This document shows positions 1 to 64,000 of a stretch of DNA of 64,000 nucleotides, one piece after another. Every line of letters starts with the position of its first letter. Positions within the stretch are counted from its first letter, which is position 1. The notes under the pieces are model-generated. The model saw only the letters and a program-made list of their open reading frames with translations. It was not told the DNA's origin and did no database searches. The stretch covers positions 6,521-70,520 of the forward strand of contig JAFGIJ010000125.1 in the NCBI GenBank assembly GCA_016929655.1. Direction: 5' to 3'. The translations under genes were made by a program, and so were the position numbers. This DNA comes from Clostridia bacterium. Lineage in GTDB: Bacteria > Bacillota > Clostridia > DUPQ01.

Positions 1-360
1 GACGGAGAATAACCTCTGTCATAAGATTCTTTATAGTAAAAACAGGATTCAATGATGTCATGGGGTCCTGGAAAATCATTGCAATTTCACTTCCCCTGAT
101 TTCCGTCAATTCACTTTCGGTAAGTTTGGTCAAATCTTTCCCATTGAAAATAACAGAACCTTCTTTTATTTTGCCCGGGTCTTCAATAAGGTTGATAATT
201 GACATGGCTGTTACACTTTTACCACTTCCTGACTCTCCCACTATACCGAGGATATCTCCCTCGTTCATTGAAAAGGAAGAACCTCTGACAGCCTGTACTT
301 CTCCCAGGTGAGTAAAAAATGATGTTTTCAGGTTGTTTACTTCAAGTATTTTTCCCATTG
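1..360 (-). CDS. oppD: oligopeptide/dipeptide ABC transporter ATP-binding protein, N-terminal part (gene runs off window start)
   Basis: Minus-strand translation from ATG at 360-358 reads MGKILEVNNLKTSFF...GIVGESGSGKSV (Walker A), typical OppD/DppD N-terminus. RBS GAGGTGA upstream. The + strand ORF 60-311 is a shadow ORF. Confidence 0.8.
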
Positions 361-368
361 AATTCACC

Positions 369-1637
369 TCAACCTTTCCTAAGACGCGGATCCAGTGCAT
401 CCCTGAGTCCATCACCCAGGAAATTGAATGCCAGCATTGTTATTGCAATTGCCGATGCAGGGAAGAATAATTGATAAGGGGATGAAAGTATCCCTGATAA
501 AGCATTGTTTGCTAGTGTACCCCAGGAAGCCATGGGAGCAGAAACACCCAGACCGATGAAACTCATGAAGGCTTCTGTAAATACTGCACTTGGTATCATC
601 ATGGTCATTGAGATTATAATCGGTCCCATTGCATTTGGAATCAAGTGTCTTGTGATAATATTTTTTCTTGCTACGCCAAGGGCTGTTGCAGCCAGAACAA
701 ACTCCTGCTCCTTTAGAGCCAGTATCTGTCCTCTGACCAGCCTTGCCATTCCCACCCAGTAAACCAATCCAATGGCCAATATTATTGTCCAAAGACCCTG
801 ATTCCCAATAAGCACCATCAACAGAATGATTATCAGAACAAGAGGTACCGAATTAATGATGTCAACTATTCGCATCATCACATTGTCAACACGGCCGCCC
901 TCATATCCTGCAATGGCACCATATGTAACTCCTATAATGAAGTTTACCAAGGAAGCCACAAACGCAACGGTGAGAGAGATCCTTGCACCATACATAACCC
1001 TGGTCAGAACATCGCGGCCGAGATTGTCAGAACCGAATGGATATTTTTTATTCCACACTGTCCTGAATTTTTCATTTGTAACAACACCTTTGTATGTGAA
1101 TACATATTTATAATCGAGCTCTTTATCCACAGCTCCGGAATAATCAAGATATATAAGTTCGTCATTATATGTATAAGCCTTTATCAGAGTTTTCTTGGCT
1201 TCATCATTGCGCTTTTTCTGTTCCGCGGGTGAAAGAACTTTTGTTAAATCGGTTCTTTCTTCACTTGTTATTACCGAATCAGTCAATTCAAATATTTCTA
1301 GTCTTTCAATCAGATTTCCCTTTTTATCAACGAGAATCAGACTGTAGTCAGCAGTCAATGTAACATAAGTTTCAGGAGCCACTTCATAAATGGTCAATAT
1401 GGGCGAAAGGTTCTTAAAATCATTGATCTGGTCTGAATATGACATAGTGGTAAACAAGGGTCCGATTATGGCAAAAAGAATAATCAGAATAATACCAACA
1501 AGCCCAACCATGGACATCTTATTCTTTTTAAGACGCCTCCAGGCATCCTGCCAGTAGGTAAGGCTAGGCCGGAATTCTTCGAATTCCTTTTCCTTCTCTG
1601 TAACAAATTTAAATTTACTTTTATCTATGCTACTCAT
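369..1637 (-). CDS. oppC: oligopeptide ABC transporter permease (OppC/DppC family) with long N-terminal extension
   Basis: C-terminal half has the ABC-permease EAA-type region (LGRDVLTRVMYGARISL...) and 6 predicted TM segments. 1-nt overlap with upstream oppB. Confidence 0.85.
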   Translation of the reverse strand: MSSIDKSKFKFVTEKEKEFEEFRPSLTYWQDAWRRLKKNKMSMVGLVGIILIILFAIIGPLFTTMSYSDQINDFKNLSPILTIYEVAPETYVTLTADYSLILVDKKGNLIERLEIFELTDSVITSEERTDLTKVLSPAEQKKRNDEAKKTLIKAYTYNDELIYLDYSGAVDKELDYKYVFTYKGVVTNEKFRTVWNKKYPFGSDNLGRDVLTRVMYGARISLTVAFVASLVNFIIGVTYGAIAGYEGGRVDNVMMRIVDIINSVPLVLIIILLMVLIGNQGLWTIILAIGLVYWVGMARLVRGQILALKEQEFVLAATALGVARKNIITRHLIPNAMGPIIISMTMMIPSAVFTEAFMSFIGLGVSAPMASWGTLANNALSGILSSPYQLFFPASAIAITMLAFNFLGDGLRDALDPRLRKG

Positions 1638-2566
1638 TATTTTGCCCCTTTTTCAAATCTTATACGTGGATCAACCAATGCATATGCCACATCCACCAGC
1701 AAAATCATTATGATGTAGAATGCTGCGTAAAATACCGTTATGCCCATTATAGTAGTATAATCCCGGTTGGTTATACTCTCAACAAAGTAACCCCCCATAC
1801 CGGGAAGCGCAAATATTCTTTCAATAACAAAGGAACCGGTCAGTATTGCAGCAACCATTGGACCCACATAGGTAATTACCGGTATAAGAGCATTTCTGAC
1901 TGCGTGCTTGCCCATGACAACAATCTCCTTGATACCATTTGCCCTTGCAGTTCTTATATAATCCTGGCGAAGAACTTCAAGCATTGAGGAACGGGTCAGC
2001 CTGGTTACAAATGACAGGGAATACCCACTTAGTGCAACTACAGGTCCTATATACCCCAGGGGATTCTGAAGCCCGTAGGTGGGAAGCCACCCCAGCAATC
2101 CGGCAAAGACATATATGATAAGTGTTGCTATTACAAAGCTTGGAACAGTGACCCCCAGGGTTGCCATGAACATGACAAAATAGTCTATGGGTTTGTTCTG
2201 TTTAAGTGCTGATATAATTCCAAATGGGATTCCCAATATAATTATCAGCACTGTTGCCATCAGTCCGATTTTTGCAGAAGTCGGGAACCCTCCTTTTATA
2301 AGATCAATTACATCCTTCCCGATAATGGAAAAAGACGGACCCAGGTCCAGGGTTACAAGCCCTTTCATATAATCCAGATATTGAATGAAAACAGGGTCAT
2401 CCAGATGATATTTCTCATTGAGCCTTACCATTATTGAATCCGGAACAGGTCTTTCTCTTGTAAAAGGCCCACCGGGAATTGAATGCATCATGAAGAAAGT
2501 TATTGTTGCAATAAGCAATATTGTAAGTATCGCAGCCGCAAACCGCTTCAAAAAATACTTCCCCAT
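1637..2566 (-). CDS. oppB: oligopeptide ABC transporter permease (OppB/DppB family)
   Basis: MGKYFLKRF... N-terminus and multi-TM permease typical of OppB. RBS GGAGGGAATTC before ATG. Confidence 0.85.
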   Translation of the reverse strand: MGKYFLKRFAAAILTILLIATITFFMMHSIPGGPFTRERPVPDSIMVRLNEKYHLDDPVFIQYLDYMKGLVTLDLGPSFSIIGKDVIDLIKGGFPTSAKIGLMATVLIIILGIPFGIISALKQNKPIDYFVMFMATLGVTVPSFVIATLIIYVFAGLLGWLPTYGLQNPLGYIGPVVALSGYSLSFVTRLTRSSMLEVLRQDYIRTARANGIKEIVVMGKHAVRNALIPVITYVGPMVAAILTGSFVIERIFALPGMGGYFVESITNRDYTTIMGITVFYAAFYIIMILLVDVAYALVDPRIRFEKGAK

Positions 2567-2651
2567 ACGAATTCCCTCCTACTTTTCCAACACCGGTGAT
2601 GCACCTTTGAAACCCGTATCTGCACAGAAAAACCGGTATTTGTACTGAATG

Positions 2652-2680
2652 ATTATACACTGATATATTATCACATTCAA
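2652..2680 (-). promoter_or_regulatory. sigma-A type promoter for oppBCD (TTGAAT-17-TATAAT on minus strand)
   Basis: Minus-strand reading gives TTGAATgtgataatatatcagtgTATAAT about 85 nt upstream of oppB start. -10 at 2652-2657, -35 at 2675-2680. Confidence 0.55.
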
Positions 2681-2725
2681 TATTTACAATTATTTAACAC
2701 GAAAACCCTTGTTTTTCTGCTTATC

Positions 2726-4207
2726 TCAGTCAACAAGCATTTCAATCCAGTCAAGCACAGCTTCATCAAGCCCTGAATCAAGTTCAATGACCTGATAACC
2801 GTTCTTATGTGCTTCCTTTGGAACAATCCATGCATATAATGTGTCAATTGGCCTGGGATTTTCCGTATAATAGGCTCCGATGAACTCACATCTTTCACCA
2901 TTTATAAAAACTTTTATATCGTTTTCCCCAAGGTCATAAACGTCTTTGAAAGACATAAGCACAAGCCGTGTTTCATTTTTCAACATATTACCGGTATGAA
3001 TTCTGAATCCTGCGAAAATATTCTTCTTAAGTTCAAATGGAAGTATTTCATCAGAAACAACCCCTTCGGGTCTTCTGTCACTGAAAGTAAGCACATGTCT
3101 CCTTCTCTTTCCTTTCATTGATTCCACATCGCCGGTTTCCGTAATGATTTTTTTGTATCCTTCATCGTCATATGCATATCTCTGCATATCCATATAATTG
3201 AAGGTATATATTGCATCCGCTCCCCTGTCTATAAAGGAATGTGCCGCTCCCCTTATGGTTTCTATGCTGTTGAACTGAAATTCATTTTTACATTTTGGGA
3301 AAGCATACTGCCTCAGACATATTTCCAGACACGGAGCTATCAGACATCCTGTTCCTGCTACCTGACGCTTCCATCTTTCGACGGGAATATCCGCCTGACT
3401 GGTATGCCAGAATGGAGATGGCACAAGATTTGCTACATACCCTGCCAGTGCCCAGCCAACACCATCCATTCCCATATCGTAAGCATACTCAGGACTGACA
3501 GGCACCCTGGCTCCTATTTCAATCCTGTGGCCCCTTACTTTTTCATATTCATCGGCCAGTTCCCTTGCTGATTTCATGAATCCATCAAGAACAGTCCGTC
3601 CTTCATCCTCATAGCCGACAGGAAAATGATTGCCAAAACGCATCCAATCCAGTTCTATTCCATCAAAATCATATTTCTCAAAGTACTCCCTAAGTATTCC
3701 AAAATGGTACTCACGGACATCCTCAATCAGGTAATTAAGCTGACGGTCCTCCCATTTTTCATCTCTGTGCATGGCTCTTCTGTAATCCAGGTGCTGCTTA
3801 TAAAACATACTATGCATAGGATCATCCGTATTATCGGCATTGTGAACATCGTTCATCCTCATGCTCATCCATGGAGAAATATTTATTTCCCTAAGCAGTT
3901 TTATCCACTCTGCATAAACATCAATCCCGCGTTCAACCAGAAGCCTGACTGCATTGCTCCAGTTTTTGAAACTCTGCAGTCTTTCCGAAGCAATCATGTC
4001 ATCGGTAACATTATCATAAATAATCTCACCTGCTTTAGTTACATAGCTGGTCTTCTGTGCATTACCGTTCAATAGCATTCTTTCTACATTTGTCCCCCTA
4101 TACTGCATAATAAAGTCCCTGATTTTATCAGGGTCTGCAGCATTCGCTCCACGTTTGAAAAAGTAATGTGAGTTGTCCTCGTTCAACCAAATACCGGCCA
4201 TAATCAA
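2726..4207 (-). CDS. cytoplasmic glycoside-hydrolase-like TIM-barrel protein (GHL/DUF4015-like), function unknown
   Basis: 493 aa with no signal peptide. DGIELDWMRF-type motif resembles the nucleophile region of GHL10-type TIM barrels. First gene downstream of the heptose-related operon, 4-nt overlap with the C-N hydrolase gene. Confidence 0.45.
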   Translation of the reverse strand: MIMAGIWLNEDNSHYFFKRGANAADPDKIRDFIMQYRGTNVERMLLNGNAQKTSYVTKAGEIIYDNVTDDMIASERLQSFKNWSNAVRLLVERGIDVYAEWIKLLREINISPWMSMRMNDVHNADNTDDPMHSMFYKQHLDYRRAMHRDEKWEDRQLNYLIEDVREYHFGILREYFEKYDFDGIELDWMRFGNHFPVGYEDEGRTVLDGFMKSARELADEYEKVRGHRIEIGARVPVSPEYAYDMGMDGVGWALAGYVANLVPSPFWHTSQADIPVERWKRQVAGTGCLIAPCLEICLRQYAFPKCKNEFQFNSIETIRGAAHSFIDRGADAIYTFNYMDMQRYAYDDEGYKKIITETGDVESMKGKRRRHVLTFSDRRPEGVVSDEILPFELKKNIFAGFRIHTGNMLKNETRLVLMSFKDVYDLGENDIKVFINGERCEFIGAYYTENPRPIDTLYAWIVPKEAHKNGYQVIELDSGLDEAVLDWIEMLVD

Positions 4208-4989
4208 TAATCCTTTCTAAGCTCTTTGAGATATGGGAAATCCTTCCTGATTTCGGGAATCGACTCTATGTTCACGTTACAATATAAAATTTCCTCTGTA
4301 TTTTCGCCGGCCCGTGCAATCAGCTCACCTTTTGGGTCAAATACCTTTGAGTCCCCGAAATAAACAACATTGCCTTCCGTGCCCGTTCGGTTGACTCCGG
4401 CCACAAAAACTGTGTTTTCAAGGGCTCTTGCAGGAAGATATATATCCCAGAGATTCCTGTGGGTCGTTGCCCAGGCTGCAGGAACGAAAATAATTTCCGC
4501 ACCCGCCAATGCCAGGTTTCTGCATGTTTCGGGAAAATCCACATCATAGCAGATTATTACTCCGAATTTCCCAAAATATGTTTCATATACCCTGTAGTCA
4601 TGGCTGCCGTATTTAAAATATTTCTGTTCCTTGTCCCAGAGATTGTTTTTATGGTAAACATTCAACAGCCTGCCATTGTTGTCTATGACTGCAGCTGAAT
4701 TATATAAACCATTCTCATCTGTGTATGCCAGAGATGCAATAACATGGATGTTCCCCAGTTTGGCTTCACTTGAAGCCAGTTTAATGGTATCTCCATCTGA
4801 AGAACATGCCATGTCGTAAATTCTGTCACCGATTATATCCAGGTTATAACCAGTTGAAAAAAGTTCCGGAAATACAATGATGTCCGCATGATTTTCAGAA
4901 GCCTGTCTGATCATGCGAACCATCTTCATGTTGTTTTCATAAACATCATTTATAGTGCTGTCAAATTGAGCCAGGGCTATTTTTGCCAT
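4204..4989 (-). CDS. carbon-nitrogen hydrolase (nitrilase superfamily amidohydrolase)
   Basis: MAKIALAQFD...VFPELFSTGY (catalytic Glu), K in the YHKNNLWD region, VIICYD (catalytic Cys). RBS GGGAGA 8 nt before the ATG at 4989. Confidence 0.8.
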   Translation of the reverse strand: MAKIALAQFDSTINDVYENNMKMVRMIRQASENHADIIVFPELFSTGYNLDIIGDRIYDMACSSDGDTIKLASSEAKLGNIHVIASLAYTDENGLYNSAAVIDNNGRLLNVYHKNNLWDKEQKYFKYGSHDYRVYETYFGKFGVIICYDVDFPETCRNLALAGAEIIFVPAAWATTHRNLWDIYLPARALENTVFVAGVNRTGTEGNVVYFGDSKVFDPKGELIARAGENTEEILYCNVNIESIPEIRKDFPYLKELRKDY

Positions 4990-6035
4990 GGTGTTGTCTC
5001 CCTGAACCATCCGTTAAATGTATCAATGACCTCTTCAAGTGAAGCAGTACCGGTCACACCTATTTTCCTTATGGTCACCGCAGCCACCATGTTCCCTATG
5101 AATGCTGCTTCAACTTCATCTGCTCCGGCTGCCAGCGAAGACACAACGGAGGCACTGACCGAATCACCTGCACCGCATATATCATATGGTCTTGGCACAT
5201 CTTCTGTAGGAACCACTACGACTCCTTTTTCCCCAAAGGTCATTATTCCGTTTTTCCCCATGGTAACAAATGTAGGCCTGCCATTTTGTTTATAAAGCCT
5301 GTTCCCGCATTCCTGTACCATTTCATCTTCAGGTTCACTGTTAAGTTCAGGATAAAATGCCCTGCAAGCTTCATAGTTATTACACTTGATAGACATCATC
5401 TTGAACATATGTATCTTCGACCTTGAATCAGCATAAATGATTTTATCTGTATGTTTTGCTGCAAGCCTGATCAGTTTATCCCTTATCCTGTCTGTTATCA
5501 CTCCGCAGTTACTTTCCACCATCTGATCCAGTATTATTACAGCATCCATTTTTTCGAATACATCATCAAGGGTTTCAAGCAATTTACTTTCCAAGACTTC
5601 AGGTGTGTTTTTGAAATTTTTTATATCCAGCCTGTTGCTTTCGACTTCTTCTCCTTTACCATCCCACATCATTGGCTTGACATAAGAAGGGGTAATCATT
5701 TCATCGGTGTCGATTACATAGTCAAATTTCATACCCCTTGCCTTCATTTCGCATCTGAGTTCAAAGCCATTGCCGTCATTTCCGATGAAGGTAACCGGAT
5801 ATACTTCTCCAACACCTAGTTCGCAAAGATTATTGGCTATGGTACCGCCGGCTCCGGGATATTGCCTGGTTTTTACTACCTGATACGCATCGTGGGGTGT
5901 TTCAAGTGATGGTTCATTCAGACGTGTATCAATTCTGAGATACTTGTCCAATACAAAATCACTGACCACTGCTATTCTAAGCTCTCTGAATTTTTTAAAT
6001 AATTCTCTGATTCTTTCTTCTGTCATCTCAATCAC
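4977..6035 (-). CDS. PfkB-family sugar kinase resembling the kinase domain of HldE / HldA (D-glycero-beta-D-manno-heptose-7-phosphate kinase)
   Basis: IAVVSDFVLDKY...PGAGGTIANNLCELG parallels E. coli HldE N-domain VMVVGDVMLDRY...PGGAANVAMNIASLG. C-terminal DICGAGDSVSASVVSSLAAG matches [20 protein letters not shown]. No nucleotidyltransferase domain. Confidence 0.65.
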   Translation of the reverse strand: MIEMTEERIRELFKKFRELRIAVVSDFVLDKYLRIDTRLNEPSLETPHDAYQVVKTRQYPGAGGTIANNLCELGVGEVYPVTFIGNDGNGFELRCEMKARGMKFDYVIDTDEMITPSYVKPMMWDGKGEEVESNRLDIKNFKNTPEVLESKLLETLDDVFEKMDAVIILDQMVESNCGVITDRIRDKLIRLAAKHTDKIIYADSRSKIHMFKMMSIKCNNYEACRAFYPELNSEPEDEMVQECGNRLYKQNGRPTFVTMGKNGIMTFGEKGVVVVPTEDVPRPYDICGAGDSVSASVVSSLAAGADEVEAAFIGNMVAAVTIRKIGVTGTASLEEVIDTFNGWFRETTPWQK

Positions 6036-6990
6036 CGCTCAATAATTTATATGCTAGATTTGCCACTGTATCCTTGTGTTCACCGTTGATATAATAACCT
6101 GTTCCGCCATCGGCAACTGTTCTTGCCAGAATTGTTTTCCATGGTCTGAAATAATATCTTGGATCGGATTTCGGCGGTGCACCGACTGTATTATCCTCAA
6201 TGGGAAGAAGGTCAAAGACCGCTGTTGTAAAATGTGCAATCTTCTCATTGTTTTGATGTGCTACATTCCTTGCCATTGAGAGTGCCTTAAGGTATACTTC
6301 CGGCCCGGTCACTGCAGAACCGAAATTCATGAATACACCGTTTTCCAAATTCTGAATTGATTTTGCATAAATCAGGAAGTCCGTATAAGAGGCCTTTCCG
6401 AGCATTTCTCCATTACAATTGGGATGCTGATGTATGAAATCGAGTCCAATGCCCACATGGACTGTTACGGGAATCTGATTCCTGTAACCTGCTGCAAGAA
6501 GTGAATACTGTTTATGAGGGAATTTTCCCTCCTCAATTGCCATTCCGAGTATTTCACCATGCCCCAAACCCCGTTGTGCTCCTTCGTTGATAAAATCATT
6601 TATCAAACCGGACTGTTTCCACAGACCAAACTGACCCTCACTTATATATTTTGCAACACTCTCTGTAGTGGCACCGATCATGGAAAATTCGAAATCATGT
6701 ATTGCCCCTGCTCCATTGGTGGCAAAATGTGTAATCCATCCTTCTTCCATCAGCCTGATGAGCCATGGCGTAGCACCTGCCCTTATAACATGGGCACCCA
6801 TCATCATCATAACTGTGGCATTGTTTTTCCTGGCTTTCCTTATTGCTTCTACCAAAGCATCAAGTTTTTCATTTCCATAGGCAGCCGGCTTTTTATATGG
6901 GTCCTGCATGACACTTAAATCAAGGTCATGTTCCCTTTCTTCCAGATTTTTCAATAGAAGTTTGCTTCTGTCAAATTTCCCAAAGGGCAT
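6028..6990 (-). CDS. conserved hypothetical protein, 320 aa, unassigned fold (weak resemblance to deoxyhypusine-synthase-like Rossmann proteins)
   Basis: Motifs MMMMGAHVIRAG, ITHFATNGAGAIHDFE and IPVTVHVGIGLDF. Translationally coupled on both sides (overlaps the kinase gene, 1-nt gap to the HAD gene). Confidence 0.3.
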   Translation of the reverse strand: MPFGKFDRSKLLLKNLEEREHDLDLSVMQDPYKKPAAYGNEKLDALVEAIRKARKNNATVMMMMGAHVIRAGATPWLIRLMEEGWITHFATNGAGAIHDFEFSMIGATTESVAKYISEGQFGLWKQSGLINDFINEGAQRGLGHGEILGMAIEEGKFPHKQYSLLAAGYRNQIPVTVHVGIGLDFIHQHPNCNGEMLGKASYTDFLIYAKSIQNLENGVFMNFGSAVTGPEVYLKALSMARNVAHQNNEKIAHFTTAVFDLLPIEDNTVGAPPKSDPRYYFRPWKTILARTVADGGTGYYINGEHKDTVANLAYKLLSGD

Positions 6991-6991
6991 G

Positions 6992-7792
6992 TCAACCTCC
7001 GAACAAATAGTTTTCCAGTGCCTCTAATTCTGTAAAATCTGCAATAATAACATCAGCCCCGGCTTTAATCAACCTCTGTCTCTTCCATTCATCTATGCCC
7101 TCCATGCGTTCTTCATCAGTAGCAACTCCGATGGCAATCCCGCCGACTTCCTTTATATTTTCTATTTCAACATATCCATCACCGAATCCGGCAAGACTTG
7201 AACCATGAAGGTCATTCATTTCAATGATTCTCTGTATAACCATAGCCTTTGAAAATAATTTATATTCATCCCGGGCACCATAGATACGGTCTTTGAAATA
7301 TCTGTCCAGTTTAAGGAGAGCAACTTCTTCCTTCACATACATTTCATCTGTTCCGCTTGCCAGATATATGTCCACACCATGGTCAATCAGACATTCAATG
7401 ATACCTACCGAACCCGGAACAAGAAACTCTGCAGGTTGAATCGTACCATCTGCAAGACCTTTTCTCCTGTATTCTATTTTCTCCAGAAGTCTTCTGTGAT
7501 ATTCGTTCTTATAAATAAGCGGATCCAAAGATTTACCGCCTCTTTTAATGACTTCCTCATTGAGTCTGATGCACTGGTAAATTGTCTGCTTTCCCGTTAA
7601 AAAATCGATGAATTCCCTGGCACATGAGTTTTCGTCTTCAAGTGTTCCTGCACCCGGGGTGCCCATGAGCACCTCTGTAAAATATGGTGTCATTATCTCC
7701 TGCCAGCCTTTTCTGATAAGACTCAGGGTACCATCAAAATCAAAAACCACCGAATGCAGATTGACTGCAGCTGTCTTGCTTATAAATTCCAT
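6992..7792 (-). CDS. HAD-superfamily phosphatase (capped, subfamily I-like)
   Basis: Motif I FDFDGTL, motif II LASGTDE, motif IV GFGDGYVE. RBS GAGGTG 7 nt before the ATG at 7792. Not GmhB-like in sequence. Confidence 0.7.
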   Translation of the reverse strand: MEFISKTAAVNLHSVVFDFDGTLSLIRKGWQEIMTPYFTEVLMGTPGAGTLEDENSCAREFIDFLTGKQTIYQCIRLNEEVIKRGGKSLDPLIYKNEYHRRLLEKIEYRRKGLADGTIQPAEFLVPGSVGIIECLIDHGVDIYLASGTDEMYVKEEVALLKLDRYFKDRIYGARDEYKLFSKAMVIQRIIEMNDLHGSSLAGFGDGYVEIENIKEVGGIAIGVATDEERMEGIDEWKRQRLIKAGADVIIADFTELEALENYLFGG

Positions 7793-7796
7793 TCCT

Positions 7797-8366
7797 CTAC
7801 ACCTCGTTGCCAATCTCTTCACGCAATGTACATATTACACAATGTTCCCAGAGCATATGTATGTCTTCTATTTCCTCCATACCATCAACGGGAGCTATAA
7901 CCGACAGATCACAAAGCTCCTTCAGTTTACCGCCATCCCTGCCTGTCAGTGCTGCAGTTCTGATGCCATGTTCCCTGGCATATTCACAGGCTTTGACCAC
8001 ATTGGGACTGTTTCCGCTTCCACTTATCACAATAAGCAGATCTCCCGGCCTTGCATAATTTTTCAACTGTTCCTGAAAAATTACGGAATAATCATAGTCA
8101 TTTGCCAATGCTGTTATAACAGGCACCTGGTCAACCAGGGAAAATGCCCTGAACCTCTTTGGATTACCGGGTGAAAGTCCTTTGACCAAATCATTTGTGA
8201 AGTGAGAAGCTGTAGCTGCACTTCCACCGTTTCCGGCAAAAAATACAGCCTTGTCCTCTTTTCGCGCTTCCATGAGCATGCCGCATAATCCTTCCACAGC
8301 TTCATATGGTGTTTTTCTTATGGCAGCAGATTGTTTTTCCACATATGCCTTTATAAATTCAAGCAT
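7797..8366 (-). CDS. gmhA: SIS-domain phosphoheptose isomerase (GmhA-like; DiaA-like alternative not excluded)
   Basis: FFAGNGGSAATASHF and LLIVISGSGNSPNVVKACEYAREHGIRTAALTGRDGG align closely with E. coli GmhA motifs ([49 protein letters not shown]). Confidence 0.65.
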   Translation of the reverse strand: MLEFIKAYVEKQSAAIRKTPYEAVEGLCGMLMEARKEDKAVFFAGNGGSAATASHFTNDLVKGLSPGNPKRFRAFSLVDQVPVITALANDYDYSVIFQEQLKNYARPGDLLIVISGSGNSPNVVKACEYAREHGIRTAALTGRDGGKLKELCDLSVIAPVDGMEEIEDIHMLWEHCVICTLREEIGNEV

Positions 8367-8895
8367 CAGCGTTCCATTCCCTTCTTAATAAACCATAGAG
8401 AAGCAGGTTGTGCCTCTTCCCGTCCCTAAGAACCGCTTCCCTATATACACCTTCTTTAACAAAACCAATTTTTTCATATAACTTTATTGCAGCTTTATTG
8501 TAATCTATAACATTGAGCTGCAGCCTATCCAGATTCAGTTCATTGAATGCAAAATTCACAGCCATTGACAATGCTTCATATCCAAAACCTTTTCCACGAT
8601 GGCTTAGATTTCCAAAACCGATTGAAATCCATGCAAAACGATTTGACTGGGATATGCCGTCTATTTCCAATAGACCGATCATCTCACCGGTTTCAATCAA
8701 TCTTATAGCAAAAGGAACAAAGGTATCGGTTCCTCCTGTTTCATATATTTTTTTCAGTTGTTCCCTGGTTTTCGGTACTGCCGGATGGAAATCATAATAA
8801 CGCAGAAAATCCGTATTCTCATACCAACCCGCAAGGATATCCACATCCTTTTCCTGCAATGCCCCCAGACTTAAATTCTGACTCTTCAGTAACAT
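8359..8895 (-). CDS. GNAT family N-acetyltransferase (RimJ/RimL-like)
   Basis: 178 aa with the GNAT acetyl-CoA motif region (HRGKGFGYEALSMAVNFAF). First gene of the operon. Confidence 0.8.
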   Translation of the reverse strand: MLLKSQNLSLGALQEKDVDILAGWYENTDFLRYYDFHPAVPKTREQLKKIYETGGTDTFVPFAIRLIETGEMIGLLEIDGISQSNRFAWISIGFGNLSHRGKGFGYEALSMAVNFAFNELNLDRLQLNVIDYNKAAIKLYEKIGFVKEGVYREAVLRDGKRHNLLLYGLLRREWNADA

Positions 8896-8916
8896 AACCC
8901 CCCCTGAATCATGAAT

Positions 8917-8945
8917 ATTATACAGTAGTAAAACAACCCGTACAA
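8917..8945 (-). promoter_or_regulatory. sigma-A type promoter of the GNAT-gmhA-HAD-unknown-kinase-CNhydrolase-GHL operon (TTGTAC-17-TATAAT)
   Basis: Minus-strand reading: TTGTACgggttgttttactactgTATAAT, then a G-rich RBS and the ATG at 8895. Confidence 0.55.
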
Positions 8946-8961
8946 TAGAATGCCCATCTAT

Positions 8962-9951
8962 TCATGCCAGTCTCCCAAGCTGACCTGGCAGAACCTCAAA
9001 ATCAATGCTGCCATTATCCATGAATCTTCCTATTTCTTCAACAACAAGTGCACCGATCCTTTTCCTTCCATTTGTGACTGCACCTGCGATATGAGGTGTC
9101 AGAATGACATTGGGTATCAGCCTGAGTTCATTGAGTTCCGAAGGAGGTTCCGGATCGGTTACATCAATACAAGCAGAAATTCTTCCTTTTCGCAATTCAG
9201 TGATAAGGTCAGCTTCATTTATCAAAGTTCCGCGGGCAGTGTTTATCAAAATCGCACCATCCTTCATCATGGAAAGATTTTCAGCGTTTATCATATGCCT
9301 GGTAACAGGAAGTGAAGGAGCATGAATTGAAACCACATCACATACTGACATTAAATTCAGTAGACTCGATTTTTCAACTCCCATGGCAAGACAGCCGGCA
9401 TCATCCACTGTAGGATCGTACAAAAGGATTTCAACTTCAAAATTCTTCATTAGCCTGATATAATGCCTGCCCGCATGACCTGCACCGATTACACCTATTT
9501 TTAAATCATAAATATCCCTCACCGTATGGTTCTGACTGTTCCATCCCCCCATAGAAGTGAGTGTGTTGAGGTTGAATATATTTTTCAGCGATGCCAATGT
9601 CATTCCAAGTGCCGTTTCTGCCACCCCTTTTCCAAGTGCAGATGCTGCTGATGTAACTCTGATTCCTCTGGCCCATAGGTCATCAGTAACCAACCCTTTA
9701 ACTGACCCCGCCCCATGAACAACTAGTCCAAGACCGGGAGCTTCTCTTAGGATATCTTCCGTCAATGCCGGGCAATTCCATGATGTTATCGCAATATCTG
9801 CATCTTTTACCAGAAATGCAGCTTCTTCTGCAGTGGGACCCTCTGCTCTTTGATTTACTGAAAGCTCTCCAAATGCCTTCAATTGCCTGAAATGACCTTC
9901 AGTGAATATCTGATCCTGTCTTTCTTTGTTTGCAAGAATTGCTATTTTCAT
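8962..9951 (-). CDS. D-isomer-specific 2-hydroxyacid dehydrogenase (NAD-binding)
   Basis: GVIGAGHAGRHYIRL Rossmann motif and catalytic-region signature NTARGTLINEADL...LTPHIAG. Confidence 0.8.
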   Translation of the reverse strand: MKIAILANKERQDQIFTEGHFRQLKAFGELSVNQRAEGPTAEEAAFLVKDADIAITSWNCPALTEDILREAPGLGLVVHGAGSVKGLVTDDLWARGIRVTSAASALGKGVAETALGMTLASLKNIFNLNTLTSMGGWNSQNHTVRDIYDLKIGVIGAGHAGRHYIRLMKNFEVEILLYDPTVDDAGCLAMGVEKSSLLNLMSVCDVVSIHAPSLPVTRHMINAENLSMMKDGAILINTARGTLINEADLITELRKGRISACIDVTDPEPPSELNELRLIPNVILTPHIAGAVTNGRKRIGALVVEEIGRFMDNGSIDFEVLPGQLGRLA

Positions 9952-9955
9952 TTAA

Positions 9956-10678
9956 TCAACCAATCCCTTCCAGTTTGTCCATTGTTCTGAATTTTCGGTC
10001 AAATACCATTTCAATATATGCTGATGAAATGTTTTTTAGTTTAACGGCTGATTCCTTTGGAATTTCCAGCGAAAATAAAGCCCTGCCTTCTGATTCAGAT
10101 ATTTGTTCAATTGCCTGTCTTACATATACATCTGTCTCAATGCCCTGTATACAGCATGCAAACCCTCCTGAAGCCAATGAGAAATTTGTGCTTCTTGTTT
10201 TTTCCCCGCATACTGCACATTCATATAAAGCCGGAGCAAAACCCGATATAACCGCCGCCCTAAACTCATATATTCCCCTTAGAAGAATCTGGTTTACATT
10301 GCCTCTGGTCATTACATGAAGAGAATTCAGCAAAAACCGGATCATTTCTTCATCAGGGTGCTTTTCCATGATTATAAAAGAAGCGATATCAATAAAGTGG
10401 CAGGCAAGATAATACTTTTCAATGTCTTCAGCGAGCCCCGAATAATCATAAAGCCTTGTAGCTCCAGTAAGCACATAACGACCTTTGCTTTCTACAACCT
10501 CAAAGTACCCACAGAAAAACATACCCGATGCAAATGCAAGCTTTGCACCTTTTTTTCTTACACCTTTTGCCTTGATGGTGGCGGATCCCTCCTCAATTGT
10601 CAGCACAGTCAGCAACCTGTCACTCTCAAGGTAATCATTGGCTCTGACCACTATGCCCGTGAGCTTTTTATCCTTCAT
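9956..10678 (-). CDS. recO: DNA repair protein RecO
   Basis: 240 aa directly downstream of era (conserved era-recO linkage). C-terminal Cys cluster CAVCGEK typical of RecO. Confidence 0.8.
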   Translation of the reverse strand: MKDKKLTGIVVRANDYLESDRLLTVLTIEEGSATIKAKGVRKKGAKLAFASGMFFCGYFEVVESKGRYVLTGATRLYDYSGLAEDIEKYYLACHFIDIASFIIMEKHPDEEMIRFLLNSLHVMTRGNVNQILLRGIYEFRAAVISGFAPALYECAVCGEKTRSTNFSLASGGFACCIQGIETDVYVRQAIEQISESEGRALFSLEIPKESAVKLKNISSAYIEMVFDRKFRTMDKLEGIG

Positions 10679-11568
10679 TCACGATATCCCAGATCCTTTA
10701 ATACTGTATTGCTGTTGCGCCAGTCCTCCTTGACCTTTACCCAGAGCTGGAGAAAGACAGGAACCCCGAACAAAGCCTCAAGATCTGCCCGTGCCATGGA
10801 ACCTATTTTCTTCAGCATAGAACCTTTATTACCAATAATTATGCCTTTGTGTGATTTTCTTTCACAGTAAATCGTCGCATCAATATCTATAATATCCTTG
10901 TCTTCCCTGTCATGGAAAAGAGTTATTTCCACACCGGTTCCATGGGGTATTTCATCTCTGAGCAGCTGCAGTATCTTTTCTCTTATATATTCGGCCGCAA
11001 CCATCCTTTCAGGTTGGTCGGTGTAATCATCACCGTCAAAATACATGACGCCCTCCGGAAGCAATTTCCTGAGAATACCCGGCAATATATCCGTATTGTC
11101 TCCGTTCAAAGCACTTATTGGTACCACTTCGTGGAATTTCAGACTTGAGGAAAATGAGGTTATGGTGCGGAATACCTGTTCCTCACTAGCCTGGTCACAT
11201 TTGTTCACAACCAGAATGACAGGGGGTTTTATATCCCTCAACCGTTCAATGATCATGGAATCCGTTTTACCCGGACCAAGATCCGAAGCTTCGACTACAA
11301 AAATAACACCATCGGAATCATTCAATGAATCTATGGCTCTTTTTACCATGAATTCCCCAAGTTTACTTTTGGGCTTATGGATGCCTGGAGTATCCATAAG
11401 GATAATCTGGCTTTCTGCGTCAGTGATAATTGCCCTTACCGTATTTCTTGTAGTCTGAGGTTTTGCTGAAATTATTGAAACCTTCTTACCTGTCAGGGTA
11501 TTTATAAGAGTTGATTTTCCAACATTCGGCCGTCCTACGACGGCTATGAAACCTGATTTAAAAGCCAT
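10675..11568 (-). CDS. era: GTPase Era
   Basis: GFIAVVGRPNVGKSTLIN (G1), DTPG (G3), NKCD (G4), C-terminal KH domain. Confidence 0.95.
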   Translation of the reverse strand: MAFKSGFIAVVGRPNVGKSTLINTLTGKKVSIISAKPQTTRNTVRAIITDAESQIILMDTPGIHKPKSKLGEFMVKRAIDSLNDSDGVIFVVEASDLGPGKTDSMIIERLRDIKPPVILVVNKCDQASEEQVFRTITSFSSSLKFHEVVPISALNGDNTDILPGILRKLLPEGVMYFDGDDYTDQPERMVAAEYIREKILQLLRDEIPHGTGVEITLFHDREDKDIIDIDATIYCERKSHKGIIIGNKGSMLKKIGSMARADLEALFGVPVFLQLWVKVKEDWRNSNTVLKDLGYRE

Positions 11569-11964
11569 TCAGTCATTACCTCCGACATTGAATTCAAATG
11601 CATGGGGCAGTATTTCATCCATCCCGAACTCCTTGATTTCCCTATTCCTGCCTGATACAGCTATCTTGATATCAGCCACTGCAAATTCCTTGATGACCTG
11701 CCTGCATATGCCGCATGGCCAGGCATAATCATCTATATCACCGGTTATTGCGATTGCGGTAATCTTTTTTTCACCCGCAGAAACAGCTGATGTGATTGCA
11801 GACCTCTCAGCACATATAGTAGCTCCATATGAAGCATTTTCAACATTGGTTCCTGTATAAATCCTACCGCTTTCACATTCTACTGCGGCTCCTATTCTTA
11901 TACCTGAATAAGGCGAATATGAATTTTCAAGTGCTGCTTCAGCGGCTTTCATCAATTTTTCCAT
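11569..11964 (-). CDS. cdd: cytidine deaminase
   Basis: CAERSAI and PCGICRQ zinc-binding motifs, 131 aa. Confidence 0.9.
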   Translation of the reverse strand: MEKLMKAAEAALENSYSPYSGIRIGAAVECESGRIYTGTNVENASYGATICAERSAITSAVSAGEKKITAIAITGDIDDYAWPCGICRQVIKEFAVADIKIAVSGRNREIKEFGMDEILPHAFEFNVGGND

Positions 11965-11972
11965 TTTTGCTC

Positions 11973-12455
11973 CTATCTTATATATCCAAGTGACACCAGG
12001 ATATCTTCCTGCATTTCAATCATTTTATTTTCATCAGCAGCATTCATGTGGTCATAGCCAATGAGATGAAGCATGCCGTGACATACCAAAAATGCAAGTT
12101 CCCTCTCTTCAGAATGACCGTAATCCTCTGCCTGTGACTTCACCCGTTCCATTGATATAATCAGATCTCCCAGCATAATGCATCCTTTTTCCCTGTCTTT
12201 ATCAACTTCAGTATAGTTCAGTTTCCCATTTTTTGAATCAAGCAATGGAAATGACAGAACATCCGTAGCAGAATCAACTCTTCTGTACATAAGGTTCTTT
12301 TCCCTTATTCCGACATCATCAGTTAAATATACCCCTGCAAACAGGGATTCACTGTAAGCACGGGTACATTCATCACAAACCCTTTTTATTATTTCCTCGG
12401 TTTCATGTTCAATCAGAATCCCATCATCCTGATATATCTCCATTAACAGGCTCAT
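11973..12455 (-). CDS. ybeY: rRNA maturation endoribonuclease YbeY
   Basis: HGMLHLIGYDH metal-binding motif. Confidence 0.9.
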   Translation of the reverse strand: MSLLMEIYQDDGILIEHETEEIIKRVCDECTRAYSESLFAGVYLTDDVGIREKNLMYRRVDSATDVLSFPLLDSKNGKLNYTEVDKDREKGCIMLGDLIISMERVKSQAEDYGHSEERELAFLVCHGMLHLIGYDHMNAADENKMIEMQEDILVSLGYIR

Positions 12456-14580
12456 TTTTTATATTCTCCTTTGGTTCAGGATAATCAATTCTTTTATGGA
12501 AATAGCCACCGAATACTCTCAGAAATGCATTCGATATGTCATCGAAATCCTTCAGAGTGAGGTCGCAAAGGTCAAATTGTCCATCGTCAAGCTTGTTTTT
12601 TATCGCTTTTCTTATTATACCCTCTACCTCTCCCCTTGACAGGTCTTTTCCTGCCCTTACTATTGCCTCTACAGAATCTGCAAGCATGACAACCGCAGAT
12701 TCCTTGGATTTCGGCCGCTGGCCTTCATATCTGAATTCATCAGGATCCACATTCGATCCATACTGCTCGACCGCCTTGTTATAGAAATACCTGACCTGGG
12801 TGGTTCCATGATGCTCATTGATAAAATCTCTTATTGCATGGGGCAGCTTATATTTTTTTGCAATTTCATCGCCTTCTTTGGTATGACTTGTAATAACCAG
12901 CTTGCTTAATTCCGGTTTCATCTTGTTGTGGGGATTGTCCTTGCCCTGGTTCTCAGCAAAATATCCCGGTCGGCTCATTTTACCGACATCATGGTAATAT
13001 GCCCCAACTCGTGCAAGAAGGCCGTTTGCACCTATTTCGTTTGCTGCTTCCTCTGCCAGATTGCCCACCATAAGGCTATGGTGATAGGTTCCCGGTGCCT
13101 CCAGCAAAAGTTTCTTGAGCAGAGGTTGATTGGGATTTGAAAGTTCGAGAAGCTTGAATGGTGTAATTATGTTGAAAACTGATTCAAACAAAGGCATAAG
13201 ACCGATTACCAGAATAACTGAAATAACTCCTCCGGCAGTCAACGCCAGATAATCCATTACAATTTCAGTAGGATTGCTGTTGTGTGCCATTGTCAGTAAA
13301 AATAGTATAAGGGAGGACGCCAGACCCAATATCAACCCTGATGACAAAAGACGCATCCTGGAACTTAGCTTTCTTGCAAAGTATGCTGACATTGTTCCCG
13401 CACTTATAAGTATAGCAAGATATATTGTATCTGTTTTATAAATGAAGCTGATGAATACTGCGGTAACTGCTCCTACGATTATTGCAATTTTTTCATCTAC
13501 CAATATTGAAACCAGCATCGGCAGTACAAAAACCGGCAGATACAGGTAATATGTTCCCGGGACAAGATAAACAATGGCAAACAACATTACCTCGATTACA
13601 CATATTATAAGGATGTGTCTTTTTGTATAACTCTTTTTCCCCGAAAACAGCATCTTGAACATTATTACCGGAACCAAAAGAATAAGCAGCAGTCCGGAAA
13701 GCCCGATAAAAACTATTATATTAAAGGAAGCTCCCCCCATCAGGTTCATTTCAGTGAGTAATCTGATTGTCTGGGCATCAGCCTTTTCACCCTGGCGGAT
13801 GATCAAATCGCCTTCTTCAATTACAATAGGATTATTTTCGATGACATCTGCCCTTGCAGCTTCCCTCGCCGCTTCTGTTTCTTCTATATTTACTATACTG
13901 TTTATCCTAAGAAACGCAGCTGCAATATTATATGAGAATGTCCTGAGTCCGCTGTTGATGATGGCATATTCTGTTTCATCCTTGAATTCTTCAAGCAAAT
14001 CCTCCCTGTTGGCATCAAATACATTCCTGTTTTGTATGGATGAAAATGCCTCTGTTACTATTGACTTAAAATTATTGTACTCAGCTTCACTTATTCCATC
14101 CAGCAACGCCCGAACCTGCTCATATTTGATTGTTATTCCATATGTCATGCAGATGCTGATATATGAACTGATTCTGTTGTCAAGATACTTGGCAAAATCT
14201 CCGCCCTGAATCTTGTATTGCATTATCTCGCTTCTGTATGTATCTGTCCTGTCAAAGAAAATTGAAATGTCTTCAAATGAAGAAAAGGTTGCATCATGCC
14301 TGCTCACCAGGACCGGCTCAGTTTCAGCAGCAGCTTTTTCGGCAAGGGCCGTTGTTCCTGTTACATCGTAAAACTTGAAGGGTGCATAAACATCCTTGTT
14401 GGCATAACCCCCTTCGTCAAGTGTCTTCATAAAAGGAATTACCTTGAAATAGGCAGTGAATGCAAGTATTGCCAGGGTAATAAAAATAATAAGGGCAGCC
14501 AGTATATTATTTTTATTGAAAAATGAACCGATTTTCTTCATGTCAACCCTTCTTCCCGCTTCTGTTTTCATATTTGTCAT
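12424..14580 (-). CDS. pgpH: 7TM-receptor-HD (PgpH-type) membrane phosphohydrolase
   Basis: Multi-TM central region plus C-terminal HD domain (YYHDVGK). Conserved position between phoH and ybeY. The real start may be the internal MKKIGSF near 14541. Confidence 0.85.
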   Translation of the reverse strand: MTNMKTEAGRRVDMKKIGSFFNKNNILAALIIFITLAILAFTAYFKVIPFMKTLDEGGYANKDVYAPFKFYDVTGTTALAEKAAAETEPVLVSRHDATFSSFEDISIFFDRTDTYRSEIMQYKIQGGDFAKYLDNRISSYISICMTYGITIKYEQVRALLDGISEAEYNNFKSIVTEAFSSIQNRNVFDANREDLLEEFKDETEYAIINSGLRTFSYNIAAAFLRINSIVNIEETEAAREAARADVIENNPIVIEEGDLIIRQGEKADAQTIRLLTEMNLMGGASFNIIVFIGLSGLLLILLVPVIMFKMLFSGKKSYTKRHILIICVIEVMLFAIVYLVPGTYYLYLPVFVLPMLVSILVDEKIAIIVGAVTAVFISFIYKTDTIYLAILISAGTMSAYFARKLSSRMRLLSSGLILGLASSLILFLLTMAHNSNPTEIVMDYLALTAGGVISVILVIGLMPLFESVFNIITPFKLLELSNPNQPLLKKLLLEAPGTYHHSLMVGNLAEEAANEIGANGLLARVGAYYHDVGKMSRPGYFAENQGKDNPHNKMKPELSKLVITSHTKEGDEIAKKYKLPHAIRDFINEHHGTTQVRYFYNKAVEQYGSNVDPDEFRYEGQRPKSKESAVVMLADSVEAIVRAGKDLSRGEVEGIIRKAIKNKLDDGQFDLCDLTLKDFDDISNAFLRVFGGYFHKRIDYPEPKENIKNEPVNGDISG

Positions 14581-15505
14581 AAGCCTTTATAATCTTCTGT
14601 ACAAGCTCGTGACGCACAACATCTCTTTCTGTAAGATATGAAAAACCAACACCTTTAATATTCTTCAATATCTTTTCTGATTCAAGAAGGCCGGATTTTT
14701 TATCCCCAGGCAGGTCAATCTGTGTTATGTCTCCGGTAACAACCACCTTGGAATAGAAGCCCATCCTTGTAAGGAACATCTTCATCTGTTCCTTGGTAGT
14801 ATTCTGGGCTTCATCAAGTATTATAAATGAATCATCCAGAGTTCGTCCCCTCATATAGGCAAGGGGTACTATTTCTATCAACCCTTTTTCCTTGCATCTT
14901 TGGAAAGCCTCGGCCCCCATTATTTCGAAAAGTGAATCGTACAGCGGACGCAGATATGGATCAATTTTACTTTGAAGGTCTCCTGGTAAAAAGCCAAGTT
15001 TTTCTCCCGCTTCAACAGCCGGTCTGGTCAGGATAATGCGTTTGACCTGGTCTGATCTGAATGCAGTCACTGCCATTGCTACAGCCAGGAACGTCTTGCC
15101 GGTTCCTGCAGGCCCGATACCGAATACTATATCATTGTTCTTGATGTTATCAACATACTGCTTTTGGCCATATGTCTTGGATTTGATTGGCTTGCCATTT
15201 GCGTTGAGACAAACATAATCTGCAGGATACTCCCCGCTTTCAAAGGCACCTTCCCTTAACAATGTTGCAATATAAATGGAATTCTGCCTTGTGATTGCAT
15301 CGCCGTCACGGGCAATTCTCATAAGCTTTTCAATGACTTCAGTTGTCTTGAGGACAGCATCCTCTTCCCCGATTATTTTTATATCAGTTCCCCTTGGTAC
15401 AATATTAACACCCATTATTTCTTCAATGGCCTTTACATTTTCATCCTGGCTGCCGAACAGATTCATAACATGGTCAATGTTATCGAAACCAATTGTTTTT
15501 TCCAT
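14543..15505 (-). CDS. phoH: PhoH-like ATPase
   Basis: GPAGTGKTFLAVAMAV Walker A, KH-like N-terminus. Confidence 0.9.
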   Translation of the reverse strand: MEKTIGFDNIDHVMNLFGSQDENVKAIEEIMGVNIVPRGTDIKIIGEEDAVLKTTEVIEKLMRIARDGDAITRQNSIYIATLLREGAFESGEYPADYVCLNANGKPIKSKTYGQKQYVDNIKNNDIVFGIGPAGTGKTFLAVAMAVTAFRSDQVKRIILTRPAVEAGEKLGFLPGDLQSKIDPYLRPLYDSLFEIMGAEAFQRCKEKGLIEIVPLAYMRGRTLDDSFIILDEAQNTTKEQMKMFLTRMGFYSKVVVTGDITQIDLPGDKKSGLLESEKILKNIKGVGFSYLTERDVVRHELVQKIIKAYDKYENRSGKKG

Positions 15506-15782
15506 CCAATGCTTCCCTTCTCCTGCATCTTTACCGCCTAGACATTATATTATATATACCAGACAATGGCAATTAAGCTAACTCTATGCAAAAGGCACCT
15601 CGTCGGTGCCTTTGCTGATATCAGGGGGGTTGGGTCATTTGTCATTTGTGATGATATTCTCATCTGTTTCTTATAATTATTTGACGCAGATAAATGAATA
15701 TTGTTCCGCATGCCAAATAAATGATATTTCATCCATCTGAATGATGTATAATTATTTCTGCAAAAACAAAGGGGGAACTGCA

Positions 15783-16802
15783 ATGAATAAAAAGCAACGG
15801 GTCATCAACTCACTGAACCATAAAGAATCGGATATTATACCCTACGAAGTAGGTTTCACGATCCCACTCAGGGAAAAACTCGTCAGGTATTTCAATGATC
15901 CGGATTTTGATTCAAAAATTGAAAATCATATAAAGACCATTGGTTATTCCAAGGGGCACCGTGAAATAATCGGCAAGCCTGGGCATTTCGTGGACATGTG
16001 GGGAGTTGAGTGGAACCGCAGCGGACCCGACAAGGATATTGGAATCGTTGAGAATAAAATTCTTCAGGGAAATGACCCGACTGCTTTTGATTATCCGGAT
16101 ATAGATTTTGATGTCCTTGGTTCAGATATAGAAAAATTCATTGCTGACAATCCCGACACCTTCAATATTTTCTGTATAGGCTTTTCCCTGTTTGAAAGAG
16201 CATGGACACTCCGCGGAATGGAAAACCTTCTCATGGACATGATAATGGAACCTAACTTTGTCCATGATCTGCTGGACAGAATATGTGATTTCAATGTTAA
16301 ACTCGTCAAATTTGCATCACAGTTTGATATAGACGGAATCTATTTCGGAGATGACTGGGGACAGCAAAGAGGTCTCATCATGGGGCCGGTCATGTGGAGG
16401 GAATTCATAAAACCGCGGCTGAAACGAGCTTATTCAGAAGTTAAAAAAGGCAGGAAATATGTTCTTCAGCACTCCTGCGGGGATATCCTTGAGGTTTTTC
16501 CCGATATTATAGAATGCGGTCTTGATTGTTACCAGACATTCCAGCCGGAAATATATGACATTGAATATTGCAAGGCTGAGTTCGGCAATGACCTTTCATA
16601 CTGGGGTGCAATCAGCACCCAGGGTATGCTACCTTTTGAAACGCCCGAAGGCGTCAAACGGGAAATGACCCGGATCATGAGAATACTTGGAAAAGGCGGT
16701 GGCTATATAGCCTCTCCAACCCATGGAGTACCCTATGACGTTCCTGAGGAAAATATAAAGGCAATGCTTGACGTATTTGCCCATCAGGATAAATATTTAT
16801 AG
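15783..16802 (+). CDS. uroporphyrinogen decarboxylase (URO-D) family protein / MtaA-like methyltransferase family
   Basis: About 340 aa. RBS AAGGGGGA before the ATG at 15783. URO-D fold signatures (MWREFIKPR, HSCGD). Confidence 0.6.
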   Translation: MNKKQRVINSLNHKESDIIPYEVGFTIPLREKLVRYFNDPDFDSKIENHIKTIGYSKGHREIIGKPGHFVDMWGVEWNRSGPDKDIGIVENKILQGNDPTAFDYPDIDFDVLGSDIEKFIADNPDTFNIFCIGFSLFERAWTLRGMENLLMDMIMEPNFVHDLLDRICDFNVKLVKFASQFDIDGIYFGDDWGQQRGLIMGPVMWREFIKPRLKRAYSEVKKGRKYVLQHSCGDILEVFPDIIECGLDCYQTFQPEIYDIEYCKAEFGNDLSYWGAISTQGMLPFETPEGVKREMTRIMRILGKGGGYIASPTHGVPYDVPEENIKAMLDVFAHQDKYL

Positions 16803-16817
16803 GAAGCTTGGATATAA

Positions 16818-17435
16818 ATGGACTACAACGAATATGAAGAAAATGAAATAATTAAAATGGCCAACAGCGGGGATGACAGAGCCATGGAGTTTATCATGCA
16901 TCGTTATGGAAATCTTGCGAAAGCCAAGGCAAGAGCCTATTTTCTTATCGGTGCTGATAATGAAGATATCATACAGGAAGGTATGATAGGTCTGTATAAG
17001 GCGGTCAGGGATTTCAATCCAGAAAGAACCCCTATGTTCTACCCCTTTGCAGAACTTTGTATTACAAGGCAGATAATCACTGCAATAAAGACTGCTACAA
17101 GAAAAAAACACACCCCTTTGAATACATATATATCTTTAAGCAAGCCTGTCGGTACCGAGGGAGATGCCGACAGGACACTTGCTGACACGCTTTTTCAGTA
17201 CGGAAACAGGAATCCGGAGGAACTGCTGATCAGCAAGGAAAATACAAGGGACATTATGTCGGAGATAAAGAACTCGTTGAGCAAGCTTGAAAACAGGGTG
17301 CTTGATCTCTATCTCAAAGGTGAGGATTACAGGGAAATATCCAAGAAACTCGGAAGAACACCAAAATCAATGGACAATGCACTGCAACGCATAAAAAAGA
17401 AGATATCAGTGATCATTGAAAAGTATAAGGTTTAG
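16818..17435 (+). CDS. sigH: RNA polymerase sigma-H factor
   Basis: 205 aa sigma-70 regions 2 and 4 (DIIQEGMIGLYKAVRDF; C-terminal HTH YREISKKLGRTPKSMDNALQRIKKK). Followed by tRNA-Thr as in many Firmicutes. Confidence 0.8.
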   Translation: MDYNEYEENEIIKMANSGDDRAMEFIMHRYGNLAKAKARAYFLIGADNEDIIQEGMIGLYKAVRDFNPERTPMFYPFAELCITRQIITAIKTATRKKHTPLNTYISLSKPVGTEGDADRTLADTLFQYGNRNPEELLISKENTRDIMSEIKNSLSKLENRVLDLYLKGEDYREISKKLGRTPKSMDNALQRIKKKISVIIEKYKV

Positions 17436-17490
17436 AATTTTATTATAGACTAAGAAAAAATGTTGTGTTAAAATACTATTCGCTGATTAT

Positions 17491-17566
<76 letters not shown>

Positions 17567-17571
17567 GACAA

Positions 17572-17613
17572 AGTCCTGAGGTAACTTTTAAAGTAATTTC
17601 AGGACTTTTTTAT
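17572..17613 (+). terminator. rho-independent terminator after tRNA-Thr
   Basis: GTCCTGA...TCAGGAC stem followed by TTTTTTATT. Confidence 0.75.
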
Positions 17614-17722
17614 TGGTATTCACTGTCCCTGATCATCATATTTTCAACCTTGCTGAATTATATGGACAATGTGTGGTTTATGATATAGAATATGCAGGAT
17701 TTGAGAACAAGGAAGACAAGGT

Positions 17723-19369
17723 GTGCTTAAGAGATATATTGACCGTTTAAAGGTAGAATTCAGGAACTACAATACCAGGCGTTTTTCGAAAGATATGATG
17801 GCAGGTATTACTGTCGCTGCCGTTGCTCTTCCACTGGCACTTGCATTTGGGGTAAGCAGCGGAGCCGATGCAGCTGCAGGGCTCATTACAGCTGTTATTG
17901 CAGGATTTGTAATCAGTATATTGTCGGGGGCATCTTTTCAGATTTCCGGTCCTACCGGTGCAATGGCTGCGATCCTGATATCCATTACTTCAAAGTACAC
18001 AATGCAGGGGGTTTTCATTGTCAGTATTCTCGCAGGCATTATACTCCTTCTTGCAGGAATCCTTAAGTTTGGAAAACTCGTAAATGTAATACCCAGACCA
18101 GTTATAACAGGATTCACTTCTGGAATTGCCATAATAATCGCACTGGGACAGATAGACAATTTCTTCGGAACAACTTCTTCAGGCGAGAATGTTATTCAAA
18201 GGATATTTTACTATGTTCAACAGGGATTTGATGCGGACCTGCAGACAGTTGCAATAGGGGCTATTGTTGTACTCACCATGATATTCTGGCCCAAAAAACT
18301 GAATGCCCGGGTACCTTCCTCTCTTGTAGGTCTCGTTGCAGCCACGGCAATCAGTATTGTTTTTAAGTTTGATGTCGGCACAATCGGCGCAATCCCAAGG
18401 TCATTGCTGCCCGAAATACGTTTTAGTTTTACTGCATTTCAGATTTCTTCCCTGCCGGCTTTTATTTCACCGGCCTTATCCGTAGCAGCACTTGGAATGA
18501 TTGAAAGTCTTCTCTGCGGAACAAGTGCAATGAGGATGAAACAGGGTGAATCATTCGATGCAGACCAGGAATTGGTGGCACAGGGAATCGGGAATATCAT
18601 AGTTCCTTTCTTTGGTGGAATCCCCGCAACCGCAGCTATAGCAAGAACCAGTGTTGCAATAAAATCGGGAAGCGTAACACGTTTGACTGGAATTATTCAT
18701 GCACTTGTATTGTTGGCTTCCATGTTCCTTCTCAGTGATATCATGGCATTGATACCCTACCCTGCTCTGGCAGGCGTACTTATTGTTACTGCCTGGAGGA
18801 TGAATGAGTGGTCTGCAATAAAGAATATATTCAGGAAATATAACAGAAGTGCAGTTTTCAAATTTCTCATAACAATGACGGCAACTGTTGTATTCGATCT
18901 AACCGTAGCCATTCTCATCGGAATTATAGTTTCTGCATTTATATTTGTCATGAATTCATCCAAGCTGAAGGTTACTACTTCCAGTGTAAGGAATGAACTT
19001 CTCCACAGCGATGAGAATGACATTGAAGAGGGTCACGAGAAAACAACAGTCATCTACATCACCGGACCCCTGTTTTTCGGCAATGCAGAAAAACTGAACA
19101 GACAAATACAAAATGAAATCGACGGAGCCGGAAAATTGATTTTCTCAATGAGAGGTGTTCCTGTAATTGACACAACCGGCATTGAAGTTATGATGGATAT
19201 AGTCAGGGAATGCTCTGCCAAAAATATTACAGTCAATCTGTGCGGTCTGAATGATGATATTCAGAAACGGCTTGATCTGGCAGGTATAACGGAAATCATT
19301 GGTGAAAATGCGCATTTCTTCAGTGTCGACCGTGCACTTCTTGCAGCCAGGGTGCTAAAAGAAATTTAA
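17723..19369 (+). CDS. SulP-family anion (sulfate/bicarbonate) permease with C-terminal STAS domain
   Basis: GTG start with RBS AAGGAAG. Multi-TM core plus a C-terminal STAS-like region. Confidence 0.85.
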   Translation: MLKRYIDRLKVEFRNYNTRRFSKDMMAGITVAAVALPLALAFGVSSGADAAAGLITAVIAGFVISILSGASFQISGPTGAMAAILISITSKYTMQGVFIVSILAGIILLLAGILKFGKLVNVIPRPVITGFTSGIAIIIALGQIDNFFGTTSSGENVIQRIFYYVQQGFDADLQTVAIGAIVVLTMIFWPKKLNARVPSSLVGLVAATAISIVFKFDVGTIGAIPRSLLPEIRFSFTAFQISSLPAFISPALSVAALGMIESLLCGTSAMRMKQGESFDADQELVAQGIGNIIVPFFGGIPATAAIARTSVAIKSGSVTRLTGIIHALVLLASMFLLSDIMALIPYPALAGVLIVTAWRMNEWSAIKNIFRKYNRSAVFKFLITMTATVVFDLTVAILIGIIVSAFIFVMNSSKLKVTTSSVRNELLHSDENDIEEGHEKTTVIYITGPLFFGNAEKLNRQIQNEIDGAGKLIFSMRGVPVIDTTGIEVMMDIVRECSAKNITVNLCGLNDDIQKRLDLAGITEIIGENAHFFSVDRALLAARVLKEI

Positions 19370-19402
19370 CCCGACGGAAAATTTTTGAATTAAAAACAAA
19401 TA

Positions 19403-19441
19403 ACAAAAAAGCCGGCAATATCTGAACTACCGGCTTTTTGT
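19403..19441. terminator. bidirectional rho-independent terminator between convergent genes
   Basis: AAAAAAGCCGG...CCGGCTTTTTG flanked by an A-run and a T-run. Confidence 0.6.
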
Positions 19442-19457
19442 ATTTAGTGTGAACTTT

Positions 19458-20795
19458 TTACTTTACTTTTTCTTTAACAAAATCATTCAGGATTTCATTT
19501 AGATTCGGGGAACCAATTTCCTGCAGGTCATAGTGAACCCTGGTATTAGGCTTTTTGATTTTAATGATTCTGTTAAGATCAACAGGTGTGGCAATAACCA
19601 CAGAGTCACAGTCTGTGTTTTCAATTGTCTTCTCCAGGTCCTTTACCTGCTGTTCTCCATAACCCATTGCCGGCAGCAGTGTCCCGATATTGGGATATGT
19701 CCTGAAGGTGTCCTTGAGCTTACCTGTTATATATGGCCTTGGGTCAACAAGTTCAGTTGCTCCAAGTTTTCTAGCTGCAACTACCCCTGCGCCGATTTTC
19801 ATTTCTCCATGGGTGAGGGTAGGTCCATCTTCTACTACTAAAACCCTCTTTCCCTTTATGACTTCAGGTTTGTCAACTGTTATTGTTGAAGCTGCTTCAA
19901 CAACCAGTGCCTTCGGATTTGCCATGGCAATGTTTTTTCTTACAGTCTGGATGTTCTCAAAATCTGCTGAATCAATTTTGTTGATTACAACAACATCCGA
20001 AATTCTAAGATTGACTTCACCCGGATAATATGAAAGCTCATGACCCGGTCTGTGAGGATCCACTACAGTGACCATAAGGTCAGGTTTATAGAATGGGAAA
20101 TCGTTGTTTCCGCCATCCCAAAGAATGACATCACAGCCATCAGGATCGTTTTCAGCCTGTTCTAGGATTGCTCCGTAATCAACTCCGGCATAAATTACAT
20201 TTCCACGGGTAACATATGGTTCATATTCTTCCATCTCTTCAATGGTGCAGTCATGCTTTTTGAGATCTTCCAAAGTTGCAAAGCGTTGTACTGTCTGCTT
20301 GACTAAATCGCCATAAGGCATAGGATGACGTACTGCAACAACCCTAAGTCCCATAGCTTTAAGTGTTTCAACAATTTTCCTGGATGTCTGGCTTTTCCCG
20401 CATCCGGTTCTTACTGCACAAACTGCAACAACCGGTTTAGTGCTTTTTATCATGGTATCTTTTGTACCCATTAGAAGAAACTGAGCTCCTGCAGCATTGA
20501 CCCTGGCACTTATTCCCATTACAAATGAATATGGAACATCGCTGTATGAGAACACACAGATATCTATATCCAGTTCCTTTATCAATTTTTCCAAATCATC
20601 CTGGGCATGGATGGGTATTCCTTCCGGATACAACTTTCCTGCCAGTTCAGCAGGATATTTTCTACCGTCGATGTCAGGTATCTGAGCCGCAGTGAAAGCT
20701 CTCACATCAAAACCTTCATCATCTCTGTAGTAGGTGTTGAAATTGTGGAAATCTCTTCCGGCAGCACCAAGAATCATTACATTTTTTCTTTTCAT
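19458..20795 (-). CDS. cyclic 2,3-diphosphoglycerate synthetase-like P-loop protein (function in bacteria unknown)
   Basis: 445 aa with a P-loop-like motif GCGKSQTS. Overall resemblance to the cPGS family remembered from methanogens. RBS AAGGAG 6 nt before the ATG. Monocistronic. Confidence 0.4.
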   Translation of the reverse strand: MKRKNVMILGAAGRDFHNFNTYYRDDEGFDVRAFTAAQIPDIDGRKYPAELAGKLYPEGIPIHAQDDLEKLIKELDIDICVFSYSDVPYSFVMGISARVNAAGAQFLLMGTKDTMIKSTKPVVAVCAVRTGCGKSQTSRKIVETLKAMGLRVVAVRHPMPYGDLVKQTVQRFATLEDLKKHDCTIEEMEEYEPYVTRGNVIYAGVDYGAILEQAENDPDGCDVILWDGGNNDFPFYKPDLMVTVVDPHRPGHELSYYPGEVNLRISDVVVINKIDSADFENIQTVRKNIAMANPKALVVEAASTITVDKPEVIKGKRVLVVEDGPTLTHGEMKIGAGVVAARKLGATELVDPRPYITGKLKDTFRTYPNIGTLLPAMGYGEQQVKDLEKTIENTDCDSVVIATPVDLNRIIKIKKPNTRVHYDLQEIGSPNLNEILNDFVKEKVK

Positions 20796-20928
20796 ATAGA
20801 ACTCCTTGATTGATTTATATACCCATTGTGCTTCCTAAGACATCTAATGTCAATATACATCCAGTGCATAAAACGGATATAACAGAAGATAATCGCCTTA
20901 AATCGGAGTTTATATGCAATTCAACTCC

Positions 20929-20978
20929 CCTAATAATTACGACAGACGTAAATATTTACGTCTGTCGTAATTATTAGG
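20929..20978. repeat. perfect 50-bp palindrome (25-bp arms, no spacer)
   Basis: CCTAATAATTACGACAGACGTAAAT|ATTTACGTCTGTCGTAATTATTAGG, exact reverse complement. Lies between the grx terminator and the promoter region of the cPGS-like gene. Confidence 0.9.
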
Positions 20979-20984
20979 GCAATA

Positions 20985-21030
20985 AAAAAGCCCGGTGCAT
21001 TTTCATGCACTGAGCTTTTTTATTCAAAGT
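20985..21030 (-). terminator. rho-independent terminator downstream of the glutaredoxin-like gene (bidirectional appearance)
   Basis: About 11-bp stem with one mismatch and a G-U pair, flanked by a poly-A and a poly-T run. Confidence 0.65.
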
Positions 21031-21035
21031 TTATT

Positions 21036-21266
21036 TCAGTGACTGATCAAATGTGTCAGACGACTCTTGTCAAAACCTACAATAATCTGCCCATTGAAAT
21101 CAATGACCGGAACCCCTCTTTGTCCTGATTTTGTTACCATCTCCATTGCCTGCTGCCTATCCTTGGATACATCTATATCCTGAAAGGTTACATTATTCTC
21201 TTTGAGAAACTTCTTCGCCATGGTGCAATAGGGACACGTTGGTGTTGAATATACTTTTACTGCCAT
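21036..21266 (-). CDS. glutaredoxin-like protein (NrdH/YruB-like, CPYC)
   Basis: MAVKVYSTPTCPYCTMAKKFL. Strong RBS AGGAGGAAGAA before the ATG at 21266. Confidence 0.85.
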   Translation of the reverse strand: MAVKVYSTPTCPYCTMAKKFLKENNVTFQDIDVSKDRQQAMEMVTKSGQRGVPVIDFNGQIIVGFDKSRLTHLISH

Positions 21267-21279
21267 TTCTTCCTCCTGA

Positions 21280-22599
21280 TTATTCATCTTCAGATGATAT
21301 ATATTTTTCTGCAAATATCGCCGCTATAGCTCCATCTCCGACGGCATTCGCTATTTGCCTCACATATTTTCTTCTGACATCACCACATGCATAAATGCCG
21401 GGAATGTCTGTTTCCATATTTTCATTAGTTAATATATACCCGTTTTCATCAATATTAACATGTCCTTTGAATAGTTCTGTTCTGGGTATCATGCCAATCA
21501 GCGTGAAGATTCCGTCGACAGCCATTTCACTCTTTTCACCTGTCTTGTTATTTTCTAAAATTACTCTGTCTATGAACATTTCTCCCTTTAGTTCTCTGAC
21601 TTCCGTATTCCATATGACATCTGTTTTAGGATTATCAAAAAATTTCTTCTGACCTGATTTTGTTGCTGAAAAACCATCACTTCTGTTGATTAAAGTTACT
21701 TTCCTGGCAAATTTAGTAAGATTGACAGCTTCTTCGACAGCTGAATTTCCTCCGCCGACCACTATAATATCAGCATCCTGATATAATGCCCCGTCACAGG
21801 TAGCACAGTAATGGAGTCCCCTTCCCCTGTATTCTTCTTCCTTTTCAACAGGCAATGGTCTTGGTTGTGCTCCTGTTGCTATTATTACTGCCTTTGCATA
21901 ATAGTCCGTATCCTCAGAAACAACATGTTTCAATTTCCCACTAAAATCCACTTCTGTAATCTCATTCAGTTCAACCAGTTCGGCACCCTGTTCTTCAACC
22001 TGACCCACCATATTTTCGACTAACTCAGGTCCGGTTATGGACCCCTTTGTTCCCGCATAGTTCTCAATTGTAAAAGTTGTTGCCACCTGCCCTCCGGGCA
22101 TAGCTCTGTCAATAACGATAGTGTAAAGTCTTGCCCTTGCTGTATACAATGCCGCTGAAAGGCCAGCAGGGCCAGCTCCTATAATAACTACATCTGCTGT
22201 TACCTTCTTCCTGCTCTCCTTTGGACATATACCGCCAAGTACATTCTCAATTTTCTCTTTAAGGTCAGAGGGTTCTATATAACCGCTCAGCCTTGAACAT
22301 GCCTCTTCACCCGCCTTCATGAAAATAACAGTCGGCATGCTTCTTACCATGAGTCTCTCAGAAACCACGGGAATATCCTTGATATTGAAGGACAGAAAGT
22401 TTATATCTTTGGAATAACCCATTGAGTATTTGTCAAACACAGGTTCAAAGACATCACATGGCGGACAGTTATTCGAATAAAACAACACAACCGCAGCTTT
22501 TCCATTTTCATGAATTTTTTTATGAAATGCATTCATTTCTTCTATTTTTGCTTCATTATCCATATGACAATTATACCCTTTCATTTGTTTTATCAGCAA
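21280..22599 (-). CDS. thioredoxin-domain::thioredoxin-disulfide reductase fusion protein (truncated AhpF-like architecture)
   Basis: N-terminal Trx fold with CPPC. Then FAD motif VVIIGAGPAGLSAA, redox-active CATCDG, NAD(P) motif IIVVGGGNSAVEEA. Start ambiguous (22599 or 22563). Confidence 0.8.
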   Translation of the reverse strand: MLIKQMKGYNCHMDNEAKIEEMNAFHKKIHENGKAAVVLFYSNNCPPCDVFEPVFDKYSMGYSKDINFLSFNIKDIPVVSERLMVRSMPTVIFMKAGEEACSRLSGYIEPSDLKEKIENVLGGICPKESRKKVTADVVIIGAGPAGLSAALYTARARLYTIVIDRAMPGGQVATTFTIENYAGTKGSITGPELVENMVGQVEEQGAELVELNEITEVDFSGKLKHVVSEDTDYYAKAVIIATGAQPRPLPVEKEEEYRGRGLHYCATCDGALYQDADIIVVGGGNSAVEEAVNLTKFARKVTLINRSDGFSATKSGQKKFFDNPKTDVIWNTEVRELKGEMFIDRVILENNKTGEKSEMAVDGIFTLIGMIPRTELFKGHVNIDENGYILTNENMETDIPGIYACGDVRRKYVRQIANAVGDGAIAAIFAEKYISSEDE

Positions 22600-22691
22600 T
22601 TATTTATAGAAATATATATTTAAATCATTCAATTGGCTCATCAAAAACCCCGGGTTATGTATATAATAGTGTCAGTGACAAGGGGGTATGA

Positions 22692-24077
22692 ATGAACACA
22701 TTTGTATTTTTTGATGATTTCATGATCAGTTCCAGGCGTGGCGTAAGAAGACGTATTTTCAAACCGATCAAATCAGGAAGCTTTTATCAGGATGGAATAA
22801 CTGTGGGGTCTTCCGTTGTCTATATACCTGAGAAAAAATTATTTTATCTGTATTACAATTTTCTTCCGGACCGTTCAAAGGACTGGGACCGGGAATCACA
22901 TTATGCGCTCAGCAGCGATGGCATTGATTTCAAGCCGATTGGCAGAGTTCCAAGCGTAGCTCAGACAGGGGCATACATTGTCTACAGGGATGACTTTACG
23001 GATAATCCGGACGAGCGGTACAAATGCATAATCATGAAAGTCAACAAAGAGGACACCACAAAAGGCCTCGGGTATGTTGCAGTAAGCAAAGATGCCCTGA
23101 ACTGGAATACTGATACCGATTATCTTATCAGCAGGCATGCTTCGGATACCGCAAATAACATTTTCTACAACGAAGTGCTGGAGAAATACCAGATAATCTG
23201 TCGTGGAGCCCATGTTGACAGAAGGATAGTTTCACTGTTTTCCGAGGACCTTGTCAACTGGTCCGCACCACAGGTTATACTATCACCGAATCCATTTGAT
23301 GTAGAATACACTCAGTATTACGGTATGACTACATTTCAGGACAAGGGGTACTTTCTGGGGTTCCTGCAGCTTTACCAAACCGATGAAGATGACACGGTAT
23401 ATACAAAAATGGCAGGTAAGGTTGATGTAGCCCTGACCTACAGTTATGATGGAATAATCTGGAACAGAGTTTCCCACGAGCCTATGGTAGAAAGACCCAT
23501 GCCACCGGAATTCGGCTTTACAACTATATATTTCTCCAATATGAATGAATCCCCTGATGGAAGGAATTGGATTCTGACAGCCGGCGGAGGCCGCACTGAC
23601 CATGGCTGGGGATTTAAACCTGCTTATCCTGATTCTGAATTATCCGACTTTGTCAGAGAACACGGAAACAACCAGCTTATGTTCTATAAAATCAGAAAAC
23701 ATGGTTTTGCAGGAATGGAATCATACGGTCTGAAAGCCAGGCTTAATCTAAAGAGAATGCTTCTGACAGGCCCAAAACTCTCTTTCAATATTTGTGCACC
23801 TACCGGAACGGTCAGATATCGCATCGTCGATCCCCAGGACTTCACAGTTTATGATGGTTTTGATTTTGATGATTGTATCCCTTTTACCGGAGATGAAATA
23901 GAATTTAGTCCGACCTGGAAAAACAGAAACCTTGCACAATTACAGGGCAAATTCATTAGCCTGGAATTTGAAATGCATACCGCCATATTGTTTTCAGTGT
24001 CAGGAGACCTTGCTCCGTCTCCTGGAATGCAGCCTGTATCCATGCTTGGCGTACCAAAACCACTTGAAAGGACATAA
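22692..24077 (+). CDS. cytoplasmic Asp-box (BNR-like) beta-propeller protein, putative glycoside hydrolase
   Basis: 461 aa with no signal peptide. Asp-box-like SxDGxxW/F elements (SSDGIDF, SYDGIIW). Confidence 0.35.
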   Translation: MNTFVFFDDFMISSRRGVRRRIFKPIKSGSFYQDGITVGSSVVYIPEKKLFYLYYNFLPDRSKDWDRESHYALSSDGIDFKPIGRVPSVAQTGAYIVYRDDFTDNPDERYKCIIMKVNKEDTTKGLGYVAVSKDALNWNTDTDYLISRHASDTANNIFYNEVLEKYQIICRGAHVDRRIVSLFSEDLVNWSAPQVILSPNPFDVEYTQYYGMTTFQDKGYFLGFLQLYQTDEDDTVYTKMAGKVDVALTYSYDGIIWNRVSHEPMVERPMPPEFGFTTIYFSNMNESPDGRNWILTAGGGRTDHGWGFKPAYPDSELSDFVREHGNNQLMFYKIRKHGFAGMESYGLKARLNLKRMLLTGPKLSFNICAPTGTVRYRIVDPQDFTVYDGFDFDDCIPFTGDEIEFSPTWKNRNLAQLQGKFISLEFEMHTAILFSVSGDLAPSPGMQPVSMLGVPKPLERT

Positions 24078-24079
24078 CA

Positions 24080-25195
24080 ATGAAAATATTGATTGAAAAA
24101 GAAAAACTAATATCACAGGCACCTGCAGACATACGCGACTGGGGTCCATGGCAGTTTCCCAGGGCATTTGTTGCAGGCCCAAAAACATATCTTGAGTTTC
24201 ACATTTCTTCCGACAGTGCACTTTCTTACGGAAAACCCAGGGCATGGTTCTGCTCTGAGGACATGTGGGAAACATGGCATGAAAGCAATCCCTGTGGTAT
24301 GCAAATATCAAACGGAGACATTGTAAAGCCTTATCAACCCAAGGCTCTCCCAGAATCCGAAATAGAACTGCCGGAGGTCATTGGAAAGTTCTCCAGCTAT
24401 GGATTCGCAAGGAATTATTTTGATTATGAAAAAGTACATCATGATTACCGGCATTGGTATATCGAAAGGACAAAGCCCGGGGAGGCAATGCAGGTTGATG
24501 AGGTATCCATAGAACTTCCGGGATACACAATGAATACCTCCGAAGGGGTTTTTCCCCTGCCTTATTTTCATCAGCTTAAGAGAGGTCCCGGAAATTCCAT
24601 ATGGACTTTTCTCTATAAACATTATGTTGTAGATGGAAAAATCAGCAAGTACGGAGCTTCATGGTTTCATAAAAGCACTGACAATGGAAAAACCTTCAAA
24701 TTTATAAGTAGAATTCCTTACACATATGATCTTGCCATGGACCCGGGTGCAGAAAAGCGATATGGCTATGGTGAACCGGATATGTGTTTCATTGATGAAA
24801 ATACAGCTTTTTCACTGCACAGGACAACTGATGGAACCGGGATAGGACCAATGTATATAGCCTGGACCTATGATGGTGGATATACCTGGACAAAACCGGA
24901 ATACTTCGATGACAGAGGTGTATGGCCCCAGACTGTAGCATTGGAAAACGGGGTTGTAATTGCCGGTTACGGACGTCCTGGTCTGTTCATCCGTCCATAT
25001 TACAACGGAGAATGGCACGACAGAACCGCCATAGTTGAACCAATGGATTACCAGACTGATACCTGTTCATACTGTGCAATCATTCCTGCCGGTCCTGATT
25101 CAGCATTGATATTCTATTCAGACTTCAATTATCCCGATGACAAAGGAATCCCCCGTAAGAGCCTCATGGTCAGAAAGATCCGGGTGGTCGTCTAA
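24080..25195 (+). CDS. cytoplasmic sialidase-like / BNR-repeat beta-propeller protein
   Basis: Canonical Asp-box STDNGKTF followed by SRIP. No signal peptide. 2-nt gap from the preceding gene and 1-nt overlap with rqcH. Confidence 0.4.
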   Translation: MKILIEKEKLISQAPADIRDWGPWQFPRAFVAGPKTYLEFHISSDSALSYGKPRAWFCSEDMWETWHESNPCGMQISNGDIVKPYQPKALPESEIELPEVIGKFSSYGFARNYFDYEKVHHDYRHWYIERTKPGEAMQVDEVSIELPGYTMNTSEGVFPLPYFHQLKRGPGNSIWTFLYKHYVVDGKISKYGASWFHKSTDNGKTFKFISRIPYTYDLAMDPGAEKRYGYGEPDMCFIDENTAFSLHRTTDGTGIGPMYIAWTYDGGYTWTKPEYFDDRGVWPQTVALENGVVIAGYGRPGLFIRPYYNGEWHDRTAIVEPMDYQTDTCSYCAIIPAGPDSALIFYSDFNYPDDKGIPRKSLMVRKIRVVV

Positions 25196-26943
25196 TGCCC
25201 TTTGACGGTGTTGCAGTCAGAGCCCTTGCCATTGAGCTGCGGGGCAGAATAATAGATTCTAGAATTGAACGCATTTCAATGCCTTCAAGGAATGAAGTAG
25301 TTCTCATCATTAGAAATTACAGAGGGTCACAGCGGCTGTATATATCTGCAGATCCGTCACTCTCTTCTGTATTTCTAACCGAGGAATCGGTTCCAAATCC
25401 AGCTGTCCCTCCTAACTTCTGTATGTTTTTAAGAAAGCACATAGGTGGTGGTGTTATAAGTGATGTTACTGATTACGGATTTGAAAGATACTTGTCAATA
25501 GGCATCAAGTCCAGGACTGCTCTTGGAGATTTGCAGGAAAAAAGATTGGTCATTGAGTTGACCGGCAGAAACTGCAACATTGTACTCTTGAATGAATCAG
25601 GAGTTATTCTTGATGCACTTAAACACATAGATTCATCCGTAAGCAGCGTACGCGAGATAATGCCTGCCCGAAATTATATATTCATTCCTTCACAGAACAA
25701 AATGGCACCCGATGAGGCCAACCCGGAAGATCTGCATTTTGATGAGGAAATACCTGTCGAAAAGCTGCTTTTATCCAACCTAACAGGCTTTTCACCAATT
25801 CTTTGCAGGGAGGTCTGCCACCGCTCTTCACTTGACCCCGGGCTTTCTGTCAGGGATATGTCAGATGAAGACAAGGACAGGTTCAAATGGAAACTTGGTG
25901 AGTTTTTAAGTGAAATCAAGGCCAATGAATCAAGACCATGTATTGTTCTTGACAAAAAAGGAAACTACAGTGATTTCCATTGCATGACTTTGACTGTAAG
26001 TGAAAATCTTCTGTACTGCAGAGATTTCAACGAGGCAGTCTCTCTATATTTCATGAAAAAAAGGAATAAAGCAAGCTCTGACCTTGGTAAATCAGATCTT
26101 GTAAAGGCAGTTGCTCGAAATATAGAGCGTTGCAGAAAAAAGGTTGCCATTCATGCCGCTGTTCTTGATAAAGAACGATCAGTGGGTGAGCTTCAGTTGT
26201 TCGGGGAGTTGATAACTGCCAATATTCACTTGATAAAGGCAGGAAGTGAATCGGTGGAACTTCTGAACTATTACACAGGAGAACAAATAAAAATTGCACT
26301 TGACCCACATAAGAATGCCGTTGAAAATGCACAAAGATATTATAAGAGATACAAGAAGACCAAAAGTGCAATTGATAACTCGAGGGTTCAGATGGAGGAT
26401 TCACAGGGTGAACTTGAATATCTTGAAAGTGTTTCACATTGGTTGGATTTTGCAAAAGACCCGGAAGACATAAAGGAAATAAGACAGGAATTGGCTGCCC
26501 AGGGTTATATAAAGAAAAAGCATCAAAAGTATAAGAAAAAAGAAGAGGTCCAAAAGTTCCATCCACACAAATATATTTCGTCTGAAGGCTATGAAATATA
26601 TGCGGGCAGAAATAATATTGAGAATGACCATCTGACCTTTAAATTTGCCAATTCAAGGGACCTATGGCTGCATGCCAAGGGAATTCCGGGTTCTCATGTG
26701 ATAATTCGAAGAAAGGACAAGCATATGGAGTTTTTCCCTGACCGGACTATAACCGAAGGGGCTATGATAGCGGCATATCACAGCAAGGCACGCAGCAGCG
26801 GTCAAATTGCCGTTGATTACTCTGAAGTACGGAATATAAAAAAACCGGGTGGTGCAAAACCCGGTATGGTCAACTATTTCGAGTACTTCAGTGCTTACAT
26901 AACCGTAGATGAAGAAACTGTCCGCAAGCTGAGAAAAGACTGA
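25195..26943 (+). CDS. rqcH: Rqc2-homolog RqcH / fibronectin-binding protein A (NFACT family)
   Basis: 582 aa with an NFACT-N beginning MPFDGVAVRALAIEL, a coiled-coil middle, and NFACT-R at the C-terminus (HAKGIPGSHVIIR). Confidence 0.8.
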   Translation: MPFDGVAVRALAIELRGRIIDSRIERISMPSRNEVVLIIRNYRGSQRLYISADPSLSSVFLTEESVPNPAVPPNFCMFLRKHIGGGVISDVTDYGFERYLSIGIKSRTALGDLQEKRLVIELTGRNCNIVLLNESGVILDALKHIDSSVSSVREIMPARNYIFIPSQNKMAPDEANPEDLHFDEEIPVEKLLLSNLTGFSPILCREVCHRSSLDPGLSVRDMSDEDKDRFKWKLGEFLSEIKANESRPCIVLDKKGNYSDFHCMTLTVSENLLYCRDFNEAVSLYFMKKRNKASSDLGKSDLVKAVARNIERCRKKVAIHAAVLDKERSVGELQLFGELITANIHLIKAGSESVELLNYYTGEQIKIALDPHKNAVENAQRYYKRYKKTKSAIDNSRVQMEDSQGELEYLESVSHWLDFAKDPEDIKEIRQELAAQGYIKKKHQKYKKKEEVQKFHPHKYISSEGYEIYAGRNNIENDHLTFKFANSRDLWLHAKGIPGSHVIIRRKDKHMEFFPDRTITEGAMIAAYHSKARSSGQIAVDYSEVRNIKKPGGAKPGMVNYFEYFSAYITVDEETVRKLRKD

Positions 26944-27615
26944 CTATTGTTTCATGGCAACATCCTTGATTGATTTTATCTTTCCGTATACAACAAGCTT
27001 ATCACCGACATCCAAAATAGTATCAGGACCCGGGAAATTATAAACATGGTTTCCCTTGTCAATTTTTAAAACCTGAATGAATCTTTGTTTCAGCCCTGAT
27101 TCGCGAAGCATAAGACCGTCAAGTCCTCCGTTTTCATCAATGACTATTTCATACATACCAAAATCCTGATCAACCTTCATGACCTGGGATATAGGATTTC
27201 GTTTGGTTGCCCTGTTTATTCTTCGCTCTATGATGCGCTCTATGAATTTATTGAATCTCGATGAAAGGAATTTGCTTCTTGTAAGAAGATATAAGAAAAC
27301 CAGCAGCACTACAAGTGCTACCCCTATGCTCAGCATGGTATTTGTATCAGAAAGCATTACATTGATCAGAACGGTAATCAACGTTATCTGGGTCAGATAG
27401 CTGATTACCATCATGAAGCTTGCAATCTTTCTTCTTACAGGATGCTGGGTAATGAGTTCCGACTCCCTTGTTGTAAATCCGGTATGCGTAAGAATTGATA
27501 TGGTCTGGAACCGGGCTTTATATAGATCCATTCCTGTACTTTTAAACAATATGGAGACTACTTCAACCACAACCCATAAAAGAATTAGAATTACTGCAAA
27601 AATTATAAGGCTCAT
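26944..27615 (-). CDS. membrane protein with C-terminal TrkA-C (RCK_C) domain
   Basis: Start chosen at the internal ATG at 27615 (RBS GAGGGGAAG), which avoids overlap with the upstream gene. 2-3 TM segments plus a TrkA-C-like C-terminus. Confidence 0.6.
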   Translation of the reverse strand: MSLIIFAVILILLWVVVEVVSILFKSTGMDLYKARFQTISILTHTGFTTRESELITQHPVRRKIASFMMVISYLTQITLITVLINVMLSDTNTMLSIGVALVVLLVFLYLLTRSKFLSSRFNKFIERIIERRINRATKRNPISQVMKVDQDFGMYEIVIDENGGLDGLMLRESGLKQRFIQVLKIDKGNHVYNFPGPDTILDVGDKLVVYGKIKSIKDVAMKQ

Positions 27616-27619
27616 ATGT

Positions 27620-28492
27620 TCACTTCCCCTCGATTTCAGTAAAACTTGCTGCACCTTCTGCCTTTGTCCGGAATTTAATCCCACTGCTTATGGCATTTGT
27701 AGGACACACGGGCTTGCATTCCCCGCATCTTATGCACTCCATGGATGTTGGGTTCTTATATATCTCTATATCCAGTTTGCAGGCAACCCGGCATTTACCG
27801 CATTCAATGCATTTATCTTTGTCTACCTGCATCTGGTACATTGAAATTTTATTCATCCATCCATAAATCAACCCGAGGGGACAAAGCATTGTACAAAATG
27901 GTCTGTAAATAAAAATTGATGCTATGACAACCACCGCGGCAATTGATGCCTTTAAGATGAACAGTCCACCCAGACTGCCGAACTGGTCCGGAGCCGCCAG
28001 TATAAGAGGAAGGGCAGCTTCTATGGTACCTGCCGGACATACATATTTGCAAAATGCAGGACTTCCGTACCCTGCTATGTTGACCACAAAAAGAGGAAGG
28101 CCTATAACAAATACAAAAAGCATTATATAGCGTATCCAGGAGAGTTTTTTCCAATTTCCCGAAATCCTGATTTTCTTACCCGGTACTTTATGCAATAGTT
28201 CCTGTAAAAGACCAAAAGGACATATCCATCCGCAGATCCACCTGCCCAGAAAACCTCCGAACAACAGAATAAGTCCGGTGACATAGAATGAAAATCTATA
28301 TTTGGCACTTCCAATGACTGCCTGCAGTGACCCGATGGGACAGGATCCAAGCGCTCCGGGGCATGAATAACAGTTCAGTCCGGGTACGCATACATTCTTC
28401 AGTTTACCCTGATAGATGGTACCTTTTAAAAATCCTGTTATATATGAATTTGAAACAACTGCAGTCAGAGACTGTACTATTTTCCTTACCAT
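27620..28492 (-). CDS. 4Fe-4S polyferredoxin-type membrane protein (NapH/MauN/CcoG-like)
   Basis: CPFGLLQELL, CIECGKCRVAC and CIRCGECKPVCP motifs with multiple TM segments. Confidence 0.75.
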   Translation of the reverse strand: MVRKIVQSLTAVVSNSYITGFLKGTIYQGKLKNVCVPGLNCYSCPGALGSCPIGSLQAVIGSAKYRFSFYVTGLILLFGGFLGRWICGWICPFGLLQELLHKVPGKKIRISGNWKKLSWIRYIMLFVFVIGLPLFVVNIAGYGSPAFCKYVCPAGTIEAALPLILAAPDQFGSLGGLFILKASIAAVVVIASIFIYRPFCTMLCPLGLIYGWMNKISMYQMQVDKDKCIECGKCRVACKLDIEIYKNPTSMECIRCGECKPVCPTNAISSGIKFRTKAEGAASFTEIEGK

Positions 28493-28652
28493 GGCAGCCA
28501 CCCGATTCCTATGCATTCAAGGCATATCCTGATGGCTTTGTTGAATACATCAGAAACTTCGGTTCTGTATATTCCAAACACAACCATGGCAATGGCAATT
28601 ATTATTACAGCTATGGAGGCAGCTTTTCTATGGAACACTTAAATACTCCCTC

Positions 28653-29837
28653 TCAGCTGAAGATTTCAGCTGCAAGTCTTTCAAAAGCAGGCAATGACCT
28701 CTTTATTGTTTCCAGTGAAACGCAGAAAGCCATCCTGAAAAATCCCGCCCGTCCAAAACCTCTGCCAGGCACTACCAATATATTATATTTCTGTGCAATC
28801 TTCAAAAATTCCATTTCGTCATCCATAGGTGCTTTGACAAACAGATAGAATGCCCCGGCAGGTTTTTGGCATTCGAACCCAAGTTCAATGAGTTTATTGT
28901 AAAGCAATTCCATTCTTTCCCTGTAGATTTCAGGATCAACGGAAACATTGACTGCTTTTGCTACAAGCCTTTGGGATATAGCCGGTGCATTGACAAAGCC
29001 AAGGGTTCTGTTGTTGAAAATAATGGCTGCCATCAGAAGAGCACATTCGCTTATAGCCGGACTCACTGCAATATATCCGATTCTTTCCCCTGGAAGAGCC
29101 AGTGATTTACTGTAGGAGTTGACTACAACAGCCTTTTCAAAGATGTTGAAGACAACAGGCAGCTCCTCATCTACATAGATTATTTCATTGTATGGTTCAT
29201 CGCTTATCAGGAATATGTCAGACCTGAACTCCGTTTCCTTTTCCTTTATGACAGATGCAAGTTCCATGAGTTTTTCCCTGCTGTAGATGACACCTGTAGG
29301 ATTGTTAGGTGAATTTATCAACACCGCCTTTGTCAAGGGAGTCACTGCTTTCCTGAATTGTTCGATGTCTATGTCAAACTCCCCATCTGTCTCAACAACA
29401 ACAGGAACTCCTCCTCCATTGCCGATATAGAATTTGTATTCCGCAAAGTAGGGGGCAAAGATTATGACTTCTTCTCCCGGATTAAGAATTGATTTCAAAA
29501 CAACATTTAGACCGGCTGCTGCTCCGCATACCATGCATATGTTGTCTGCCGGGACTTTCATATCATAATCAATGGACAACTTGCCTGCGATGGCTTCCCT
29601 TACAAAGGAGTATCCTGCATTGGGCATGTATCTGTGGGTTCCCGGTGTTCTGTCATCGGCTATTTCATGAAGTGAATCATAGACCTCCCTGGGAGGTTCC
29701 ACCTCTGGGTTTCCAATGCTGAAATCAAAGACATTCTCTTCTCCATATGCAGCCCTTAGTCTGTTGCCTTCTTCAAACATAGCCCTTATAAATGAAGAAT
29801 TTCCTAGGTTTTCCACTATTTTCCTGGATATCATCAA
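28653..29837 (-). CDS. PLP-dependent aminotransferase class I/II (aspartate aminotransferase-like)
   Basis: NSYSKSLALPGERIGY (PLP lysine region), 394 aa. Confidence 0.85.
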   Translation of the reverse strand: MMISRKIVENLGNSSFIRAMFEEGNRLRAAYGEENVFDFSIGNPEVEPPREVYDSLHEIADDRTPGTHRYMPNAGYSFVREAIAGKLSIDYDMKVPADNICMVCGAAAGLNVVLKSILNPGEEVIIFAPYFAEYKFYIGNGGGVPVVVETDGEFDIDIEQFRKAVTPLTKAVLINSPNNPTGVIYSREKLMELASVIKEKETEFRSDIFLISDEPYNEIIYVDEELPVVFNIFEKAVVVNSYSKSLALPGERIGYIAVSPAISECALLMAAIIFNNRTLGFVNAPAISQRLVAKAVNVSVDPEIYRERMELLYNKLIELGFECQKPAGAFYLFVKAPMDDEMEFLKIAQKYNILVVPGRGFGRAGFFRMAFCVSLETIKRSLPAFERLAAEIFS

Positions 29838-29903
29838 TCATTCCCCCGGTTTTTTAGATGATTATAACACAACACAATATATTTATAAAAAACAGAAATG
29901 TTT

Positions 29904-30536
29904 TCAGTTGTCTTCCACTTCAATTACCAGCAGACACCCCGATTCAATGGTCAATGCGGCCGTATCGGATATAATTACATTGCTTATTCCGCTAACCCAG
30001 TCGAGACCAGCCTCAAAGTCTTTCAATGGGTATTTGAAACCTTCAAGGGTTATTCCACGGGTCACGCAGTCCATCGAAACCAATGATACAGTCCTACCAT
30101 TCTTGCCATTGAACTCAATTCTGTCACGGCACAGATACATAGTATTCATGTCATCGATAATCCTTCCCTTTGACCCGCTGTTTTCTATATGGATAAGAAG
30201 TCTGATATTTGCCAGGGCATGATCGCTCCTAAGTCCTGTTGCACACAGAATATCTATTTTGTCACAGCCTGATTCGAGGGCTTTTTGAACTGCCAGGTGT
30301 GTATCTGTATAATCTTTTTCAGGTGACGAAAACACTAGTCTTGAGGATTTGATTTTATCAAAGGTCTTTGGGTCAATCGAATCCATGTCGCCTATGACAT
30401 AATCAGGTATAAGGTTGTACGACAACGCATGGTCTGTACCCCGGTCAGCACACAGGAGCAGGTCACAATCCTTCATAACTGACATGACTTTTTCCTTTTT
30501 TACCCTGTTGCCTCCGGATATTATTACAGCCTTCAT
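29904..30536 (-). CDS. thiN: thiamine pyrophosphokinase
   Basis: MKAVIISGG...LLCADRG..IGDMDS motifs. Conserved position after rpe. Confidence 0.8.
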   Translation of the reverse strand: MKAVIISGGNRVKKEKVMSVMKDCDLLLCADRGTDHALSYNLIPDYVIGDMDSIDPKTFDKIKSSRLVFSSPEKDYTDTHLAVQKALESGCDKIDILCATGLRSDHALANIRLLIHIENSGSKGRIIDDMNTMYLCRDRIEFNGKNGRTVSLVSMDCVTRGITLEGFKYPLKDFEAGLDWVSGISNVIISDTAALTIESGCLLVIEVEDN

Positions 30537-31189
30537 TTTTCGGCCAGCTCCCTCATCCGGCTGATGACATATGCCGGGTCCTGCGCTTTATATATGCTTG
30601 ATCCGGCTACAATTACATTGGCTCCGGCTTTTATGATTCTTTCCACGTTTTCAAGGGTAATCCCTCCGTCAACTTCAATGTCCAGGCCGGGATTCAACTC
30701 ATCTGCCATTTTACGAAGCTCTGTGATTTTCCCTGTGCTGGATTCAATGAATTCCTGTCCTCCGAATCCCGGATTTACACTCATAAGAAGAACCATGTCA
30801 AGTTTATCCAGAACATATTTCAAGGTATTGATGTTGGTTGCAGGATTCAGTGATACGGCTGCTTTTTTGCCAAGTGCTTTTATTTGACCGATGCTTCTGT
30901 CAAGGTGCAGGCATGCTTCCTGATGAATGCATATGATATCCGCACCTGCTTCAGCGAATTCTTCTATATACCTGTCCGGGTCATTTATCATCAGATGAAC
31001 ATCCAGCGGAAGGTGAGTTATCTTCCTGACTGCACTTACAACAGGTTGACCTATTGAAATATTCGGCACGAAATTACCATCCATTACATCAACATGGATA
31101 TAATCAGCCCCGGCTTTTTCCACCATTCCAATTTCTTCTCCAAGCCTGCTGAAATCAGCTGCAAGTATTGAAGGTGCTATCTTGATCAT
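30533..31189 (-). CDS. rpe: ribulose-phosphate 3-epimerase
   Basis: IAPSILAADF...HVDVMDG.FVPN signature. Confidence 0.95.
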   Translation of the reverse strand: MIKIAPSILAADFSRLGEEIGMVEKAGADYIHVDVMDGNFVPNISIGQPVVSAVRKITHLPLDVHLMINDPDRYIEEFAEAGADIICIHQEACLHLDRSIGQIKALGKKAAVSLNPATNINTLKYVLDKLDMVLLMSVNPGFGGQEFIESSTGKITELRKMADELNPGLDIEVDGGITLENVERIIKAGANVIVAGSSIYKAQDPAYVISRMRELAEK

Positions 31190-32077
31190 TCAGTATCCCC
31201 TTCTCTTTATCTCGGCTTCCTTTGCCTGCATATATATTTTAACATATCTTGAATGCCTGTCCCTTGAAACAAGATTTTTCTCAACTGCTTCCTTGACTGC
31301 ACAATCAGGCTCATTTATATGAAGACAACCGGAAAACCGGCATTTACCCTCATATTCCCTGAATTCTCTGAACAAAAATGCCAATTCCTTATGATTCAGT
31401 AAGCCAGGATCAAGACTTGAAAAGCCTGGAGTATCCACGATATATCCATCTCCGGCTTCTATGAACTCAGCATGGCGGGTAGTGTGCTTTCCCCTGCCGA
31501 TTTTTTCACTCAAACCACCGGTCTTCATTCTATAGTCACCCATTATTTTATTTAGTATGGTTGATTTGCCTACACCTGACTGTCCGGAAAATACTACTAT
31601 TCTGTCATGAAGCATTTTTTCCATTTCCAAAATGCCACTCCCTGTTCTGGCGTCGGTAACTATGGTATCATAACCAGCGTTTTTATATAGTTCAGATATA
31701 GATTGTATATCATTCTTTTCAGCAAGATCAGCTTTATTGATACAAATAACCGGTTCAATGTCTTTGCTTTCATATATGCAGAGAAGCTTGTCAACCAGTA
31801 AAAAATCAGGTTCAGGGTCCACCGGTGATACCACAATAAAAGCCAGATCCACATTTGCTACTGCAGGCCTGACCAGACTGTTTTTTCTTTTACATATCTC
31901 AGACAGATAACCTTCCGAGTCATTTTCATCAGTGACATCAAATATAACTCTGTCCCCGGGCAAAGGTGTTATTCCTTCTTTTCTGAACAATCCCCTGGCA
32001 CGGCAACCATAAATCCCCTGAGGGCTTTTTACGGAATATAATCCTCCGACGCCTTTTAGTATCATACCTTCAGGCAA
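31190..32077 (-). CDS. rsgA: ribosome small-subunit-dependent GTPase A
   Basis: Circularly permuted GTPase (NKADL then GQSGVGKST) with a C-terminal zinc finger. Confidence 0.9.
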   Translation of the reverse strand: MPEGMILKGVGGLYSVKSPQGIYGCRARGLFRKEGITPLPGDRVIFDVTDENDSEGYLSEICKRKNSLVRPAVANVDLAFIVVSPVDPEPDFLLVDKLLCIYESKDIEPVICINKADLAEKNDIQSISELYKNAGYDTIVTDARTGSGILEMEKMLHDRIVVFSGQSGVGKSTILNKIMGDYRMKTGGLSEKIGRGKHTTRHAEFIEAGDGYIVDTPGFSSLDPGLLNHKELAFLFREFREYEGKCRFSGCLHINEPDCAVKEAVEKNLVSRDRHSRYVKIYMQAKEAEIKRRGY

Positions 32078-32103
32078 ACAATCACCTCATGAATATTCTC
32101 AAT

Positions 32104-34140
32104 CTACTCTCCCGGAACTGCAGGTGTCTCCGGATTTGCGCTTTCTTCGGGCACAACCGGATTGACAGTTATAATCTGTACTCCGGGCATGTCCTTGTAA
32201 TCTTCATAATAAAGTGTTACTTCATATTTCAATGTGTTATTCAGGAGCACCCTCACTGCTGTGGATCCATTTTCCGGAATCTTTACTGATATCATAACAG
32301 GGAAATCTCCTTTATTATGTGTCTGCGTGTAAGCAATTTCGGATATCCCCGTATCATCAGGCTCGGCTTCCACAAGAAGCTTTATGGGTTCTATCTGATC
32401 ATCAAGACCAGTGGGGGTAACATAATATGGTACCAGCAGTTTGTTTGCTGGAACGCTGAATCTGAATTCAAGTTTGGTTCCTTCATATACCGACTCTCCA
32501 ACGGCCGGAATATGTTCAACTACAACAGAATTTGTCTGTAGTTCATTGGGAACATAACCTCCCATCTGAAGGTTTGAACTATCAAGAAGAACAGCAACTT
32601 CTTCAAGTGTCAGTCCCCTGAAATCAGGAACCTGGACTTCCTCCAGTTCCGGTCCCAGGCTCACATAAACGGTGACTGTATCTCCGGGATTTGCAGTTCC
32701 GCCTTCAGCAGGATCGGTTCTAATAACCTGTCCTTTGGTAACTGTATCACTGAATATTTCATCTTTAACCGGCTTCAGCCCGGCATCTATCAGATTCAAT
32801 TCGGCAATCCTGTACTCAAGGCCATCGAATTTTTCAATGATGATGGCTTCCGCCCCAAGACTTACGGTAAGTCTTATTTTATTGACCGCAAGTTCTTTTA
32901 AAATAATGCCCTGTTCCTTGTCCTGGGCTATTATTATCCCTGCAGGCACTTCTTCACTGTAAACTCCGTGTTTTTCAACAATAATATTGAATTCTTCCTC
33001 CAGCTTATCCTTTGTATCATCGTAATCAAGTCCCCTGTAATCACCAAGTATGTATTCAGCCGGTTCCGGTAGAATTGTTGTCATCAACTCAGTTATGCCA
33101 AAGTAAGCAAGAAGAACCACAAGAATCAGTGCCGACATTACTCCGATAGCTGTTGAAAATCCATGTCTTTTTCTATATTTTGTCAAGGGTACATCATACT
33201 CCTCTCTTTTTTCTTTTGTAATTTTTATGGCAGCAAAGTCCTTGGTTGCATCCATTTCATCCATTGCATTTGGTGTTCCCAGTATGAAATCAAGATTCAG
33301 GTTGAATTCAGACGGCAGGTCCTTTCCCGACCTGAATGCTTCCAGTTCACCAAGCATGGAGGATGCAGTCTGATATCTGTCATCCGGACTCTTGGACATT
33401 GCCTTTGTTATTATGGTATTAAGACCCTCGGGTATATCAGGATTCAGCAATATGGGATCAATCAATTTTTCCTGCAGGTGCTTAACTGCCACAACAACGG
33501 GTGTCTCTCCATCAAATGGGGGGCGTCCGACAAGCATCTCATACATTACAACTCCGAGCGAATAAATGTCAGCCCTTGCATCAACATAGCCTCCCCTGGC
33601 CTGTTCGGGTGAAAAATAGTGAACTGAACCGACTGTCTTGCCGGAAAGTGTAAATGTTCTGGTTGTTGCAGCCTTTGCAATCCCAAAATCTGCAACTTTT
33701 GCTATACCTTCAGCCGACAGCAATATGTTGTGGGGCTTGATATCCCTGTGTACTATGCCGCTTTTGTGTGCTGCTACAAGGGCAGATGCAACCTGAATGG
33801 CAATTGACACTGTCTCCTGTACATTTAGATGCTCCTGTCTTCTGACATAATCATTAAGTATTACACCATCAATAAGTTCCATGACAATGAAGTGATACTC
33901 TCCGTCAACTCCAACATCATGCACAGCTACGATATTGGCATGTGACAATTTTGCAGCAGCCTGTGCCTCTGCATGGAAGCGCTCTACAAAATCACTGTCT
34001 TCAAGGTATTCTTCCTTAAGGATCTTGACTGCAACAATTCTGTCAAGCTTGTTGTCCTTGGCTTTATATACATGACCCATCCCGCCTGTTCCAATCAGGC
34101 TGATCAGTTCATATCTTCCATTCAAAATGGTTTTTTCCAT
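32104..34140 (-). CDS. prkC: Ser/Thr protein kinase with PASTA repeats
   Basis: Hanks kinase motifs (VAVKIL, HRDIKPHN, DFGIA), a TM segment, and C-terminal PASTA-like repeats. Confidence 0.9.
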   Translation of the reverse strand: MEKTILNGRYELISLIGTGGMGHVYKAKDNKLDRIVAVKILKEEYLEDSDFVERFHAEAQAAAKLSHANIVAVHDVGVDGEYHFIVMELIDGVILNDYVRRQEHLNVQETVSIAIQVASALVAAHKSGIVHRDIKPHNILLSAEGIAKVADFGIAKAATTRTFTLSGKTVGSVHYFSPEQARGGYVDARADIYSLGVVMYEMLVGRPPFDGETPVVVAVKHLQEKLIDPILLNPDIPEGLNTIITKAMSKSPDDRYQTASSMLGELEAFRSGKDLPSEFNLNLDFILGTPNAMDEMDATKDFAAIKITKEKREEYDVPLTKYRKRHGFSTAIGVMSALILVVLLAYFGITELMTTILPEPAEYILGDYRGLDYDDTKDKLEEEFNIIVEKHGVYSEEVPAGIIIAQDKEQGIILKELAVNKIRLTVSLGAEAIIIEKFDGLEYRIAELNLIDAGLKPVKDEIFSDTVTKGQVIRTDPAEGGTANPGDTVTVYVSLGPELEEVQVPDFRGLTLEEVAVLLDSSNLQMGGYVPNELQTNSVVVEHIPAVGESVYEGTKLEFRFSVPANKLLVPYYVTPTGLDDQIEPIKLLVEAEPDDTGISEIAYTQTHNKGDFPVMISVKIPENGSTAVRVLLNNTLKYEVTLYYEDYKDMPGVQIITVNPVVPEESANPETPAVPGE

Positions 34141-34155
34141 CAGTTCCTCCGGCAG

Positions 34156-34899
34156 TTAATCTATAAAAACAAGCAAAGCAGTCACATTATCCCTGCCGCC
34201 TGATTCGTTGGCTTTTGCAAGAAGACTTTCCACGGCTTCCCCTGGTTCCTTTTCGTCTTCAATTATTTTCAAAATTTCACTATCATCCAATTCATTGGTC
34301 AGACCATCAGAGCACAAAAGGATTCTGTCACCTGATTCAAGTTTTTCACGGCAGTAATCCGAATCAACTTCCATATCAAGGCCCAGGGCCTTTGTTATTA
34401 TGTTTTTATCCGGATGTGTCTTGGCCTGTTCCCTGGTGATTCTACCTGTGTCAACCAGATTTTCAACATAGGAGTGATCTTTTGTCAGCTGCTTGATCTG
34501 ACCTTCACGCATAATGTATATCCTGGAGTCTCCTATATGACCAATGTTAATCCAGTTTCCATCTACGCAGCACAATGACATGGTTGTTCCCATGCCTGCG
34601 ACAGATTCTCTGTCATTGCTTTTATTTATTATTTCAATGTTGATTTTCGAAAAAAGAAGTCTGAAAGATTCCCGGACTTCATTGATTGTTTTACCAAAGC
34701 CGTCACATCCCCTGCCCATGTCTTCCAATATCTTTATTGCAGTTGCACTTGCAAGATCCCCATAATCCATTCCACCCATGCCATCAGCAACAGCAAAAAC
34801 AATGAAGTCCTTTTCCCGGCAATCAATTACCGTGAAGCTGTCTTCATTTTGTTCCCTGACCCTTCCCGTGCTGGTTCCGGTTCCGTACCTTATCTGCAT
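34156..34899 (-). CDS. stp: PP2C-family Ser/Thr phosphatase
   Basis: FAVADGMGG and DGLTNELDD metal-binding motifs. Start taken at MQIRYGTGT (34899). Confidence 0.85.
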   Translation of the reverse strand: MQIRYGTGTSTGRVREQNEDSFTVIDCREKDFIVFAVADGMGGMDYGDLASATAIKILEDMGRGCDGFGKTINEVRESFRLLFSKINIEIINKSNDRESVAGMGTTMSLCCVDGNWINIGHIGDSRIYIMREGQIKQLTKDHSYVENLVDTGRITREQAKTHPDKNIITKALGLDMEVDSDYCREKLESGDRILLCSDGLTNELDDSEILKIIEDEKEPGEAVESLLAKANESGGRDNVTALLVFID

Positions 34900-35911
34900 G
34901 GCTCCTCCTGAGCTGTCCGCAAGCTGCATCTATGTCATTTCCAAGTTCCCTGCGAACTGTAACATGAATGTCATGATTTCCAAGTATATCATAAAACATC
35001 CTGGTATTTTCCGTAGGATTCCCCCTGTAGTCAAATCCATCTATTCTGTTGACCGGTATAATATTAACATAGCAAAGCATGCCTTTCAATAATTGTGCAA
35101 GCCTCAGTGCATCTTCCCTTGAATCATTTTTACCTGGTATCAGGGCATACTCAAAGGATATTCGTCTGTTGGTTTTTTTAATGTAATATCTGCAGGCCTT
35201 CATCAGTTCGGATATGGGGTACTTTCTGTTGACCGGCATTATGCTGCTTCTTTCTTCATCGAGTGTCTCATGAAGTGAGATTGAAAGGTTTACCTGACTG
35301 TCATAATCTGCAAATTCATAAATTGCCGGAACAATTCCACAGGTTGAAACAGTTATCCTTCGCTGGCCTATTCCAAGGCCTTCAGGTGATGTTGCAAGTT
35401 CAAGGAAATTTATAAAATTGCTATAGTTATCAAATGGTTCTCCTGTACCCATCACAACAACCCTGGCAATTTTTCGTCCTGAATACCGTCCGGCAGAAAT
35501 AATCTGACCTGTCATCTCACCGGGAGTTAGATTCCTTTCAAGACCGTCTTTTCCAGAAGCACAGAAACTGCAGTTCATCCTGCAACCCGCCTGGCTCGAA
35601 ATACAGATTGAAGTTCCATAGCTGTAATCCATCAGAACACACTCGACCATATTTCCATCAGCCAGTTCCATAAGGTATTTGGTTGTACCGTCCTTTGATT
35701 TTTGTTCAAGGGCAACCTTTGGCAGCCTTATTGAAAACAAATCCACAAGTATTTGTGCATCCTTTTTCGATATGTTTGTCATATCCTCAAATTGATAAAC
35801 TTCCTTTTTATAAACCCAGTCAAGAATCTGATTTGCCTTGTATCTTGGAAAACCGGCATCATTCAGAGCTTCTTTTGCCTGTTCGATTGTCAAATCCAGA
35901 AATTCAATCAT
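34844..35911 (-). CDS. rlmN: 23S rRNA/tRNA A2503 methyltransferase, radical SAM
   Basis: CRMNCSFCASG radical-SAM cysteine motif. Confidence 0.9.
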   Translation of the reverse strand: MIEFLDLTIEQAKEALNDAGFPRYKANQILDWVYKKEVYQFEDMTNISKKDAQILVDLFSIRLPKVALEQKSKDGTTKYLMELADGNMVECVLMDYSYGTSICISSQAGCRMNCSFCASGKDGLERNLTPGEMTGQIISAGRYSGRKIARVVVMGTGEPFDNYSNFINFLELATSPEGLGIGQRRITVSTCGIVPAIYEFADYDSQVNLSISLHETLDEERSSIMPVNRKYPISELMKACRYYIKKTNRRISFEYALIPGKNDSREDALRLAQLLKGMLCYVNIIPVNRIDGFDYRGNPTENTRMFYDILGNHDIHVTVRRELGNDIDAACGQLRRSHADKVRNRNQHGKGQGTK

Positions 35912-37175
35912 TTTGATTCCTCAGCTCTGCCATATAGAAGCCGCCTCGTTTTCCATCGGGCAGTATAGTTTTTTCCTTTATGAGTTTGAATCCGGGGTTA
36001 TCTTCAATAAACCTGTCAACCTGAGCCCTGTTTTCACTGCAGGTCAGTGTACATGTTCCATAAACAAGTCTTCCACCGGGTCCAAGGCTTTGAACAGTTG
36101 CATCCAGTATTGCAGCCTGAAGTACCAAAAGGCTGTCACTGTTTTTATACTTCAATTTTATTTCGGGTCTTCTCTGAGATGTCCCCAGTCCACTGCAGGG
36201 AACATCAAGCAGTATTGCATCATATAAAACCCCGTTGTTGAGGGCAGAGGACATGTCTCCTATCATTGCCCTTACCCGGTTTGCTCCCAGCCGATCCAGG
36301 CTTTCTTTCATTCTGGTAATTCTATCATGGTCAATGTCATATGCATCAATATCAGGCCCACCTTGTGTCAGAAAGTCAATATAGGCCGTCTTTCCACCCG
36401 GGGCAGCACAGGCGTCCAATATTCTTTCACCTTTTATAGGATTCATGAATTCCACCATTTCCTGTGCCCCTTCATCCTGAATTGCAATCATACCTTTGGT
36501 ATATAAATCAGTATCACTGATATCCCTTCCCGGGTCAACGTAATATGCATTTTGGCCAAATGATCCCTTTTCAAATTCAATTCCTTCTGCTGTCATGAGT
36601 GCCTCAATGTTTTCATGTGTATTGTTTCTTATACACATGGCGGGTGAGGCATTCAACCCTTCCAAAACGGCTTCTGTCTTTTCATTTCCTGCAAATCTTC
36701 TGATCTCCCTCACCGCTTCCGGAGAAAATGAATACTTTGCTGAAAGAAGGCTGTCACCCGTAAGTCCTTCGAGGACTCTGCCAATATCATTCTTGTTCCT
36801 TGAAATATTCCTTAAGATACCATTTACAAACCCCCTTGAACCCGAGCCCCCGAATCTGCCTGCAAGCTTGACGGTTTCATTGCAGGCTGCACTGTCCGGA
36901 ACCCGGTCCATAAAAAGTATCTGATAAGTTCCAATTTTGATTGCAGTGAGCACCGAGGGTGAAATTTTCTTTAACTTGATATTTGAAAAAGAGGAAATAA
37001 CAGTGTCAAGATAGAGGCTATTCCTCAAAGTACCCATTGCTATGTTAGTTATGAATGATGAGTCCAGGCTGTCAAAACCATGGTTATTCCTTATATTCTC
37101 CAGAGCAATGGTGGAATAACCGTCATTGTACAGGACTTCATATACAATCCGAAAGGCCGCTTCCCTTGGTTTCAT
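35904..37175 (-). CDS. rsmB: 16S rRNA (cytosine-C5) methyltransferase RsmB
   Basis: NusB-like N-terminus plus a SAM-MTase with DACAAPGGKT and the PCSG catalytic region. Confidence 0.9.
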   Translation of the reverse strand: MKPREAAFRIVYEVLYNDGYSTIALENIRNNHGFDSLDSSFITNIAMGTLRNSLYLDTVISSFSNIKLKKISPSVLTAIKIGTYQILFMDRVPDSAACNETVKLAGRFGGSGSRGFVNGILRNISRNKNDIGRVLEGLTGDSLLSAKYSFSPEAVREIRRFAGNEKTEAVLEGLNASPAMCIRNNTHENIEALMTAEGIEFEKGSFGQNAYYVDPGRDISDTDLYTKGMIAIQDEGAQEMVEFMNPIKGERILDACAAPGGKTAYIDFLTQGGPDIDAYDIDHDRITRMKESLDRLGANRVRAMIGDMSSALNNGVLYDAILLDVPCSGLGTSQRRPEIKLKYKNSDSLLVLQAAILDATVQSLGPGGRLVYGTCTLTCSENRAQVDRFIEDNPGFKLIKEKTILPDGKRGGFYMAELRNQND

Positions 37176-37843
37176 CGGCGGTTCCTTGAAAGAAGTACAA
37201 GCCTGAGCAATGTAAGTATCGCGGACAATGCTGCAGCCATATAAGTCAGAGCTGCTGCATTTAGCACTTTTTTTGCAGGTATAAGTTCATCCCTGGTCAG
37301 TATTTCCTCTCTTTCTAGAACTTCAAGTGCCCTTTTGCTTGCATTCAATTCAACCGGAAGTGTCACCAAATAGAAAAGTACTGCTGCTGAAAAAAGCACA
37401 ATGCCGATCTGCAGGAAAATCTCAAGGCTGAAGATAAGTCCAAAGATTACAATATAGGGTCCTGCCATTGAACCGATGTTTGCAACAGGAACCAAAAATG
37501 ATCTTATCTTTAGCGGCATATACTCATCTCTATGCTGAAGGGCATGTCCTGTTTCATGGGCTGCAACACCTACCGCTGAAATGGATGATGATGCAAATAC
37601 TCCCTTTGAAAGGTTTACTGTTCCCTTTGAAGGATTATAGTTATCCGTGAGGTTCCCGGCAGTTTCCAGTACATCAATATCAGACATACCGTTGTCGTCA
37701 AGTATTTTCCTTGCAGTATCCCTGCCGGTCCAGCCGCTTTGGGGCCTTATCTTGGAATACTTGCCAAAAGCCGATGTGACCCTTGACTGTGCATATAATG
37801 ACAGCAGCAGTGCTGGTATCATTATCCAATAATAGTAGAACAT
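37172..37843 (-). CDS. membrane zinc metallopeptidase (YugP-like, HExxH)
   Basis: HETGHALQH motif and 3 TM segments. Start at MFYYYW (37843) abuts the fmt stop. Confidence 0.65.
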   Translation of the reverse strand: MFYYYWIMIPALLLSLYAQSRVTSAFGKYSKIRPQSGWTGRDTARKILDDNGMSDIDVLETAGNLTDNYNPSKGTVNLSKGVFASSSISAVGVAAHETGHALQHRDEYMPLKIRSFLVPVANIGSMAGPYIVIFGLIFSLEIFLQIGIVLFSAAVLFYLVTLPVELNASKRALEVLEREEILTRDELIPAKKVLNAAALTYMAAALSAILTLLRLVLLSRNRR

Positions 37844-37844
37844 A

Positions 37845-38789
37845 TCATTTTCCTTTCCCGAACGCTTCGCCGGCTGTGAAGTTGTGCCAGCAGTCTGATA
37901 TATCCATTCTTCTGCCGTTTTCGAACTGAACACCCAAAATTGTCAGAATTCCGGATCCACAGGCCACCAAAAGACCATTCCTTCCGGTATATATCAATGT
38001 ACCCGGAGCTTCACTGCTTATGTCCCGGCTGAAGGTGCTCTTTGTAATTCTCATTCTCTTTTCATTGTATTTCGTAAAACATCCCGGCCATGGGTCAAAT
38101 GCCCTGACTTTGTTATGTATTGAAAAACTGTCGTCTAGCCAGTTAATTATACTTTCTTCTTTTTTCAACATAGGTGCATGGCTGGCATCAGCGTCATTCT
38201 GCGGAGTTCCTTTCAGTTTGCCTTCGGCAAGCATATCAAGGGTTTCTGACAAAACATCCGCTCCCAGCATCTTAAGCCTGTCGTGGAGTTCACCGGCAGT
38301 CATCTCATAAGGAATTGCGATTTCACTTTTCAGCAATATATCCCCTGTATCCATTCCCGCATCAGTCATCATCGTAGTGATTCCTGTTTTTTCATCACCA
38401 TTCAATATACATCTTTGTATCGGAGCTGCTCCTCTGTATTTGGGAAGAAGGGATGCATGGACATTTATACAGCCTTTTCCAGGTATTTCAAGAAGATTTT
38501 CCGGAAGTATCTGTCCATATGCACAGGTAACCAGCAAATCCGGGTTCAGAGACCTGATAAATTCGATGGCTTCCTTTCTTTTAATCCTTTCAGGCTGATA
38601 AACTTCCAGTCCCAGCTCAATGGATTTCTCCTTTATGGGAGAATAGGTAACCATTTTACCCCTTCCCCTTTCTTTGTCGGGTTGGGTGATTGAACATACA
38701 ACCTGATGACCGTCAGAACAAAGCCTTTCAAGGATTGGAACTGCAAATTCCGGCGTGCCCATGAAGATTATTCTAAAGGATTTCTTCAT
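37845..38789 (-). CDS. fmt: methionyl-tRNA formyltransferase
   Basis: IIFMGTPEFAV N-terminus and the HASLLPKYRG motif. Confidence 0.9.
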   Translation of the reverse strand: MKKSFRIIFMGTPEFAVPILERLCSDGHQVVCSITQPDKERGRGKMVTYSPIKEKSIELGLEVYQPERIKRKEAIEFIRSLNPDLLVTCAYGQILPENLLEIPGKGCINVHASLLPKYRGAAPIQRCILNGDEKTGITTMMTDAGMDTGDILLKSEIAIPYEMTAGELHDRLKMLGADVLSETLDMLAEGKLKGTPQNDADASHAPMLKKEESIINWLDDSFSIHNKVRAFDPWPGCFTKYNEKRMRITKSTFSRDISSEAPGTLIYTGRNGLLVACGSGILTILGVQFENGRRMDISDCWHNFTAGEAFGKGK

Positions 38790-39276
38790 CAGATTCCCCC
38801 GATGAATGCATTTCTTCAATTTCCACATCAGTCAGGTATTCTTCCACTTTGTCTGTAAAAAGGATACCATCCAGATGGTCGGTCTCATGGCAGATGACAA
38901 CTGCTTCAAGCTCCCTGGCTGTCTTTGTCAGCTCGTTCCCATTCCTGTCCTGATAAACAACGGTAATCAAGGCAGGTCTTCTTACCCGTCCATATTTACC
39001 CGGCACACTGAGACAACCCTCTACTTCCACCTGTTCATCTTCACTGTCAGTTATAACCGGATTTATCATTTCAACGATTCCGTCACCGGCGTCATATACA
39101 ATCACCCTTTTTAGGATTCCAACCTGTGGTGCTGCAAGACCCAGGCCTGGTGCTGCATACATTGTTTCAGCCATATCCTCAAGAAGAATTTCTATTCGCT
39201 GGTTTATTTTTGCCACTGTCCTGGCCCGTTTTCTCAAAACCGGATCTTCATCAGTCCTTATGTTTCTAAGTGCCAT
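38773..39276 (-). CDS. def: peptide deformylase
   Basis: GLAAPQVG, EGCLSVPG and HETDHLDG motifs. Confidence 0.95.
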   Translation of the reverse strand: MALRNIRTDEDPVLRKRARTVAKINQRIEILLEDMAETMYAAPGLGLAAPQVGILKRVIVYDAGDGIVEMINPVITDSEDEQVEVEGCLSVPGKYGRVRRPALITVVYQDRNGNELTKTARELEAVVICHETDHLDGILFTDKVEEYLTDVEIEEMHSSGESDEEIL

Positions 39277-39374
39277 AGTCCACCTCTTATATCATCGGCA
39301 GGCTTTTCAAGCACTGCCCATTCATTTCTTTACAATTATACAATACCCGATGTGCCATATTCAAACAGAGCTTG

Positions 39375-41744
39375 TCATCCGATTGGAGAATCTCCGTGGA
39401 TATCAACTGAAAATACAACATTTGAAGGTTTCTTTAAAACAACTCCAAGATACATCCGGTTAATGGATTCTCTAAGAACCCCGGTGATATCACCTCTTGC
39501 CACAACCCTATATCTATATTTTCTATTAATTCTGGCCACCGGTGCAGGTTCGACGGCAGAAACATAAATCCCTGATTTGGACAGAAAATCCGCACATTTG
39601 GAAGCCCACTTAATTGCTTCCTTCCCATTTTCCGATGTAAACAGCATTATTGCGACATGTCCGAAGGGGGGATATCCAAAGGCTTCCCTCAGCTTCATTT
39701 CTCTTTCATAAAAGGCCTTATAGTTCTGTTTGACCCCTAATTCAACTGCGTATGAATCAGTATTATATGCCTGAATTACAGCACTGCCCGCCTTCTCTCC
39801 CCTGCCTGCCCGGCCGGCAGACTGCGTAATAAGCTGGAAAGCCCTTTCCTGTGATGTATAGTCAAAACCGGTCATCAATGTGTCAGCAGCCAGTATTCCC
39901 ACCAAAGTAATATCCGGAAAATCATGTCCCTTGGCAATCATTTGGGTGCCGATTAGAATATTGATTTTTTCTTTTCTGAATTTGTCCAGAATCTGCATGT
40001 GGGAGTTTTTAAACCCTGTAGCATCAGAATCCATTCGAATTACCGAAGCTTCAGGAAATTCCTGTCTTATTTCTTCTTCTACTTTCTGGGTTCCGGTTCC
40101 GTGGTTCTGTATTGAAGAGGATCCGCATATATGGCATTTCTTTGGAACCGGTTTCATTCTACCGCAGTAGTGGCAGACCAGAGAATCTATATTCCTGTGG
40201 TATGTCATTGACACATCACAGTTACCGCAGATATTGGTATTGCCGCAATCTTTGCAAAGTATGAATGAAGAATATCCCCTTCTGTTGAGAAACAGCATTG
40301 ACTGGTTGCCCTGTCCAATGTTTTGTTTTAACTTTTCTTTTAGGGTCCTGCTCAGCAAACTATGGTTACCGGATTTCAGCTCTTCCTTCATATCAACAAC
40401 TTCAACATCCGGAAGATTACCTGATCCTGCTCTTTTAAGTAGCTCAATCACCCTGTTTTTTTGCTTGAAATCATGGTAAGTAACCACAGACGGGGTTGCT
40501 GAGCCGGCAACCAGCACCGCTTTTCCAAGCCTGCACCGCATGGAGGCTATATCAAGGGCACTGTATCTCGGGGTATTTTCACTTATAAATGACGGTTCAT
40601 GCTCCTCATCGATTATCACCAATCCCAGATTGGCAAAGGGTGCAAAAATACACGATCTGGCTCCCAGTGCAATGGACACCTTCCCATCCTTTATCAGCAT
40701 CCATTGATCGTATCTTTCACCCATTGAAAGCTTGCTGTGCAATACTGCAAGTTCACCTGGGAATCGTGCAAGGAATCTTCTTATCATAAGAGGAGTCAGA
40801 GATATTTCAGGCACAAGCACGATTACCTGCCTGCCCATGGAAACCGCTTTTTCAGCAAGGTTCAAATATACTTCAGTCTTACCGCTGCCTGTAATACCAT
40901 GAAGCAGGAACTCATCAAATTCACCTTTTTCCATTGACCCGGTTATTGTTTTTACAGCTTTTTCCTGCATGTCGTTCAAAGGATGCCTGATATAACCCGT
41001 AACATCCCAGTCATCTGTTTCATATCTTTGGATGGCTTTATCAAATATTTCAATGAAGCCCTTTTTTGCCATGCTCTGGAGAACCTGTCTTGATATTGAT
41101 TCATAGCTCTCAAAATCGCTTACAGTAATTTCCCCATACTCAAGCAAGAGCTTGATTACTTTAAGATGCCTGACATTGCCGATGTTGTTGTCTTCAATCA
41201 TTTCCGAGGCTCGTTCCAATGTCATTGATAACCTTGCAGCTTTCAGTGTCTTTGACTTTGCCGCTCTTTTAGTCCTGAATTCAATCCTGATGTTTCCGCT
41301 TTCCAAACCAGACTTCATTATATCCTTGTCATTGCCGATGGATTCCAGATACTCAAAAAAATCAGTTTCCATACCCTTTGAATCAATTATAATTTTTTCT
41401 CTTTTGATATTCATACCCGATGGAAGCATTGATGATATTGCTTGTCCGTAACTGCAGAAATACCTGTCCCTCATAATCTTCGCCAGCCTGAACATATCTT
41501 TGTCAAGTACAGGCTCTTCATCCAATATTTCTGAGATTTCCTTTAGATTGCTGTAACTGCTGCTTTCAACCATTGCCAGAAACCAGGCTGTCCTGGGAGC
41601 TTTTCCCCTGCCGAAAGGAACGCTGACCCGCATGCCGGTAACAAGACTGTCTTCAAGGGCCTCAGGTACATAATAGTGGTATATTTTATCAAATGACCTT
41701 GCTGCATCTTCAAGTATAACAGCACAGATTTTCAATTCCTTCAT
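39375..41744 (-). CDS. priA: primosomal protein N' (PriA helicase)
   Basis: DEAH-box helicase motifs (GITGSGKTEV, DEEHE) and a Cys-rich zinc-binding insert. Start uncertain (41744 to 41813). Confidence 0.9.
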   Translation of the reverse strand: MKELKICAVILEDAARSFDKIYHYYVPEALEDSLVTGMRVSVPFGRGKAPRTAWFLAMVESSSYSNLKEISEILDEEPVLDKDMFRLAKIMRDRYFCSYGQAISSMLPSGMNIKREKIIIDSKGMETDFFEYLESIGNDKDIMKSGLESGNIRIEFRTKRAAKSKTLKAARLSMTLERASEMIEDNNIGNVRHLKVIKLLLEYGEITVSDFESYESISRQVLQSMAKKGFIEIFDKAIQRYETDDWDVTGYIRHPLNDMQEKAVKTITGSMEKGEFDEFLLHGITGSGKTEVYLNLAEKAVSMGRQVIVLVPEISLTPLMIRRFLARFPGELAVLHSKLSMGERYDQWMLIKDGKVSIALGARSCIFAPFANLGLVIIDEEHEPSFISENTPRYSALDIASMRCRLGKAVLVAGSATPSVVTYHDFKQKNRVIELLKRAGSGNLPDVEVVDMKEELKSGNHSLLSRTLKEKLKQNIGQGNQSMLFLNRRGYSSFILCKDCGNTNICGNCDVSMTYHRNIDSLVCHYCGRMKPVPKKCHICGSSSIQNHGTGTQKVEEEIRQEFPEASVIRMDSDATGFKNSHMQILDKFRKEKINILIGTQMIAKGHDFPDITLVGILAADTLMTGFDYTSQERAFQLITQSAGRAGRGEKAGSAVIQAYNTDSYAVELGVKQNYKAFYEREMKLREAFGYPPFGHVAIMLFTSENGKEAIKWASKCADFLSKSGIYVSAVEPAPVARINRKYRYRVVARGDITGVLRESINRMYLGVVLKKPSNVVFSVDIHGDSPIG

Positions 41745-41890
41745 CACCATGATTTTAACATAAGAGTGTATAAAAAGTGTGTAATATCTCATACTTTGTG
41801 GAAACTGAATCACTGCTGTGGTAAATTATATTCAAAAGGCCGGATATACACCTTCGAAGGGCATGAAAACAAGGAACCTGAGGTCAGTTT

Positions 41891-42587
41891 GAACAAAAAA
41901 ATAATCATAGTTGATGATGAAAAAAGAATTCGGGACCTGATACGGGCCTATCTTGAAAAAGAGGGCTATTCTGTGATGGATTATGATAATGCGGATTCAG
42001 CCTATGCAGCATTTCTTAACTCTCAATGCGATATGCTTGTAATAGATATCATGATGCCCGGAACCAATGGACTTGATCTGTGTAAGAAGATACGTGCAAA
42101 GAGCAGTGTGCCGATAATAATAGTCTCTGCGAGAGACGAAGAAATCGACAGGATACTTGGGCTTGAGCTGGGAAGTGATGACTATTTGGCCAAGCCCTTC
42201 AGCCCACGGGAACTGGTAATCCGGATGAAGAATATTTTCAAGAGAATTGACAAAGGTGAAGTAGACGAAAATATAGAAATTCATACATTTGAGGGAGTGG
42301 AAGTCAATGTATTTTTCCATTCTGTGACTGTCAATGGGCAGGAAGCAAGCTTTACTGAAAAGGAATATGAACTGCTTTTATTGTTTGTAAGCAACCCTCT
42401 GCGCGCTTTTTCACGAGAACAACTCATAGACAGGATATGGGGGTATGAGTACATAGGTGATGTAAGGCCTGTTGACGATTTAGTAAAAAGAATCAGAAAG
42501 AAGCTTCGTTCCTATGGTTCAGATATGGAAATTTCAACCGTCTGGGGTTATGGGTACAAAGCTTCAGGGGGTACTGATGAAGCTTAG
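41891..42587 (+). CDS. OmpR-family response regulator
   Basis: Receiver domain (IIIVDDE; phospho-acceptor Asp in LVIDIMMPG) plus a C-terminal winged helix. Probable TTG start with RBS GAGGT. Confidence 0.85.
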
Positions 42588-43959
42588 AGGTAAATTAATA
42601 ATCTCATACATTTTGCTTATCAGTATGGTTTTTCTAATCTTTTATATAATAGCTATGCCTTTGGTCAGAAATTATATCAAAAACCAGGTTTCAGCAGGTC
42701 TTGAACAGGAACAGGTTCTTGTTAAAAGTTATCTTGATGAAAATATGGATGATATAACAGACCGGGAAACATATCTGAAGGCTTTTGCCAGGGAGCGGAT
42801 TGCCATTGAAAGGTTCGGTCTTAGCAGCTCAATCGGCATTTTCTATTATGCAAGGGTAACAGGTACCCTGACTTTTGTTCAGGACATTGAAATTGACAAT
42901 GAAACCTCAGACAATCTCATTGCAAGGATAATAGACAAAGACACCTCTTCGTTCATAGGTACATTGAACGGTGAAAACCATGTACTACTGGCTTTTCCTC
43001 TGAGTTCAGCTCAGGCACAGCAGCGATTGTTCATTTTGATGTATACCCCAGAGACAGCTATCATTGCATTCACAAAAGGCTTTACAAGGATATTGATTTT
43101 AGTATTTGGTTTTACCACCGTTCTGGCAATAATCATCTCTCTTGTTCTTGCCGAAAAGATGACCAATCCAATTGAAAAACTGAAGCAACAGGCCCTTTTA
43201 CTCAGGAAAAGGGATTTCACAGCAAAATCCAGCATCACGGCGAATGATGAATTCAGGGAACTGTCAGTTGCATTGAACCAGGCGGCGGCTGAACTTGAAA
43301 TCCATAATACTGCCCAGAAGGATTTCCTGGATAATGTTTCACATGAACTCCGAACCCCGCTGATGTCAATTCAAGGGTATGCTGAAGGGATAAGGGACGG
43401 AATATTTAAACCTGACGAAAAGACACTTGGTATCATCGTCGGAGAAAGTATTCGTCTAAAAAACCTTGTAGGGAATATTTCATATTTGTCAAAACTTGAG
43501 TCAACTCCTGACTTTTATAAGTTTTCCGAAGTCAATGCCGGAGATGTATTAAGGGGAGCTATTGCTGCAGTTTCCGGACTTGAACAAGCAAGGGAAATAG
43601 GGTTGGTTGTACTGGCTGCTCCTGATGCACTTATGTACGGTGACGGAGAAAAACTTACACAACTTTTCATCAATATACTGTCAAATGCCCTGAGATATGC
43701 AGTCAGCTCCGTAATCATTGAAGCAATTGTTGAGAATAACTTTTATTCAGTAAAGATAAAGGATGATGGACCCGGGCTTCCCGTTGATGATACCGATAAG
43801 GTATTCAGGCGATTTTATAAGGGAGAACGCGGAAACACCGGTCTAGGGCTTTCCATTTCCCTGGCAATTGCCAGACGTCACCAAGGAAATATAACTGCAC
43901 AGAACATCACACCAACCGGAGCTCTTTTTACTGTTCTGCTTCCTTTAAATAGTCAATGA
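42577..43959 (+). CDS. sensor histidine kinase (HAMP + HisKA + HATPase)
   Basis: Two TM segments, H-box SHELRTPL, and N/G boxes at the C-terminus. Confidence 0.85.
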   Translation: MKLRGKLIISYILLISMVFLIFYIIAMPLVRNYIKNQVSAGLEQEQVLVKSYLDENMDDITDRETYLKAFARERIAIERFGLSSSIGIFYYARVTGTLTFVQDIEIDNETSDNLIARIIDKDTSSFIGTLNGENHVLLAFPLSSAQAQQRLFILMYTPETAIIAFTKGFTRILILVFGFTTVLAIIISLVLAEKMTNPIEKLKQQALLLRKRDFTAKSSITANDEFRELSVALNQAAAELEIHNTAQKDFLDNVSHELRTPLMSIQGYAEGIRDGIFKPDEKTLGIIVGESIRLKNLVGNISYLSKLESTPDFYKFSEVNAGDVLRGAIAAVSGLEQAREIGLVVLAAPDALMYGDGEKLTQLFINILSNALRYAVSSVIIEAIVENNFYSVKIKDDGPGLPVDDTDKVFRRFYKGERGNTGLGLSISLAIARRHQGNITAQNITPTGALFTVLLPLNSQ

Positions 43960-44079
43960 ATTCATAAGTGTCTTACGATTTTTCATATTATAATCGCACA
44001 CATTCCTGCTCCGTCGGATTGTTTTTTGCATTTTTGTGATTATTAAAAGGTAATTGAAACATAAACATGGTAATTTAGA

Positions 44080-44108
44080 TTGTACAATATCCTTTTTTTT
44101 AATATAAT
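44080..44108 (+). promoter_or_regulatory. sigma-A type promoter (TTGTAC-17-TATAAT) for the small membrane protein / M23 / bactofilin / PBP1A block
   Basis: TTGTACaatatcctttttttttaaTATAAT, then RBS GGAGG 8 nt before the ATG at 44137. Confidence 0.6.
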
Positions 44109-44136
44109 TGACATAGAATAAAACGGAGGTTTTTAA

Positions 44137-44592
44137 ATGTACTATCCATCGCTTGTAACCACTACTTCAATATTCTCGGCTTTGTCAGTATTGTTTACAG
44201 TTATATTCAGTGTTGCCTTATATGTTCTGTTTTCATACAGCCTTTATGTAATAGTGAAAAAGCGGGAAATGCCCAATCCATGGCTTGCCTGGATACCAAT
44301 AGTCAATATGTACTGTGTGGGTAAAATAACCGGAGATATCAAAATATTCAACCTGTCTCTTACAAATACGGAAATTATACTCCCGTTGGCATTTGCGCTT
44401 TTCATTGGCCTTAAGTATATACCCTTGGTTGGATTTATATTGTCTGCAATAGGTCTGCTTGTCCTCGTAATTGCTTTTCACAAATTATATGAAAACTTTG
44501 ACCCGGAAAATGCATTCCTGTTAACAATAATTACAGCTATACTGCCTGTTTTGGCCGCTCCTGTGATTTTGTTTGTATACAGAAACAGATGA
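44137..44592 (+). CDS. small integral membrane protein, 4 TM segments, unknown function
   Basis: 151 aa hydrophobic ORF with a good promoter and RBS. Confidence 0.6.
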   Translation: MYYPSLVTTTSIFSALSVLFTVIFSVALYVLFSYSLYVIVKKREMPNPWLAWIPIVNMYCVGKITGDIKIFNLSLTNTEIILPLAFALFIGLKYIPLVGFILSAIGLLVLVIAFHKLYENFDPENAFLLTIITAILPVLAAPVILFVYRNR

Positions 44593-44699
44593 CAAGAAAC
44601 ATTGAACTGTACAAAAGTTGAAATTTTATTAAAAAAATATTAGAATGTCATTACTGTGTCCGATTTAAAAAGTCTTTAACCGGACCAGGTATTATTTAT

Positions 44700-45677
44700 T
44701 TGGAGAGTTTGATGAAACGACATGGGGCTGACAGCCACAACAAGGAAAAAAGAGGATCCACATTATTGTATATTCCCCACAGCGGGAAGAGTACCAAAAT
44801 ATTGAATATTTCAGCTCCAATGGCCAAGATAGTTTCTGCGTTTTTAATCTTCGCTCTTATTATAGTGAGTTTATCTTTGGTAATGACATATTTTATACGT
44901 GAAAATAGAATGCTCAATGACAGGAACGAATATATTGTAAACAAATATCAGGAACAGATAGGTGCAACAAATCTCTATATTTCCAGACAGGCAACCATGC
45001 TGGAAGATAAAATGGAGGAACTGGGTGAAATTGAATTCATCCAGACATCCATCTCAGGTGGGATTTTAAGTCTCGCCCAGAAGATTGAAGGGGTATCCAC
45101 CCAATATTTTTCAGAGCTTCCCGGATCAACTTCTGCTTTAATTGATTATAACAATATGGATAACTTTATCAATGACATCAAGGACATTACAGCAGCCTTG
45201 AATGAATTTGATGGTCTGGCTGAACTTTCAGCGTCGGAAATGGTTCAGTTTGAGGATATCAGAGTCAACCTTTCTAATTATCTGGAATATGTACCCTCGC
45301 TGTGGCCCACTGAAAGCACTTACATCGGTTCCGATTTCGGTATGAGATGGCATCCAATTCTAAAGGTTTTGAAGGAGCACACAGGACTTGATATCGGCGG
45401 AGCCTATAAAGACGATATATACGCAGCAGGTGCAGGAACGGTCACATTCTCCGGATGGAACGGCGGTTATGGATATTTGGTTAAGATTGACCATGGTGAT
45501 GGAATAGAAACTTATTATGGACACGCTTCAAAACTTTTAGTCAGCAAAGGAGACATCGTGGAAAAGGGTCAGGTCATTGCATTGGTCGGCAGTACTGGCG
45601 TCAGCACGGGACCTCACCTCCATTTCGAAGTCAGAATAGATAATGTAGCTGTTGATCCACTGCCATTCATTAATTAA
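44700..45677 (+). CDS. M23-family (LytM-domain) peptidoglycan endopeptidase with N-terminal TM and coiled coil
   Basis: HTGLDIG...YGHASK...GPHLHFEV M23 motifs. Confidence 0.85.
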   Translation: MESLMKRHGADSHNKEKRGSTLLYIPHSGKSTKILNISAPMAKIVSAFLIFALIIVSLSLVMTYFIRENRMLNDRNEYIVNKYQEQIGATNLYISRQATMLEDKMEELGEIEFIQTSISGGILSLAQKIEGVSTQYFSELPGSTSALIDYNNMDNFINDIKDITAALNEFDGLAELSASEMVQFEDIRVNLSNYLEYVPSLWPTESTYIGSDFGMRWHPILKVLKEHTGLDIGGAYKDDIYAAGAGTVTFSGWNGGYGYLVKIDHGDGIETYYGHASKLLVSKGDIVEKGQVIALVGSTGVSTGPHLHFEVRIDNVAVDPLPFIN

Positions 45678-45691
45678 ACGGAGGAACAATT

Positions 45692-46069
45692 ATGTCAAAA
45701 AAACTGCCCAGACGGGCTAGGAAAATTGATTCATTCATAGGTCCCGATTCAACATTGTCGGGTGATATATTTTCAAAAAGATCACTTTGCATCGAAGGAG
45801 TTGTCGAAGGAAATGTATTTGCTGACGGCACCGTAATCTTAGGGAAAACAGCATATATATCAGGCAGCATTGAAGCCCACAGTGCTTCTATTTCAGGAGA
45901 AGTCAAGGGCAGCGTAATTGCAAAGGATTATGTTAAATTGACATCATCCTGTACAGTTCTCGGTGATATCCATGCTGCAAATTTCATAACTGATGAAGGT
46001 TCTGTATTCAACGGCAAGTGCTATATGACTGCCGGACATGAGCCTGAAGAAGTTGAAGATGAAAAATAA
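45692..46069 (+). CDS. bactofilin (DUF583) cytoskeletal protein
   Basis: 125 aa built of repeated beta-helical G-x-hydrophobic motifs (IEGVVEGNVFADGTVILGKTAYISGSIEAHSASISGEVKGSVIA). Confidence 0.8.
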   Translation: MSKKLPRRARKIDSFIGPDSTLSGDIFSKRSLCIEGVVEGNVFADGTVILGKTAYISGSIEAHSASISGEVKGSVIAKDYVKLTSSCTVLGDIHAANFITDEGSVFNGKCYMTAGHEPEEVEDEK

Positions 46070-46110
46070 GGGAATCCTTGCAACCCCTTATATAAACCAA
46101 TGAGGAGCAT

Positions 46111-48747
46111 ATGAAGAAAAATATCGGAGAAGATAAAAAGCGGTCTGCCAGCAAAACTGAGCAGACCCCTTACACATATTCCTTCTGGAGTATATTCACA
46201 AACACATTTGGAACAACTATAAAAGTATTGATTGCTGCAGTACTTCTTGTTGGAGTTATAATGGGTGGTCTTGGGCTCGGTCTTGTAATCGGTTGGATAG
46301 AGACTGCTGAGGCAATTCCTGAAGAGGACCTCGAAATAACCACTGGTCTGACTACATTCATCTATGACAACGAGGGCAATGTTGTAACCAAGCTTACAGG
46401 TTCTGACAACATGAACCGGGAAACTGTTGAGTACAAGGATATTCCGATGATACTCGAACATGCCATAGTTGCAATTGAAGATGAACGGTTCTATGAACAC
46501 AAGGGGTTTGACCTAATAAGGATTCTAAGTTCAGTATATTCACTTGTTGCAAACCGTGGTGAAATAGAACAGGGTGGAAGCACTCTGACACAGCAGGTCT
46601 ATAAAAACTATACAGATAGGTTTGAGCAGACCTTCGAAAGAAAGTTCCAGGAATTATATAATTCAATCCTTCTGGAAATGAAGTATGACAAAAGCACAAT
46701 AGTAACAAAGTACTGCAATATTGTTAACATGGGCAATGGATCTTATGGATTCAAATCTGCTTCCGAATTATATTTCGGCAAAGATCTTCTTGACCTTAAT
46801 CTTGCTGAAGCAGCTTTTCTGGCAGGAATTCCAAATGCCCCGACAACATATAATCCGTATACAGAAAAAGGTTATGAAAACACATTGACCAGAATGAAGA
46901 ACATCCTTGATAAAATGTATGAACTTGGTTTTATAAACAAAGAAGATCACGATACGTTCAGGACTTATCAGGTTGAGATACAGCCCAGGGATACAACACT
47001 GCAGACATATAATCCAACATCCTACTTCATTGAGCAGGTCATTGATGATGTCATTCAGAAGCTCATGGAAATAGATAACTCAACCGAGTTCTACGCTGAA
47101 CAAAAACTATATAACAACGGCCTTCATATATATACAACCCTTGACCCTGATGTTCAGCAGGCAATGGATGAAATTTATATGGATTCAAGTTACTTCCCTA
47201 CTCTTACGGCAACAGGCGAAATAATGAACAAGGATGCTTATAAGTACGGTGAACTTCCCCAGTCCTCCATGGTGATAATAGATCAATCCAATGGACAGGT
47301 AGTCGCCATGTATGGCGGAAACGGCGAGAAGACCAGCAACAGGACCCTCAACAGGGCAACTTCAATTGAACGGCAGCCTGGTTCCAGCTTCAAACCCATA
47401 GCAGTATATGGTCCGGCACTTGAACTGGAGCTAATAACTGCTGCAACTGTTTTTGATGATGTACCGTCGTACCTTGACCCCAAGAATCCGGAGGAAATAT
47501 ATCCCAGAAACTATGACAAAACATTCATCGGACTGGTGTCACTCAGGGATGCTGTTAAATCCTCCATCAATGTTGTTGCTGCAAAAGTATGGAGTGAGTA
47601 TCTTGGAAGAGACAATGCAGTTTCTTTTCTAGAAAAGGTTGGTATTTTCAGAAGCGATATCATTTTTGACGATTCTACGGTATCAACGGCAACCGGTGGC
47701 CTTTCAAGGGGGGTCAGCCCATACGAAATGGCCAATGCTTTTGCCACTTTTGCAAATCAAGGCGTTTATATAGATGCATATACCTTTACTGAAATCAGAA
47801 ACTACAGGGATGATGTCATTTATAAAGCTCAACCGGAGTTTGACACTGTTTACAGAAGTCAGACAGCTTATATCATGACAGATATACTTAAGGAAATTAC
47901 CAGTCCAATGAACTCCCATTATCCGCATTCAGGTACCGCCTATGGACGAATAAGCATTCAGGATGGTGCCATGCCTGTTGCTGGTAAAACCGGTACCACA
48001 AGCGATCATCTCGACAAGTGGTTTGTAGGATATACACCTTATTACACAGCAGCTGTGTGGTACGGATATGACAATAGGATAATGCCCATCGAACTTGTAA
48101 TAGGTGAAAGAAGGAAAAATGAAGAAACCGGTTCATATTATTATGATGGTGAGTATAATCAAGCGCAGTATATCTGGAATGCAGTCATGGGAAAAGTGCA
48201 TGAAAACCTTACTGCCAAAGACTTTGAAAAACCCACAACCGGCTTGGTAGAGCGTGAAATATGCATTTATTCCGGCAAATATCCCACTGACCTGTGCCTG
48301 CTTGACCCTCGTGATAACTGGGGATATGGAACTGATGCCACCAGGATGGAATTGTTCATCGAAGGAACCGAACCAAGCTATTTTGATCAATGTGATGTGC
48401 ACCAGGAAGCCACTGTATGTGTCGCCAGCACAGACCCCTATGGTCGATTCCTGCTTGCTACGGATGACTGCCCACAGGATTATACAATGACAATAATAGG
48501 CCTGGTACGTCCGGAACCTTATATACCTTATATGCCTGATCCGGAAGCAGCACCAAAACCTTACGATCCGGATGACTGGGTATATCCGATTCTGGTGGAA
48601 GACATGCCATATGAAATCATGGTCGGCGAATATTGCACAGTTCATGGCATGCCACCTGTTGAAGAAGAAACTGTAATAGTGGAAATTGATCCTGAAACCG
48701 GCTTACCCGTAGTAACTCCGGTTCCATCAGAAACACCTCTTCCATAA
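46111..48747 (+). CDS. class A penicillin-binding protein (PBP1A; transglycosylase + transpeptidase)
   Basis: Glycosyltransferase motifs EDERFYEH and GGSTLTQQ, transpeptidase S-x-x-K region, N-terminal TM. Confidence 0.9.
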   Translation: MKKNIGEDKKRSASKTEQTPYTYSFWSIFTNTFGTTIKVLIAAVLLVGVIMGGLGLGLVIGWIETAEAIPEEDLEITTGLTTFIYDNEGNVVTKLTGSDNMNRETVEYKDIPMILEHAIVAIEDERFYEHKGFDLIRILSSVYSLVANRGEIEQGGSTLTQQVYKNYTDRFEQTFERKFQELYNSILLEMKYDKSTIVTKYCNIVNMGNGSYGFKSASELYFGKDLLDLNLAEAAFLAGIPNAPTTYNPYTEKGYENTLTRMKNILDKMYELGFINKEDHDTFRTYQVEIQPRDTTLQTYNPTSYFIEQVIDDVIQKLMEIDNSTEFYAEQKLYNNGLHIYTTLDPDVQQAMDEIYMDSSYFPTLTATGEIMNKDAYKYGELPQSSMVIIDQSNGQVVAMYGGNGEKTSNRTLNRATSIERQPGSSFKPIAVYGPALELELITAATVFDDVPSYLDPKNPEEIYPRNYDKTFIGLVSLRDAVKSSINVVAAKVWSEYLGRDNAVSFLEKVGIFRSDIIFDDSTVSTATGGLSRGVSPYEMANAFATFANQGVYIDAYTFTEIRNYRDDVIYKAQPEFDTVYRSQTAYIMTDILKEITSPMNSHYPHSGTAYGRISIQDGAMPVAGKTGTTSDHLDKWFVGYTPYYTAAVWYGYDNRIMPIELVIGERRKNEETGSYYYDGEYNQAQYIWNAVMGKVHENLTAKDFEKPTTGLVEREICIYSGKYPTDLCLLDPRDNWGYGTDATRMELFIEGTEPSYFDQCDVHQEATVCVASTDPYGRFLLATDDCPQDYTMTIIGLVRPEPYIPYMPDPEAAPKPYDPDDWVYPILVEDMPYEIMVGEYCTVHGMPPVEEETVIVEIDPETGLPVVTPVPSETPLP

Positions 48748-48770
48748 ATATCCATTAACCAAACAAAAAC

Positions 48771-48806
48771 AACCAAACATCCTTGGGATGATTGGTTGTT
48801 TTTTTA
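48771..48806. terminator. bidirectional rho-independent terminator between PBP1A (+) and proA (-)
   Basis: AACCAAACATCC...GGATGATTGGTT hairpin followed by GTTTTTTT, with an A-rich tract on the opposite strand. Confidence 0.8.
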
Positions 48807-48860
48807 CATTGTTGTTAAGTTTTCCGTAGGATAACGAGACCAAAGTGATATTTTATTGCA

Positions 48861-50105
48861 TTATCTGATTTGGCCGTTTCCGGTTATTACATATTTGTAT
48901 GATGTGAGTTCTTTGAGCCCCATGGGACCTCTTGCATGGAGCATCTGTGTGCTGATGCCTATTTCTGCTCCCATACCGAATTCGCTTCCATCAGTGAATC
49001 TGGTTGACGCATTTACATACACGGCCGCTGCATCAATTTCGTTTTGGAATCGGATACCCTTTTTAAAATCTGTTGTCACTATTGCCTCTGAATGCCCCGT
49101 TCCATGGAGATTAATATGATCTATTGCTTCATCAATTCCAGAAACAACTTTGACAGCCATGATATAATCCAGAAACTCAGTATCGAAATCCTCAGAAGAA
49201 GCTTTGATTGCATTGGATAGAATATCCAACGTCTTCTGACACCCTCTTAGTTCAACATTGAACTTACTCAATCCTTCGTTGACAAGTGGCAGAAATTCTC
49301 CTGCAATGCTTTCATCCACCAAAAGCACCTCCGCGGCATTGCAAACACTTGGCTTTGATGTCTTTGCATTGACAGTAATATCCACTGCCATTGAAATGTC
49401 TGCATCACCGGATACATATATATGACATATACCAATACCTGTTTCAATTACAGGAACCGTTGAGTTCTTAACTACTTCATTTATTAGGGATGCAGTTCCC
49501 CTGGGTATCAATACATCAATATATTCATTGAGCTGCATCAGGGCAACAGCTGTTTTTCTATCGGTATCCTTTACTAGCTGAACACAGTCTGCCGGAAAAC
49601 CAATTTTATCAAGAGCTTCCCTCATTATGTCTACAATAGCTATATTTGATTTCAATGCCATGCTGCTGCCTCTTAGTATTACAGCATTTCCTGTCTTGAT
49701 GCAAAGGCCTGCTGCATCGGATGTTACATTGGGTCTTGACTCATATATTATTCCTATGACGCCAAGAGGAACACGGCGCTTTTCGATTATTAATCCGTTG
49801 GGTCTATTTATGATTTCCAGGGTTTGTCCGATTGGATCTACCAGTGCTGCAGCATCCCTAAGTCCATCAGCCATTCCCTTGATTCTGCTTAAATCAAGTC
49901 TCAATCTATCAAGATATGCAGCAGTCTTTCCTCCTTCTTCTGCCAGAGCAAGATCAATTGCATTGCCCTCCAATATTTTTTCAGTATTAGATTCAAGGGC
50001 ATCTGCCATGGCCAGAAGAGCCTTGTCCTTGTTCTTTGTTGTGACAGAAGCCAGGAATTTTCCCGCAGTTACTGCTTTTTTCCCCAATTCAATCAAATAT
50101 TCCAT
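48861..50105 (-). CDS. proA: gamma-glutamyl phosphate reductase
   Basis: 414 aa aldehyde-dehydrogenase-fold ProA (catalytic Cys in the VCNAAEVLLV region). Confidence 0.9.
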   Translation of the reverse strand: MEYLIELGKKAVTAGKFLASVTTKNKDKALLAMADALESNTEKILEGNAIDLALAEEGGKTAAYLDRLRLDLSRIKGMADGLRDAAALVDPIGQTLEIINRPNGLIIEKRRVPLGVIGIIYESRPNVTSDAAGLCIKTGNAVILRGSSMALKSNIAIVDIMREALDKIGFPADCVQLVKDTDRKTAVALMQLNEYIDVLIPRGTASLINEVVKNSTVPVIETGIGICHIYVSGDADISMAVDITVNAKTSKPSVCNAAEVLLVDESIAGEFLPLVNEGLSKFNVELRGCQKTLDILSNAIKASSEDFDTEFLDYIMAVKVVSGIDEAIDHINLHGTGHSEAIVTTDFKKGIRFQNEIDAAAVYVNASTRFTDGSEFGMGAEIGISTQMLHARGPMGLKELTSYKYVITGNGQIR

Positions 50106-50915
50106 TTATGCTTTTCCTGCAAACAGTGTGCCAATTTTATCACCATTTATTATTCCTTCAATATTATCCATATTGTCACCATTGGCAATTACTACATTAA
50201 CACTATTTTCCATACATATTTTAGCGGCATTTAATTTAGTTATCATTCCACCGGTACCCCGGATGCTTCCATTTCCTCCGGCAAAGCGTTCAATTTCTCC
50301 ATTTATATCGGTTACTGTCTCAAGAATCATTGCCTGCTTGTCTTTTCTTGGATCGCTTGTGTAGAATCCATCTATATCTGACAGAATAATCAGTAAATCA
50401 GCTTTTGTAAGTATTGAAACCAGTGCTGCCAGCATATCGTTTTCACTGAAAGTGCTGTTTTCGTCAAATTCAAGTTCTTCAGTTGATACAGAGTCATTTT
50501 CATTGACGATAGGAATTATCTTCTTGCCTATAAGACTATCAAATGTATTGATAACATTTTTCCTCGAGGTTTCATGTGCAAATACATCCCTCGTCAGAAG
50601 AATCTGTCCTACGGTGATACCGAACTCAGAGAAAATCTTTGAATAAAGATGCATCAGTTCCGTCTGGCCTACCGCTGCTATTGCCTGGCGTTCCGTTACT
50701 TCAGCAGGACGCCTTTCAATATTAAGTTTTCCCATGCCAATCCCTACAGCACCCGATGATACGAGAATTATTTCCTTGCCTCTGTTTGACAGGTCTGCAA
50801 GCTTTCTTACAAGCTTTTCAATACTGCCTATGTTGACTTTGCCGTTACCATAGGTAAGACTTGATGTTCCGACCTTTATTACTATTCTGTCTGCTTTTTT
50901 AATTTTACTTCTCAT
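50106..50915 (-). CDS. proB: glutamate 5-kinase (short form, no PUA domain)
   Basis: IVIKVGTSSLT N-terminus and amino-acid-kinase fold. Stop abuts the proA start. Confidence 0.9.
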   Translation of the reverse strand: MRSKIKKADRIVIKVGTSSLTYGNGKVNIGSIEKLVRKLADLSNRGKEIILVSSGAVGIGMGKLNIERRPAEVTERQAIAAVGQTELMHLYSKIFSEFGITVGQILLTRDVFAHETSRKNVINTFDSLIGKKIIPIVNENDSVSTEELEFDENSTFSENDMLAALVSILTKADLLIILSDIDGFYTSDPRKDKQAMILETVTDINGEIERFAGGNGSIRGTGGMITKLNAAKICMENSVNVVIANGDNMDNIEGIINGDKIGTLFAGKA

Positions 50916-50938
50916 AGCATTTCCGTTTTTTATTTATT

Positions 50939-51670
50939 CTATCCTTGATTTGATACCTTAGCAAGTTCAATGTTGCCAACAGCCCCAACTTTATCTCCAA
51001 TAATTGCTACAGCACCTATGATTCCATCAATGTTGATGGCAAAATTCAGAGCAGTTTTGACATCATTTGAATTTTTAATTTTGTTCCCTGTCGCCGTTGC
51101 TACTGCGTCAGCCAGTGCAGCATCTTTAGAAAGGACGGTCACTGCATCTGCCTTCCCAAAACTCAATGAATGACCTACGGTTCCTGAAGAAGTACATATC
51201 CCAAGAGGAAACATGTCCTTGGGAATTTTTACTGCAATCCTGTTCGAAAGTGGCGAGTTTCCCGCAAAGATACCAATTGTCCTTGGTTTATCTGAAAAAA
51301 TGTATATATCTCCTCCATTTTCAACAAAAACCTGTTCCGACTCCTTTAAAAGAGCTTCTCCGACAAATTGGGAAATTACTCCTGCAACAGCAGCCATTGG
51401 TCCGGTACCTGCCGCCTGAGCGCTTTTTATCATTTTCTGAATAAGAACCGGTGCTGATTTATCCATTGGCACCGGTTCCAGTGTAACAGCAAAGACAGGA
51501 TGTCTTGCTATGTAATTGCTCAGTATGCTTCTTGCCCGTCGAACCTTGGGAAGAGCCAGTGAAGTAAGATCCTTTGTACAGCCTATCCACAGATCTGTCT
51601 CTCCGACACATACTTCAAACATAAAAAGCTCATTTCTGAACAAATTCCTGTATGATCTTCTCTGGTACAT
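50939..51670 (-). CDS. UPF0280/COG2122 ApbE-like protein (homolog class of methanogen MA1715)
   Basis: 243 aa. Gene context with the NIL-ferredoxin and COG1900 genes matches the described anaerobe homocysteine biosynthesis trio. Start uncertain. Confidence 0.5.
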   Translation of the reverse strand: MYQRRSYRNLFRNELFMFEVCVGETDLWIGCTKDLTSLALPKVRRARSILSNYIARHPVFAVTLEPVPMDKSAPVLIQKMIKSAQAAGTGPMAAVAGVISQFVGEALLKESEQVFVENGGDIYIFSDKPRTIGIFAGNSPLSNRIAVKIPKDMFPLGICTSSGTVGHSLSFGKADAVTVLSKDAALADAVATATGNKIKNSNDVKTALNFAINIDGIIGAVAIIGDKVGAVGNIELAKVSNQG

Positions 51671-51685
51671 AAGTTCTCCGGATTT

Positions 51686-52090
51686 CTAAAATTCTGTACT
51701 GATAATCCTGAGAGGGCAGGCTTTTATGCATAATTCACACACAAGGCACTTTTCCTTGTCAAAGTGCAACTTGTTGTCTTTGTCCATTGTCAGTGCTTCT
51801 GATGGACAAACCGCAGTACATGCACCGCAGTGAATACACTCATCTTCCCTGAGAATGATGGATTTATTATACAGTTTATATTTTACACCAACTGAGTCTA
51901 TATATGTGAGTGAATCAGTGACTGCCTCATCCTCACCTGTAATTTCTGCTATAAGAGTACCTTCACTGTCATAGCTTATGTCTGCATGCAGTATATTAAA
52001 GACAATTCCATATCTTGAGATTACTTCAGACATAAGAGGTTTGCTTATCCATTTCCTTGGAAAATGTAATTTAACCTTTACTTTTTTCAT
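51686..52090 (-). CDS. NIL-domain::2x[4Fe-4S] ferredoxin protein (MA1822-like)
   Basis: N-terminal NIL-like domain, then CIHCGACTAVCP and CLVCELCIKACP clusters. Confidence 0.7.
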   Translation of the reverse strand: MKKVKVKLHFPRKWISKPLMSEVISRYGIVFNILHADISYDSEGTLIAEITGEDEAVTDSLTYIDSVGVKYKLYNKSIILREDECIHCGACTAVCPSEALTMDKDNKLHFDKEKCLVCELCIKACPLRIISTEF

Positions 52091-53238
52091 AATTTAATCT
52101 CCCTGATTTCAAGCTTGTTGACCTTGTTTTCAAGTGGGAGCGGAGCAACCGCCTCCGTCAGAAGGAAATCACCCTTTTCGATCCATTCCTTCAGAATACC
52201 TGCAATTTCCCTTGCTTTGCTAATACTTGATAAAGGTGCAGTCTTAACTTTTTCTCCCCTGAACTCCACACTTCCGCTCTGAAGCTGTTCATATGTATAT
52301 GTCTCAGGAAGTTTTTCGTTACCGCTCTTGTCCGCCAGGCTAGTTTTTATTTCACTGTTTCTTACAGCTGTATACTTCAGCATTTCAACATCAATTATGG
52401 GAATCGGAATTCCTATTCCGACAAACAGGCTTACACCATACTTTTCGTAAACTGCCGCTCTTATGAAATCTTCAGACATATCCCTCAGATCTCCGGATAC
52501 GGCTATGGTTCCTGCCAGGCTCAGAGGAACCCCGTTCTCTCCCCGAGCCTGTCCAGGGTTATGCTGGGTTCCCTGCCATGTAACATAGCCCTGTCCACCG
52601 CCAAGGAATATTCTGGTTCCAAGGCCTATGGTTCTGTAATATGGGTCATTAAGCAGTGGGCTCAGTTCTCCGGAAGTTGAATAGGTAATATTACCGAACT
52701 CCGGAAGCAGTGTACCCATGTATGTATAAATTGTTTTTTTAGTGGAATTTGTTGCCGCAGGATAATTCTGGTAGGCATTCCTTGGATTATACATGTAAAT
52801 CTGATTAACATTATATTTGTTTATAGTGGTTTCGATACTTTTTCTTGGATAACAGTCAGTACCATCAGCAAAAGCTCTGAGCTTTACATCTTTCCCAGCA
52901 ACAAGTTCCTGGATGACATGACCACCGCCGTATTCCATCCCTTTGGTTGTAGATACTTCAGTTGCTCCGATATATGCATCAACAGCCGCAAGACCTGCAT
53001 ACGCAGGTACATCATTGAGTGATACAGTTTTCATTTTAATCGGAGGGTCTGAATGGCCGAAGTTAATGAATACCCCTGATGAGCACATAGGTCCAAAAGT
53101 CCCCGTCGTCACTACATCCACTAATTCCGCGGCTTCTTCATAGCCTTTGTCATCAACAATTCCGATGATTTCTTCAGCTGTAACTACTACCGCTTTTCCG
53201 TTTTTGATTTTTTGATTTATTTCTGCAATTGTTTTCAT
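52087..53238 (-). CDS. COG1900/DUF39-family homocysteine biosynthesis protein (MA1821-like, without CBS domains)
   Basis: About 383 aa DUF39-like body. Internal start at 53238 preferred because AAGGAGG sits 6 nt upstream. Confidence 0.6.
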   Translation of the reverse strand: MKTIAEINQKIKNGKAVVVTAEEIIGIVDDKGYEEAAELVDVVTTGTFGPMCSSGVFINFGHSDPPIKMKTVSLNDVPAYAGLAAVDAYIGATEVSTTKGMEYGGGHVIQELVAGKDVKLRAFADGTDCYPRKSIETTINKYNVNQIYMYNPRNAYQNYPAATNSTKKTIYTYMGTLLPEFGNITYSTSGELSPLLNDPYYRTIGLGTRIFLGGGQGYVTWQGTQHNPGQARGENGVPLSLAGTIAVSGDLRDMSEDFIRAAVYEKYGVSLFVGIGIPIPIIDVEMLKYTAVRNSEIKTSLADKSGNEKLPETYTYEQLQSGSVEFRGEKVKTAPLSSISKAREIAGILKEWIEKGDFLLTEAVAPLPLENKVNKLEIREIKL

Positions 53239-53282
53239 CAGCACCCTCCTTTTCAAAAAGTTAAGCTATATAAATTTTTTCA

Positions 53283-53311
53283 AGTATATTTCAAAGAGCC
53301 GCGATTGTAAA
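53283..53311 (-). promoter_or_regulatory. candidate sigma-A promoter (TTTACA-17-TATACT) for the DUF39-NILFd-COG2122-proBA operon
   Basis: Minus-strand reading: TTTACAatcgcggctctttgaaaTATACT about 45 nt upstream of the start. Leader too short for an S-box riboswitch. Confidence 0.45.
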
Positions 53312-53364
53312 GAAATATCTTATCATAATTAATAATATCTTGAACTGCAATTGCTATTAACATG

Positions 53365-54093
53365 TTATATCAAAGTCATGATTATTGCCATTGCTCCTGA
53401 TAAAAGCAGTATACCAATTACGAGTTTTTTGAAAACCCCCTCATCAAATCTATGGGAAAGAAAATTACCGAAGAAGGTTCCACCGATTGAAGCCGGTGCG
53501 AGAAGAAGTGCATTCAATGTTATCGGAATGGTCAGCATTCCACTAGCCAGCAGACTGATGCTCCCTGTCAGACCTATGATAAGAAAGAAAACAGACAGAT
53601 TGGCCCTGAATGAGTCCTTTGATTCATTCTGACTCTGAAGGAAAAGAACAATCGGAGGCCCCCCGAATGATATTGCTCCATTCGTAAGACCACTGATAAA
53701 GCCTGCAATTGCATAAGCAGGAATTATTCTTCGGAATTTAATTCGTATTCCTGCTGCAAGTATTATTGCGCTGATTATTACAAATATACCCATTACCACC
53801 TTGAGTTCACGAACAGGAATGATTTTTAGAAGATAAACACCAACCATACTTCCCGCAACTCCGGCTATTATAAGTGGTAAAACTTTTTTTATATGAGCAT
53901 TCCTGAATGTCTTTAGAACCATTACAATTGCAGAAATAAATCCCATTAAAATCATTATTATCACGGTTTCATCAGCCGGCATAAATAGTGCTATCAATGG
54001 AGTTGCAATCAATGCTCTTCCAAAACCTGTAATGCCCTGTACAGCTGCCGCAAAAAAAAGTATTAACATTGCAAGCAATATAATTGGATTCAA
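53365..54093 (-). CDS. TauE/SafE-family (sulfite exporter-like) membrane permease
   Basis: Eight hydrophobic segments with the N-terminal ...AVQGITGFG motif. Probable TTG start. Confidence 0.75.
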   Translation of the reverse strand: MNPIILLAMLILFFAAAVQGITGFGRALIATPLIALFMPADETVIIMILMGFISAIVMVLKTFRNAHIKKVLPLIIAGVAGSMVGVYLLKIIPVRELKVVMGIFVIISAIILAAGIRIKFRRIIPAYAIAGFISGLTNGAISFGGPPIVLFLQSQNESKDSFRANLSVFFLIIGLTGSISLLASGMLTIPITLNALLLAPASIGGTFFGNFLSHRFDEGVFKKLVIGILLLSGAMAIIMTLI

Positions 54094-54117
54094 AATTCCC
54101 CCAAAGTTCTATATTGG

Positions 54118-54152
54118 TAAAAATGGGTCTCCATAAGAAGACCCATTTTCTT
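54118..54152 (-). terminator. rho-independent terminator downstream of lon
   Basis: AAATGGGTCT...AGACCCATTT hairpin with flanking T/A runs. Confidence 0.65.
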
Positions 54153-56485
54153 TATTCTTGATTCCTGATGGCTATATCCAATACCTGATCCATTGATTTT
54201 ACAGGTATTATTTCCATTGACTCTATTACTTCTTTATGAATCTCAGCAAGGTCGCTTCGGTTTAACTCAGGTATTATAACCCTCTTCATTCCGGCACGTC
54301 TCGCTGCTGTGAGTTTTTCCTTGAGCCCGCCTATTGGCAGAACCCTTCCCCTGAGTGTGATTTCTCCTGTCATGGCAACTTCTTTGTCAACAGGGTGATT
54401 TGTCAGAGCTGAAATAATAGCAGTAGCCAGGGTAATTCCCGCTGAAGGACCATCCTTTGGGACAGCCCCTTCAGGTACATGCACATGTATATCAAGTTCC
54501 TTGTAGAAGTTTTCATCAATTCCAAGTATATCTGCCCTTGAACGGATATAACCATATGCTGCCTTTGCAGATTCCTTCATCACATCACCGAGCATTCCTG
54601 TAAGTTCAAGTTTTCCTGAACCGGGCATGATATTTACTTCGATTGACAAAGTATCTCCTCCAACGGAAGTCCAGGCCAGACCGCGTGCTATACCGATTTC
54701 ATCTTTCTCAAGAGCCATTTCATAATTGAATTTCCTGGGTCCAAAATAGTCTTCAATATTTCTGTTGCTTATGCTTATGGATTTGATCCCTTCTTCAACG
54801 AGCTTAGTAACAGCTTTTCTGCATACCGAAGCAATTTCTCTTTCAAGATTTCTTACTCCGGATTCACGGGTATAACTGTTTATAATGTCAATCAGTGTAC
54901 TGTCTGAAATCTTAAGCTGACTCTTTTTAAGTCCATGCTTCTTCATTTGTTTTGGAATGAGGAACTTCTTTGCAATATTCTGCTTTTCCTCACCTGTATA
55001 TCCCGAAACATATATGACCTCCATCCTGTCAAGGAGAGGTCTTGGTATCGTATCTGTGGTGTTTGCAGTAGTAATGAACATAACCTGTCTGAGATCCATT
55101 GGCACTTCTAGGTAATGATCCCTGAAAGAGTAGTTCTGTTCCGCATCCAGTACCTCGAGCATCGCAGATGCAGGATCACCTCTGAAATCGCTGCTCATTT
55201 TATCTATTTCATCAAATAAAACCAGTGGATTCATTGATCCTGCCTGACTTATTGCCTTTGTTATTCTGCCCGGCATAGACCCTACATAGGTTCTTCTATG
55301 CCCTCTTATTTCAGCTTCATCACGCACTCCCCCAAGGGACATTCTGACATATTTTCTATTCACTGCTTCTGCGATTGATTTTACAATTGATGTTTTCCCA
55401 ACACCCGGAGGACCTACCAGGCACAGTATTGGACTATTGAAGTCTTCTGCCATTTTTCTAGAAGCAATGTACTCTATTATTCTCTCCTTCACTTTAAGGA
55501 GTCCATAATGATCTCTTTCAAGGATCGACCTGGCTTCAGCCGGATCAAGCTTTTCTTCGGTTGTTACGTCCCATGGAAGATTCAATAACCACTCCACATA
55601 AGTTCTGGAAACAGTAGCTTCAGCAGAAATTGGACTCATCCTGACCAGTCTTGAAAGTTCCTTCTCAATCTTTTCCTTAACTTCCTCAGGATACTTATGT
55701 TTTTCAAGTTTTTCATAATACTCTGAGAGTTCATCATCACCATCAATGTCCGATTCGCCGAGTTCCTCTTTGATTATTTTCAGTTGTTCCTTAAGATAAT
55801 ACTGCTTTTGCATTTCATCAATCTGACCCTTGACCTTTGATGAAATGTCTTTTTCAAGTTCAAGGATTTGTATTTCGCTGTAAATTATAGGCAGAAGTTT
55901 TGTCAGTCTTTTTAGGCTGTCTTTTTCCTCCAGAAGTTCCTGTCTCTGACTTGTCTTCAGATTCATGCTGCCTGCAATTAGATCAGAGAGTTTGTTGGTA
56001 TCTTCAGTTGTTATTATAGAGAAAACAGTATCCGGAGATATTCTACCGGCCAAAGCTGCATATGATTCAAATGCCTCGATGGATTTTCTTCTCAAAGCTT
56101 CTTCTCTCTCCGAAGAGAACCCGGCAACCTGAATTTCAGTTCTTATTACAGTCCTGAAAAAGGGTTCCTCTGCTTCGAATGATACAATTTCTCCTCTTTC
56201 AACACCTTCAACAAGAACCCTCACGGTTTTACCGGGGAGCCTCAGCAACTGTTTAACTCTGGAAATGGTGCCCGTTATAAAAATATCGCCTTCGGCAGGT
56301 TCCTCCATCATTGCATCTTTCTGAGTTGTAAGGAAAATGAGCTGATTATCTTCCATTGCACTTTCAAGGGCGGCTATGGACTTTTCTCTTCCCACATCAA
56401 AATGGATGGTCATATGGGGGAATACAGTAATTCCCCTCAATGGAATCATAGGATATATATTTTCAATGTATTTCTTTTCTTTCAT
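54152..56485 (-). CDS. lon: ATP-dependent Lon protease (LonA)
   Basis: N-terminal LON domain, AAA+ GPPGVGKTS, catalytic Ser in [11 protein letters not shown] in the ...GGLKEK... region. Confidence 0.95.
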
Positions 56486-56631
56486 CTTCTCTCCCTGTGG
56501 TTAAAAAAACAGGTTGCTACCTGTCTTAAATATGCTCTGCGAACCTAAAAATATAATATTTTATCCGGTCCTTACACATTATATTGACGCTCATGTCAAT
56601 TGTCAAATAACAGAACAGCGGTTTTTCTGTT

Positions 56632-58065
56632 CTATTTTTTCTCTTCAGTCATGGATGCTATGGCCTTTTCGAAGCCTTCGCCCTTTTTAATCATGTTCTC
56701 TTCAAGAGCTATATTCTTTCTACCATATCTTACCCGCTCATAGCTTTCGGTAAACTCAGCAAAACCCATTTTTGTAAGATTCGCCCCATTGCCGGCTGCC
56801 TTTACTTTATCAAGTACTTCTTCAGGTGTATCACTGTCTTTGATTGAAATATGCCTGTGATACAATCGCTCTAAAACAAACCCATAAAGGTATCTTACTT
56901 TATCTGAAGCCAATGGAATCTTTCCGAGATCCCTAAGGTTGTATATCATTTTCTTTTTTCTGGCCCTGAGACTACTGTTGTTTCGTTCTTCCTTTACAAT
57001 TTCAGTCTCTTCGACATATTCATCCGACGAGGTCCTTGTTTCATTGGCTTTTCTGTTGTAACTCAGTCTCATGCTCTCGCGTATCTTCTTTACCAGTTTT
57101 ACTATGAACCCTATTATGGCAAGCAGCAATACAATACAAACAGCAGCTAACAATGTATACATGAGAATCTTCATGAACATTACGACCCATGCCGGGCGAA
57201 CCACCACTTCACCTTCAACCAGATCTTCAACCTGGTCCATAGGTTCCCTTTCTATGAATGGAATGTCTGCTATCAACCAGTCCGAAATTTTTTCAAGAAC
57301 CATGAAGAACCACGATATAAATCTTTCAATCATTTCACGAGTAATGGTAACCATTTTGCGGAAATTAAACAATATCAGATATATACTGTAGTAGGCAGTT
57401 ATCATTATGTCATTCTTGACTCTGATCTTTCTGCTGTCTTCTATGTTTACAGATTTTCTGAAGAAAATAATTGAATCCAACTGCATTCTGTTTATGAATA
57501 GAAGGTATGTGTATAGATATAATGATCCAGTCATCCATGCAAGCCTGATTGCATTTTCAGAATTATTTAAATAATATGAATATATAAGAAGCATCCCAAT
57601 GGGGACCACCCCGCCGTACAACAGGTTTTTTGTTACACTTTCCCTGTAATCAAAAATTCCATTGGTAATTCCCATAAGAAAATTGAAACCCAGGAACAGA
57701 GCTGCAACAATGGCAAATCCTACTCCTGATTTAAGATTCATCAAAAGAGCTGCAAGAACAGCGAAGCCGGCCAGTAAATACGCCGGTTGCTTAGTTATCA
57801 GCAACTCCCCCTTTTGGTTACGGGCAACTATCTCCGCTCCCTTTTTTTCGAAGAATTCCGTTAAAATCATGCCTGCCAGAGTGCCAGCCAAAATATATAT
57901 GAAACCAATGATAAGATTAACCCATATGCTGGTCTTTGACCCGGCAAGTTCCATTGCAGCTGCTGACAACCCACCGACAGAGGCAGTTATCGCCATCAGA
58001 GGAATGAATTTCCTTATAATTTTATTTTTCATTTTCACTGCGGTAATTCCCCTTCGGTTTTCCAT
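56632..58065 (-). CDS. polytopic membrane protein of MoxR-associated operon (DUF4129-like C-terminus)
   Basis: More than 8 TM segments and a charged C-terminal domain. Overlaps the DUF58 gene stop. Alternative start at 58032. Confidence 0.55.
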   Translation of the reverse strand: MENRRGITAVKMKNKIIRKFIPLMAITASVGGLSAAAMELAGSKTSIWVNLIIGFIYILAGTLAGMILTEFFEKKGAEIVARNQKGELLITKQPAYLLAGFAVLAALLMNLKSGVGFAIVAALFLGFNFLMGITNGIFDYRESVTKNLLYGGVVPIGMLLIYSYYLNNSENAIRLAWMTGSLYLYTYLLFINRMQLDSIIFFRKSVNIEDSRKIRVKNDIMITAYYSIYLILFNFRKMVTITREMIERFISWFFMVLEKISDWLIADIPFIEREPMDQVEDLVEGEVVVRPAWVVMFMKILMYTLLAAVCIVLLLAIIGFIVKLVKKIRESMRLSYNRKANETRTSSDEYVEETEIVKEERNNSSLRARKKKMIYNLRDLGKIPLASDKVRYLYGFVLERLYHRHISIKDSDTPEEVLDKVKAAGNGANLTKMGFAEFTESYERVRYGRKNIALEENMIKKGEGFEKAIASMTEEKK

Positions 58066-59186
58066 GGTGTTCTTCTCATGTAAAAAATATCCAGCCCGGG
58101 ATATTGATTGCCTCCATCATCTTTGGTATCCAGTACAAGGATTTTAACTGTATTGTCAAGAACGGAAAGACGTCTGGCTTCATCGGCTATTTCATCACAC
58201 ATATATGCTGTAACCATGTACACCTGTGTATCCCTTATCTGGCTTTCAAGCATTGAAAGATAGATTGCAAAATCCCTGATATTCTTCATTCTTACCTGTG
58301 CCAGTTTATAAAGCATATGCTTCATATGTTCCTGGCCAGAGCCGGATTCAGTAATTATCATGCTGGTTTCATCATCATATGTGCAGGCATTGCTTCCGAA
58401 TCTTATGGGAACTGCCTGTTGATATCCTCTGTTCAGAATTGTTGATGACACTTTGATTGCAAGTTCGATTACATCCTTGCTCTTTACAAAATCAAATTCT
58501 TCATAGTCAGACTGTACATTCATCAGTACAGTAATTCCTACCTTTGTAGTAAAGTCATTTTCATTTACCATCAACCCACCTGTCTTTGCTGTCGCCTTCC
58601 AGTTAATTCTATTGATGGCATCCCCTGGCACATAACCTCTTATACCTTTTACTATAAAAGGGTCATCGAGAATAAACCTCTTTACAACTGCATCTCCCAG
58701 AATATCCTTGGTAGAGAAAAACATCTCATCAATCTTTACAGTACCTGGATATACCACAAGCCTTTTATTAACAGGTACAGCCTTTGACTCAGTTATCAGA
58801 CCCAGAATATCACCACAGGTTACTGTTGCATTGTCTATATCAAATACACCACGTTTGGTGCACTTCATATGCCAGCGTCTCTTAGTCTTCTGGTAAGCCT
58901 TAAGAACAAATCCACTTGTAACAAATCGCCTTTCATCAACAACCGATGAGCTTGCACCGGCGAATTCAAGCCATTTTGATGAATGTATATCAGCCTTGAC
59001 CCACGGTACCGGGAAAGGTTTTTTATTGTAGATCTCTTCATCCACGAACATATCCTCTCCCTCAAATGCTTCAAATTTGCTGAAAGTAAGTGAATAGTGC
59101 AAACCCCTCTTTAAAATCAGTTTGAAAAATACGATCTCAATCATAAAGAAGATCAATAGAAGAAATGCAACTATAACTATTTCCAT
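58035..59186 (-). CDS. DUF58-family protein (vWA-like partner of MoxR ATPases)
   Basis: N-terminal 2 TM segments plus a DUF58-like body. 1-nt overlap with the moxR stop. Confidence 0.65.
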   Translation of the reverse strand: MEIVIVAFLLLIFFMIEIVFFKLILKRGLHYSLTFSKFEAFEGEDMFVDEEIYNKKPFPVPWVKADIHSSKWLEFAGASSSVVDERRFVTSGFVLKAYQKTKRRWHMKCTKRGVFDIDNATVTCGDILGLITESKAVPVNKRLVVYPGTVKIDEMFFSTKDILGDAVVKRFILDDPFIVKGIRGYVPGDAINRINWKATAKTGGLMVNENDFTTKVGITVLMNVQSDYEEFDFVKSKDVIELAIKVSSTILNRGYQQAVPIRFGSNACTYDDETSMIITESGSGQEHMKHMLYKLAQVRMKNIRDFAIYLSMLESQIRDTQVYMVTAYMCDEIADEARRLSVLDNTVKILVLDTKDDGGNQYPGLDIFYMRRTPWKTEGELPQ

Positions 59187-60151
59187 CAGTCTGTCCTTTC
59201 AACCTCTTCCGTCGGTGCGTTGACTGATGCCAGAATTTCGTTCATTGCCTGGATTGTTCCTGTTGTCCCGGATGACATGGCATGGCCTTTCAGCATAATC
59301 CTGTGGGCTGAAACTGGCACTGCGACTGCCTTGACATCTTCAGGAGTTACAAAGTCTCTTCCCTTAATAGCAGCATGAGCCCTTGATGCTCTCATAAGAG
59401 CAAGACTTCCCCTTGGACTCAGTCCAAGTGACAGTCTGGAACTGTTTCTGGTTGCTTCAGCTATATCAATGATATATTCCTTTATAACATCGCTTACTAG
59501 AACATCTTTAAGTGCAGCCTGTGCTTCCAGCAGTTCTTCTGCCGTTGTTACATGCTCCAGATTTTCCAATGGCTCAGCGCTCTCAAATCTGTTCAATATT
59601 GCTATTCCCTGTTCCTTATCAGGATAACCAAGTGACAGCCTCATGAAAAATCTATCCATCTGAGCCTCCGGAAGTGGGAATGTGCCCTGAGTTTCAAGTG
59701 GATTCTGGGTTGCTATTACAAAGAAAGGTGCATCCAGCTTCCTTGTTTCACCTTCGACGGTAATCTGACGCTCTTCCATGCATTCAAGTAGTGCTGACTG
59801 TGTTCTTGGTGTCGCTCTGTTGATTTCGTCAGCCAGAACTATGTTAGTGAAAAGAGGACCCTTCCTGAAATTAAACTCAGCTTCCTTCTGATTGAATATG
59901 CTCAACCCTGTAAGATCGGATGGGAGGAGGTCAGGGGTAAACTGTATTCTGCGAAAATCACAGTTGACTGACTTTGATAGAGTTTTTGCAAGAACTGTCT
60001 TTCCAAGACCGGGTACATCTTCCAAAAGAACGTGACCAGCACATAGAAGTGTTACAAGCACAAGATCAATTATGTCGCCCTTCCCGACAATGACCTTTGA
60101 AATATTTTCCCTTACTTTGTCGGAAAATCCCATGATGTTTTCAGCTTTCAT
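59186..60151 (-). CDS. MoxR-family AAA+ ATPase
   Basis: Walker A LLEDVPGLGKT, Walker B VLADEINRATP, 321 aa. Confidence 0.9.
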   Translation of the reverse strand: MKAENIMGFSDKVRENISKVIVGKGDIIDLVLVTLLCAGHVLLEDVPGLGKTVLAKTLSKSVNCDFRRIQFTPDLLPSDLTGLSIFNQKEAEFNFRKGPLFTNIVLADEINRATPRTQSALLECMEERQITVEGETRKLDAPFFVIATQNPLETQGTFPLPEAQMDRFFMRLSLGYPDKEQGIAILNRFESAEPLENLEHVTTAEELLEAQAALKDVLVSDVIKEYIIDIAEATRNSSRLSLGLSPRGSLALMRASRAHAAIKGRDFVTPEDVKAVAVPVSAHRIMLKGHAMSSGTTGTIQAMNEILASVNAPTEEVERTD

Positions 60152-60168
60152 TAATTTACTCCTTTATT

Positions 60169-60991
60169 TCACCTGTTTTGTTCAAGTAGATCCAGAATAA
60201 TAGTTTTTGTATTTTCGGTTAGTTCGCCAGTTTCAGACAGGCTCACAAACTCCGGTGCCTTTCCATTTATGCCCTCAGTAAAGATGCTGTTGCTTCCAAA
60301 ATGTATTGCAGCAGCAATTTCCTCCTCATCTTCCTGATACCAATATAAAACCCTGTCATCATCTTCTGCAAGACCAAGTTGAGGCAGATATTGCCCAAGG
60401 TCGTTCAATGCTCCTTCATATGACAGGAATTTTGCAGTCTCCTCAGTAACCACGAACAAGTCAGCTTCACCTGATTGAAAATATCCGAATAGTTTATTCA
60501 TTCCCTCTTCTGTAAGTGAACCGTCGGCGGAATCCGCCTGAATCAGAACGTAGTCAACCAATACATTGTCCACGTCAAGAAGCTCTTGATAGTATTCAGC
60601 CATTACTGCCTGGTCCCTTATATTCAAGGAACCAATCAATACGATGGTGTAGTCATATCTGACTTTTCCAAATAAAATCATGGCCAGAACAGTTATTACA
60701 ATGGCTGCAACAGCAATGCCATATACAAGATTTCTTTTATAGAGGTAAAAGAAATTTTCAATTTTTTTCTTGTTGATACCCTTTTCCAAATAAACCGGAT
60801 CGGGTTCAAAATTGCCCCATTGGTAACCCATCAATGTATCATAAGCCTTTGTAACAAGTTCCTCATCAAATGAGTCATCAAACTTGGCACGTCTCATGAA
60901 GTTTTCGTATTTCTTTTTTATTTGTTCCGTAGTAGCAGATGGTTCTAGCTGAAGTATTTCAAGTGCCTGTTCTTTGGTCATCTTATTTTCC
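60169..60991 (-). CDS. hypothetical single-pass membrane protein with a degenerate J-domain-like N-terminus
   Basis: TEQIKKKYENFMRRAKFDD... helix pair without HPD, one TM segment (IAVAAIVITVLAMILF), acidic extracytoplasmic domain. Confidence 0.45.
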
Positions 60992-61093
60992 ATAGAAATC
61001 ACTCCTTCCGTAGGGTAAAAGTATATCATCTAACCATGGCTGAAATTATGAACAAATTGTTAAAAACTATGTTCAGGCTTCTCAACGATACAT

Positions 61094-62788
61094 TCAGCTC
61101 ATTCCAATGTCATCAGCAATCCTGGACATGATGTCAGCCTCGGCTATATCCTGACTCTCTTCATCTTTTCGAAGCTTATATTCAACAAAACCTTCTGAGG
61201 CTCTTTTGCCGACGGTAATCCTGACCGGTATACCTATGAGGTCTGCATCATTGAATTTGACACCTGCTCTTTCATTCCTGTCATCAAGAAGCACTTCAAG
61301 ACCCAATGACAATAAGTTTTTATAAATTCTTTCAGCCATTTCCATCTGTTCTTCCTTTGAAGTGTTTACGGGAATAACTATCACTTTGTAAGGAGCTACT
61401 CCTAATGGCCAGATTATACCTTTTTCATCACAATTCTGTTCAATTACTGCAGCCATTGTTCTGGCCACTCCAATACCGTAACTGCCCATGATCATGGGCT
61501 TTTCCTTACCGTTTTCATCCAGGAATCTGCAACCCAGGGCTTCTGAATATTTTGTTCCAAGCTTGAATATATGACCGACTTCAATGCCTCTGTCAATTTT
61601 AACTGGTTCTCCACATACCGGACATTTATCTCCCTCTACAATATTACGGATATCCCAAAAAACTTCAATATTGCAATCGCTGAGATTTACATTGCTGTAA
61701 TGATAATCTGTTTCATTTGCACCGGTTATAAAATCTGCCATATGCTTTACTTCAAGGTCGGCTATCGTCTTGATTTTTAGGCCTACCGGACCTGCAAAGC
61801 CAACCTGTGCCCCAGTAACCTTCATTACAGTTTCAGCGTCTGCCATTTCAAGTTCAACACAGCCCAGAAGATTTGTAAGTTTGGTTTCATTCAGCTCCCT
61901 GTCTCCTCTGACTACTGCTGCCACCACTTCATCATCTGCTTTGTAAATCAGGGTTTTGGCAAATAATGCAGGTTGACATCCAAAGAAATTACACAGGTCA
62001 TCTATTGTTCCAATATCAGGAGTTTTAACTTTTTCTATACTTTTCGTGCTGACTATTTCTGTTCTTGGTTCAACACACTGTGCCTTTTCATCATTCGCTG
62101 CATAACCACAGGAATTACAGTATGCAATGGCAGCTTCTCCGACTGCGCTCTTAACCATGAACTCTTCTGACCCTGAACCTCCCATTGCCCCAGAATCAGC
62201 CTGAACAACAGTATAATCAAGTCCGCATCTGTCAAAGATTGCACAATATGCATCATGCATTTTTTTATATGATACATCGAGTCCATGTTCATCGGCATCG
62301 AAACTATAGGCATCCTTCATTATGAATTCCCGGCTTCTCATGACACCGAACCTTGGTCTTATTTCATCCCTGAATTTAGTCTGAATCTGATACAGGATCT
62401 GTGGGAGTGCCTTGTAGGACCTTACTTCATTTCTAATGCTTACTGTAAATGACTCCTCATGGGTCGGCCCAAGGCAAAACTCCCTGTTGCTGCGATCCCT
62501 GAGTTTGAACATTTCAGGTCCAAACACATCCCAGCGTCCTGACTCCTTGAGAACCTCTGCCGGAATCAAAGCAGACATATGAAGTTCCTGTCCGTCCTGC
62601 TTGTCCATTTCTTCACGAATTATATTTTCTATATTTCTAAAAACCTTGTAACCAAGCGGCAGGAAATTATATATGCCCGATGCAAAACGTCTGATAAGGC
62701 CTGCCCTTATCATCAGCTTGTGGCTTTCAATTTCCGCTTCTGCGGGAACCTCCCTAAGTGTAGGAACAAAAAGTTTTGAATATCTCAT
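61094..62788 (-). CDS. proS: proline--tRNA ligase (bacterial type with editing domain)
   Basis: [19 protein letters not shown]...[12 protein letters not shown] class II motifs. About 565 aa. Confidence 0.95.
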
Positions 62789-62804
62789 TTCAACCTCCAT
62801 TTAT

Positions 62805-63015
62805 ATATTTCACTGCCTGTGCATCAATAAAAAATCGCCCCATATCTAACATACGGGACGACTGAATCGCTGTACCACCCTCCGGAGTTCCGGGTACGAA
62901 CCATAACGCTGTCCTGCGCATTCCTCAAAGGTGGGAAGAAGACTGTCCGGAGCTTGCACCATCCTCCGTCGCTTTATCCTGTCCTCGTATTCTTTTCATC
63001 AGAATGTTTATATTG
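62805..63015 (-). promoter_or_regulatory. T-box riboswitch leader of proS with intrinsic terminator
   Basis: Minus-strand transcript contains ...AACUCCGGAGGGUGGUACAGCG... (T-box AGGGUGGNACCGCG consensus). The overlapping terminator UCGUCCCGUAU-guuag-AUAUGGGGCGA is followed by UUUUUUAUU (plus 62835-62861). Confidence 0.8.
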
Positions 63016-63022
63016 CATATGA

Positions 63023-63051
63023 ATGATAATACACTTAAATATCAATGTCAA
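63023..63051 (-). promoter_or_regulatory. sigma-A promoter of the proS T-box leader (TTGACA-17-TATCAT)
   Basis: Minus-strand reading: TTGACAttgatatttaagtgtatTATCAT. Confidence 0.6.
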
Positions 63052-63075
63052 CATGATGACATCATACTGTTTATT

Positions 63076-63894
63076 TCATACCGGTGAATGGAAATCATAT
63101 TCATTGAATCCTGCCTTTTTAAGCATTTCTGATGCTTCAGGCAAGTCAAGGTCATAGAATTCGTTGTGGCAGTCTGACCCAATGGAAAATTTAACACCAA
63201 GTTCCTTCATCAATATAAGGTAATCAACGTACATTTCCTTGAACTTTTTTGAATAGTTCCTCGACAATAGCATTGCAGCAATATTTATCTCCATAAGCTT
63301 ATTGTTGCTTATGCAGGCTTTGGCAAATTCCTCGTGATATGAATAAGGTATCATGCCAAAATCCTCTGTCCAGCCGTCTGTACATGGGCCGTAATACCAC
63401 CAAGGATGAGCTATTATGTCTACCAGTGGGTTTTCTGCAAGAAACATATTCTGACGGTGGTAATCCTTTATTATTTTACTTGCTTCATTATCTGTATACA
63501 TTGCCCAGTGGGTTCCACCCACAACAAACTCAATAGAATATTTTTCAATAAATTCTTCATCAATGGCAATTGCAAGTCTGCACCCTGGAGTACCTCCCTG
63601 TCTGATACCATATGTTATGTCACCTGCATAATTTTTTGTTTCTACCTTTTCAAGTTCCCACTTTGATACACAGCTGACCTCAACACCAAAATGAAATCCT
63701 TCAATTCTGTTTTTTTCATAGGATTTCCTTGATTCTTTTATATCAGGGTAATTGAACTGTGTATGTATATGGTCTGTAATTCCATATCTTTCAATGCCGG
63801 CAGCAGCGGCTCCTTTAACCAGGTCCTCAATCTCCATACATGCCCCATCACAGGAATGTATGCTGTGAATATGCCAGTCATCCTTGAATATCAT
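63076..63894 (-). CDS. PHP-domain metal-dependent phosphoesterase (histidinol-phosphatase-like)
   Basis: DWHIHSIHSCDG N-terminal His motif and further His/Asp clusters (DHIH, GGTHW, IIAHPW, SDCHN). RBS GGAGAG. Confidence 0.7.
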   Translation of the reverse strand: MIFKDDWHIHSIHSCDGACMEIEDLVKGAAAAGIERYGITDHIHTQFNYPDIKESRKSYEKNRIEGFHFGVEVSCVSKWELEKVETKNYAGDITYGIRQGGTPGCRLAIAIDEEFIEKYSIEFVVGGTHWAMYTDNEASKIIKDYHRQNMFLAENPLVDIIAHPWWYYGPCTDGWTEDFGMIPYSYHEEFAKACISNNKLMEINIAAMLLSRNYSKKFKEMYVDYLILMKELGVKFSIGSDCHNEFYDLDLPEASEMLKKAGFNEYDFHSPV

Positions 63895-63896
63895 AT

Positions 63897-64000
63897 TACT
63901 CTCCTGCAGCTTCAGCCAATGCAACCCCGGCCCTTACACATTCTTCCAGAGCTTCTTCAGTTGGTGTATAACTCGTCTTTATTGGTTCATGCACCGGTGT
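63897..64000 (-). CDS. C-terminal fragment of an unidentified upstream gene (runs off window end)
   Basis: In-frame minus-strand translation ...TPVHEPIKTSYTPTEEALEECVRAGVALAEAAGE* ends at a TAA overlapping the PHP gene's RBS region. Confidence 0.35.

What the first reader, a model, noticed from the sequence alone, without database searches (positions are those of the whole stretch)
2726..8945. Seven-gene translationally coupled operon combining heptose-phosphate enzymes (GmhA-like, HldA-like kinase, HAD phosphatase) with a C-N hydrolase, GNAT, an unassigned protein and a GHL TIM barrel
Seen in sequence: seven minus-strand genes with overlaps or gaps of 12 nt or less (8359/8366, 7792/7797, 6990/6992, 6028/6035, 4977/4989, 4204/4207), behind a clean TTGTAC-17-TATAAT promoter. 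Established knowledge: GmhA, the HldE kinase domain and a phosphatase make D-glycero-beta-D-manno-heptose-1-phosphate on the way to ADP-heptose for LPS. Here there is no heptose nucleotidyltransferase and the HAD enzyme is not GmhB-like. The genomic context is Firmicutes-like (PASTA kinase, sigH, no LPS genes visible). Inference: either (a) biosynthesis of a heptose-1-phosphate-derived metabolite or glycoconjugate, with the amidase/GNAT tailoring an amino or acyl group, or (b) a catabolic route converting an imported heptose-containing compound into sedoheptulose-7-P by running the GmhA-type isomerase in reverse. I do not recognise either as a described pathway.
Basis: partly seen in the sequence, partly recalled or inferred. 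Interest (0 to 1): 0.78.

Follow-up and report, generated by a model that had tools for sequence, protein, structure and literature searches.

The report
Heptose-like sugar-phosphate operon with sialidase-family enzyme
A Clostridia operon joins a sialidase-family hydrolase, an amidase and an acetyltransferase to a four-enzyme sugar-phosphate module that recurs in hundreds of bacterial species, and one very conserved enzyme of that module has no known function.

Summary
The seven tightly packed minus-strand genes are real. The "clean" promoter is weaker than stated: the -10 is perfect, the -35 matches 3 of 6.

Two parts were mis-assigned or left open.
- The "GHL TIM barrel" is a full-length GH156 exo-sialidase homologue. 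All catalytic and carboxylate-binding residues are intact and there is no signal peptide.
- The "unassigned" protein belongs to NCBIfam's uncharacterised GSU2086 family. Its fold is that of deoxyhypusine synthase and LOR/SDH-type ornithine cyclodeaminase.

The core is widespread: GmhA-like SIS, HAD, GSU2086 protein and HldE-kinase-like PfkB. At least 581 species genomes encode a GSU2086 relative. Of 52 loci with adequate flanks, 44 hold all four genes together. Fusion proteins join the GSU2086 domain to each partner and to a heptose-type nucleotidyltransferase.

All partners score below the equivalog cut-offs. The SIS proteins carry Asp where GmhA has its catalytic Glu.

In monoderms the module sits beside sugar importers, repressors and catabolic enzymes. 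In diderms it sits with glycosyltransferases.

My best reading (about 0.4) is cytoplasmic scavenging of an imported glycoside through heptose-like phosphates. Biosynthesis remains a serious rival. I found no published description.

The parts
8917..8945 (-). Candidate promoter: TTGTAC (8945-8940), 17-nt spacer, TATAAT (8922-8917).
   Evidence: Read. The -35 matches 3 of 6. The scan did not list it and does not support it statistically.
8359..8895 (-). GNAT N-acetyltransferase, 178 aa. Acetyltransf_3; best named relatives are PseH and SpeG, both below cut-off.
   Evidence: It recurs next to the module in L011 and L088.
7797..8366 (-). GmhA-like SIS_2 sugar-phosphate isomerase, 189 aa, with Asp in the H-x-x-x-E position.
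   Evidence: NCBIfam 121 bits against a cut-off of 276.
6992..7792 (-). HAD-superfamily phosphatase or mutase, 266 aa, motif DFDGT. Not GmhB-like.
   Evidence: It is fused to the SIS domain in about 9-12 loci.
6028..6990 (-). GSU2086-family protein (NF052581), 320 aa, with a DHS / LOR-SDH fold. Putative dinucleotide-dependent enzyme of unknown reaction.
4977..6026 (-). PfkB kinase resembling the HldE/HldA heptose-7-phosphate kinase domain, 349 aa (352 aa from the GTG at 6035).
   Evidence: rfaE_dom_I 129 bits against a cut-off of 345. The GAGD motif is present.
4204..4989 (-). Carbon-nitrogen hydrolase (nitrilase-superfamily amidase), 261 aa.
   Evidence: Pfam 183 bits. It is always paired with the GH156 gene.
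2726..4201 (-). GH156-family (inverting exo-sialidase family) hydrolase, 491 aa, cytoplasmic.
   Evidence: E 2e-117 to PDB 6RZD. D14, H134, R129, R202, R246 and N346 are conserved.
8962..9951 (-). D-2-hydroxyacid dehydrogenase, 329 aa, immediately upstream. Belonging to the system is uncertain.
   Evidence: Its position is conserved only in the window's lineage.
1..2566 (-). oppB (1637-2566), oppC (369-1637) and the 5' part of oppD (cut by the window start). oppF and an OppA-like SBP_bac_5 gene follow on the contig. Belonging is uncertain.
   Evidence: A promoter-like site lies at 2680-2652.

Best explanation
What it is (well supported). The locus is a lineage-specific version of a widespread, uncharacterised sugar-phosphate module with four parts:
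- a GmhA-like isomerase with an Asp catalytic-site variant;
- an HldE-kinase-like PfkB kinase;
- a capped HAD phosphatase or mutase;
- a GSU2086-family enzyme with a deoxyhypusine-synthase / LOR-SDH fold.
In this lineage the module is joined to a cytoplasmic GH156 sialidase-family hydrolase, a C-N hydrolase (amidase) and a PseH-like GNAT.

How it most likely works (inferred, not shown). It is a cytoplasmic scavenging route.
1. A small glycoside that carries a 2-keto-3-deoxy acid sugar is imported. The adjacent Opp-type system may do this; in sister lineages an SSF symporter or another SBP_bac_5 system is nearby.
2. GH156 removes the acid sugar. The amidase and GNAT reshape an N-acyl or amide group.
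3. The PfkB kinase phosphorylates the remaining sugar, or its phosphate. The HAD enzyme moves or removes a phosphate, passing through a 1,7-bisphosphate-type intermediate as in GmhA/HldE/GmhB chemistry.
4. The GSU2086 enzyme, using a tightly bound NAD-type dinucleotide, carries out a redox-neutral hydride-shuttle step such as an epimerisation.
5. The SIS enzyme interconverts the aldose phosphate and a ketose phosphate (sedoheptulose-7-phosphate or an analogue), which enters central metabolism.
For: Module reality:
- At least 581 of 600 pattern hits in species-representative genomes encode a GSU2086 relative.
- In 44 of 52 loci with at least 4 kb of flank, HAD, PfkB and SIS lie within 4.5 kb of it.
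- SIS-HAD fusions exist.
- The GSU2086 domain is fused to HAD, to SIS, to PfkB, to PfkB+HAD and to heptose-type nucleotidyltransferases.
- The family is extremely conserved: 65-68% identity between phyla, 78% mean column identity.

Catabolic setting in monoderms and spirochaetes:
- 32 of 52 loci have ABC importer parts within 9 km of sequence context, i.e. within 9 kb.
- Neighbours include xylF/ChvE-like binding proteins, LacI and NagC-like ROK regulators, ROK kinase, IolG-like and IolE-like enzymes, FGGY kinase, Zn-ADH, GatY-like aldolase and beta-galactosidase.
- No glycosyltransferase was seen among the annotated neighbours, and no nucleotidyltransferase was found in the 80 loci or the window.

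GH156:
- Full-length match with intact active site and no signal peptide.
- Its own clade is always adjacent to the amidase and the module, in three sub-lineages with otherwise different neighbours.

GSU2086 fold and cofactor inference:
- Shared G-x-x-V-I-x-x-G and H-D-(I/F)-E motifs.
- The LOR/SDH-type cyclodeaminase uses a non-covalently bound nickel-pincer adenine dinucleotide. DHS uses NAD+ (my own knowledge).
Against: - A kinase paired with a phosphatase is typical of biosynthesis (S7P to heptose-1-phosphate) and wasteful in catabolism, unless the HAD is a mutase. That was not tested.
- This window's operon has no ROK kinase and no regulator.
- In diderms the same trio sits in clearly biosynthetic clusters.
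- The Opp binding protein is OppA/MppA/DppE-like (327 bits), not SatA-like (46 bits). It may be an unrelated peptide importer with its own promoter.
- No nanA, nanE, nagA or nagB was found among the 20 other window ORFs I scanned against Pfam.
- GH156 releases an acid sugar that none of the module enzymes obviously accepts.
- The substrate of every enzyme here is unknown.
- The 80 loci studied are the closest relatives of the query, so they are biased toward Clostridia.
Confidence: 0.4

Rival explanations
1. Biosynthetic reading. The module runs forward as in ADP-heptose synthesis: ketose-7-phosphate to aldose-7-phosphate (SIS), to beta-1,7-bisphosphate (PfkB), to beta-1-phosphate (HAD). The GSU2086 enzyme then modifies the product, for example by nucleotide-independent epimerisation, oxidation or amination. 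The result would be a metabolite, a compatible solute or a glycoconjugate precursor, with GNAT and amidase tailoring an amino group.
For: - Kinase-plus-phosphatase logic.
- Best family matches are to GmhA and the HldE kinase domain.
- In Deltaproteobacteria, Nitrospina and Nitrospiraceae the GSU2086 gene sits with an HldC-like nucleotidyltransferase, an HldE-like kinase, a GmhA-like SIS, a GT2, PMT_2 or LPG_synthase_TM, radical-SAM enzymes and a PDH-E1-like pair.
- GSU2086-nucleotidyltransferase fusions exist.
- Geobacter GSU2086 lies between hldE and gmhA, and its transposon mutant shows a growth defect of similar size to theirs (-3.2 against -3.1 and -3.7).
- The GNAT's best named relative is PseH.
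Against: - No nucleotidyltransferase or glycosyltransferase lies near the module in the window or in the 80 mostly monoderm loci.
- Importers, repressors and glycoside hydrolases are its neighbours there.
- GH156 and the C-N hydrolase are degradative enzymes.
Confidence: 0.3
2. Amine-conjugate reading. The operon degrades a sugar-amine or sugar-amino-acid conjugate (Amadori or opine-like compound, or glycopeptide) imported by Opp. It would work as Salmonella FraE/FraD/FraB or E. coli FrlD/FrlB do: an amidase, a PfkB kinase and an SIS deglycase. The DHS-like enzyme would cleave or transfer a secondary amine by NAD-dependent imine chemistry, and the GNAT would detoxify the released amine.
For: - The amidase + PfkB + SIS triad is present.
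- The binding protein is OppA/MppA/DppE-like.
- To my knowledge, the characterised relatives of the GSU2086 fold (DHS, ornithine cyclodeaminase) act on amines through transient oxidation.
- The GNAT has SpeG-like matches and the C-N hydrolase has AguB-like matches.
Against: - The SIS protein is single-domain and GmhA-like, not the double-SIS FrlB/FraB/GlmS type.
- The PfkB scores 25 bits on fructoselysine kinase against 129 on the HldE kinase domain.
- Amidase, GNAT and Opp are absent from most module loci.
- This reading does not explain GH156.
Confidence: 0.1
3. Mosaic reading. The seven genes are transcribed together but do not form one pathway. The four-gene module is one unit. GH156 plus amidase is a second unit. 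GNAT, dehydrogenase and Opp are neighbours inherited together in one lineage.
For: - Dehydrogenase and Opp adjacency is seen only in the window's lineage, where the whole recO-to-ECF region is syntenic.
- Opp has its own promoter-like site.
- The module occurs without GH156, amidase or GNAT in most genomes.
Against: - Start/stop overlaps link PfkB, amidase and GH156.
- The GH156 clade is found only beside the module, in three sub-lineages with different outer neighbours.
- GNAT recurs in L011 and L088.
Confidence: 0.12

Closest known systems
ADP-/NDP-heptose biosynthetic enzymes (GmhA, HldE or HldA+HldC, GmhB)
   Same: - The SIS, PfkB and phosphatase here are homologous or analogous to the isomerase, kinase and phosphatase of the four-step relay.
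- In diderm relatives an HldC-like nucleotidyltransferase is adjacent or fused.
   Different: - All scores are below the equivalog cut-offs.
- The SIS has Asp where GmhA has its catalytic Glu.
- The phosphatase is a capped HAD with no GmhB match.
- There is no nucleotidyltransferase here.
- An extra, invariantly linked fifth enzyme (GSU2086 family) is present.
- The host is a monoderm without LPS, and the genomic setting is catabolic.
GH156 inverting exo-sialidase EnvSia156 (PDB 6RZD)
   Same: - Full-length homologue, about 40% identity (HMMER E 2e-117).
- Catalytic Asp14 and His134, carboxylate triad Arg129/Arg202/Asn346, buried Arg246 and the +1 aromatic pocket are all conserved.
   Different: - It belongs to a separate clade: at least 48% identity within the clade, about 40% to the rest.
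- It is cytoplasmic, with no signal peptide.
- It is linked to an amidase and a sugar-phosphate module rather than to fucosidase, hexosaminidase or GH141 neighbours.
- Its substrate is untested.
Deoxyhypusine synthase and LOR/SDH-type ornithine cyclodeaminase (AgrE/ArgZ C-terminal domain, TIGR00300)
   Same: - Shared N-terminal motifs.
- These enzymes hold an NAD-type dinucleotide and shuttle hydride (DHS from my own knowledge).
   Different: - Sequence similarity is limited to about 65 residues.
- The DS Pfam score is below threshold.
- The partners are sugar-phosphate enzymes, not polyamine or arginine enzymes.
- Cofactor and reaction are unknown.
Sialic-acid (nan) utilisation clusters with SatABCD-type transport
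   Same: A sialidase-family hydrolase lies next to an SBP_bac_5 ABC importer. SatA, the sialic-acid binding protein, is also SBP_bac_5.
   Different: - No nanA, nanK, nanE, nagA or nagB among the window ORFs I scanned.
- The binding protein is OppA-like (327 bits) and scores only 46 bits against SatA.
Fructosamine loci (Salmonella fraBDAE, E. coli frlABCD) - recalled from my own knowledge
   Same: An amidase, a PfkB kinase and an SIS enzyme occur in one operon with an importer.
   Different: - Different SIS and PfkB subfamilies.
- Those loci have no HAD, no GSU2086-family protein and no glycoside hydrolase.

Membership tests
NDP-heptose pathway: GmhA (sedoheptulose-7-P isomerase) | Reaches the curated equivalog score and keeps the H-x-x-x-E catalytic/zinc glutamate. 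| tested here: not met
   - 121 bits against 276 (NF010546) and 118 against 209 (TIGR00441).
- Asp replaces Glu in all module-linked SIS proteins.
- The role of the Glu is recalled from Taylor 2008 and Harmer 2010 and was not re-read.
NDP-heptose pathway: GmhA | Closer to GmhA than to DiaA; phosphate-binding S-x-S-G-x-S and the distal His retained. | tested here: met
   - GmhA 121 against DiaA 77 bits.
- PDB 1X92 100 bits against DiaA 73.
- GSGNS and E-D-x-H motifs are present.
NDP-heptose pathway: HldE/HldA kinase | Reaches the rfaE_dom_I equivalog score. | tested here: not met
   - 128.8 bits against a cut-off of 345, although it is the best match and full length (13-337 on 2-311 of 315).
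- HldA 4E84 gives only 33 bits.
NDP-heptose pathway: GmhB phosphatase | HAD of the GmhB/histidinol-phosphatase-like subfamily. | tested here: not met
   There is no GmhB model among the NCBIfam matches. The only PDB relative is a putative phosphatase at E 0.011.
NDP-heptose pathway: heptose-1-P nucleotidyltransferase | An HldC/rfaE_dom_II domain in the locus. | tested here: not met
   phmmer with two such domains found none in the window or in the loci held at that point (L001-L085). Such domains are present in diderm relatives.
GSU2086 family (NCBIfam NF052581) | Score above the curated cut-off over the full length. | tested here: met
   388 bits against 250, residues 5-313 on 1-299 of 301.
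GH156 exo-sialidases | Full-length homology to EnvSia156, with the catalytic Asp14/His134 pair and the carboxylate triad Arg129/Arg202/Asn346. | tested here: met
   E 2e-117, residues 4-492 on 7-500. All these residues are conserved. Their roles are taken from PMC6811678.
GH156 exo-sialidases | Hydrolysis of terminal alpha-sialosides with inversion. | not testable with these tools
   This needs an enzyme assay. Tyr20 and Tyr135, which contact the glycerol tail, differ here, but they vary across the family.
Deoxyhypusine synthase / LOR-SDH ornithine cyclodeaminase superfamily | Shared fold. | tested here: met
   [not shown]
Deoxyhypusine synthase / LOR-SDH ornithine cyclodeaminase superfamily | Bound NAD-type dinucleotide and the catalytic residues of those enzymes. 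| tested here: inconclusive
   - Only residues 41-108 align by sequence.
- PF21570 gives 29.7 against 27; PF01916 gives 19 against 27.
- Equivalence of Lys285 to the DHS catalytic Lys was not tested.
Nitrilase-superfamily C-N hydrolase | Pfam domain over the full length, with the Glu-Lys-Cys triad. | tested here: met
   PF00795 183 bits, 10-255 on 1-255 of 256. FPELF, HKNN and IICYD motifs are read in the translation. No equivalog was reached.
Canonical sialic-acid catabolic (nan) cluster | nanA lyase, nanK/nanE, and a sialic-acid-specific transporter. | tested here: not met
   None is in the locus or among the 20 other window ORFs scanned. The binding protein is OppA-like, not SatA-like. The rest of the genome was not available.

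The most novel reading that the evidence does not exclude
The GSU2086 family would be a new class of dinucleotide-dependent sugar-phosphate enzyme. It would supply a fifth, so far unrecognised step of a paralogous heptose-type pathway that runs alongside the GmhA/HldE/GmhB/HldC relay. A nucleotide-independent epimerisation or redox isomerisation of a heptose phosphate is one candidate reaction. Diderms would use the pathway to build an envelope sugar. Monoderm gut and sediment anaerobes (Christensenellales, Oscillospirales, Treponema and this Clostridia lineage) would use it to scavenge that sugar, here after a cytoplasmic GH156 uncaps it. A consequence is that LPS-free commensals would make or consume heptose-1,7-bisphosphate-type molecules.
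Probability: 0.3. Interest if true: 0.8.

Novelty: new variant of a known kind. Interest (0 to 1): 0.64.

Why it matters
- Heptose phosphates and NDP-heptoses are innate-immune agonists sensed by ALPK1. Why organisms without LPS carry heptose-pathway genes is an acknowledged open question.
- This locus points to a concrete, testable answer: a conserved module with one unknown enzyme. That enzyme is among the most conserved proteins of its neighbourhood, is present in hundreds of species including human- and animal-gut Clostridia, and has no Pfam family of its own and no assigned function.
- The locus places a GH156 sialidase-family enzyme inside the cytoplasm, next to sugar-phosphate enzymes. 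This suggests a substrate or route different from known sialic-acid use.
- The relatives of the unknown enzyme use NAD or a nickel-pincer dinucleotide, so its cofactor is of interest in itself.

Tried and rejected
1. Altered GH156 specificity. Tyr20 and Tyr135, the glycerol-tail contacts of EnvSia156, are Phe and Asn here. However, Phe and Asn are the family majority, so nothing follows.
2. Opp as a SatABCD-type sialic-acid importer. The binding protein is OppA/MppA/DppE-like (327 bits) against 46 bits for SatA.
3. A hidden nucleotidyltransferase or ARMT1-type phosphatase in the window or the loci held at that point: none.
4. The 622-aa protein that occupies the module in L088 as a divergent GSU2086 protein: no Pfam match and no hhalign match.
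5. GSU2086 as a replacement for one of the four known pathway activities. This is rejected because fusion proteins pair it with each of them.
6. Two active nucleotidyltransferases in the diderm clusters. The domain fused to the kinase lacks the second His of H-x-G-H and may be inactive.
7. Literature. GSU2086 appears only in a Geobacter Tn-seq table. Searches for DHS-like plus heptose, for heptose catabolism or salvage, and for phosphoheptose isomerase plus DHS found nothing.
9. Residue numbers for the GmhA active site could not be confirmed from PMC11056994.
10. Planctomycete homologues are solitary genes, so their context says nothing.

Full report
**1. Observation**

The region holds seven co-directional minus-strand ORFs:

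| Gene | Coordinates |
|---|---|
| GNAT | 8359-8895 |
| SIS | 7797-8366 |
| HAD | 6992-7792 |
| GSU2086-family protein | 6028-6990 |
| PfkB | 4977-6026 (alternative GTG start at 6035) |
| C-N hydrolase | 4204-4989 |
| 491-aa last gene | 2726-4201 |

- Neighbouring genes overlap by 4-13 nt or are 1-4 nt apart.
- Gene calls on the same public contig (GCA_016938765.1, a Clostridia MAG) and on relatives agree with these starts.
- Each preferred start has a purine-rich motif upstream.
- The promoter is weaker than described. TATAAT (8922-8917) is perfect, but TTGTAC (8945-8940) matches the -35 consensus at 3 of 6 positions. The scan did not report it, and promoter-like sites in the region are at chance level (32 against 28.7 +/- 5.6).
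- No terminator-like site bounds the block.
- A D-2-hydroxyacid dehydrogenase gene ends 66 nt upstream. oppB, oppC, oppD, oppF and an SBP_bac_5 gene follow 159 nt downstream, behind another promoter-like site.

**2. The parts**

Pfam confirms GNAT, SIS_2, HAD, PfkB and CN_hydrolase. Two assignments change.

*The last gene is GH156.*
- The "GHL TIM barrel" is a full-length homologue of EnvSia156, the founding GH156 inverting exo-sialidase (PDB 6RZD, E 2e-117, residues 4-492 on 7-500).
- The structure paper names these key residues: base Asp14, acid His134, carboxylate triad Arg129/Arg202/Asn346, buried Arg246, and the aromatic +1 pocket. All are conserved in the window protein and in 24 close relatives.
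- Tyr20 and Tyr135 differ, but they vary across the family, so this says nothing about specificity.
- The catalytic Asp is residue 11, which leaves no room for a signal peptide. The enzyme is therefore cytoplasmic.
- The protein belongs to a small clade (at least 48% identity) that is about 40% identical to other GH156 members.

*The "unassigned" protein is a GSU2086-family member.*
- It reaches NCBIfam NF052581, "GSU2086 family protein" (388 bits against a cut-off of 250).
- It is named after a Geobacter gene that lies between hldE and gmhA. That gene's transposon mutant shows an electrode-growth defect of similar size to theirs (-3.2 against -3.1 and -3.7).
- Sequence similarity is confined to residues 41-108.
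- The LOR/SDH-type ornithine cyclodeaminase was recently reported to use a nickel-pincer adenine dinucleotide (cited in PMC13524815). DHS uses NAD+ (my own knowledge).
- A bound dinucleotide and hydride-shuttle chemistry are thus a reasonable inference. They are not shown.

**3. The heptose-like enzymes are paralogues, not equivalogs**

- The SIS protein is closest to GmhA: 121 bits against 77 for DiaA, and 100 against 73 in the PDB. It is still well below the curated cut-offs (276 and 209).
- The PfkB is closest to the HldE kinase domain (129 bits, full length) but the cut-off is 345. Burkholderia HldA gives only 33 bits.
- The HAD has no GmhB match and no close solved relative.
- Every SIS protein linked to a GSU2086 gene carries H-x-x-x-D where GmhA has H-x-x-x-E. 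This holds in Clostridia, Treponema, Nitrospina and Nitrospiraceae. I recall that glutamate as the catalytic base and zinc ligand; I could not re-read the residue numbers.
- The substrate may therefore be sedoheptulose-7-phosphate or something related. This is open.

**4. A widespread module**

- An exhaustive profile search found 615 clusters at 50% identity with E <= 1e-30.
- Identity stays at 60-68% between Clostridia, Spirochaetes, Planctomycetes, Synergistetes, Actinomycetota and Chloroflexota.
- Among 52 loci with at least 4 kb on both sides, 49 have the HAD, 47 the PfkB and 46 the SIS within 4.5 kb. Forty-four have all three, and 32 also have a ROK gene nearby.
- In about 9-12 loci SIS and HAD are one 460-aa protein.
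- Fusion proteins among the family representatives are HAD-GSU2086, SIS-GSU2086, GSU2086-SIS, GSU2086-PfkB, PfkB-HAD-GSU2086, GSU2086-nucleotidyltransferase and ARMT1-phosphatase-nucleotidyltransferase-GSU2086.
- The GSU2086 domain is fused to each of the four activities of the NDP-heptose relay. It is therefore a fifth activity and not a substitute for one of them.

**5. Two genomic settings**

*Monoderms and Treponema: uptake and catabolism.*
- The typical order is LacI, xylF/ChvE-like binding protein, ABC ATPase, permease, IolG-like dehydrogenase, IolE-like TIM-barrel enzyme, NagC-like ROK regulator, HAD, GSU2086, PfkB, ROK kinase, SIS.
- Other neighbours are an FGGY kinase, a Zn-dependent dehydrogenase, a GatY-like aldolase, a mannitol-1-P dehydrogenase-like enzyme, a GalA beta-galactosidase and a fucose/sulfoquinovose-isomerase-like protein.
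- 32 of 52 loci have importer parts within 9 kb.
- No glycosyltransferase was seen among the annotated neighbours, and no nucleotidyltransferase was found.

*Deltaproteobacteria, Nitrospina watsonii and Nitrospiraceae: biosynthesis.*
- Here the GSU2086 gene is followed by, or fused to, an HldC-like nucleotidyltransferase. Next come a kinase with a degenerate N-terminal nucleotidyltransferase-like domain, a GmhA-like SIS and a GT2.
- Radical-SAM enzymes, a PDH-E1-like pair, NUDIX, PMT_2 or LPG_synthase_TM lie nearby.
- This looks like synthesis of an envelope sugar.

**6. The window's version**

- GH156 and the C-N hydrolase occur only in the closest lineages, always as an adjacent pair after the PfkB gene.
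- Three sub-lineages have otherwise different neighbours:
  - the window's lineage has dehydrogenase-GNAT at one end and Opp at the other;
  - L089 has ROK in front and, downstream, a GFO/IDH/MocA enzyme, an AP_endonuc_2 enzyme and an SSF symporter;
  - L088 has GNAT, a 622-aa unknown protein and another SBP_bac_5 gene, but lacks the GSU2086 gene.
- The window's binding protein resembles OppA, MppA and DppE (279-327 bits), not the sialic-acid binder SatA (46 bits). Opp may simply be a peptide importer next door.
- The 20 other window ORFs I scanned are housekeeping or without a Pfam match. No nan or nag genes were seen.

**7. Interpretation**

*Well supported.* The locus is a lineage-specific elaboration of a conserved, uncharacterised module, and its last gene is a GH156 enzyme.

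*Preferred mechanism (about 0.4).* This is cytoplasmic scavenging:
1. GH156 uncaps an imported glycoside.
2. The amidase and GNAT reshape an N-acyl or amide group.
3. The kinase and the HAD enzyme set the phosphate position.
4. The GSU2086 enzyme performs a redox-neutral step.
5. The SIS enzyme links the product to a ketose phosphate.

*Main rival (about 0.3).* The forward, biosynthetic direction. It is favoured by the kinase/phosphatase logic and by the diderm clusters.

*Lesser rivals.* An amine-conjugate route of the Fra/Frl type, and a mosaic of unrelated units.

*Still unexplained.*
- What GH156's acid-sugar product has to do with the module.
- Why L088 lacks the GSU2086 gene.
- What the Asp variant of the SIS protein means.

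**8. Novelty**

- I found no description of the GSU2086 family's function or of this module.
- A 2024 commentary by authors of the NDP-heptose enzyme survey states that the roles of these enzymes outside LPS are unknown. It suggests looking at conserved neighbours.
- I rate the locus a new variant of a known kind, the heptose-phosphate pathway, with a genuinely unknown enzyme at its centre.

Noticed in passing
L091:8001-17551, L092:2574-15462, L093:4379-16617: Diderm clusters in a Deltaproteobacterium, Nitrospina watsonii and a Nitrospiraceae MAG. Each holds a GSU2086 gene, an HldC-like nucleotidyltransferase, a reversed-order nucleotidyltransferase-like+PfkB protein, a GmhA-like SIS and a GT2. 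Nearby are 2-3 radical SAM/SPASM genes, a B12-radical SAM, a PDH-E1 alpha/beta-like pair and NUDIX. They look like biosynthesis of an unusual envelope sugar.
   Followed up: partly
L092:9515-11047 (also L093:9478-11013, L091:9551-11104): In the kinase of the diderm clusters the nucleotidyltransferase-like domain is N-terminal, the reverse of HldE. It lacks the second His of the H-x-G-H motif (HPGI), so it may be inactive. The adjacent standalone enzyme keeps GCFDLMHPGH.
   Followed up: partly
L088:1394-4785: In one contig whose GH156 gene is 48% identical to the window's, the module lacks the GSU2086 gene (only a 150-nt gap with a 49-codon ORF). It has instead a 622-aa protein with no Pfam match and no profile match to GSU2086.
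   Followed up: partly
L081:8616-9998, L083:8613-9998, L058:7335-8720, L066:1521-3020: SIS (GmhA-like) and HAD are fused into one protein of about 460 aa in a subset of Clostridia and Oscillospiraceae loci that lack a separate SIS gene.
   Followed up: yes
L015:4069-5067; L068:9302-11313; P0242: Some genomes carry two GSU2086 paralogues in tandem, or fused into one 679-aa protein. This recalls the catalytic and regulatory paralogue pair of trypanosome deoxyhypusine synthase.
   Followed up: no
window 2652-2680 (-): A promoter-like site, TTGAAT-17-TATAAT (10 of 12), lies in the 159-nt gap between the GH156 gene and oppB. The Opp genes may therefore be transcribed separately.
   Followed up: partly
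window 19458-20795 (-), 22692-24077 (+), 24080-25195 (+), 56632-58065 (-): Four long ORFs (371-477 aa) have no Pfam match at E <= 1e-6. The last lies next to a DUF58 gene (58035-59186).
   Followed up: no
window 52087-53256 (-): A strong match (500 bits) to the HcyBio family, a homocysteine-biosynthesis sulfur-incorporation enzyme typical of methanogens and some anaerobes. It lies near amino-acid kinase and aldehyde dehydrogenase family genes (probably proB/proA).
   Followed up: no
L089:14271-19740: In the sister lineage, the genes downstream of GH156 are a GFO/IDH/MocA oxidoreductase, an AP_endonuc_2 enzyme and an SSF symporter with a small accessory subunit. SSF is the family of SiaT sialic-acid transporters, and GFO/IDH/MocA is the family of the anhydro-sialic-acid oxidoreductase NanOx. 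Neither link was tested.
   Followed up: no

Follow-up and report, generated by a model that had tools for sequence, protein, structure and literature searches.

A GSU2086-family protein with a predicted deoxyhypusine synthase-type fold, encoded among GmhA- and HldA-like genes of a Clostridia bacterium, as a possible additional enzyme of a heptose-type sugar-phosphate pathway

Conserved gene order and natural gene fusions show that the GSU2086 protein family serves a pathway of NDP-heptose-enzyme paralogs. A member of this family (the target) is encoded in the 64,000-nucleotide stretch of Clostridia DNA analyzed here (the window), in a tight block with genes for a HAD-superfamily hydrolase, a PfkB-family kinase, and a GmhA-like SIS isomerase. 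By inference, epimerization or isomerization with a bound dinucleotide is the most likely role of this soluble enzyme. The whole explanation, in which it would act as a redox-neutral epimerase or isomerase of a sugar phosphate in a heptose-type pathway, is tentative, and we rate it a little below even. The genes in and around the block are as follows.

369..2566, minus strand: OppB/OppC-type ABC permeases, 159 nt past the 3' end of the GH156 gene (ORFs, relative L002)
2726..4207, minus strand: homolog of the GH156 family (inverting exosialidase), last gene of the tight block (PDB 6rzd, E 2e-117)
4204..5010, minus strand: carbon-nitrogen hydrolase, an amidase of the nitrilase superfamily, whose gene overlaps the 3' end of the kinase gene (PF00795, E 6.9e-54)
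4977..6035, minus strand: PfkB-family sugar kinase, HldE domain I/HldA-like (TIGR02198, 128.8 bits versus a cutoff of 345)
6028..6990, minus strand: target gene, GSU2086-family protein, 320 aa (ORF and NF052581 match, residues 5-313)
6992..7822, minus strand: HAD-superfamily hydrolase with a DFDGTL motif (PF00702, E 1.1e-6)
7797..8366, minus strand: single-domain SIS_2 sugar-phosphate isomerase, GmhA-like (PF13580, E 4.6e-21)
8359..8895, minus strand: GNAT N-acetyltransferase, with an 8-nt overlap into the beginning of the SIS gene (PF13302)
8962..9951, minus strand: D-2-hydroxyacid dehydrogenase, ending 66 nt before the GNAT gene starts (PF02826, E 4.7e-49)

The target ORF, which begins on the minus strand with an ATG at 6990 and ends with a TGA at 6030-6028, is a real gene tightly coupled to both neighbors. 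A single base separates its ATG from the TGA of the HAD gene (6994-6992), and a GGAGG lies within the HAD coding sequence 8 nt upstream of that ATG. The kinase probably starts at the ATG at 6026, one base past the target stop; the alternative start, a GTG at 6035, overlaps the end of the target gene. We take the target start codon as correct because the alignment of homologs begins at residue 1, and the true start of the HAD gene is probably an ATG near 7792 because its relatives are 267 aa long. G+C content is uniform throughout the operon (0.41-0.43).

The preliminary description of this DNA could place the protein in no known family, but it is a clear member of NF052581, the "GSU2086 family protein," which is catalogued and named, without an assigned function. 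The target scores 388 bits against this NCBIfam model (cutoff 250, E 3.6e-116), and the match is full-length, with target residues 5-313 aligned to model positions 1-299 of 301. The family is very widespread, as clustering gives 2,115 groups at 50% identity and over 8,000 at 90%. No match to a characterized housekeeping family was found for the target. The name "GSU2086" was found in the literature in a single Tn-seq paper (PMC5585712).

The enzymes encoded beside the target resemble those of heptose activation, in agreement with their earlier annotation. The HAD gene product is a presumed sugar-phosphate phosphatase. The kinase has rfaE_dom_I as its best NCBIfam match and Burkholderia HldA as its best PDB match (4e84, E 3.2e-7), and the SIS protein is best matched by phosphoheptose isomerase models, with 118-121 bits against gmhA models whose cutoffs are 209-276. 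All three proteins fall under curated equivalog cutoffs. The term "heptose operon" may be too specific for the window: because the partners are all below the heptose equivalog cutoffs and the window cassette is translationally coupled to a GH156 homolog and an amidase, the sugar actually handled may be something other than a canonical heptose. An HMM built from fused HldE-domain-II-like domains also found no nucleotidyltransferase across the 64-kb window.

Related loci were taken from genome contigs (9 loci, one-protein query), metagenomes (80 loci, narrower family alignment), and plasmids (2 informative loci). Neighbors were counted in six-frame HMM searches. The gene immediately upstream of the target homolog encodes a HAD protein in 44 of 55 eligible loci, and the one immediately downstream encodes a PfkB kinase in 42 of 56 eligible loci. 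Among the 25 loci with long flanks, 14 have an SIS gene near the target homolog and 21 have at least one of the three partners; none of these 25 loci of the window's type carries a nucleotidyltransferase within 5 kb. Nine loci have a target homolog with no HAD, PfkB, or SIS gene in the covered sequence. Four of these nine have long flanks on both sides, and their neighbors share no common theme.

Fusions connect the family to the same enzymes. Twenty-one of the 150 best representative clusters of the family exceed 450 aa, and among 20 long proteins scanned, target domains were fused to HAD (P0124, P0132, and P0163), PfkB (P0141 and P0210), SIS (P0125, P0143, and P0258), PfkB plus HAD, an rfaE_dom_II-like nucleotidyltransferase, or a DUF89 phosphatase plus nucleotidyltransferase. 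The fused nucleotidyltransferases are HldE-domain-II-like and form a separate domain within the fusion proteins. In Desulfovibrionales, Sedimentisphaerales, and Kiritimatiellae the genes form a conserved triad, [nucleotidyltransferase-PfkB]-target-SIS, within flagellin or surface-glycan islands, and in one operon, which has two nucleotidyltransferase domains, the target domain is fused to one. Next to cassettes of Treponema, Clostridia, and Chloroflexota lie sugar importers together with genes of the GFO_IDH_MocA and AP_endonuc_2 families. The pathway link of the target to HAD, PfkB, and SIS proteins is strong, given that gene order is kept across dozens of unrelated contigs and that every partner also occurs naturally fused to the target domain. 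This bears out the earlier proposal that the target works with its neighbors.

The namesake gene has the same association with gmhA- and hldE-like genes, in that SIS_2 and PfkB genes share the window operon and are kept in related loci. In Geobacter sulfurreducens, GSU2086 lies between hldE and gmhA, and its transposon mutants have an electrode-growth defect (-3.2) that is the same as those of the hldE and gmhA mutants (-3.1 and -3.7) (PMC5585712). This phenotype could be a polar effect. GSU2086 belongs to the same family as the target and is likewise flanked by pathway genes, whereas Geobacter has a bifunctional HldE in a lipopolysaccharide context and the window has a monofunctional kinase, no nucleotidyltransferase, a 276-aa HAD protein, and amidase and GH156 genes that follow.

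An AlphaFold2 model of the target (pLDDT 89.4, pTM 0.89) predicts a double Rossmann fold of the deoxyhypusine synthase type, similar to the ArgZ C-terminal domain. A Foldseek search with the model gave 85 PDB matches at E ≤ 1e-3. The 50 that were listed comprise deoxyhypusine synthases, C-terminal domains of AgrE/ArgZ, and the LOR/SDH protein 3c2q, and nothing else, so that the weak deoxyhypusine synthase-like resemblance remarked on earlier from motifs is borne out at the level of the predicted fold. Top matches had E values of 3e-8 to 1e-4 over about 300 aligned columns, with a TM of about 0.5 and 11-18% identity. The best relatives in both structure and sequence are the C-terminal ornithine cyclodeaminase domain of AgrE/ArgZ (6lrf/6lrg/6lrh and 6juy) and archaeal LOR/SDH-type cyclodeaminases (3c2q, TIGR00300), at Foldseek E values of 3e-8 to 1e-7. 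In the first Rossmann half they have two motifs in common with the target, G-x-H-V-I and A-x-HD(I/F)E, and the family profile, which shares the second motif with AgrE, matches that protein at E 3.5e-8 over residues 12-110. However, identity between these relatives and the target is only 13-18% at a TM of about 0.5, and sequence similarity is limited to about 60-100 N-terminal residues. The target exceeds the cutoff of PF21570, the ArgZ-like C-terminal Rossmann domain (29.7 bits versus 27), over model positions 4-66 of 213 only (63 positions), and falls far below those of TIGR00300 (17.7 versus 410) and the bifunctional ArgZ model (20.6 versus 1025). Its context is sugar-phosphate metabolism, unlike that of AgrE/ArgZ, and neither an arginine/ornithine context nor larB, larC, or larE was found in the annotated neighborhoods or the window operon.

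Deoxyhypusine synthase (PF01916; 1dhs, 7cmc, and 8put) shares the overall predicted fold over about 310-340 aligned columns. The target nevertheless fails the HMMs of this enzyme (PF01916, 19.1 bits versus 27 and positions 8-78 of 288 only; TIGR00321, 18.7 versus 304), and unlike deoxyhypusine synthase it has no eIF5A or polyamine context. Read against the human sequence, the strand-end loops correspond at motif level, with T-N-G-A-G in the target for T-T-A-G-G and with I-P-V after the central helix. The human catalytic lysine that forms the enzyme-imine, Lys329, lies opposite R290/T291 of the target, with K285 nearby, in a weak local hhalign match (probability 0.7%).

Near-invariant residues of the family comprise the glycine loops after beta-strands (G65, G93, and G224) and the strand-end acidic residues D99/E101, D184, and D260, together with H98, H178, K235, R282, and R290. 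Both previously quoted motifs, TNGAGAIHDFE and IPVTVHVGIGLDF, are present in the target and hold the most conserved residues of the family (G93, H98, D99, E101, H178, G182, and D184). This pattern is as expected for a dinucleotide site plus a phospho-sugar site, and the dinucleotide pocket of the fold appears to be kept in the target. A Schiff-base lysine at K285, suggested by the likeness of "RPWK" to "SWGK" of deoxyhypusine synthase, was rejected, because more distant members of the family have E or V at this position.

The pathway is made up of paralogs of the NDP-heptose enzymes: a GmhA-like SIS isomerase for converting a ketose-phosphate to an aldose-phosphate, an HldA-like PfkB kinase for phosphorylating the anomeric position, a HAD or DUF89 phosphatase for taking off the distal phosphate, and an HldE-domain-II-like nucleotidyltransferase that is present in one clade. 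Since these four steps each have their own enzyme, the target would provide an extra, fifth step. A tightly bound NAD(P)+ may oxidize and then re-reduce a sugar-phosphate intermediate, for a net redox-neutral epimerization or related isomerization, and the end product may be a non-canonical activated sugar. The step would probably precede nucleotidyl transfer, because most cassettes, that of the window included, lack a nucleotidyltransferase. Among the functions considered earlier, an oxidoreductase fits the predicted fold best, with the amendment that the enzyme would probably be redox-neutral with a bound cofactor.

The logic, though not the ancestry, would be that of HldD, the ADP-L-glycero-D-manno-heptose 6-epimerase, an SDR protein that is the fifth enzyme of heptose activation and works redox-neutrally with a tightly bound nicotinamide cofactor. 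The analogy is functional only, as the folds are unrelated: the target has no Pfam match to Epimerase (PF01370) or adh_short, and no SDR folds occur among the listed Foldseek matches of its model. HldD also acts on an ADP-sugar, whereas most target cassettes have no nucleotidyltransferase. We found no paper linking deoxyhypusine synthase with heptose, and titles and abstracts on NDP-heptose biosynthesis gave no lead.

Several observations argue against this proposal. To our knowledge, the characterized members of the fold group all oxidize a C-N bond (of spermidine or ornithine) rather than a sugar hydroxyl, and epimerizing a sugar would mean a new kind of chemistry for the deoxyhypusine synthase fold. 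The canonical pathway of Escherichia coli yields ADP-D,D-heptose without a GSU2086-type protein. The amidase, GNAT, GH156, and Opp-type importer genes of the window and the sugar importers of its relatives also look more catabolic than biosynthetic.

The GNAT, CN-hydrolase, and GH156 genes are specific to the lineage of the window. The GNAT protein has PseH as its best NCBIfam match (53.7 bits, under cutoff), and its gene occurs in seven related loci only, all of the window's clade. The CN-hydrolase, whose PDB relatives are nitrilase-like amidases, is encoded in eight related loci and is likewise lineage-specific. The GH156 homolog aligns with 6rzd over residues 4-492 (7-500 in 6rzd), and no signal peptide was obvious on reading its sequence. 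The GH156 family itself has been defined experimentally (PMC6254351).

A first alternative is that the target retains C-N chemistry, with a bound NAD oxidizing a secondary or primary amine on a sugar derivative to an imine, after which nitrogen would be exchanged or released, or else installed (a "hydrogen-borrowing" amination). The cassette would then handle an amino or glycated sugar, either breaking down a compound of the Amadori, opine, or sialic acid type or making an amino-heptose for acetylation by the GNAT protein. We consider this unlikely, while giving it some weight. The solved structural relatives all act on amines, and the HD(I/F)E motif is common to AgrE/ArgZ, 3c2q, and the target family. 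The gene content described above is also suggestive, namely the CN-hydrolase, PseH-matching GNAT, GH156 homolog, and Opp-type importer of the window operon, the ABC sugar importers with GFO_IDH_MocA and AP_endonuc_2 beside several cassettes, and the NeuB, PseF, and sialate O-acetylesterase genes adjoining the Desulfovibrionales triad. A kinase, an SIS protein, and AP_endonuc_2 together resemble the FrlD/FrlB/FrlC logic of fructosamine catabolism. However, the SIS partner scores 118 bits as GmhA versus 12.5 as FrlB, and the PfkB partner 129 bits as HldE domain I versus 25 as FrlD. Of 94 loci, only 7-9, all in the clade of the window, carry the GNAT, CN-hydrolase, and GH156 genes, the fused nucleotidyltransferases are of the HldE-domain-II-like kind, and no conserved aminotransferase or amine donor gene adjoins the triad.

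Still less probable is that the target binds an ADP- or NDP-sugar or a sugar 1-phosphate at the NAD site of its relatives and has transferase, hydrolase, or phosphorylase-like activity, perhaps through oxidation-elimination-addition as in GH4 glycosidases, which would make it the "missing transfer step" suggested earlier. NAD is itself an ADP-sugar, so a pocket of the deoxyhypusine synthase type could conceivably take ADP-heptose, and cassettes lacking a nucleotidyltransferase stop at a sugar 1-phosphate that needs a consumer; the operon with two nucleotidyltransferase domains, one fused to the target domain, is also consistent with such a role. Yet this reading is conjectural throughout and has no known precedent in the deoxyhypusine synthase/ornithine cyclodeaminase group, no locus set conserves an acceptor-specific partner, and the glycan islands already have conventional glycosyltransferases.

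A nickel-dependent sugar-phosphate epimerase with a nickel-pincer cofactor (NPN or NPAD), as in the TIGR00300 ornithine cyclodeaminases, is very unlikely. The target has weak N-terminal similarity to TIGR00300 and NF052526, both labeled nickel-pincer-dependent ornithine cyclodeaminases in NCBIfam, and nickel-pincer enzymes perform hydride-shuttle racemization and epimerization. As cited in PMC13524815, a 2025 report deals with NPAD-dependent ornithine cyclodeaminases. The TIGR00300 score of the target is nonetheless a small fraction of the cutoff, and the HDxE motif is also present in AgrE, which was crystallized with NAD+ (6lrg). We reject nickel-pincer dependence because lar genes are not nearby, the LarB, LarC, and LarE families being absent from all annotated neighborhoods. 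We most strongly disfavor the last alternative, also raised earlier in part, that the target is the missing nucleotidyltransferase or a heptose-bisphosphate phosphatase displacing HldC or GmhB non-orthologously: although the window operon lacks a nucleotidyltransferase and some [nucleotidyltransferase-PfkB]-target-SIS triads lack a close HAD gene, the predicted fold is unrelated to both enzyme types, neither PF01467/TIGR02199 (HldE domain II/HldC) nor the HldE-domain-II-like HMM matches the target, and such redundancy is improbable because the target domain is repeatedly fused or adjacent to dedicated nucleotidyltransferase, HAD, and DUF89 domains.

The epimerase or isomerase proposal would matter because the GmhA-HldE-GmhB route is regarded as complete. 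Its NDP-heptose products, such as ADP-heptose, serve as building blocks for bacterial envelopes and as agonists of the innate immune sensor ALPK1. Synteny and fusions tie the GSU2086 family to every enzyme of the route and therefore point to an unrecognized reaction and probably an unrecognized activated sugar. Members of the family occur in Geobacter, within the flagellin-glycan islands of sulfate-reducing bacteria, and in many gut bacteria that are Gram-positive or spirochetes. If the proposal is correct, the deoxyhypusine synthase/ornithine cyclodeaminase fold extends from amine to sugar-phosphate substrates. A broader and more speculative version, which we regard as possible but rather doubtful, is that the family is the unrecognized fifth enzyme of a widespread non-lipopolysaccharide GmhA/HldA branch, epimerizing or aminating a heptose-type sugar phosphate before nucleotide activation by means of a bound NAD-type cofactor, with a new activated sugar as the product for flagellin and surface glycans and for the sugar-salvage loci of Clostridia, spirochetes, and Chloroflexota. 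Since the partner enzymes and their likely substrates are known, the question of function lends itself to direct testing.

At the edges of the block, the D-2-hydroxyacid dehydrogenase gene is kept upstream in the window's lineage only, and its membership in the operon is uncertain. At the other end, the OppB/OppC-type permeases of close relatives are succeeded by OppD and OppF and by a binding protein of the SBP_bac_5 type, as seen in the annotated relative L002.

The target gene lies in a minus-strand operon of the window, and its exact coordinates and length in the preliminary description agree with the ORF listing and with our reading of the gene junctions. Two genes of this operon recur below:

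6990 (ATG) to 6028, minus strand: target gene, 320 aa (ORF listing), with its TGA stop at 6030-6028
2726-4207, minus strand: GH156 inverting exosialidase homologue, 493 aa, full-length match to PDB 6rzd (E 2e-117)

At the junctions, the TGA of the HAD gene (6994-6992) ends one base ahead of the target ATG, a GGAGG lies 8 nt upstream of that start within the HAD coding sequence, and the ATG of the PfkB kinase at 6026 falls one base past the target TGA, as expected from the translational coupling proposed earlier. The ORF listing also contains an alternative kinase start, GTG 6035, which overlaps the target end; we favor 6026 as the probable start because the kinase's relatives are 349 aa long. 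Neighboring genes either overlap or lie 1-4 nt apart throughout the block that starts with GNAT (8895), continues with SIS, HAD, target, PfkB and CN-hydrolase and closes with the 493-aa gene ending at 2726, and base composition is even (GC 0.41-0.43). Synteny with relatives of 81-90% identity spans this operon and the housekeeping block upstream, and the sugar operon is therefore a lasting chromosomal component of this lineage, not a recent insertion. By the relatives' Pfam annotation, the block (9956-14580, minus strand) consists of 7TMR-HD, YbeY, cytidine deaminase, Era and RecO, and in relatives a PhoH gene precedes it.

The 320-aa protein, previously regarded as unplaceable in a known family, matched NCBIfam NF052581 ("GSU2086 family protein") over residues 5-313 with 388 bits versus a cutoff of 250. 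It adds a member to an already catalogued but functionally unassigned family, and the earlier view that it is likely to be novel was right; no biochemical study of the GSU2086 family was found in the literature. Pfam returned a short match to the ArgZ-like C-terminal Rossmann domain (PF21570; residues 47-109, 29.7 versus 27 bits) and a sub-threshold match to the deoxyhypusine synthase model; by these Pfam and NCBIfam models the protein falls outside both the deoxyhypusine synthases and the cyclodeaminases. The family comprises >8000 clusters at 90% identity, all named "hypothetical" or automatically (e.g., "ornithine cyclodeaminase family domain"). When representatives at 50% identity were scanned exhaustively with HMMER, 2115 clusters passed E <= 1e-3, of which 403 reached E <= 1e-30. 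One protein from a Clostridia metagenome-assembled genome, P0001, is identical to the target.

The strongest result of the analysis is the linkage of this family to one pathway. Across 94 related loci gathered from genomes and metagenomes, with partner domains placed by six-frame HMM search, 44 of the 55 with enough sequence had a HAD gene immediately upstream on the target's strand, and 42 of 56 a PfkB gene immediately downstream. This gene order, together with the fusions described below, bears out the suggested pathway membership. In the subset of 25 loci with no less than 3 kb of upstream and 4 kb of downstream sequence, HAD genes were present at 19, PfkB at 20, SIS at 14 and ROK kinase genes at 7; the six-frame search found a nucleotidyltransferase in none of these 25, nor was one found within the 64 kb window, and four of the 25 had a stand-alone target homologue. 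Among the 150 best representative clusters, 21 exceeded 450 aa, and the 20 scanned included tandem duplications of the target domain and fusions of the types HAD-target, SIS-target, target-SIS, target-PfkB and PfkB-HAD-target, as well as nucleotidyltransferase-target, target-nucleotidyltransferase and DUF89 phosphatase-nucleotidyltransferase-target. The fused nucleotidyltransferases are nearest HldE domain II (97-169 bits, below the cutoff of 181.5); kinases that are fused or adjacent are nearest HldE domain I, and the best solved relative of the window kinase is Burkholderia HldA.

Two clades with 56-63% identity to the window protein (loci L022, L024, L026 and L027; L032, L042, L045, L047, L049 and L065) include genes without the usual partners on the available sequence, several contigs being short. 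Pfam-scanned neighbors of L024, L026, L027 and L049 were unrelated (response regulator, MFS transporter, prephenate dehydratase), and L050, in the second clade, has a HAD gene upstream.

An AlphaFold2 model of the target with 68 homologues (pLDDT 89.4, pTM 0.89) was searched with Foldseek, and the best 50 PDB matches were of three kinds. The first two are the ornithine-cyclodeaminase domain at the C terminus of AgrE/ArgZ (6lrh, E 2.7e-8) and 3c2q, a LOR/SDH protein (E 9.6e-8); the third is deoxyhypusine synthases, at E 1e-6 to 1e-4. Alignments covered ~280-350 columns with TM ~0.5 and 10-18% identity, so the earlier impression of a weak deoxyhypusine-synthase-like resemblance was right as far as the fold is concerned. 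A profile built from 43 diverse members of the family matched AgrE (E 3.5e-8) across the first Rossmann half, sharing the motifs G-x-(H/V)-V-I and A-x-HD(I/F)E. Family-wide conserved residues are G93, H98, D99, E101, G106, T108, E110, G122, H178, G182, D184, D204, F205, G218, G224, P230, E231, K235, N242, D260, R282 and R290. The conserved glycine loops and strand-end acids appear arranged as in dinucleotide sites, and the conserved His, Arg and Lys seem suited to a phosphorylated substrate. In P0122 (679 aa) and P0135 (693 aa) the domain is tandemly duplicated in one polypeptide, which would fit an obligate dimer whose active sites lie at the interface, the arrangement of deoxyhypusine synthase.

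Isomerase, kinase, phosphatase and nucleotidyltransferase each have a domain to themselves, in many cases on one chain with the target domain, and the target is therefore an extra activity of the cassette. The earlier suggestion of a missing nucleotidyltransferase is disfavored by separate nucleotidyltransferase domains, some fused to the target, and a GmhB substitute by the phosphatase likewise having its own domain, including in fusions. Very probably the protein is a dinucleotide-fold enzyme that serves specifically in this sugar-activation cassette. Enzymes of this fold group hold NAD tightly and perform an oxidation followed by re-reduction; some archaeal cyclodeaminases use NPAD instead, according to work cited in PMC13524815. 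The most economical proposal, which we advance tentatively, is a redox-neutral epimerization or isomerization of a sugar phosphate. The logic would be that of HldD, with the step placed prior to nucleotide activation because most cassettes and the 64 kb window lack a nucleotidyltransferase. With a deoxyhypusine-synthase-type fold serving a sugar-phosphate pathway, a known kind of enzyme would gain a new variant.

C-N chemistry, as deglycation or amination, has to be taken seriously as an alternative: the characterized relatives of the target all act on amines, and the window operon also carries a PseH-like GNAT and a CN-hydrolase, ends with the GH156 homologue and is followed by an Opp-type importer. 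Cassettes in Treponema, Clostridia and Chloroflexota likewise stand next to ABC importers for sugars, accompanied by GFO_IDH_MocA and AP_endonuc_2 genes, and these contexts look like salvage or catabolism. Because of them, and because all partner enzymes score below the heptose equivalog cutoffs, the window's real sugar may not be D-glycero-D-manno-heptose. A nickel-pincer cofactor in the target is unlikely, as larB, larC and larE families are absent from every annotated neighborhood.

The importers at L001 (1137-7900, Clostridia-like genome), L013 (563-6426, Treponema contig) and L096 (1142-7085, Chloroflexota plasmid) are ribose-type and comprise genes for a binding protein, an ATPase and a permease. 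A gene for a GFO_IDH_MocA oxidoreductase lies alongside at all three; AP_endonuc_2 occurs at L001 and L013.

For the 2726-4207 protein, Pfam gives only a weak GHL10 match; the GH156 family was defined in PMC6254351. Its gene is translationally coupled to the CN-hydrolase and kinase cassette, and no obvious signal peptide was seen in the 493-aa sequence by eye, which hints at intracellular salvage of a sialic-acid-like (ulosonic acid) compound. Compared by eye with E. coli GmhA, the SIS protein (7797-8366, minus strand) appears to retain both histidines as well as the phosphate loops GNGGS and SGSGNS, and presumably has Asp at the catalytic Glu65 and Glu at Gln172, so that it may be a variant isomerase acting on another substrate.

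A second context was found in Desulfovibrionales, Sedimentisphaerales, Kiritimatiellae and others, where a conserved triad of bifunctional [nucleotidyltransferase-PfkB], target and SIS genes lies in flagellin or surface-glycan islands with radical SAM, TPP-dependent, methyltransferase, NeuB and glycosyltransferase genes. Triad-type targets form one clade nested among others in a neighbor-joining tree. For the Geobacter namesake, GSU2086, which is located between hldE and gmhA, transposon sequencing gave an electrode fitness defect of -3.2, like the -3.1 and -3.7 of those two genes, with polar effects possible (PMC5585712); no other experimental data on the family were found in the literature.

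At two Desulfovibrionales loci, L095 (7561-11543) and L097 (7519-12640), the triad comes right after the gene for a short NeuB-family synthase (285-289 aa, without the SAF domain) and is followed by a radical SAM/SPASM gene, with PseF, acylneuraminate cytidylyltransferase, split transketolase and sialate O-acetylesterase genes in the vicinity. These loci are a second, independent tie of the cassette to nonulosonic-acid genes. At L100/L101 (10001-13104), one operon holds two HldE-domain-II-like nucleotidyltransferase domains, one at the C terminus of the target homologue (P0126, 516 aa) and the other at the N terminus of the PfkB kinase (517 aa).
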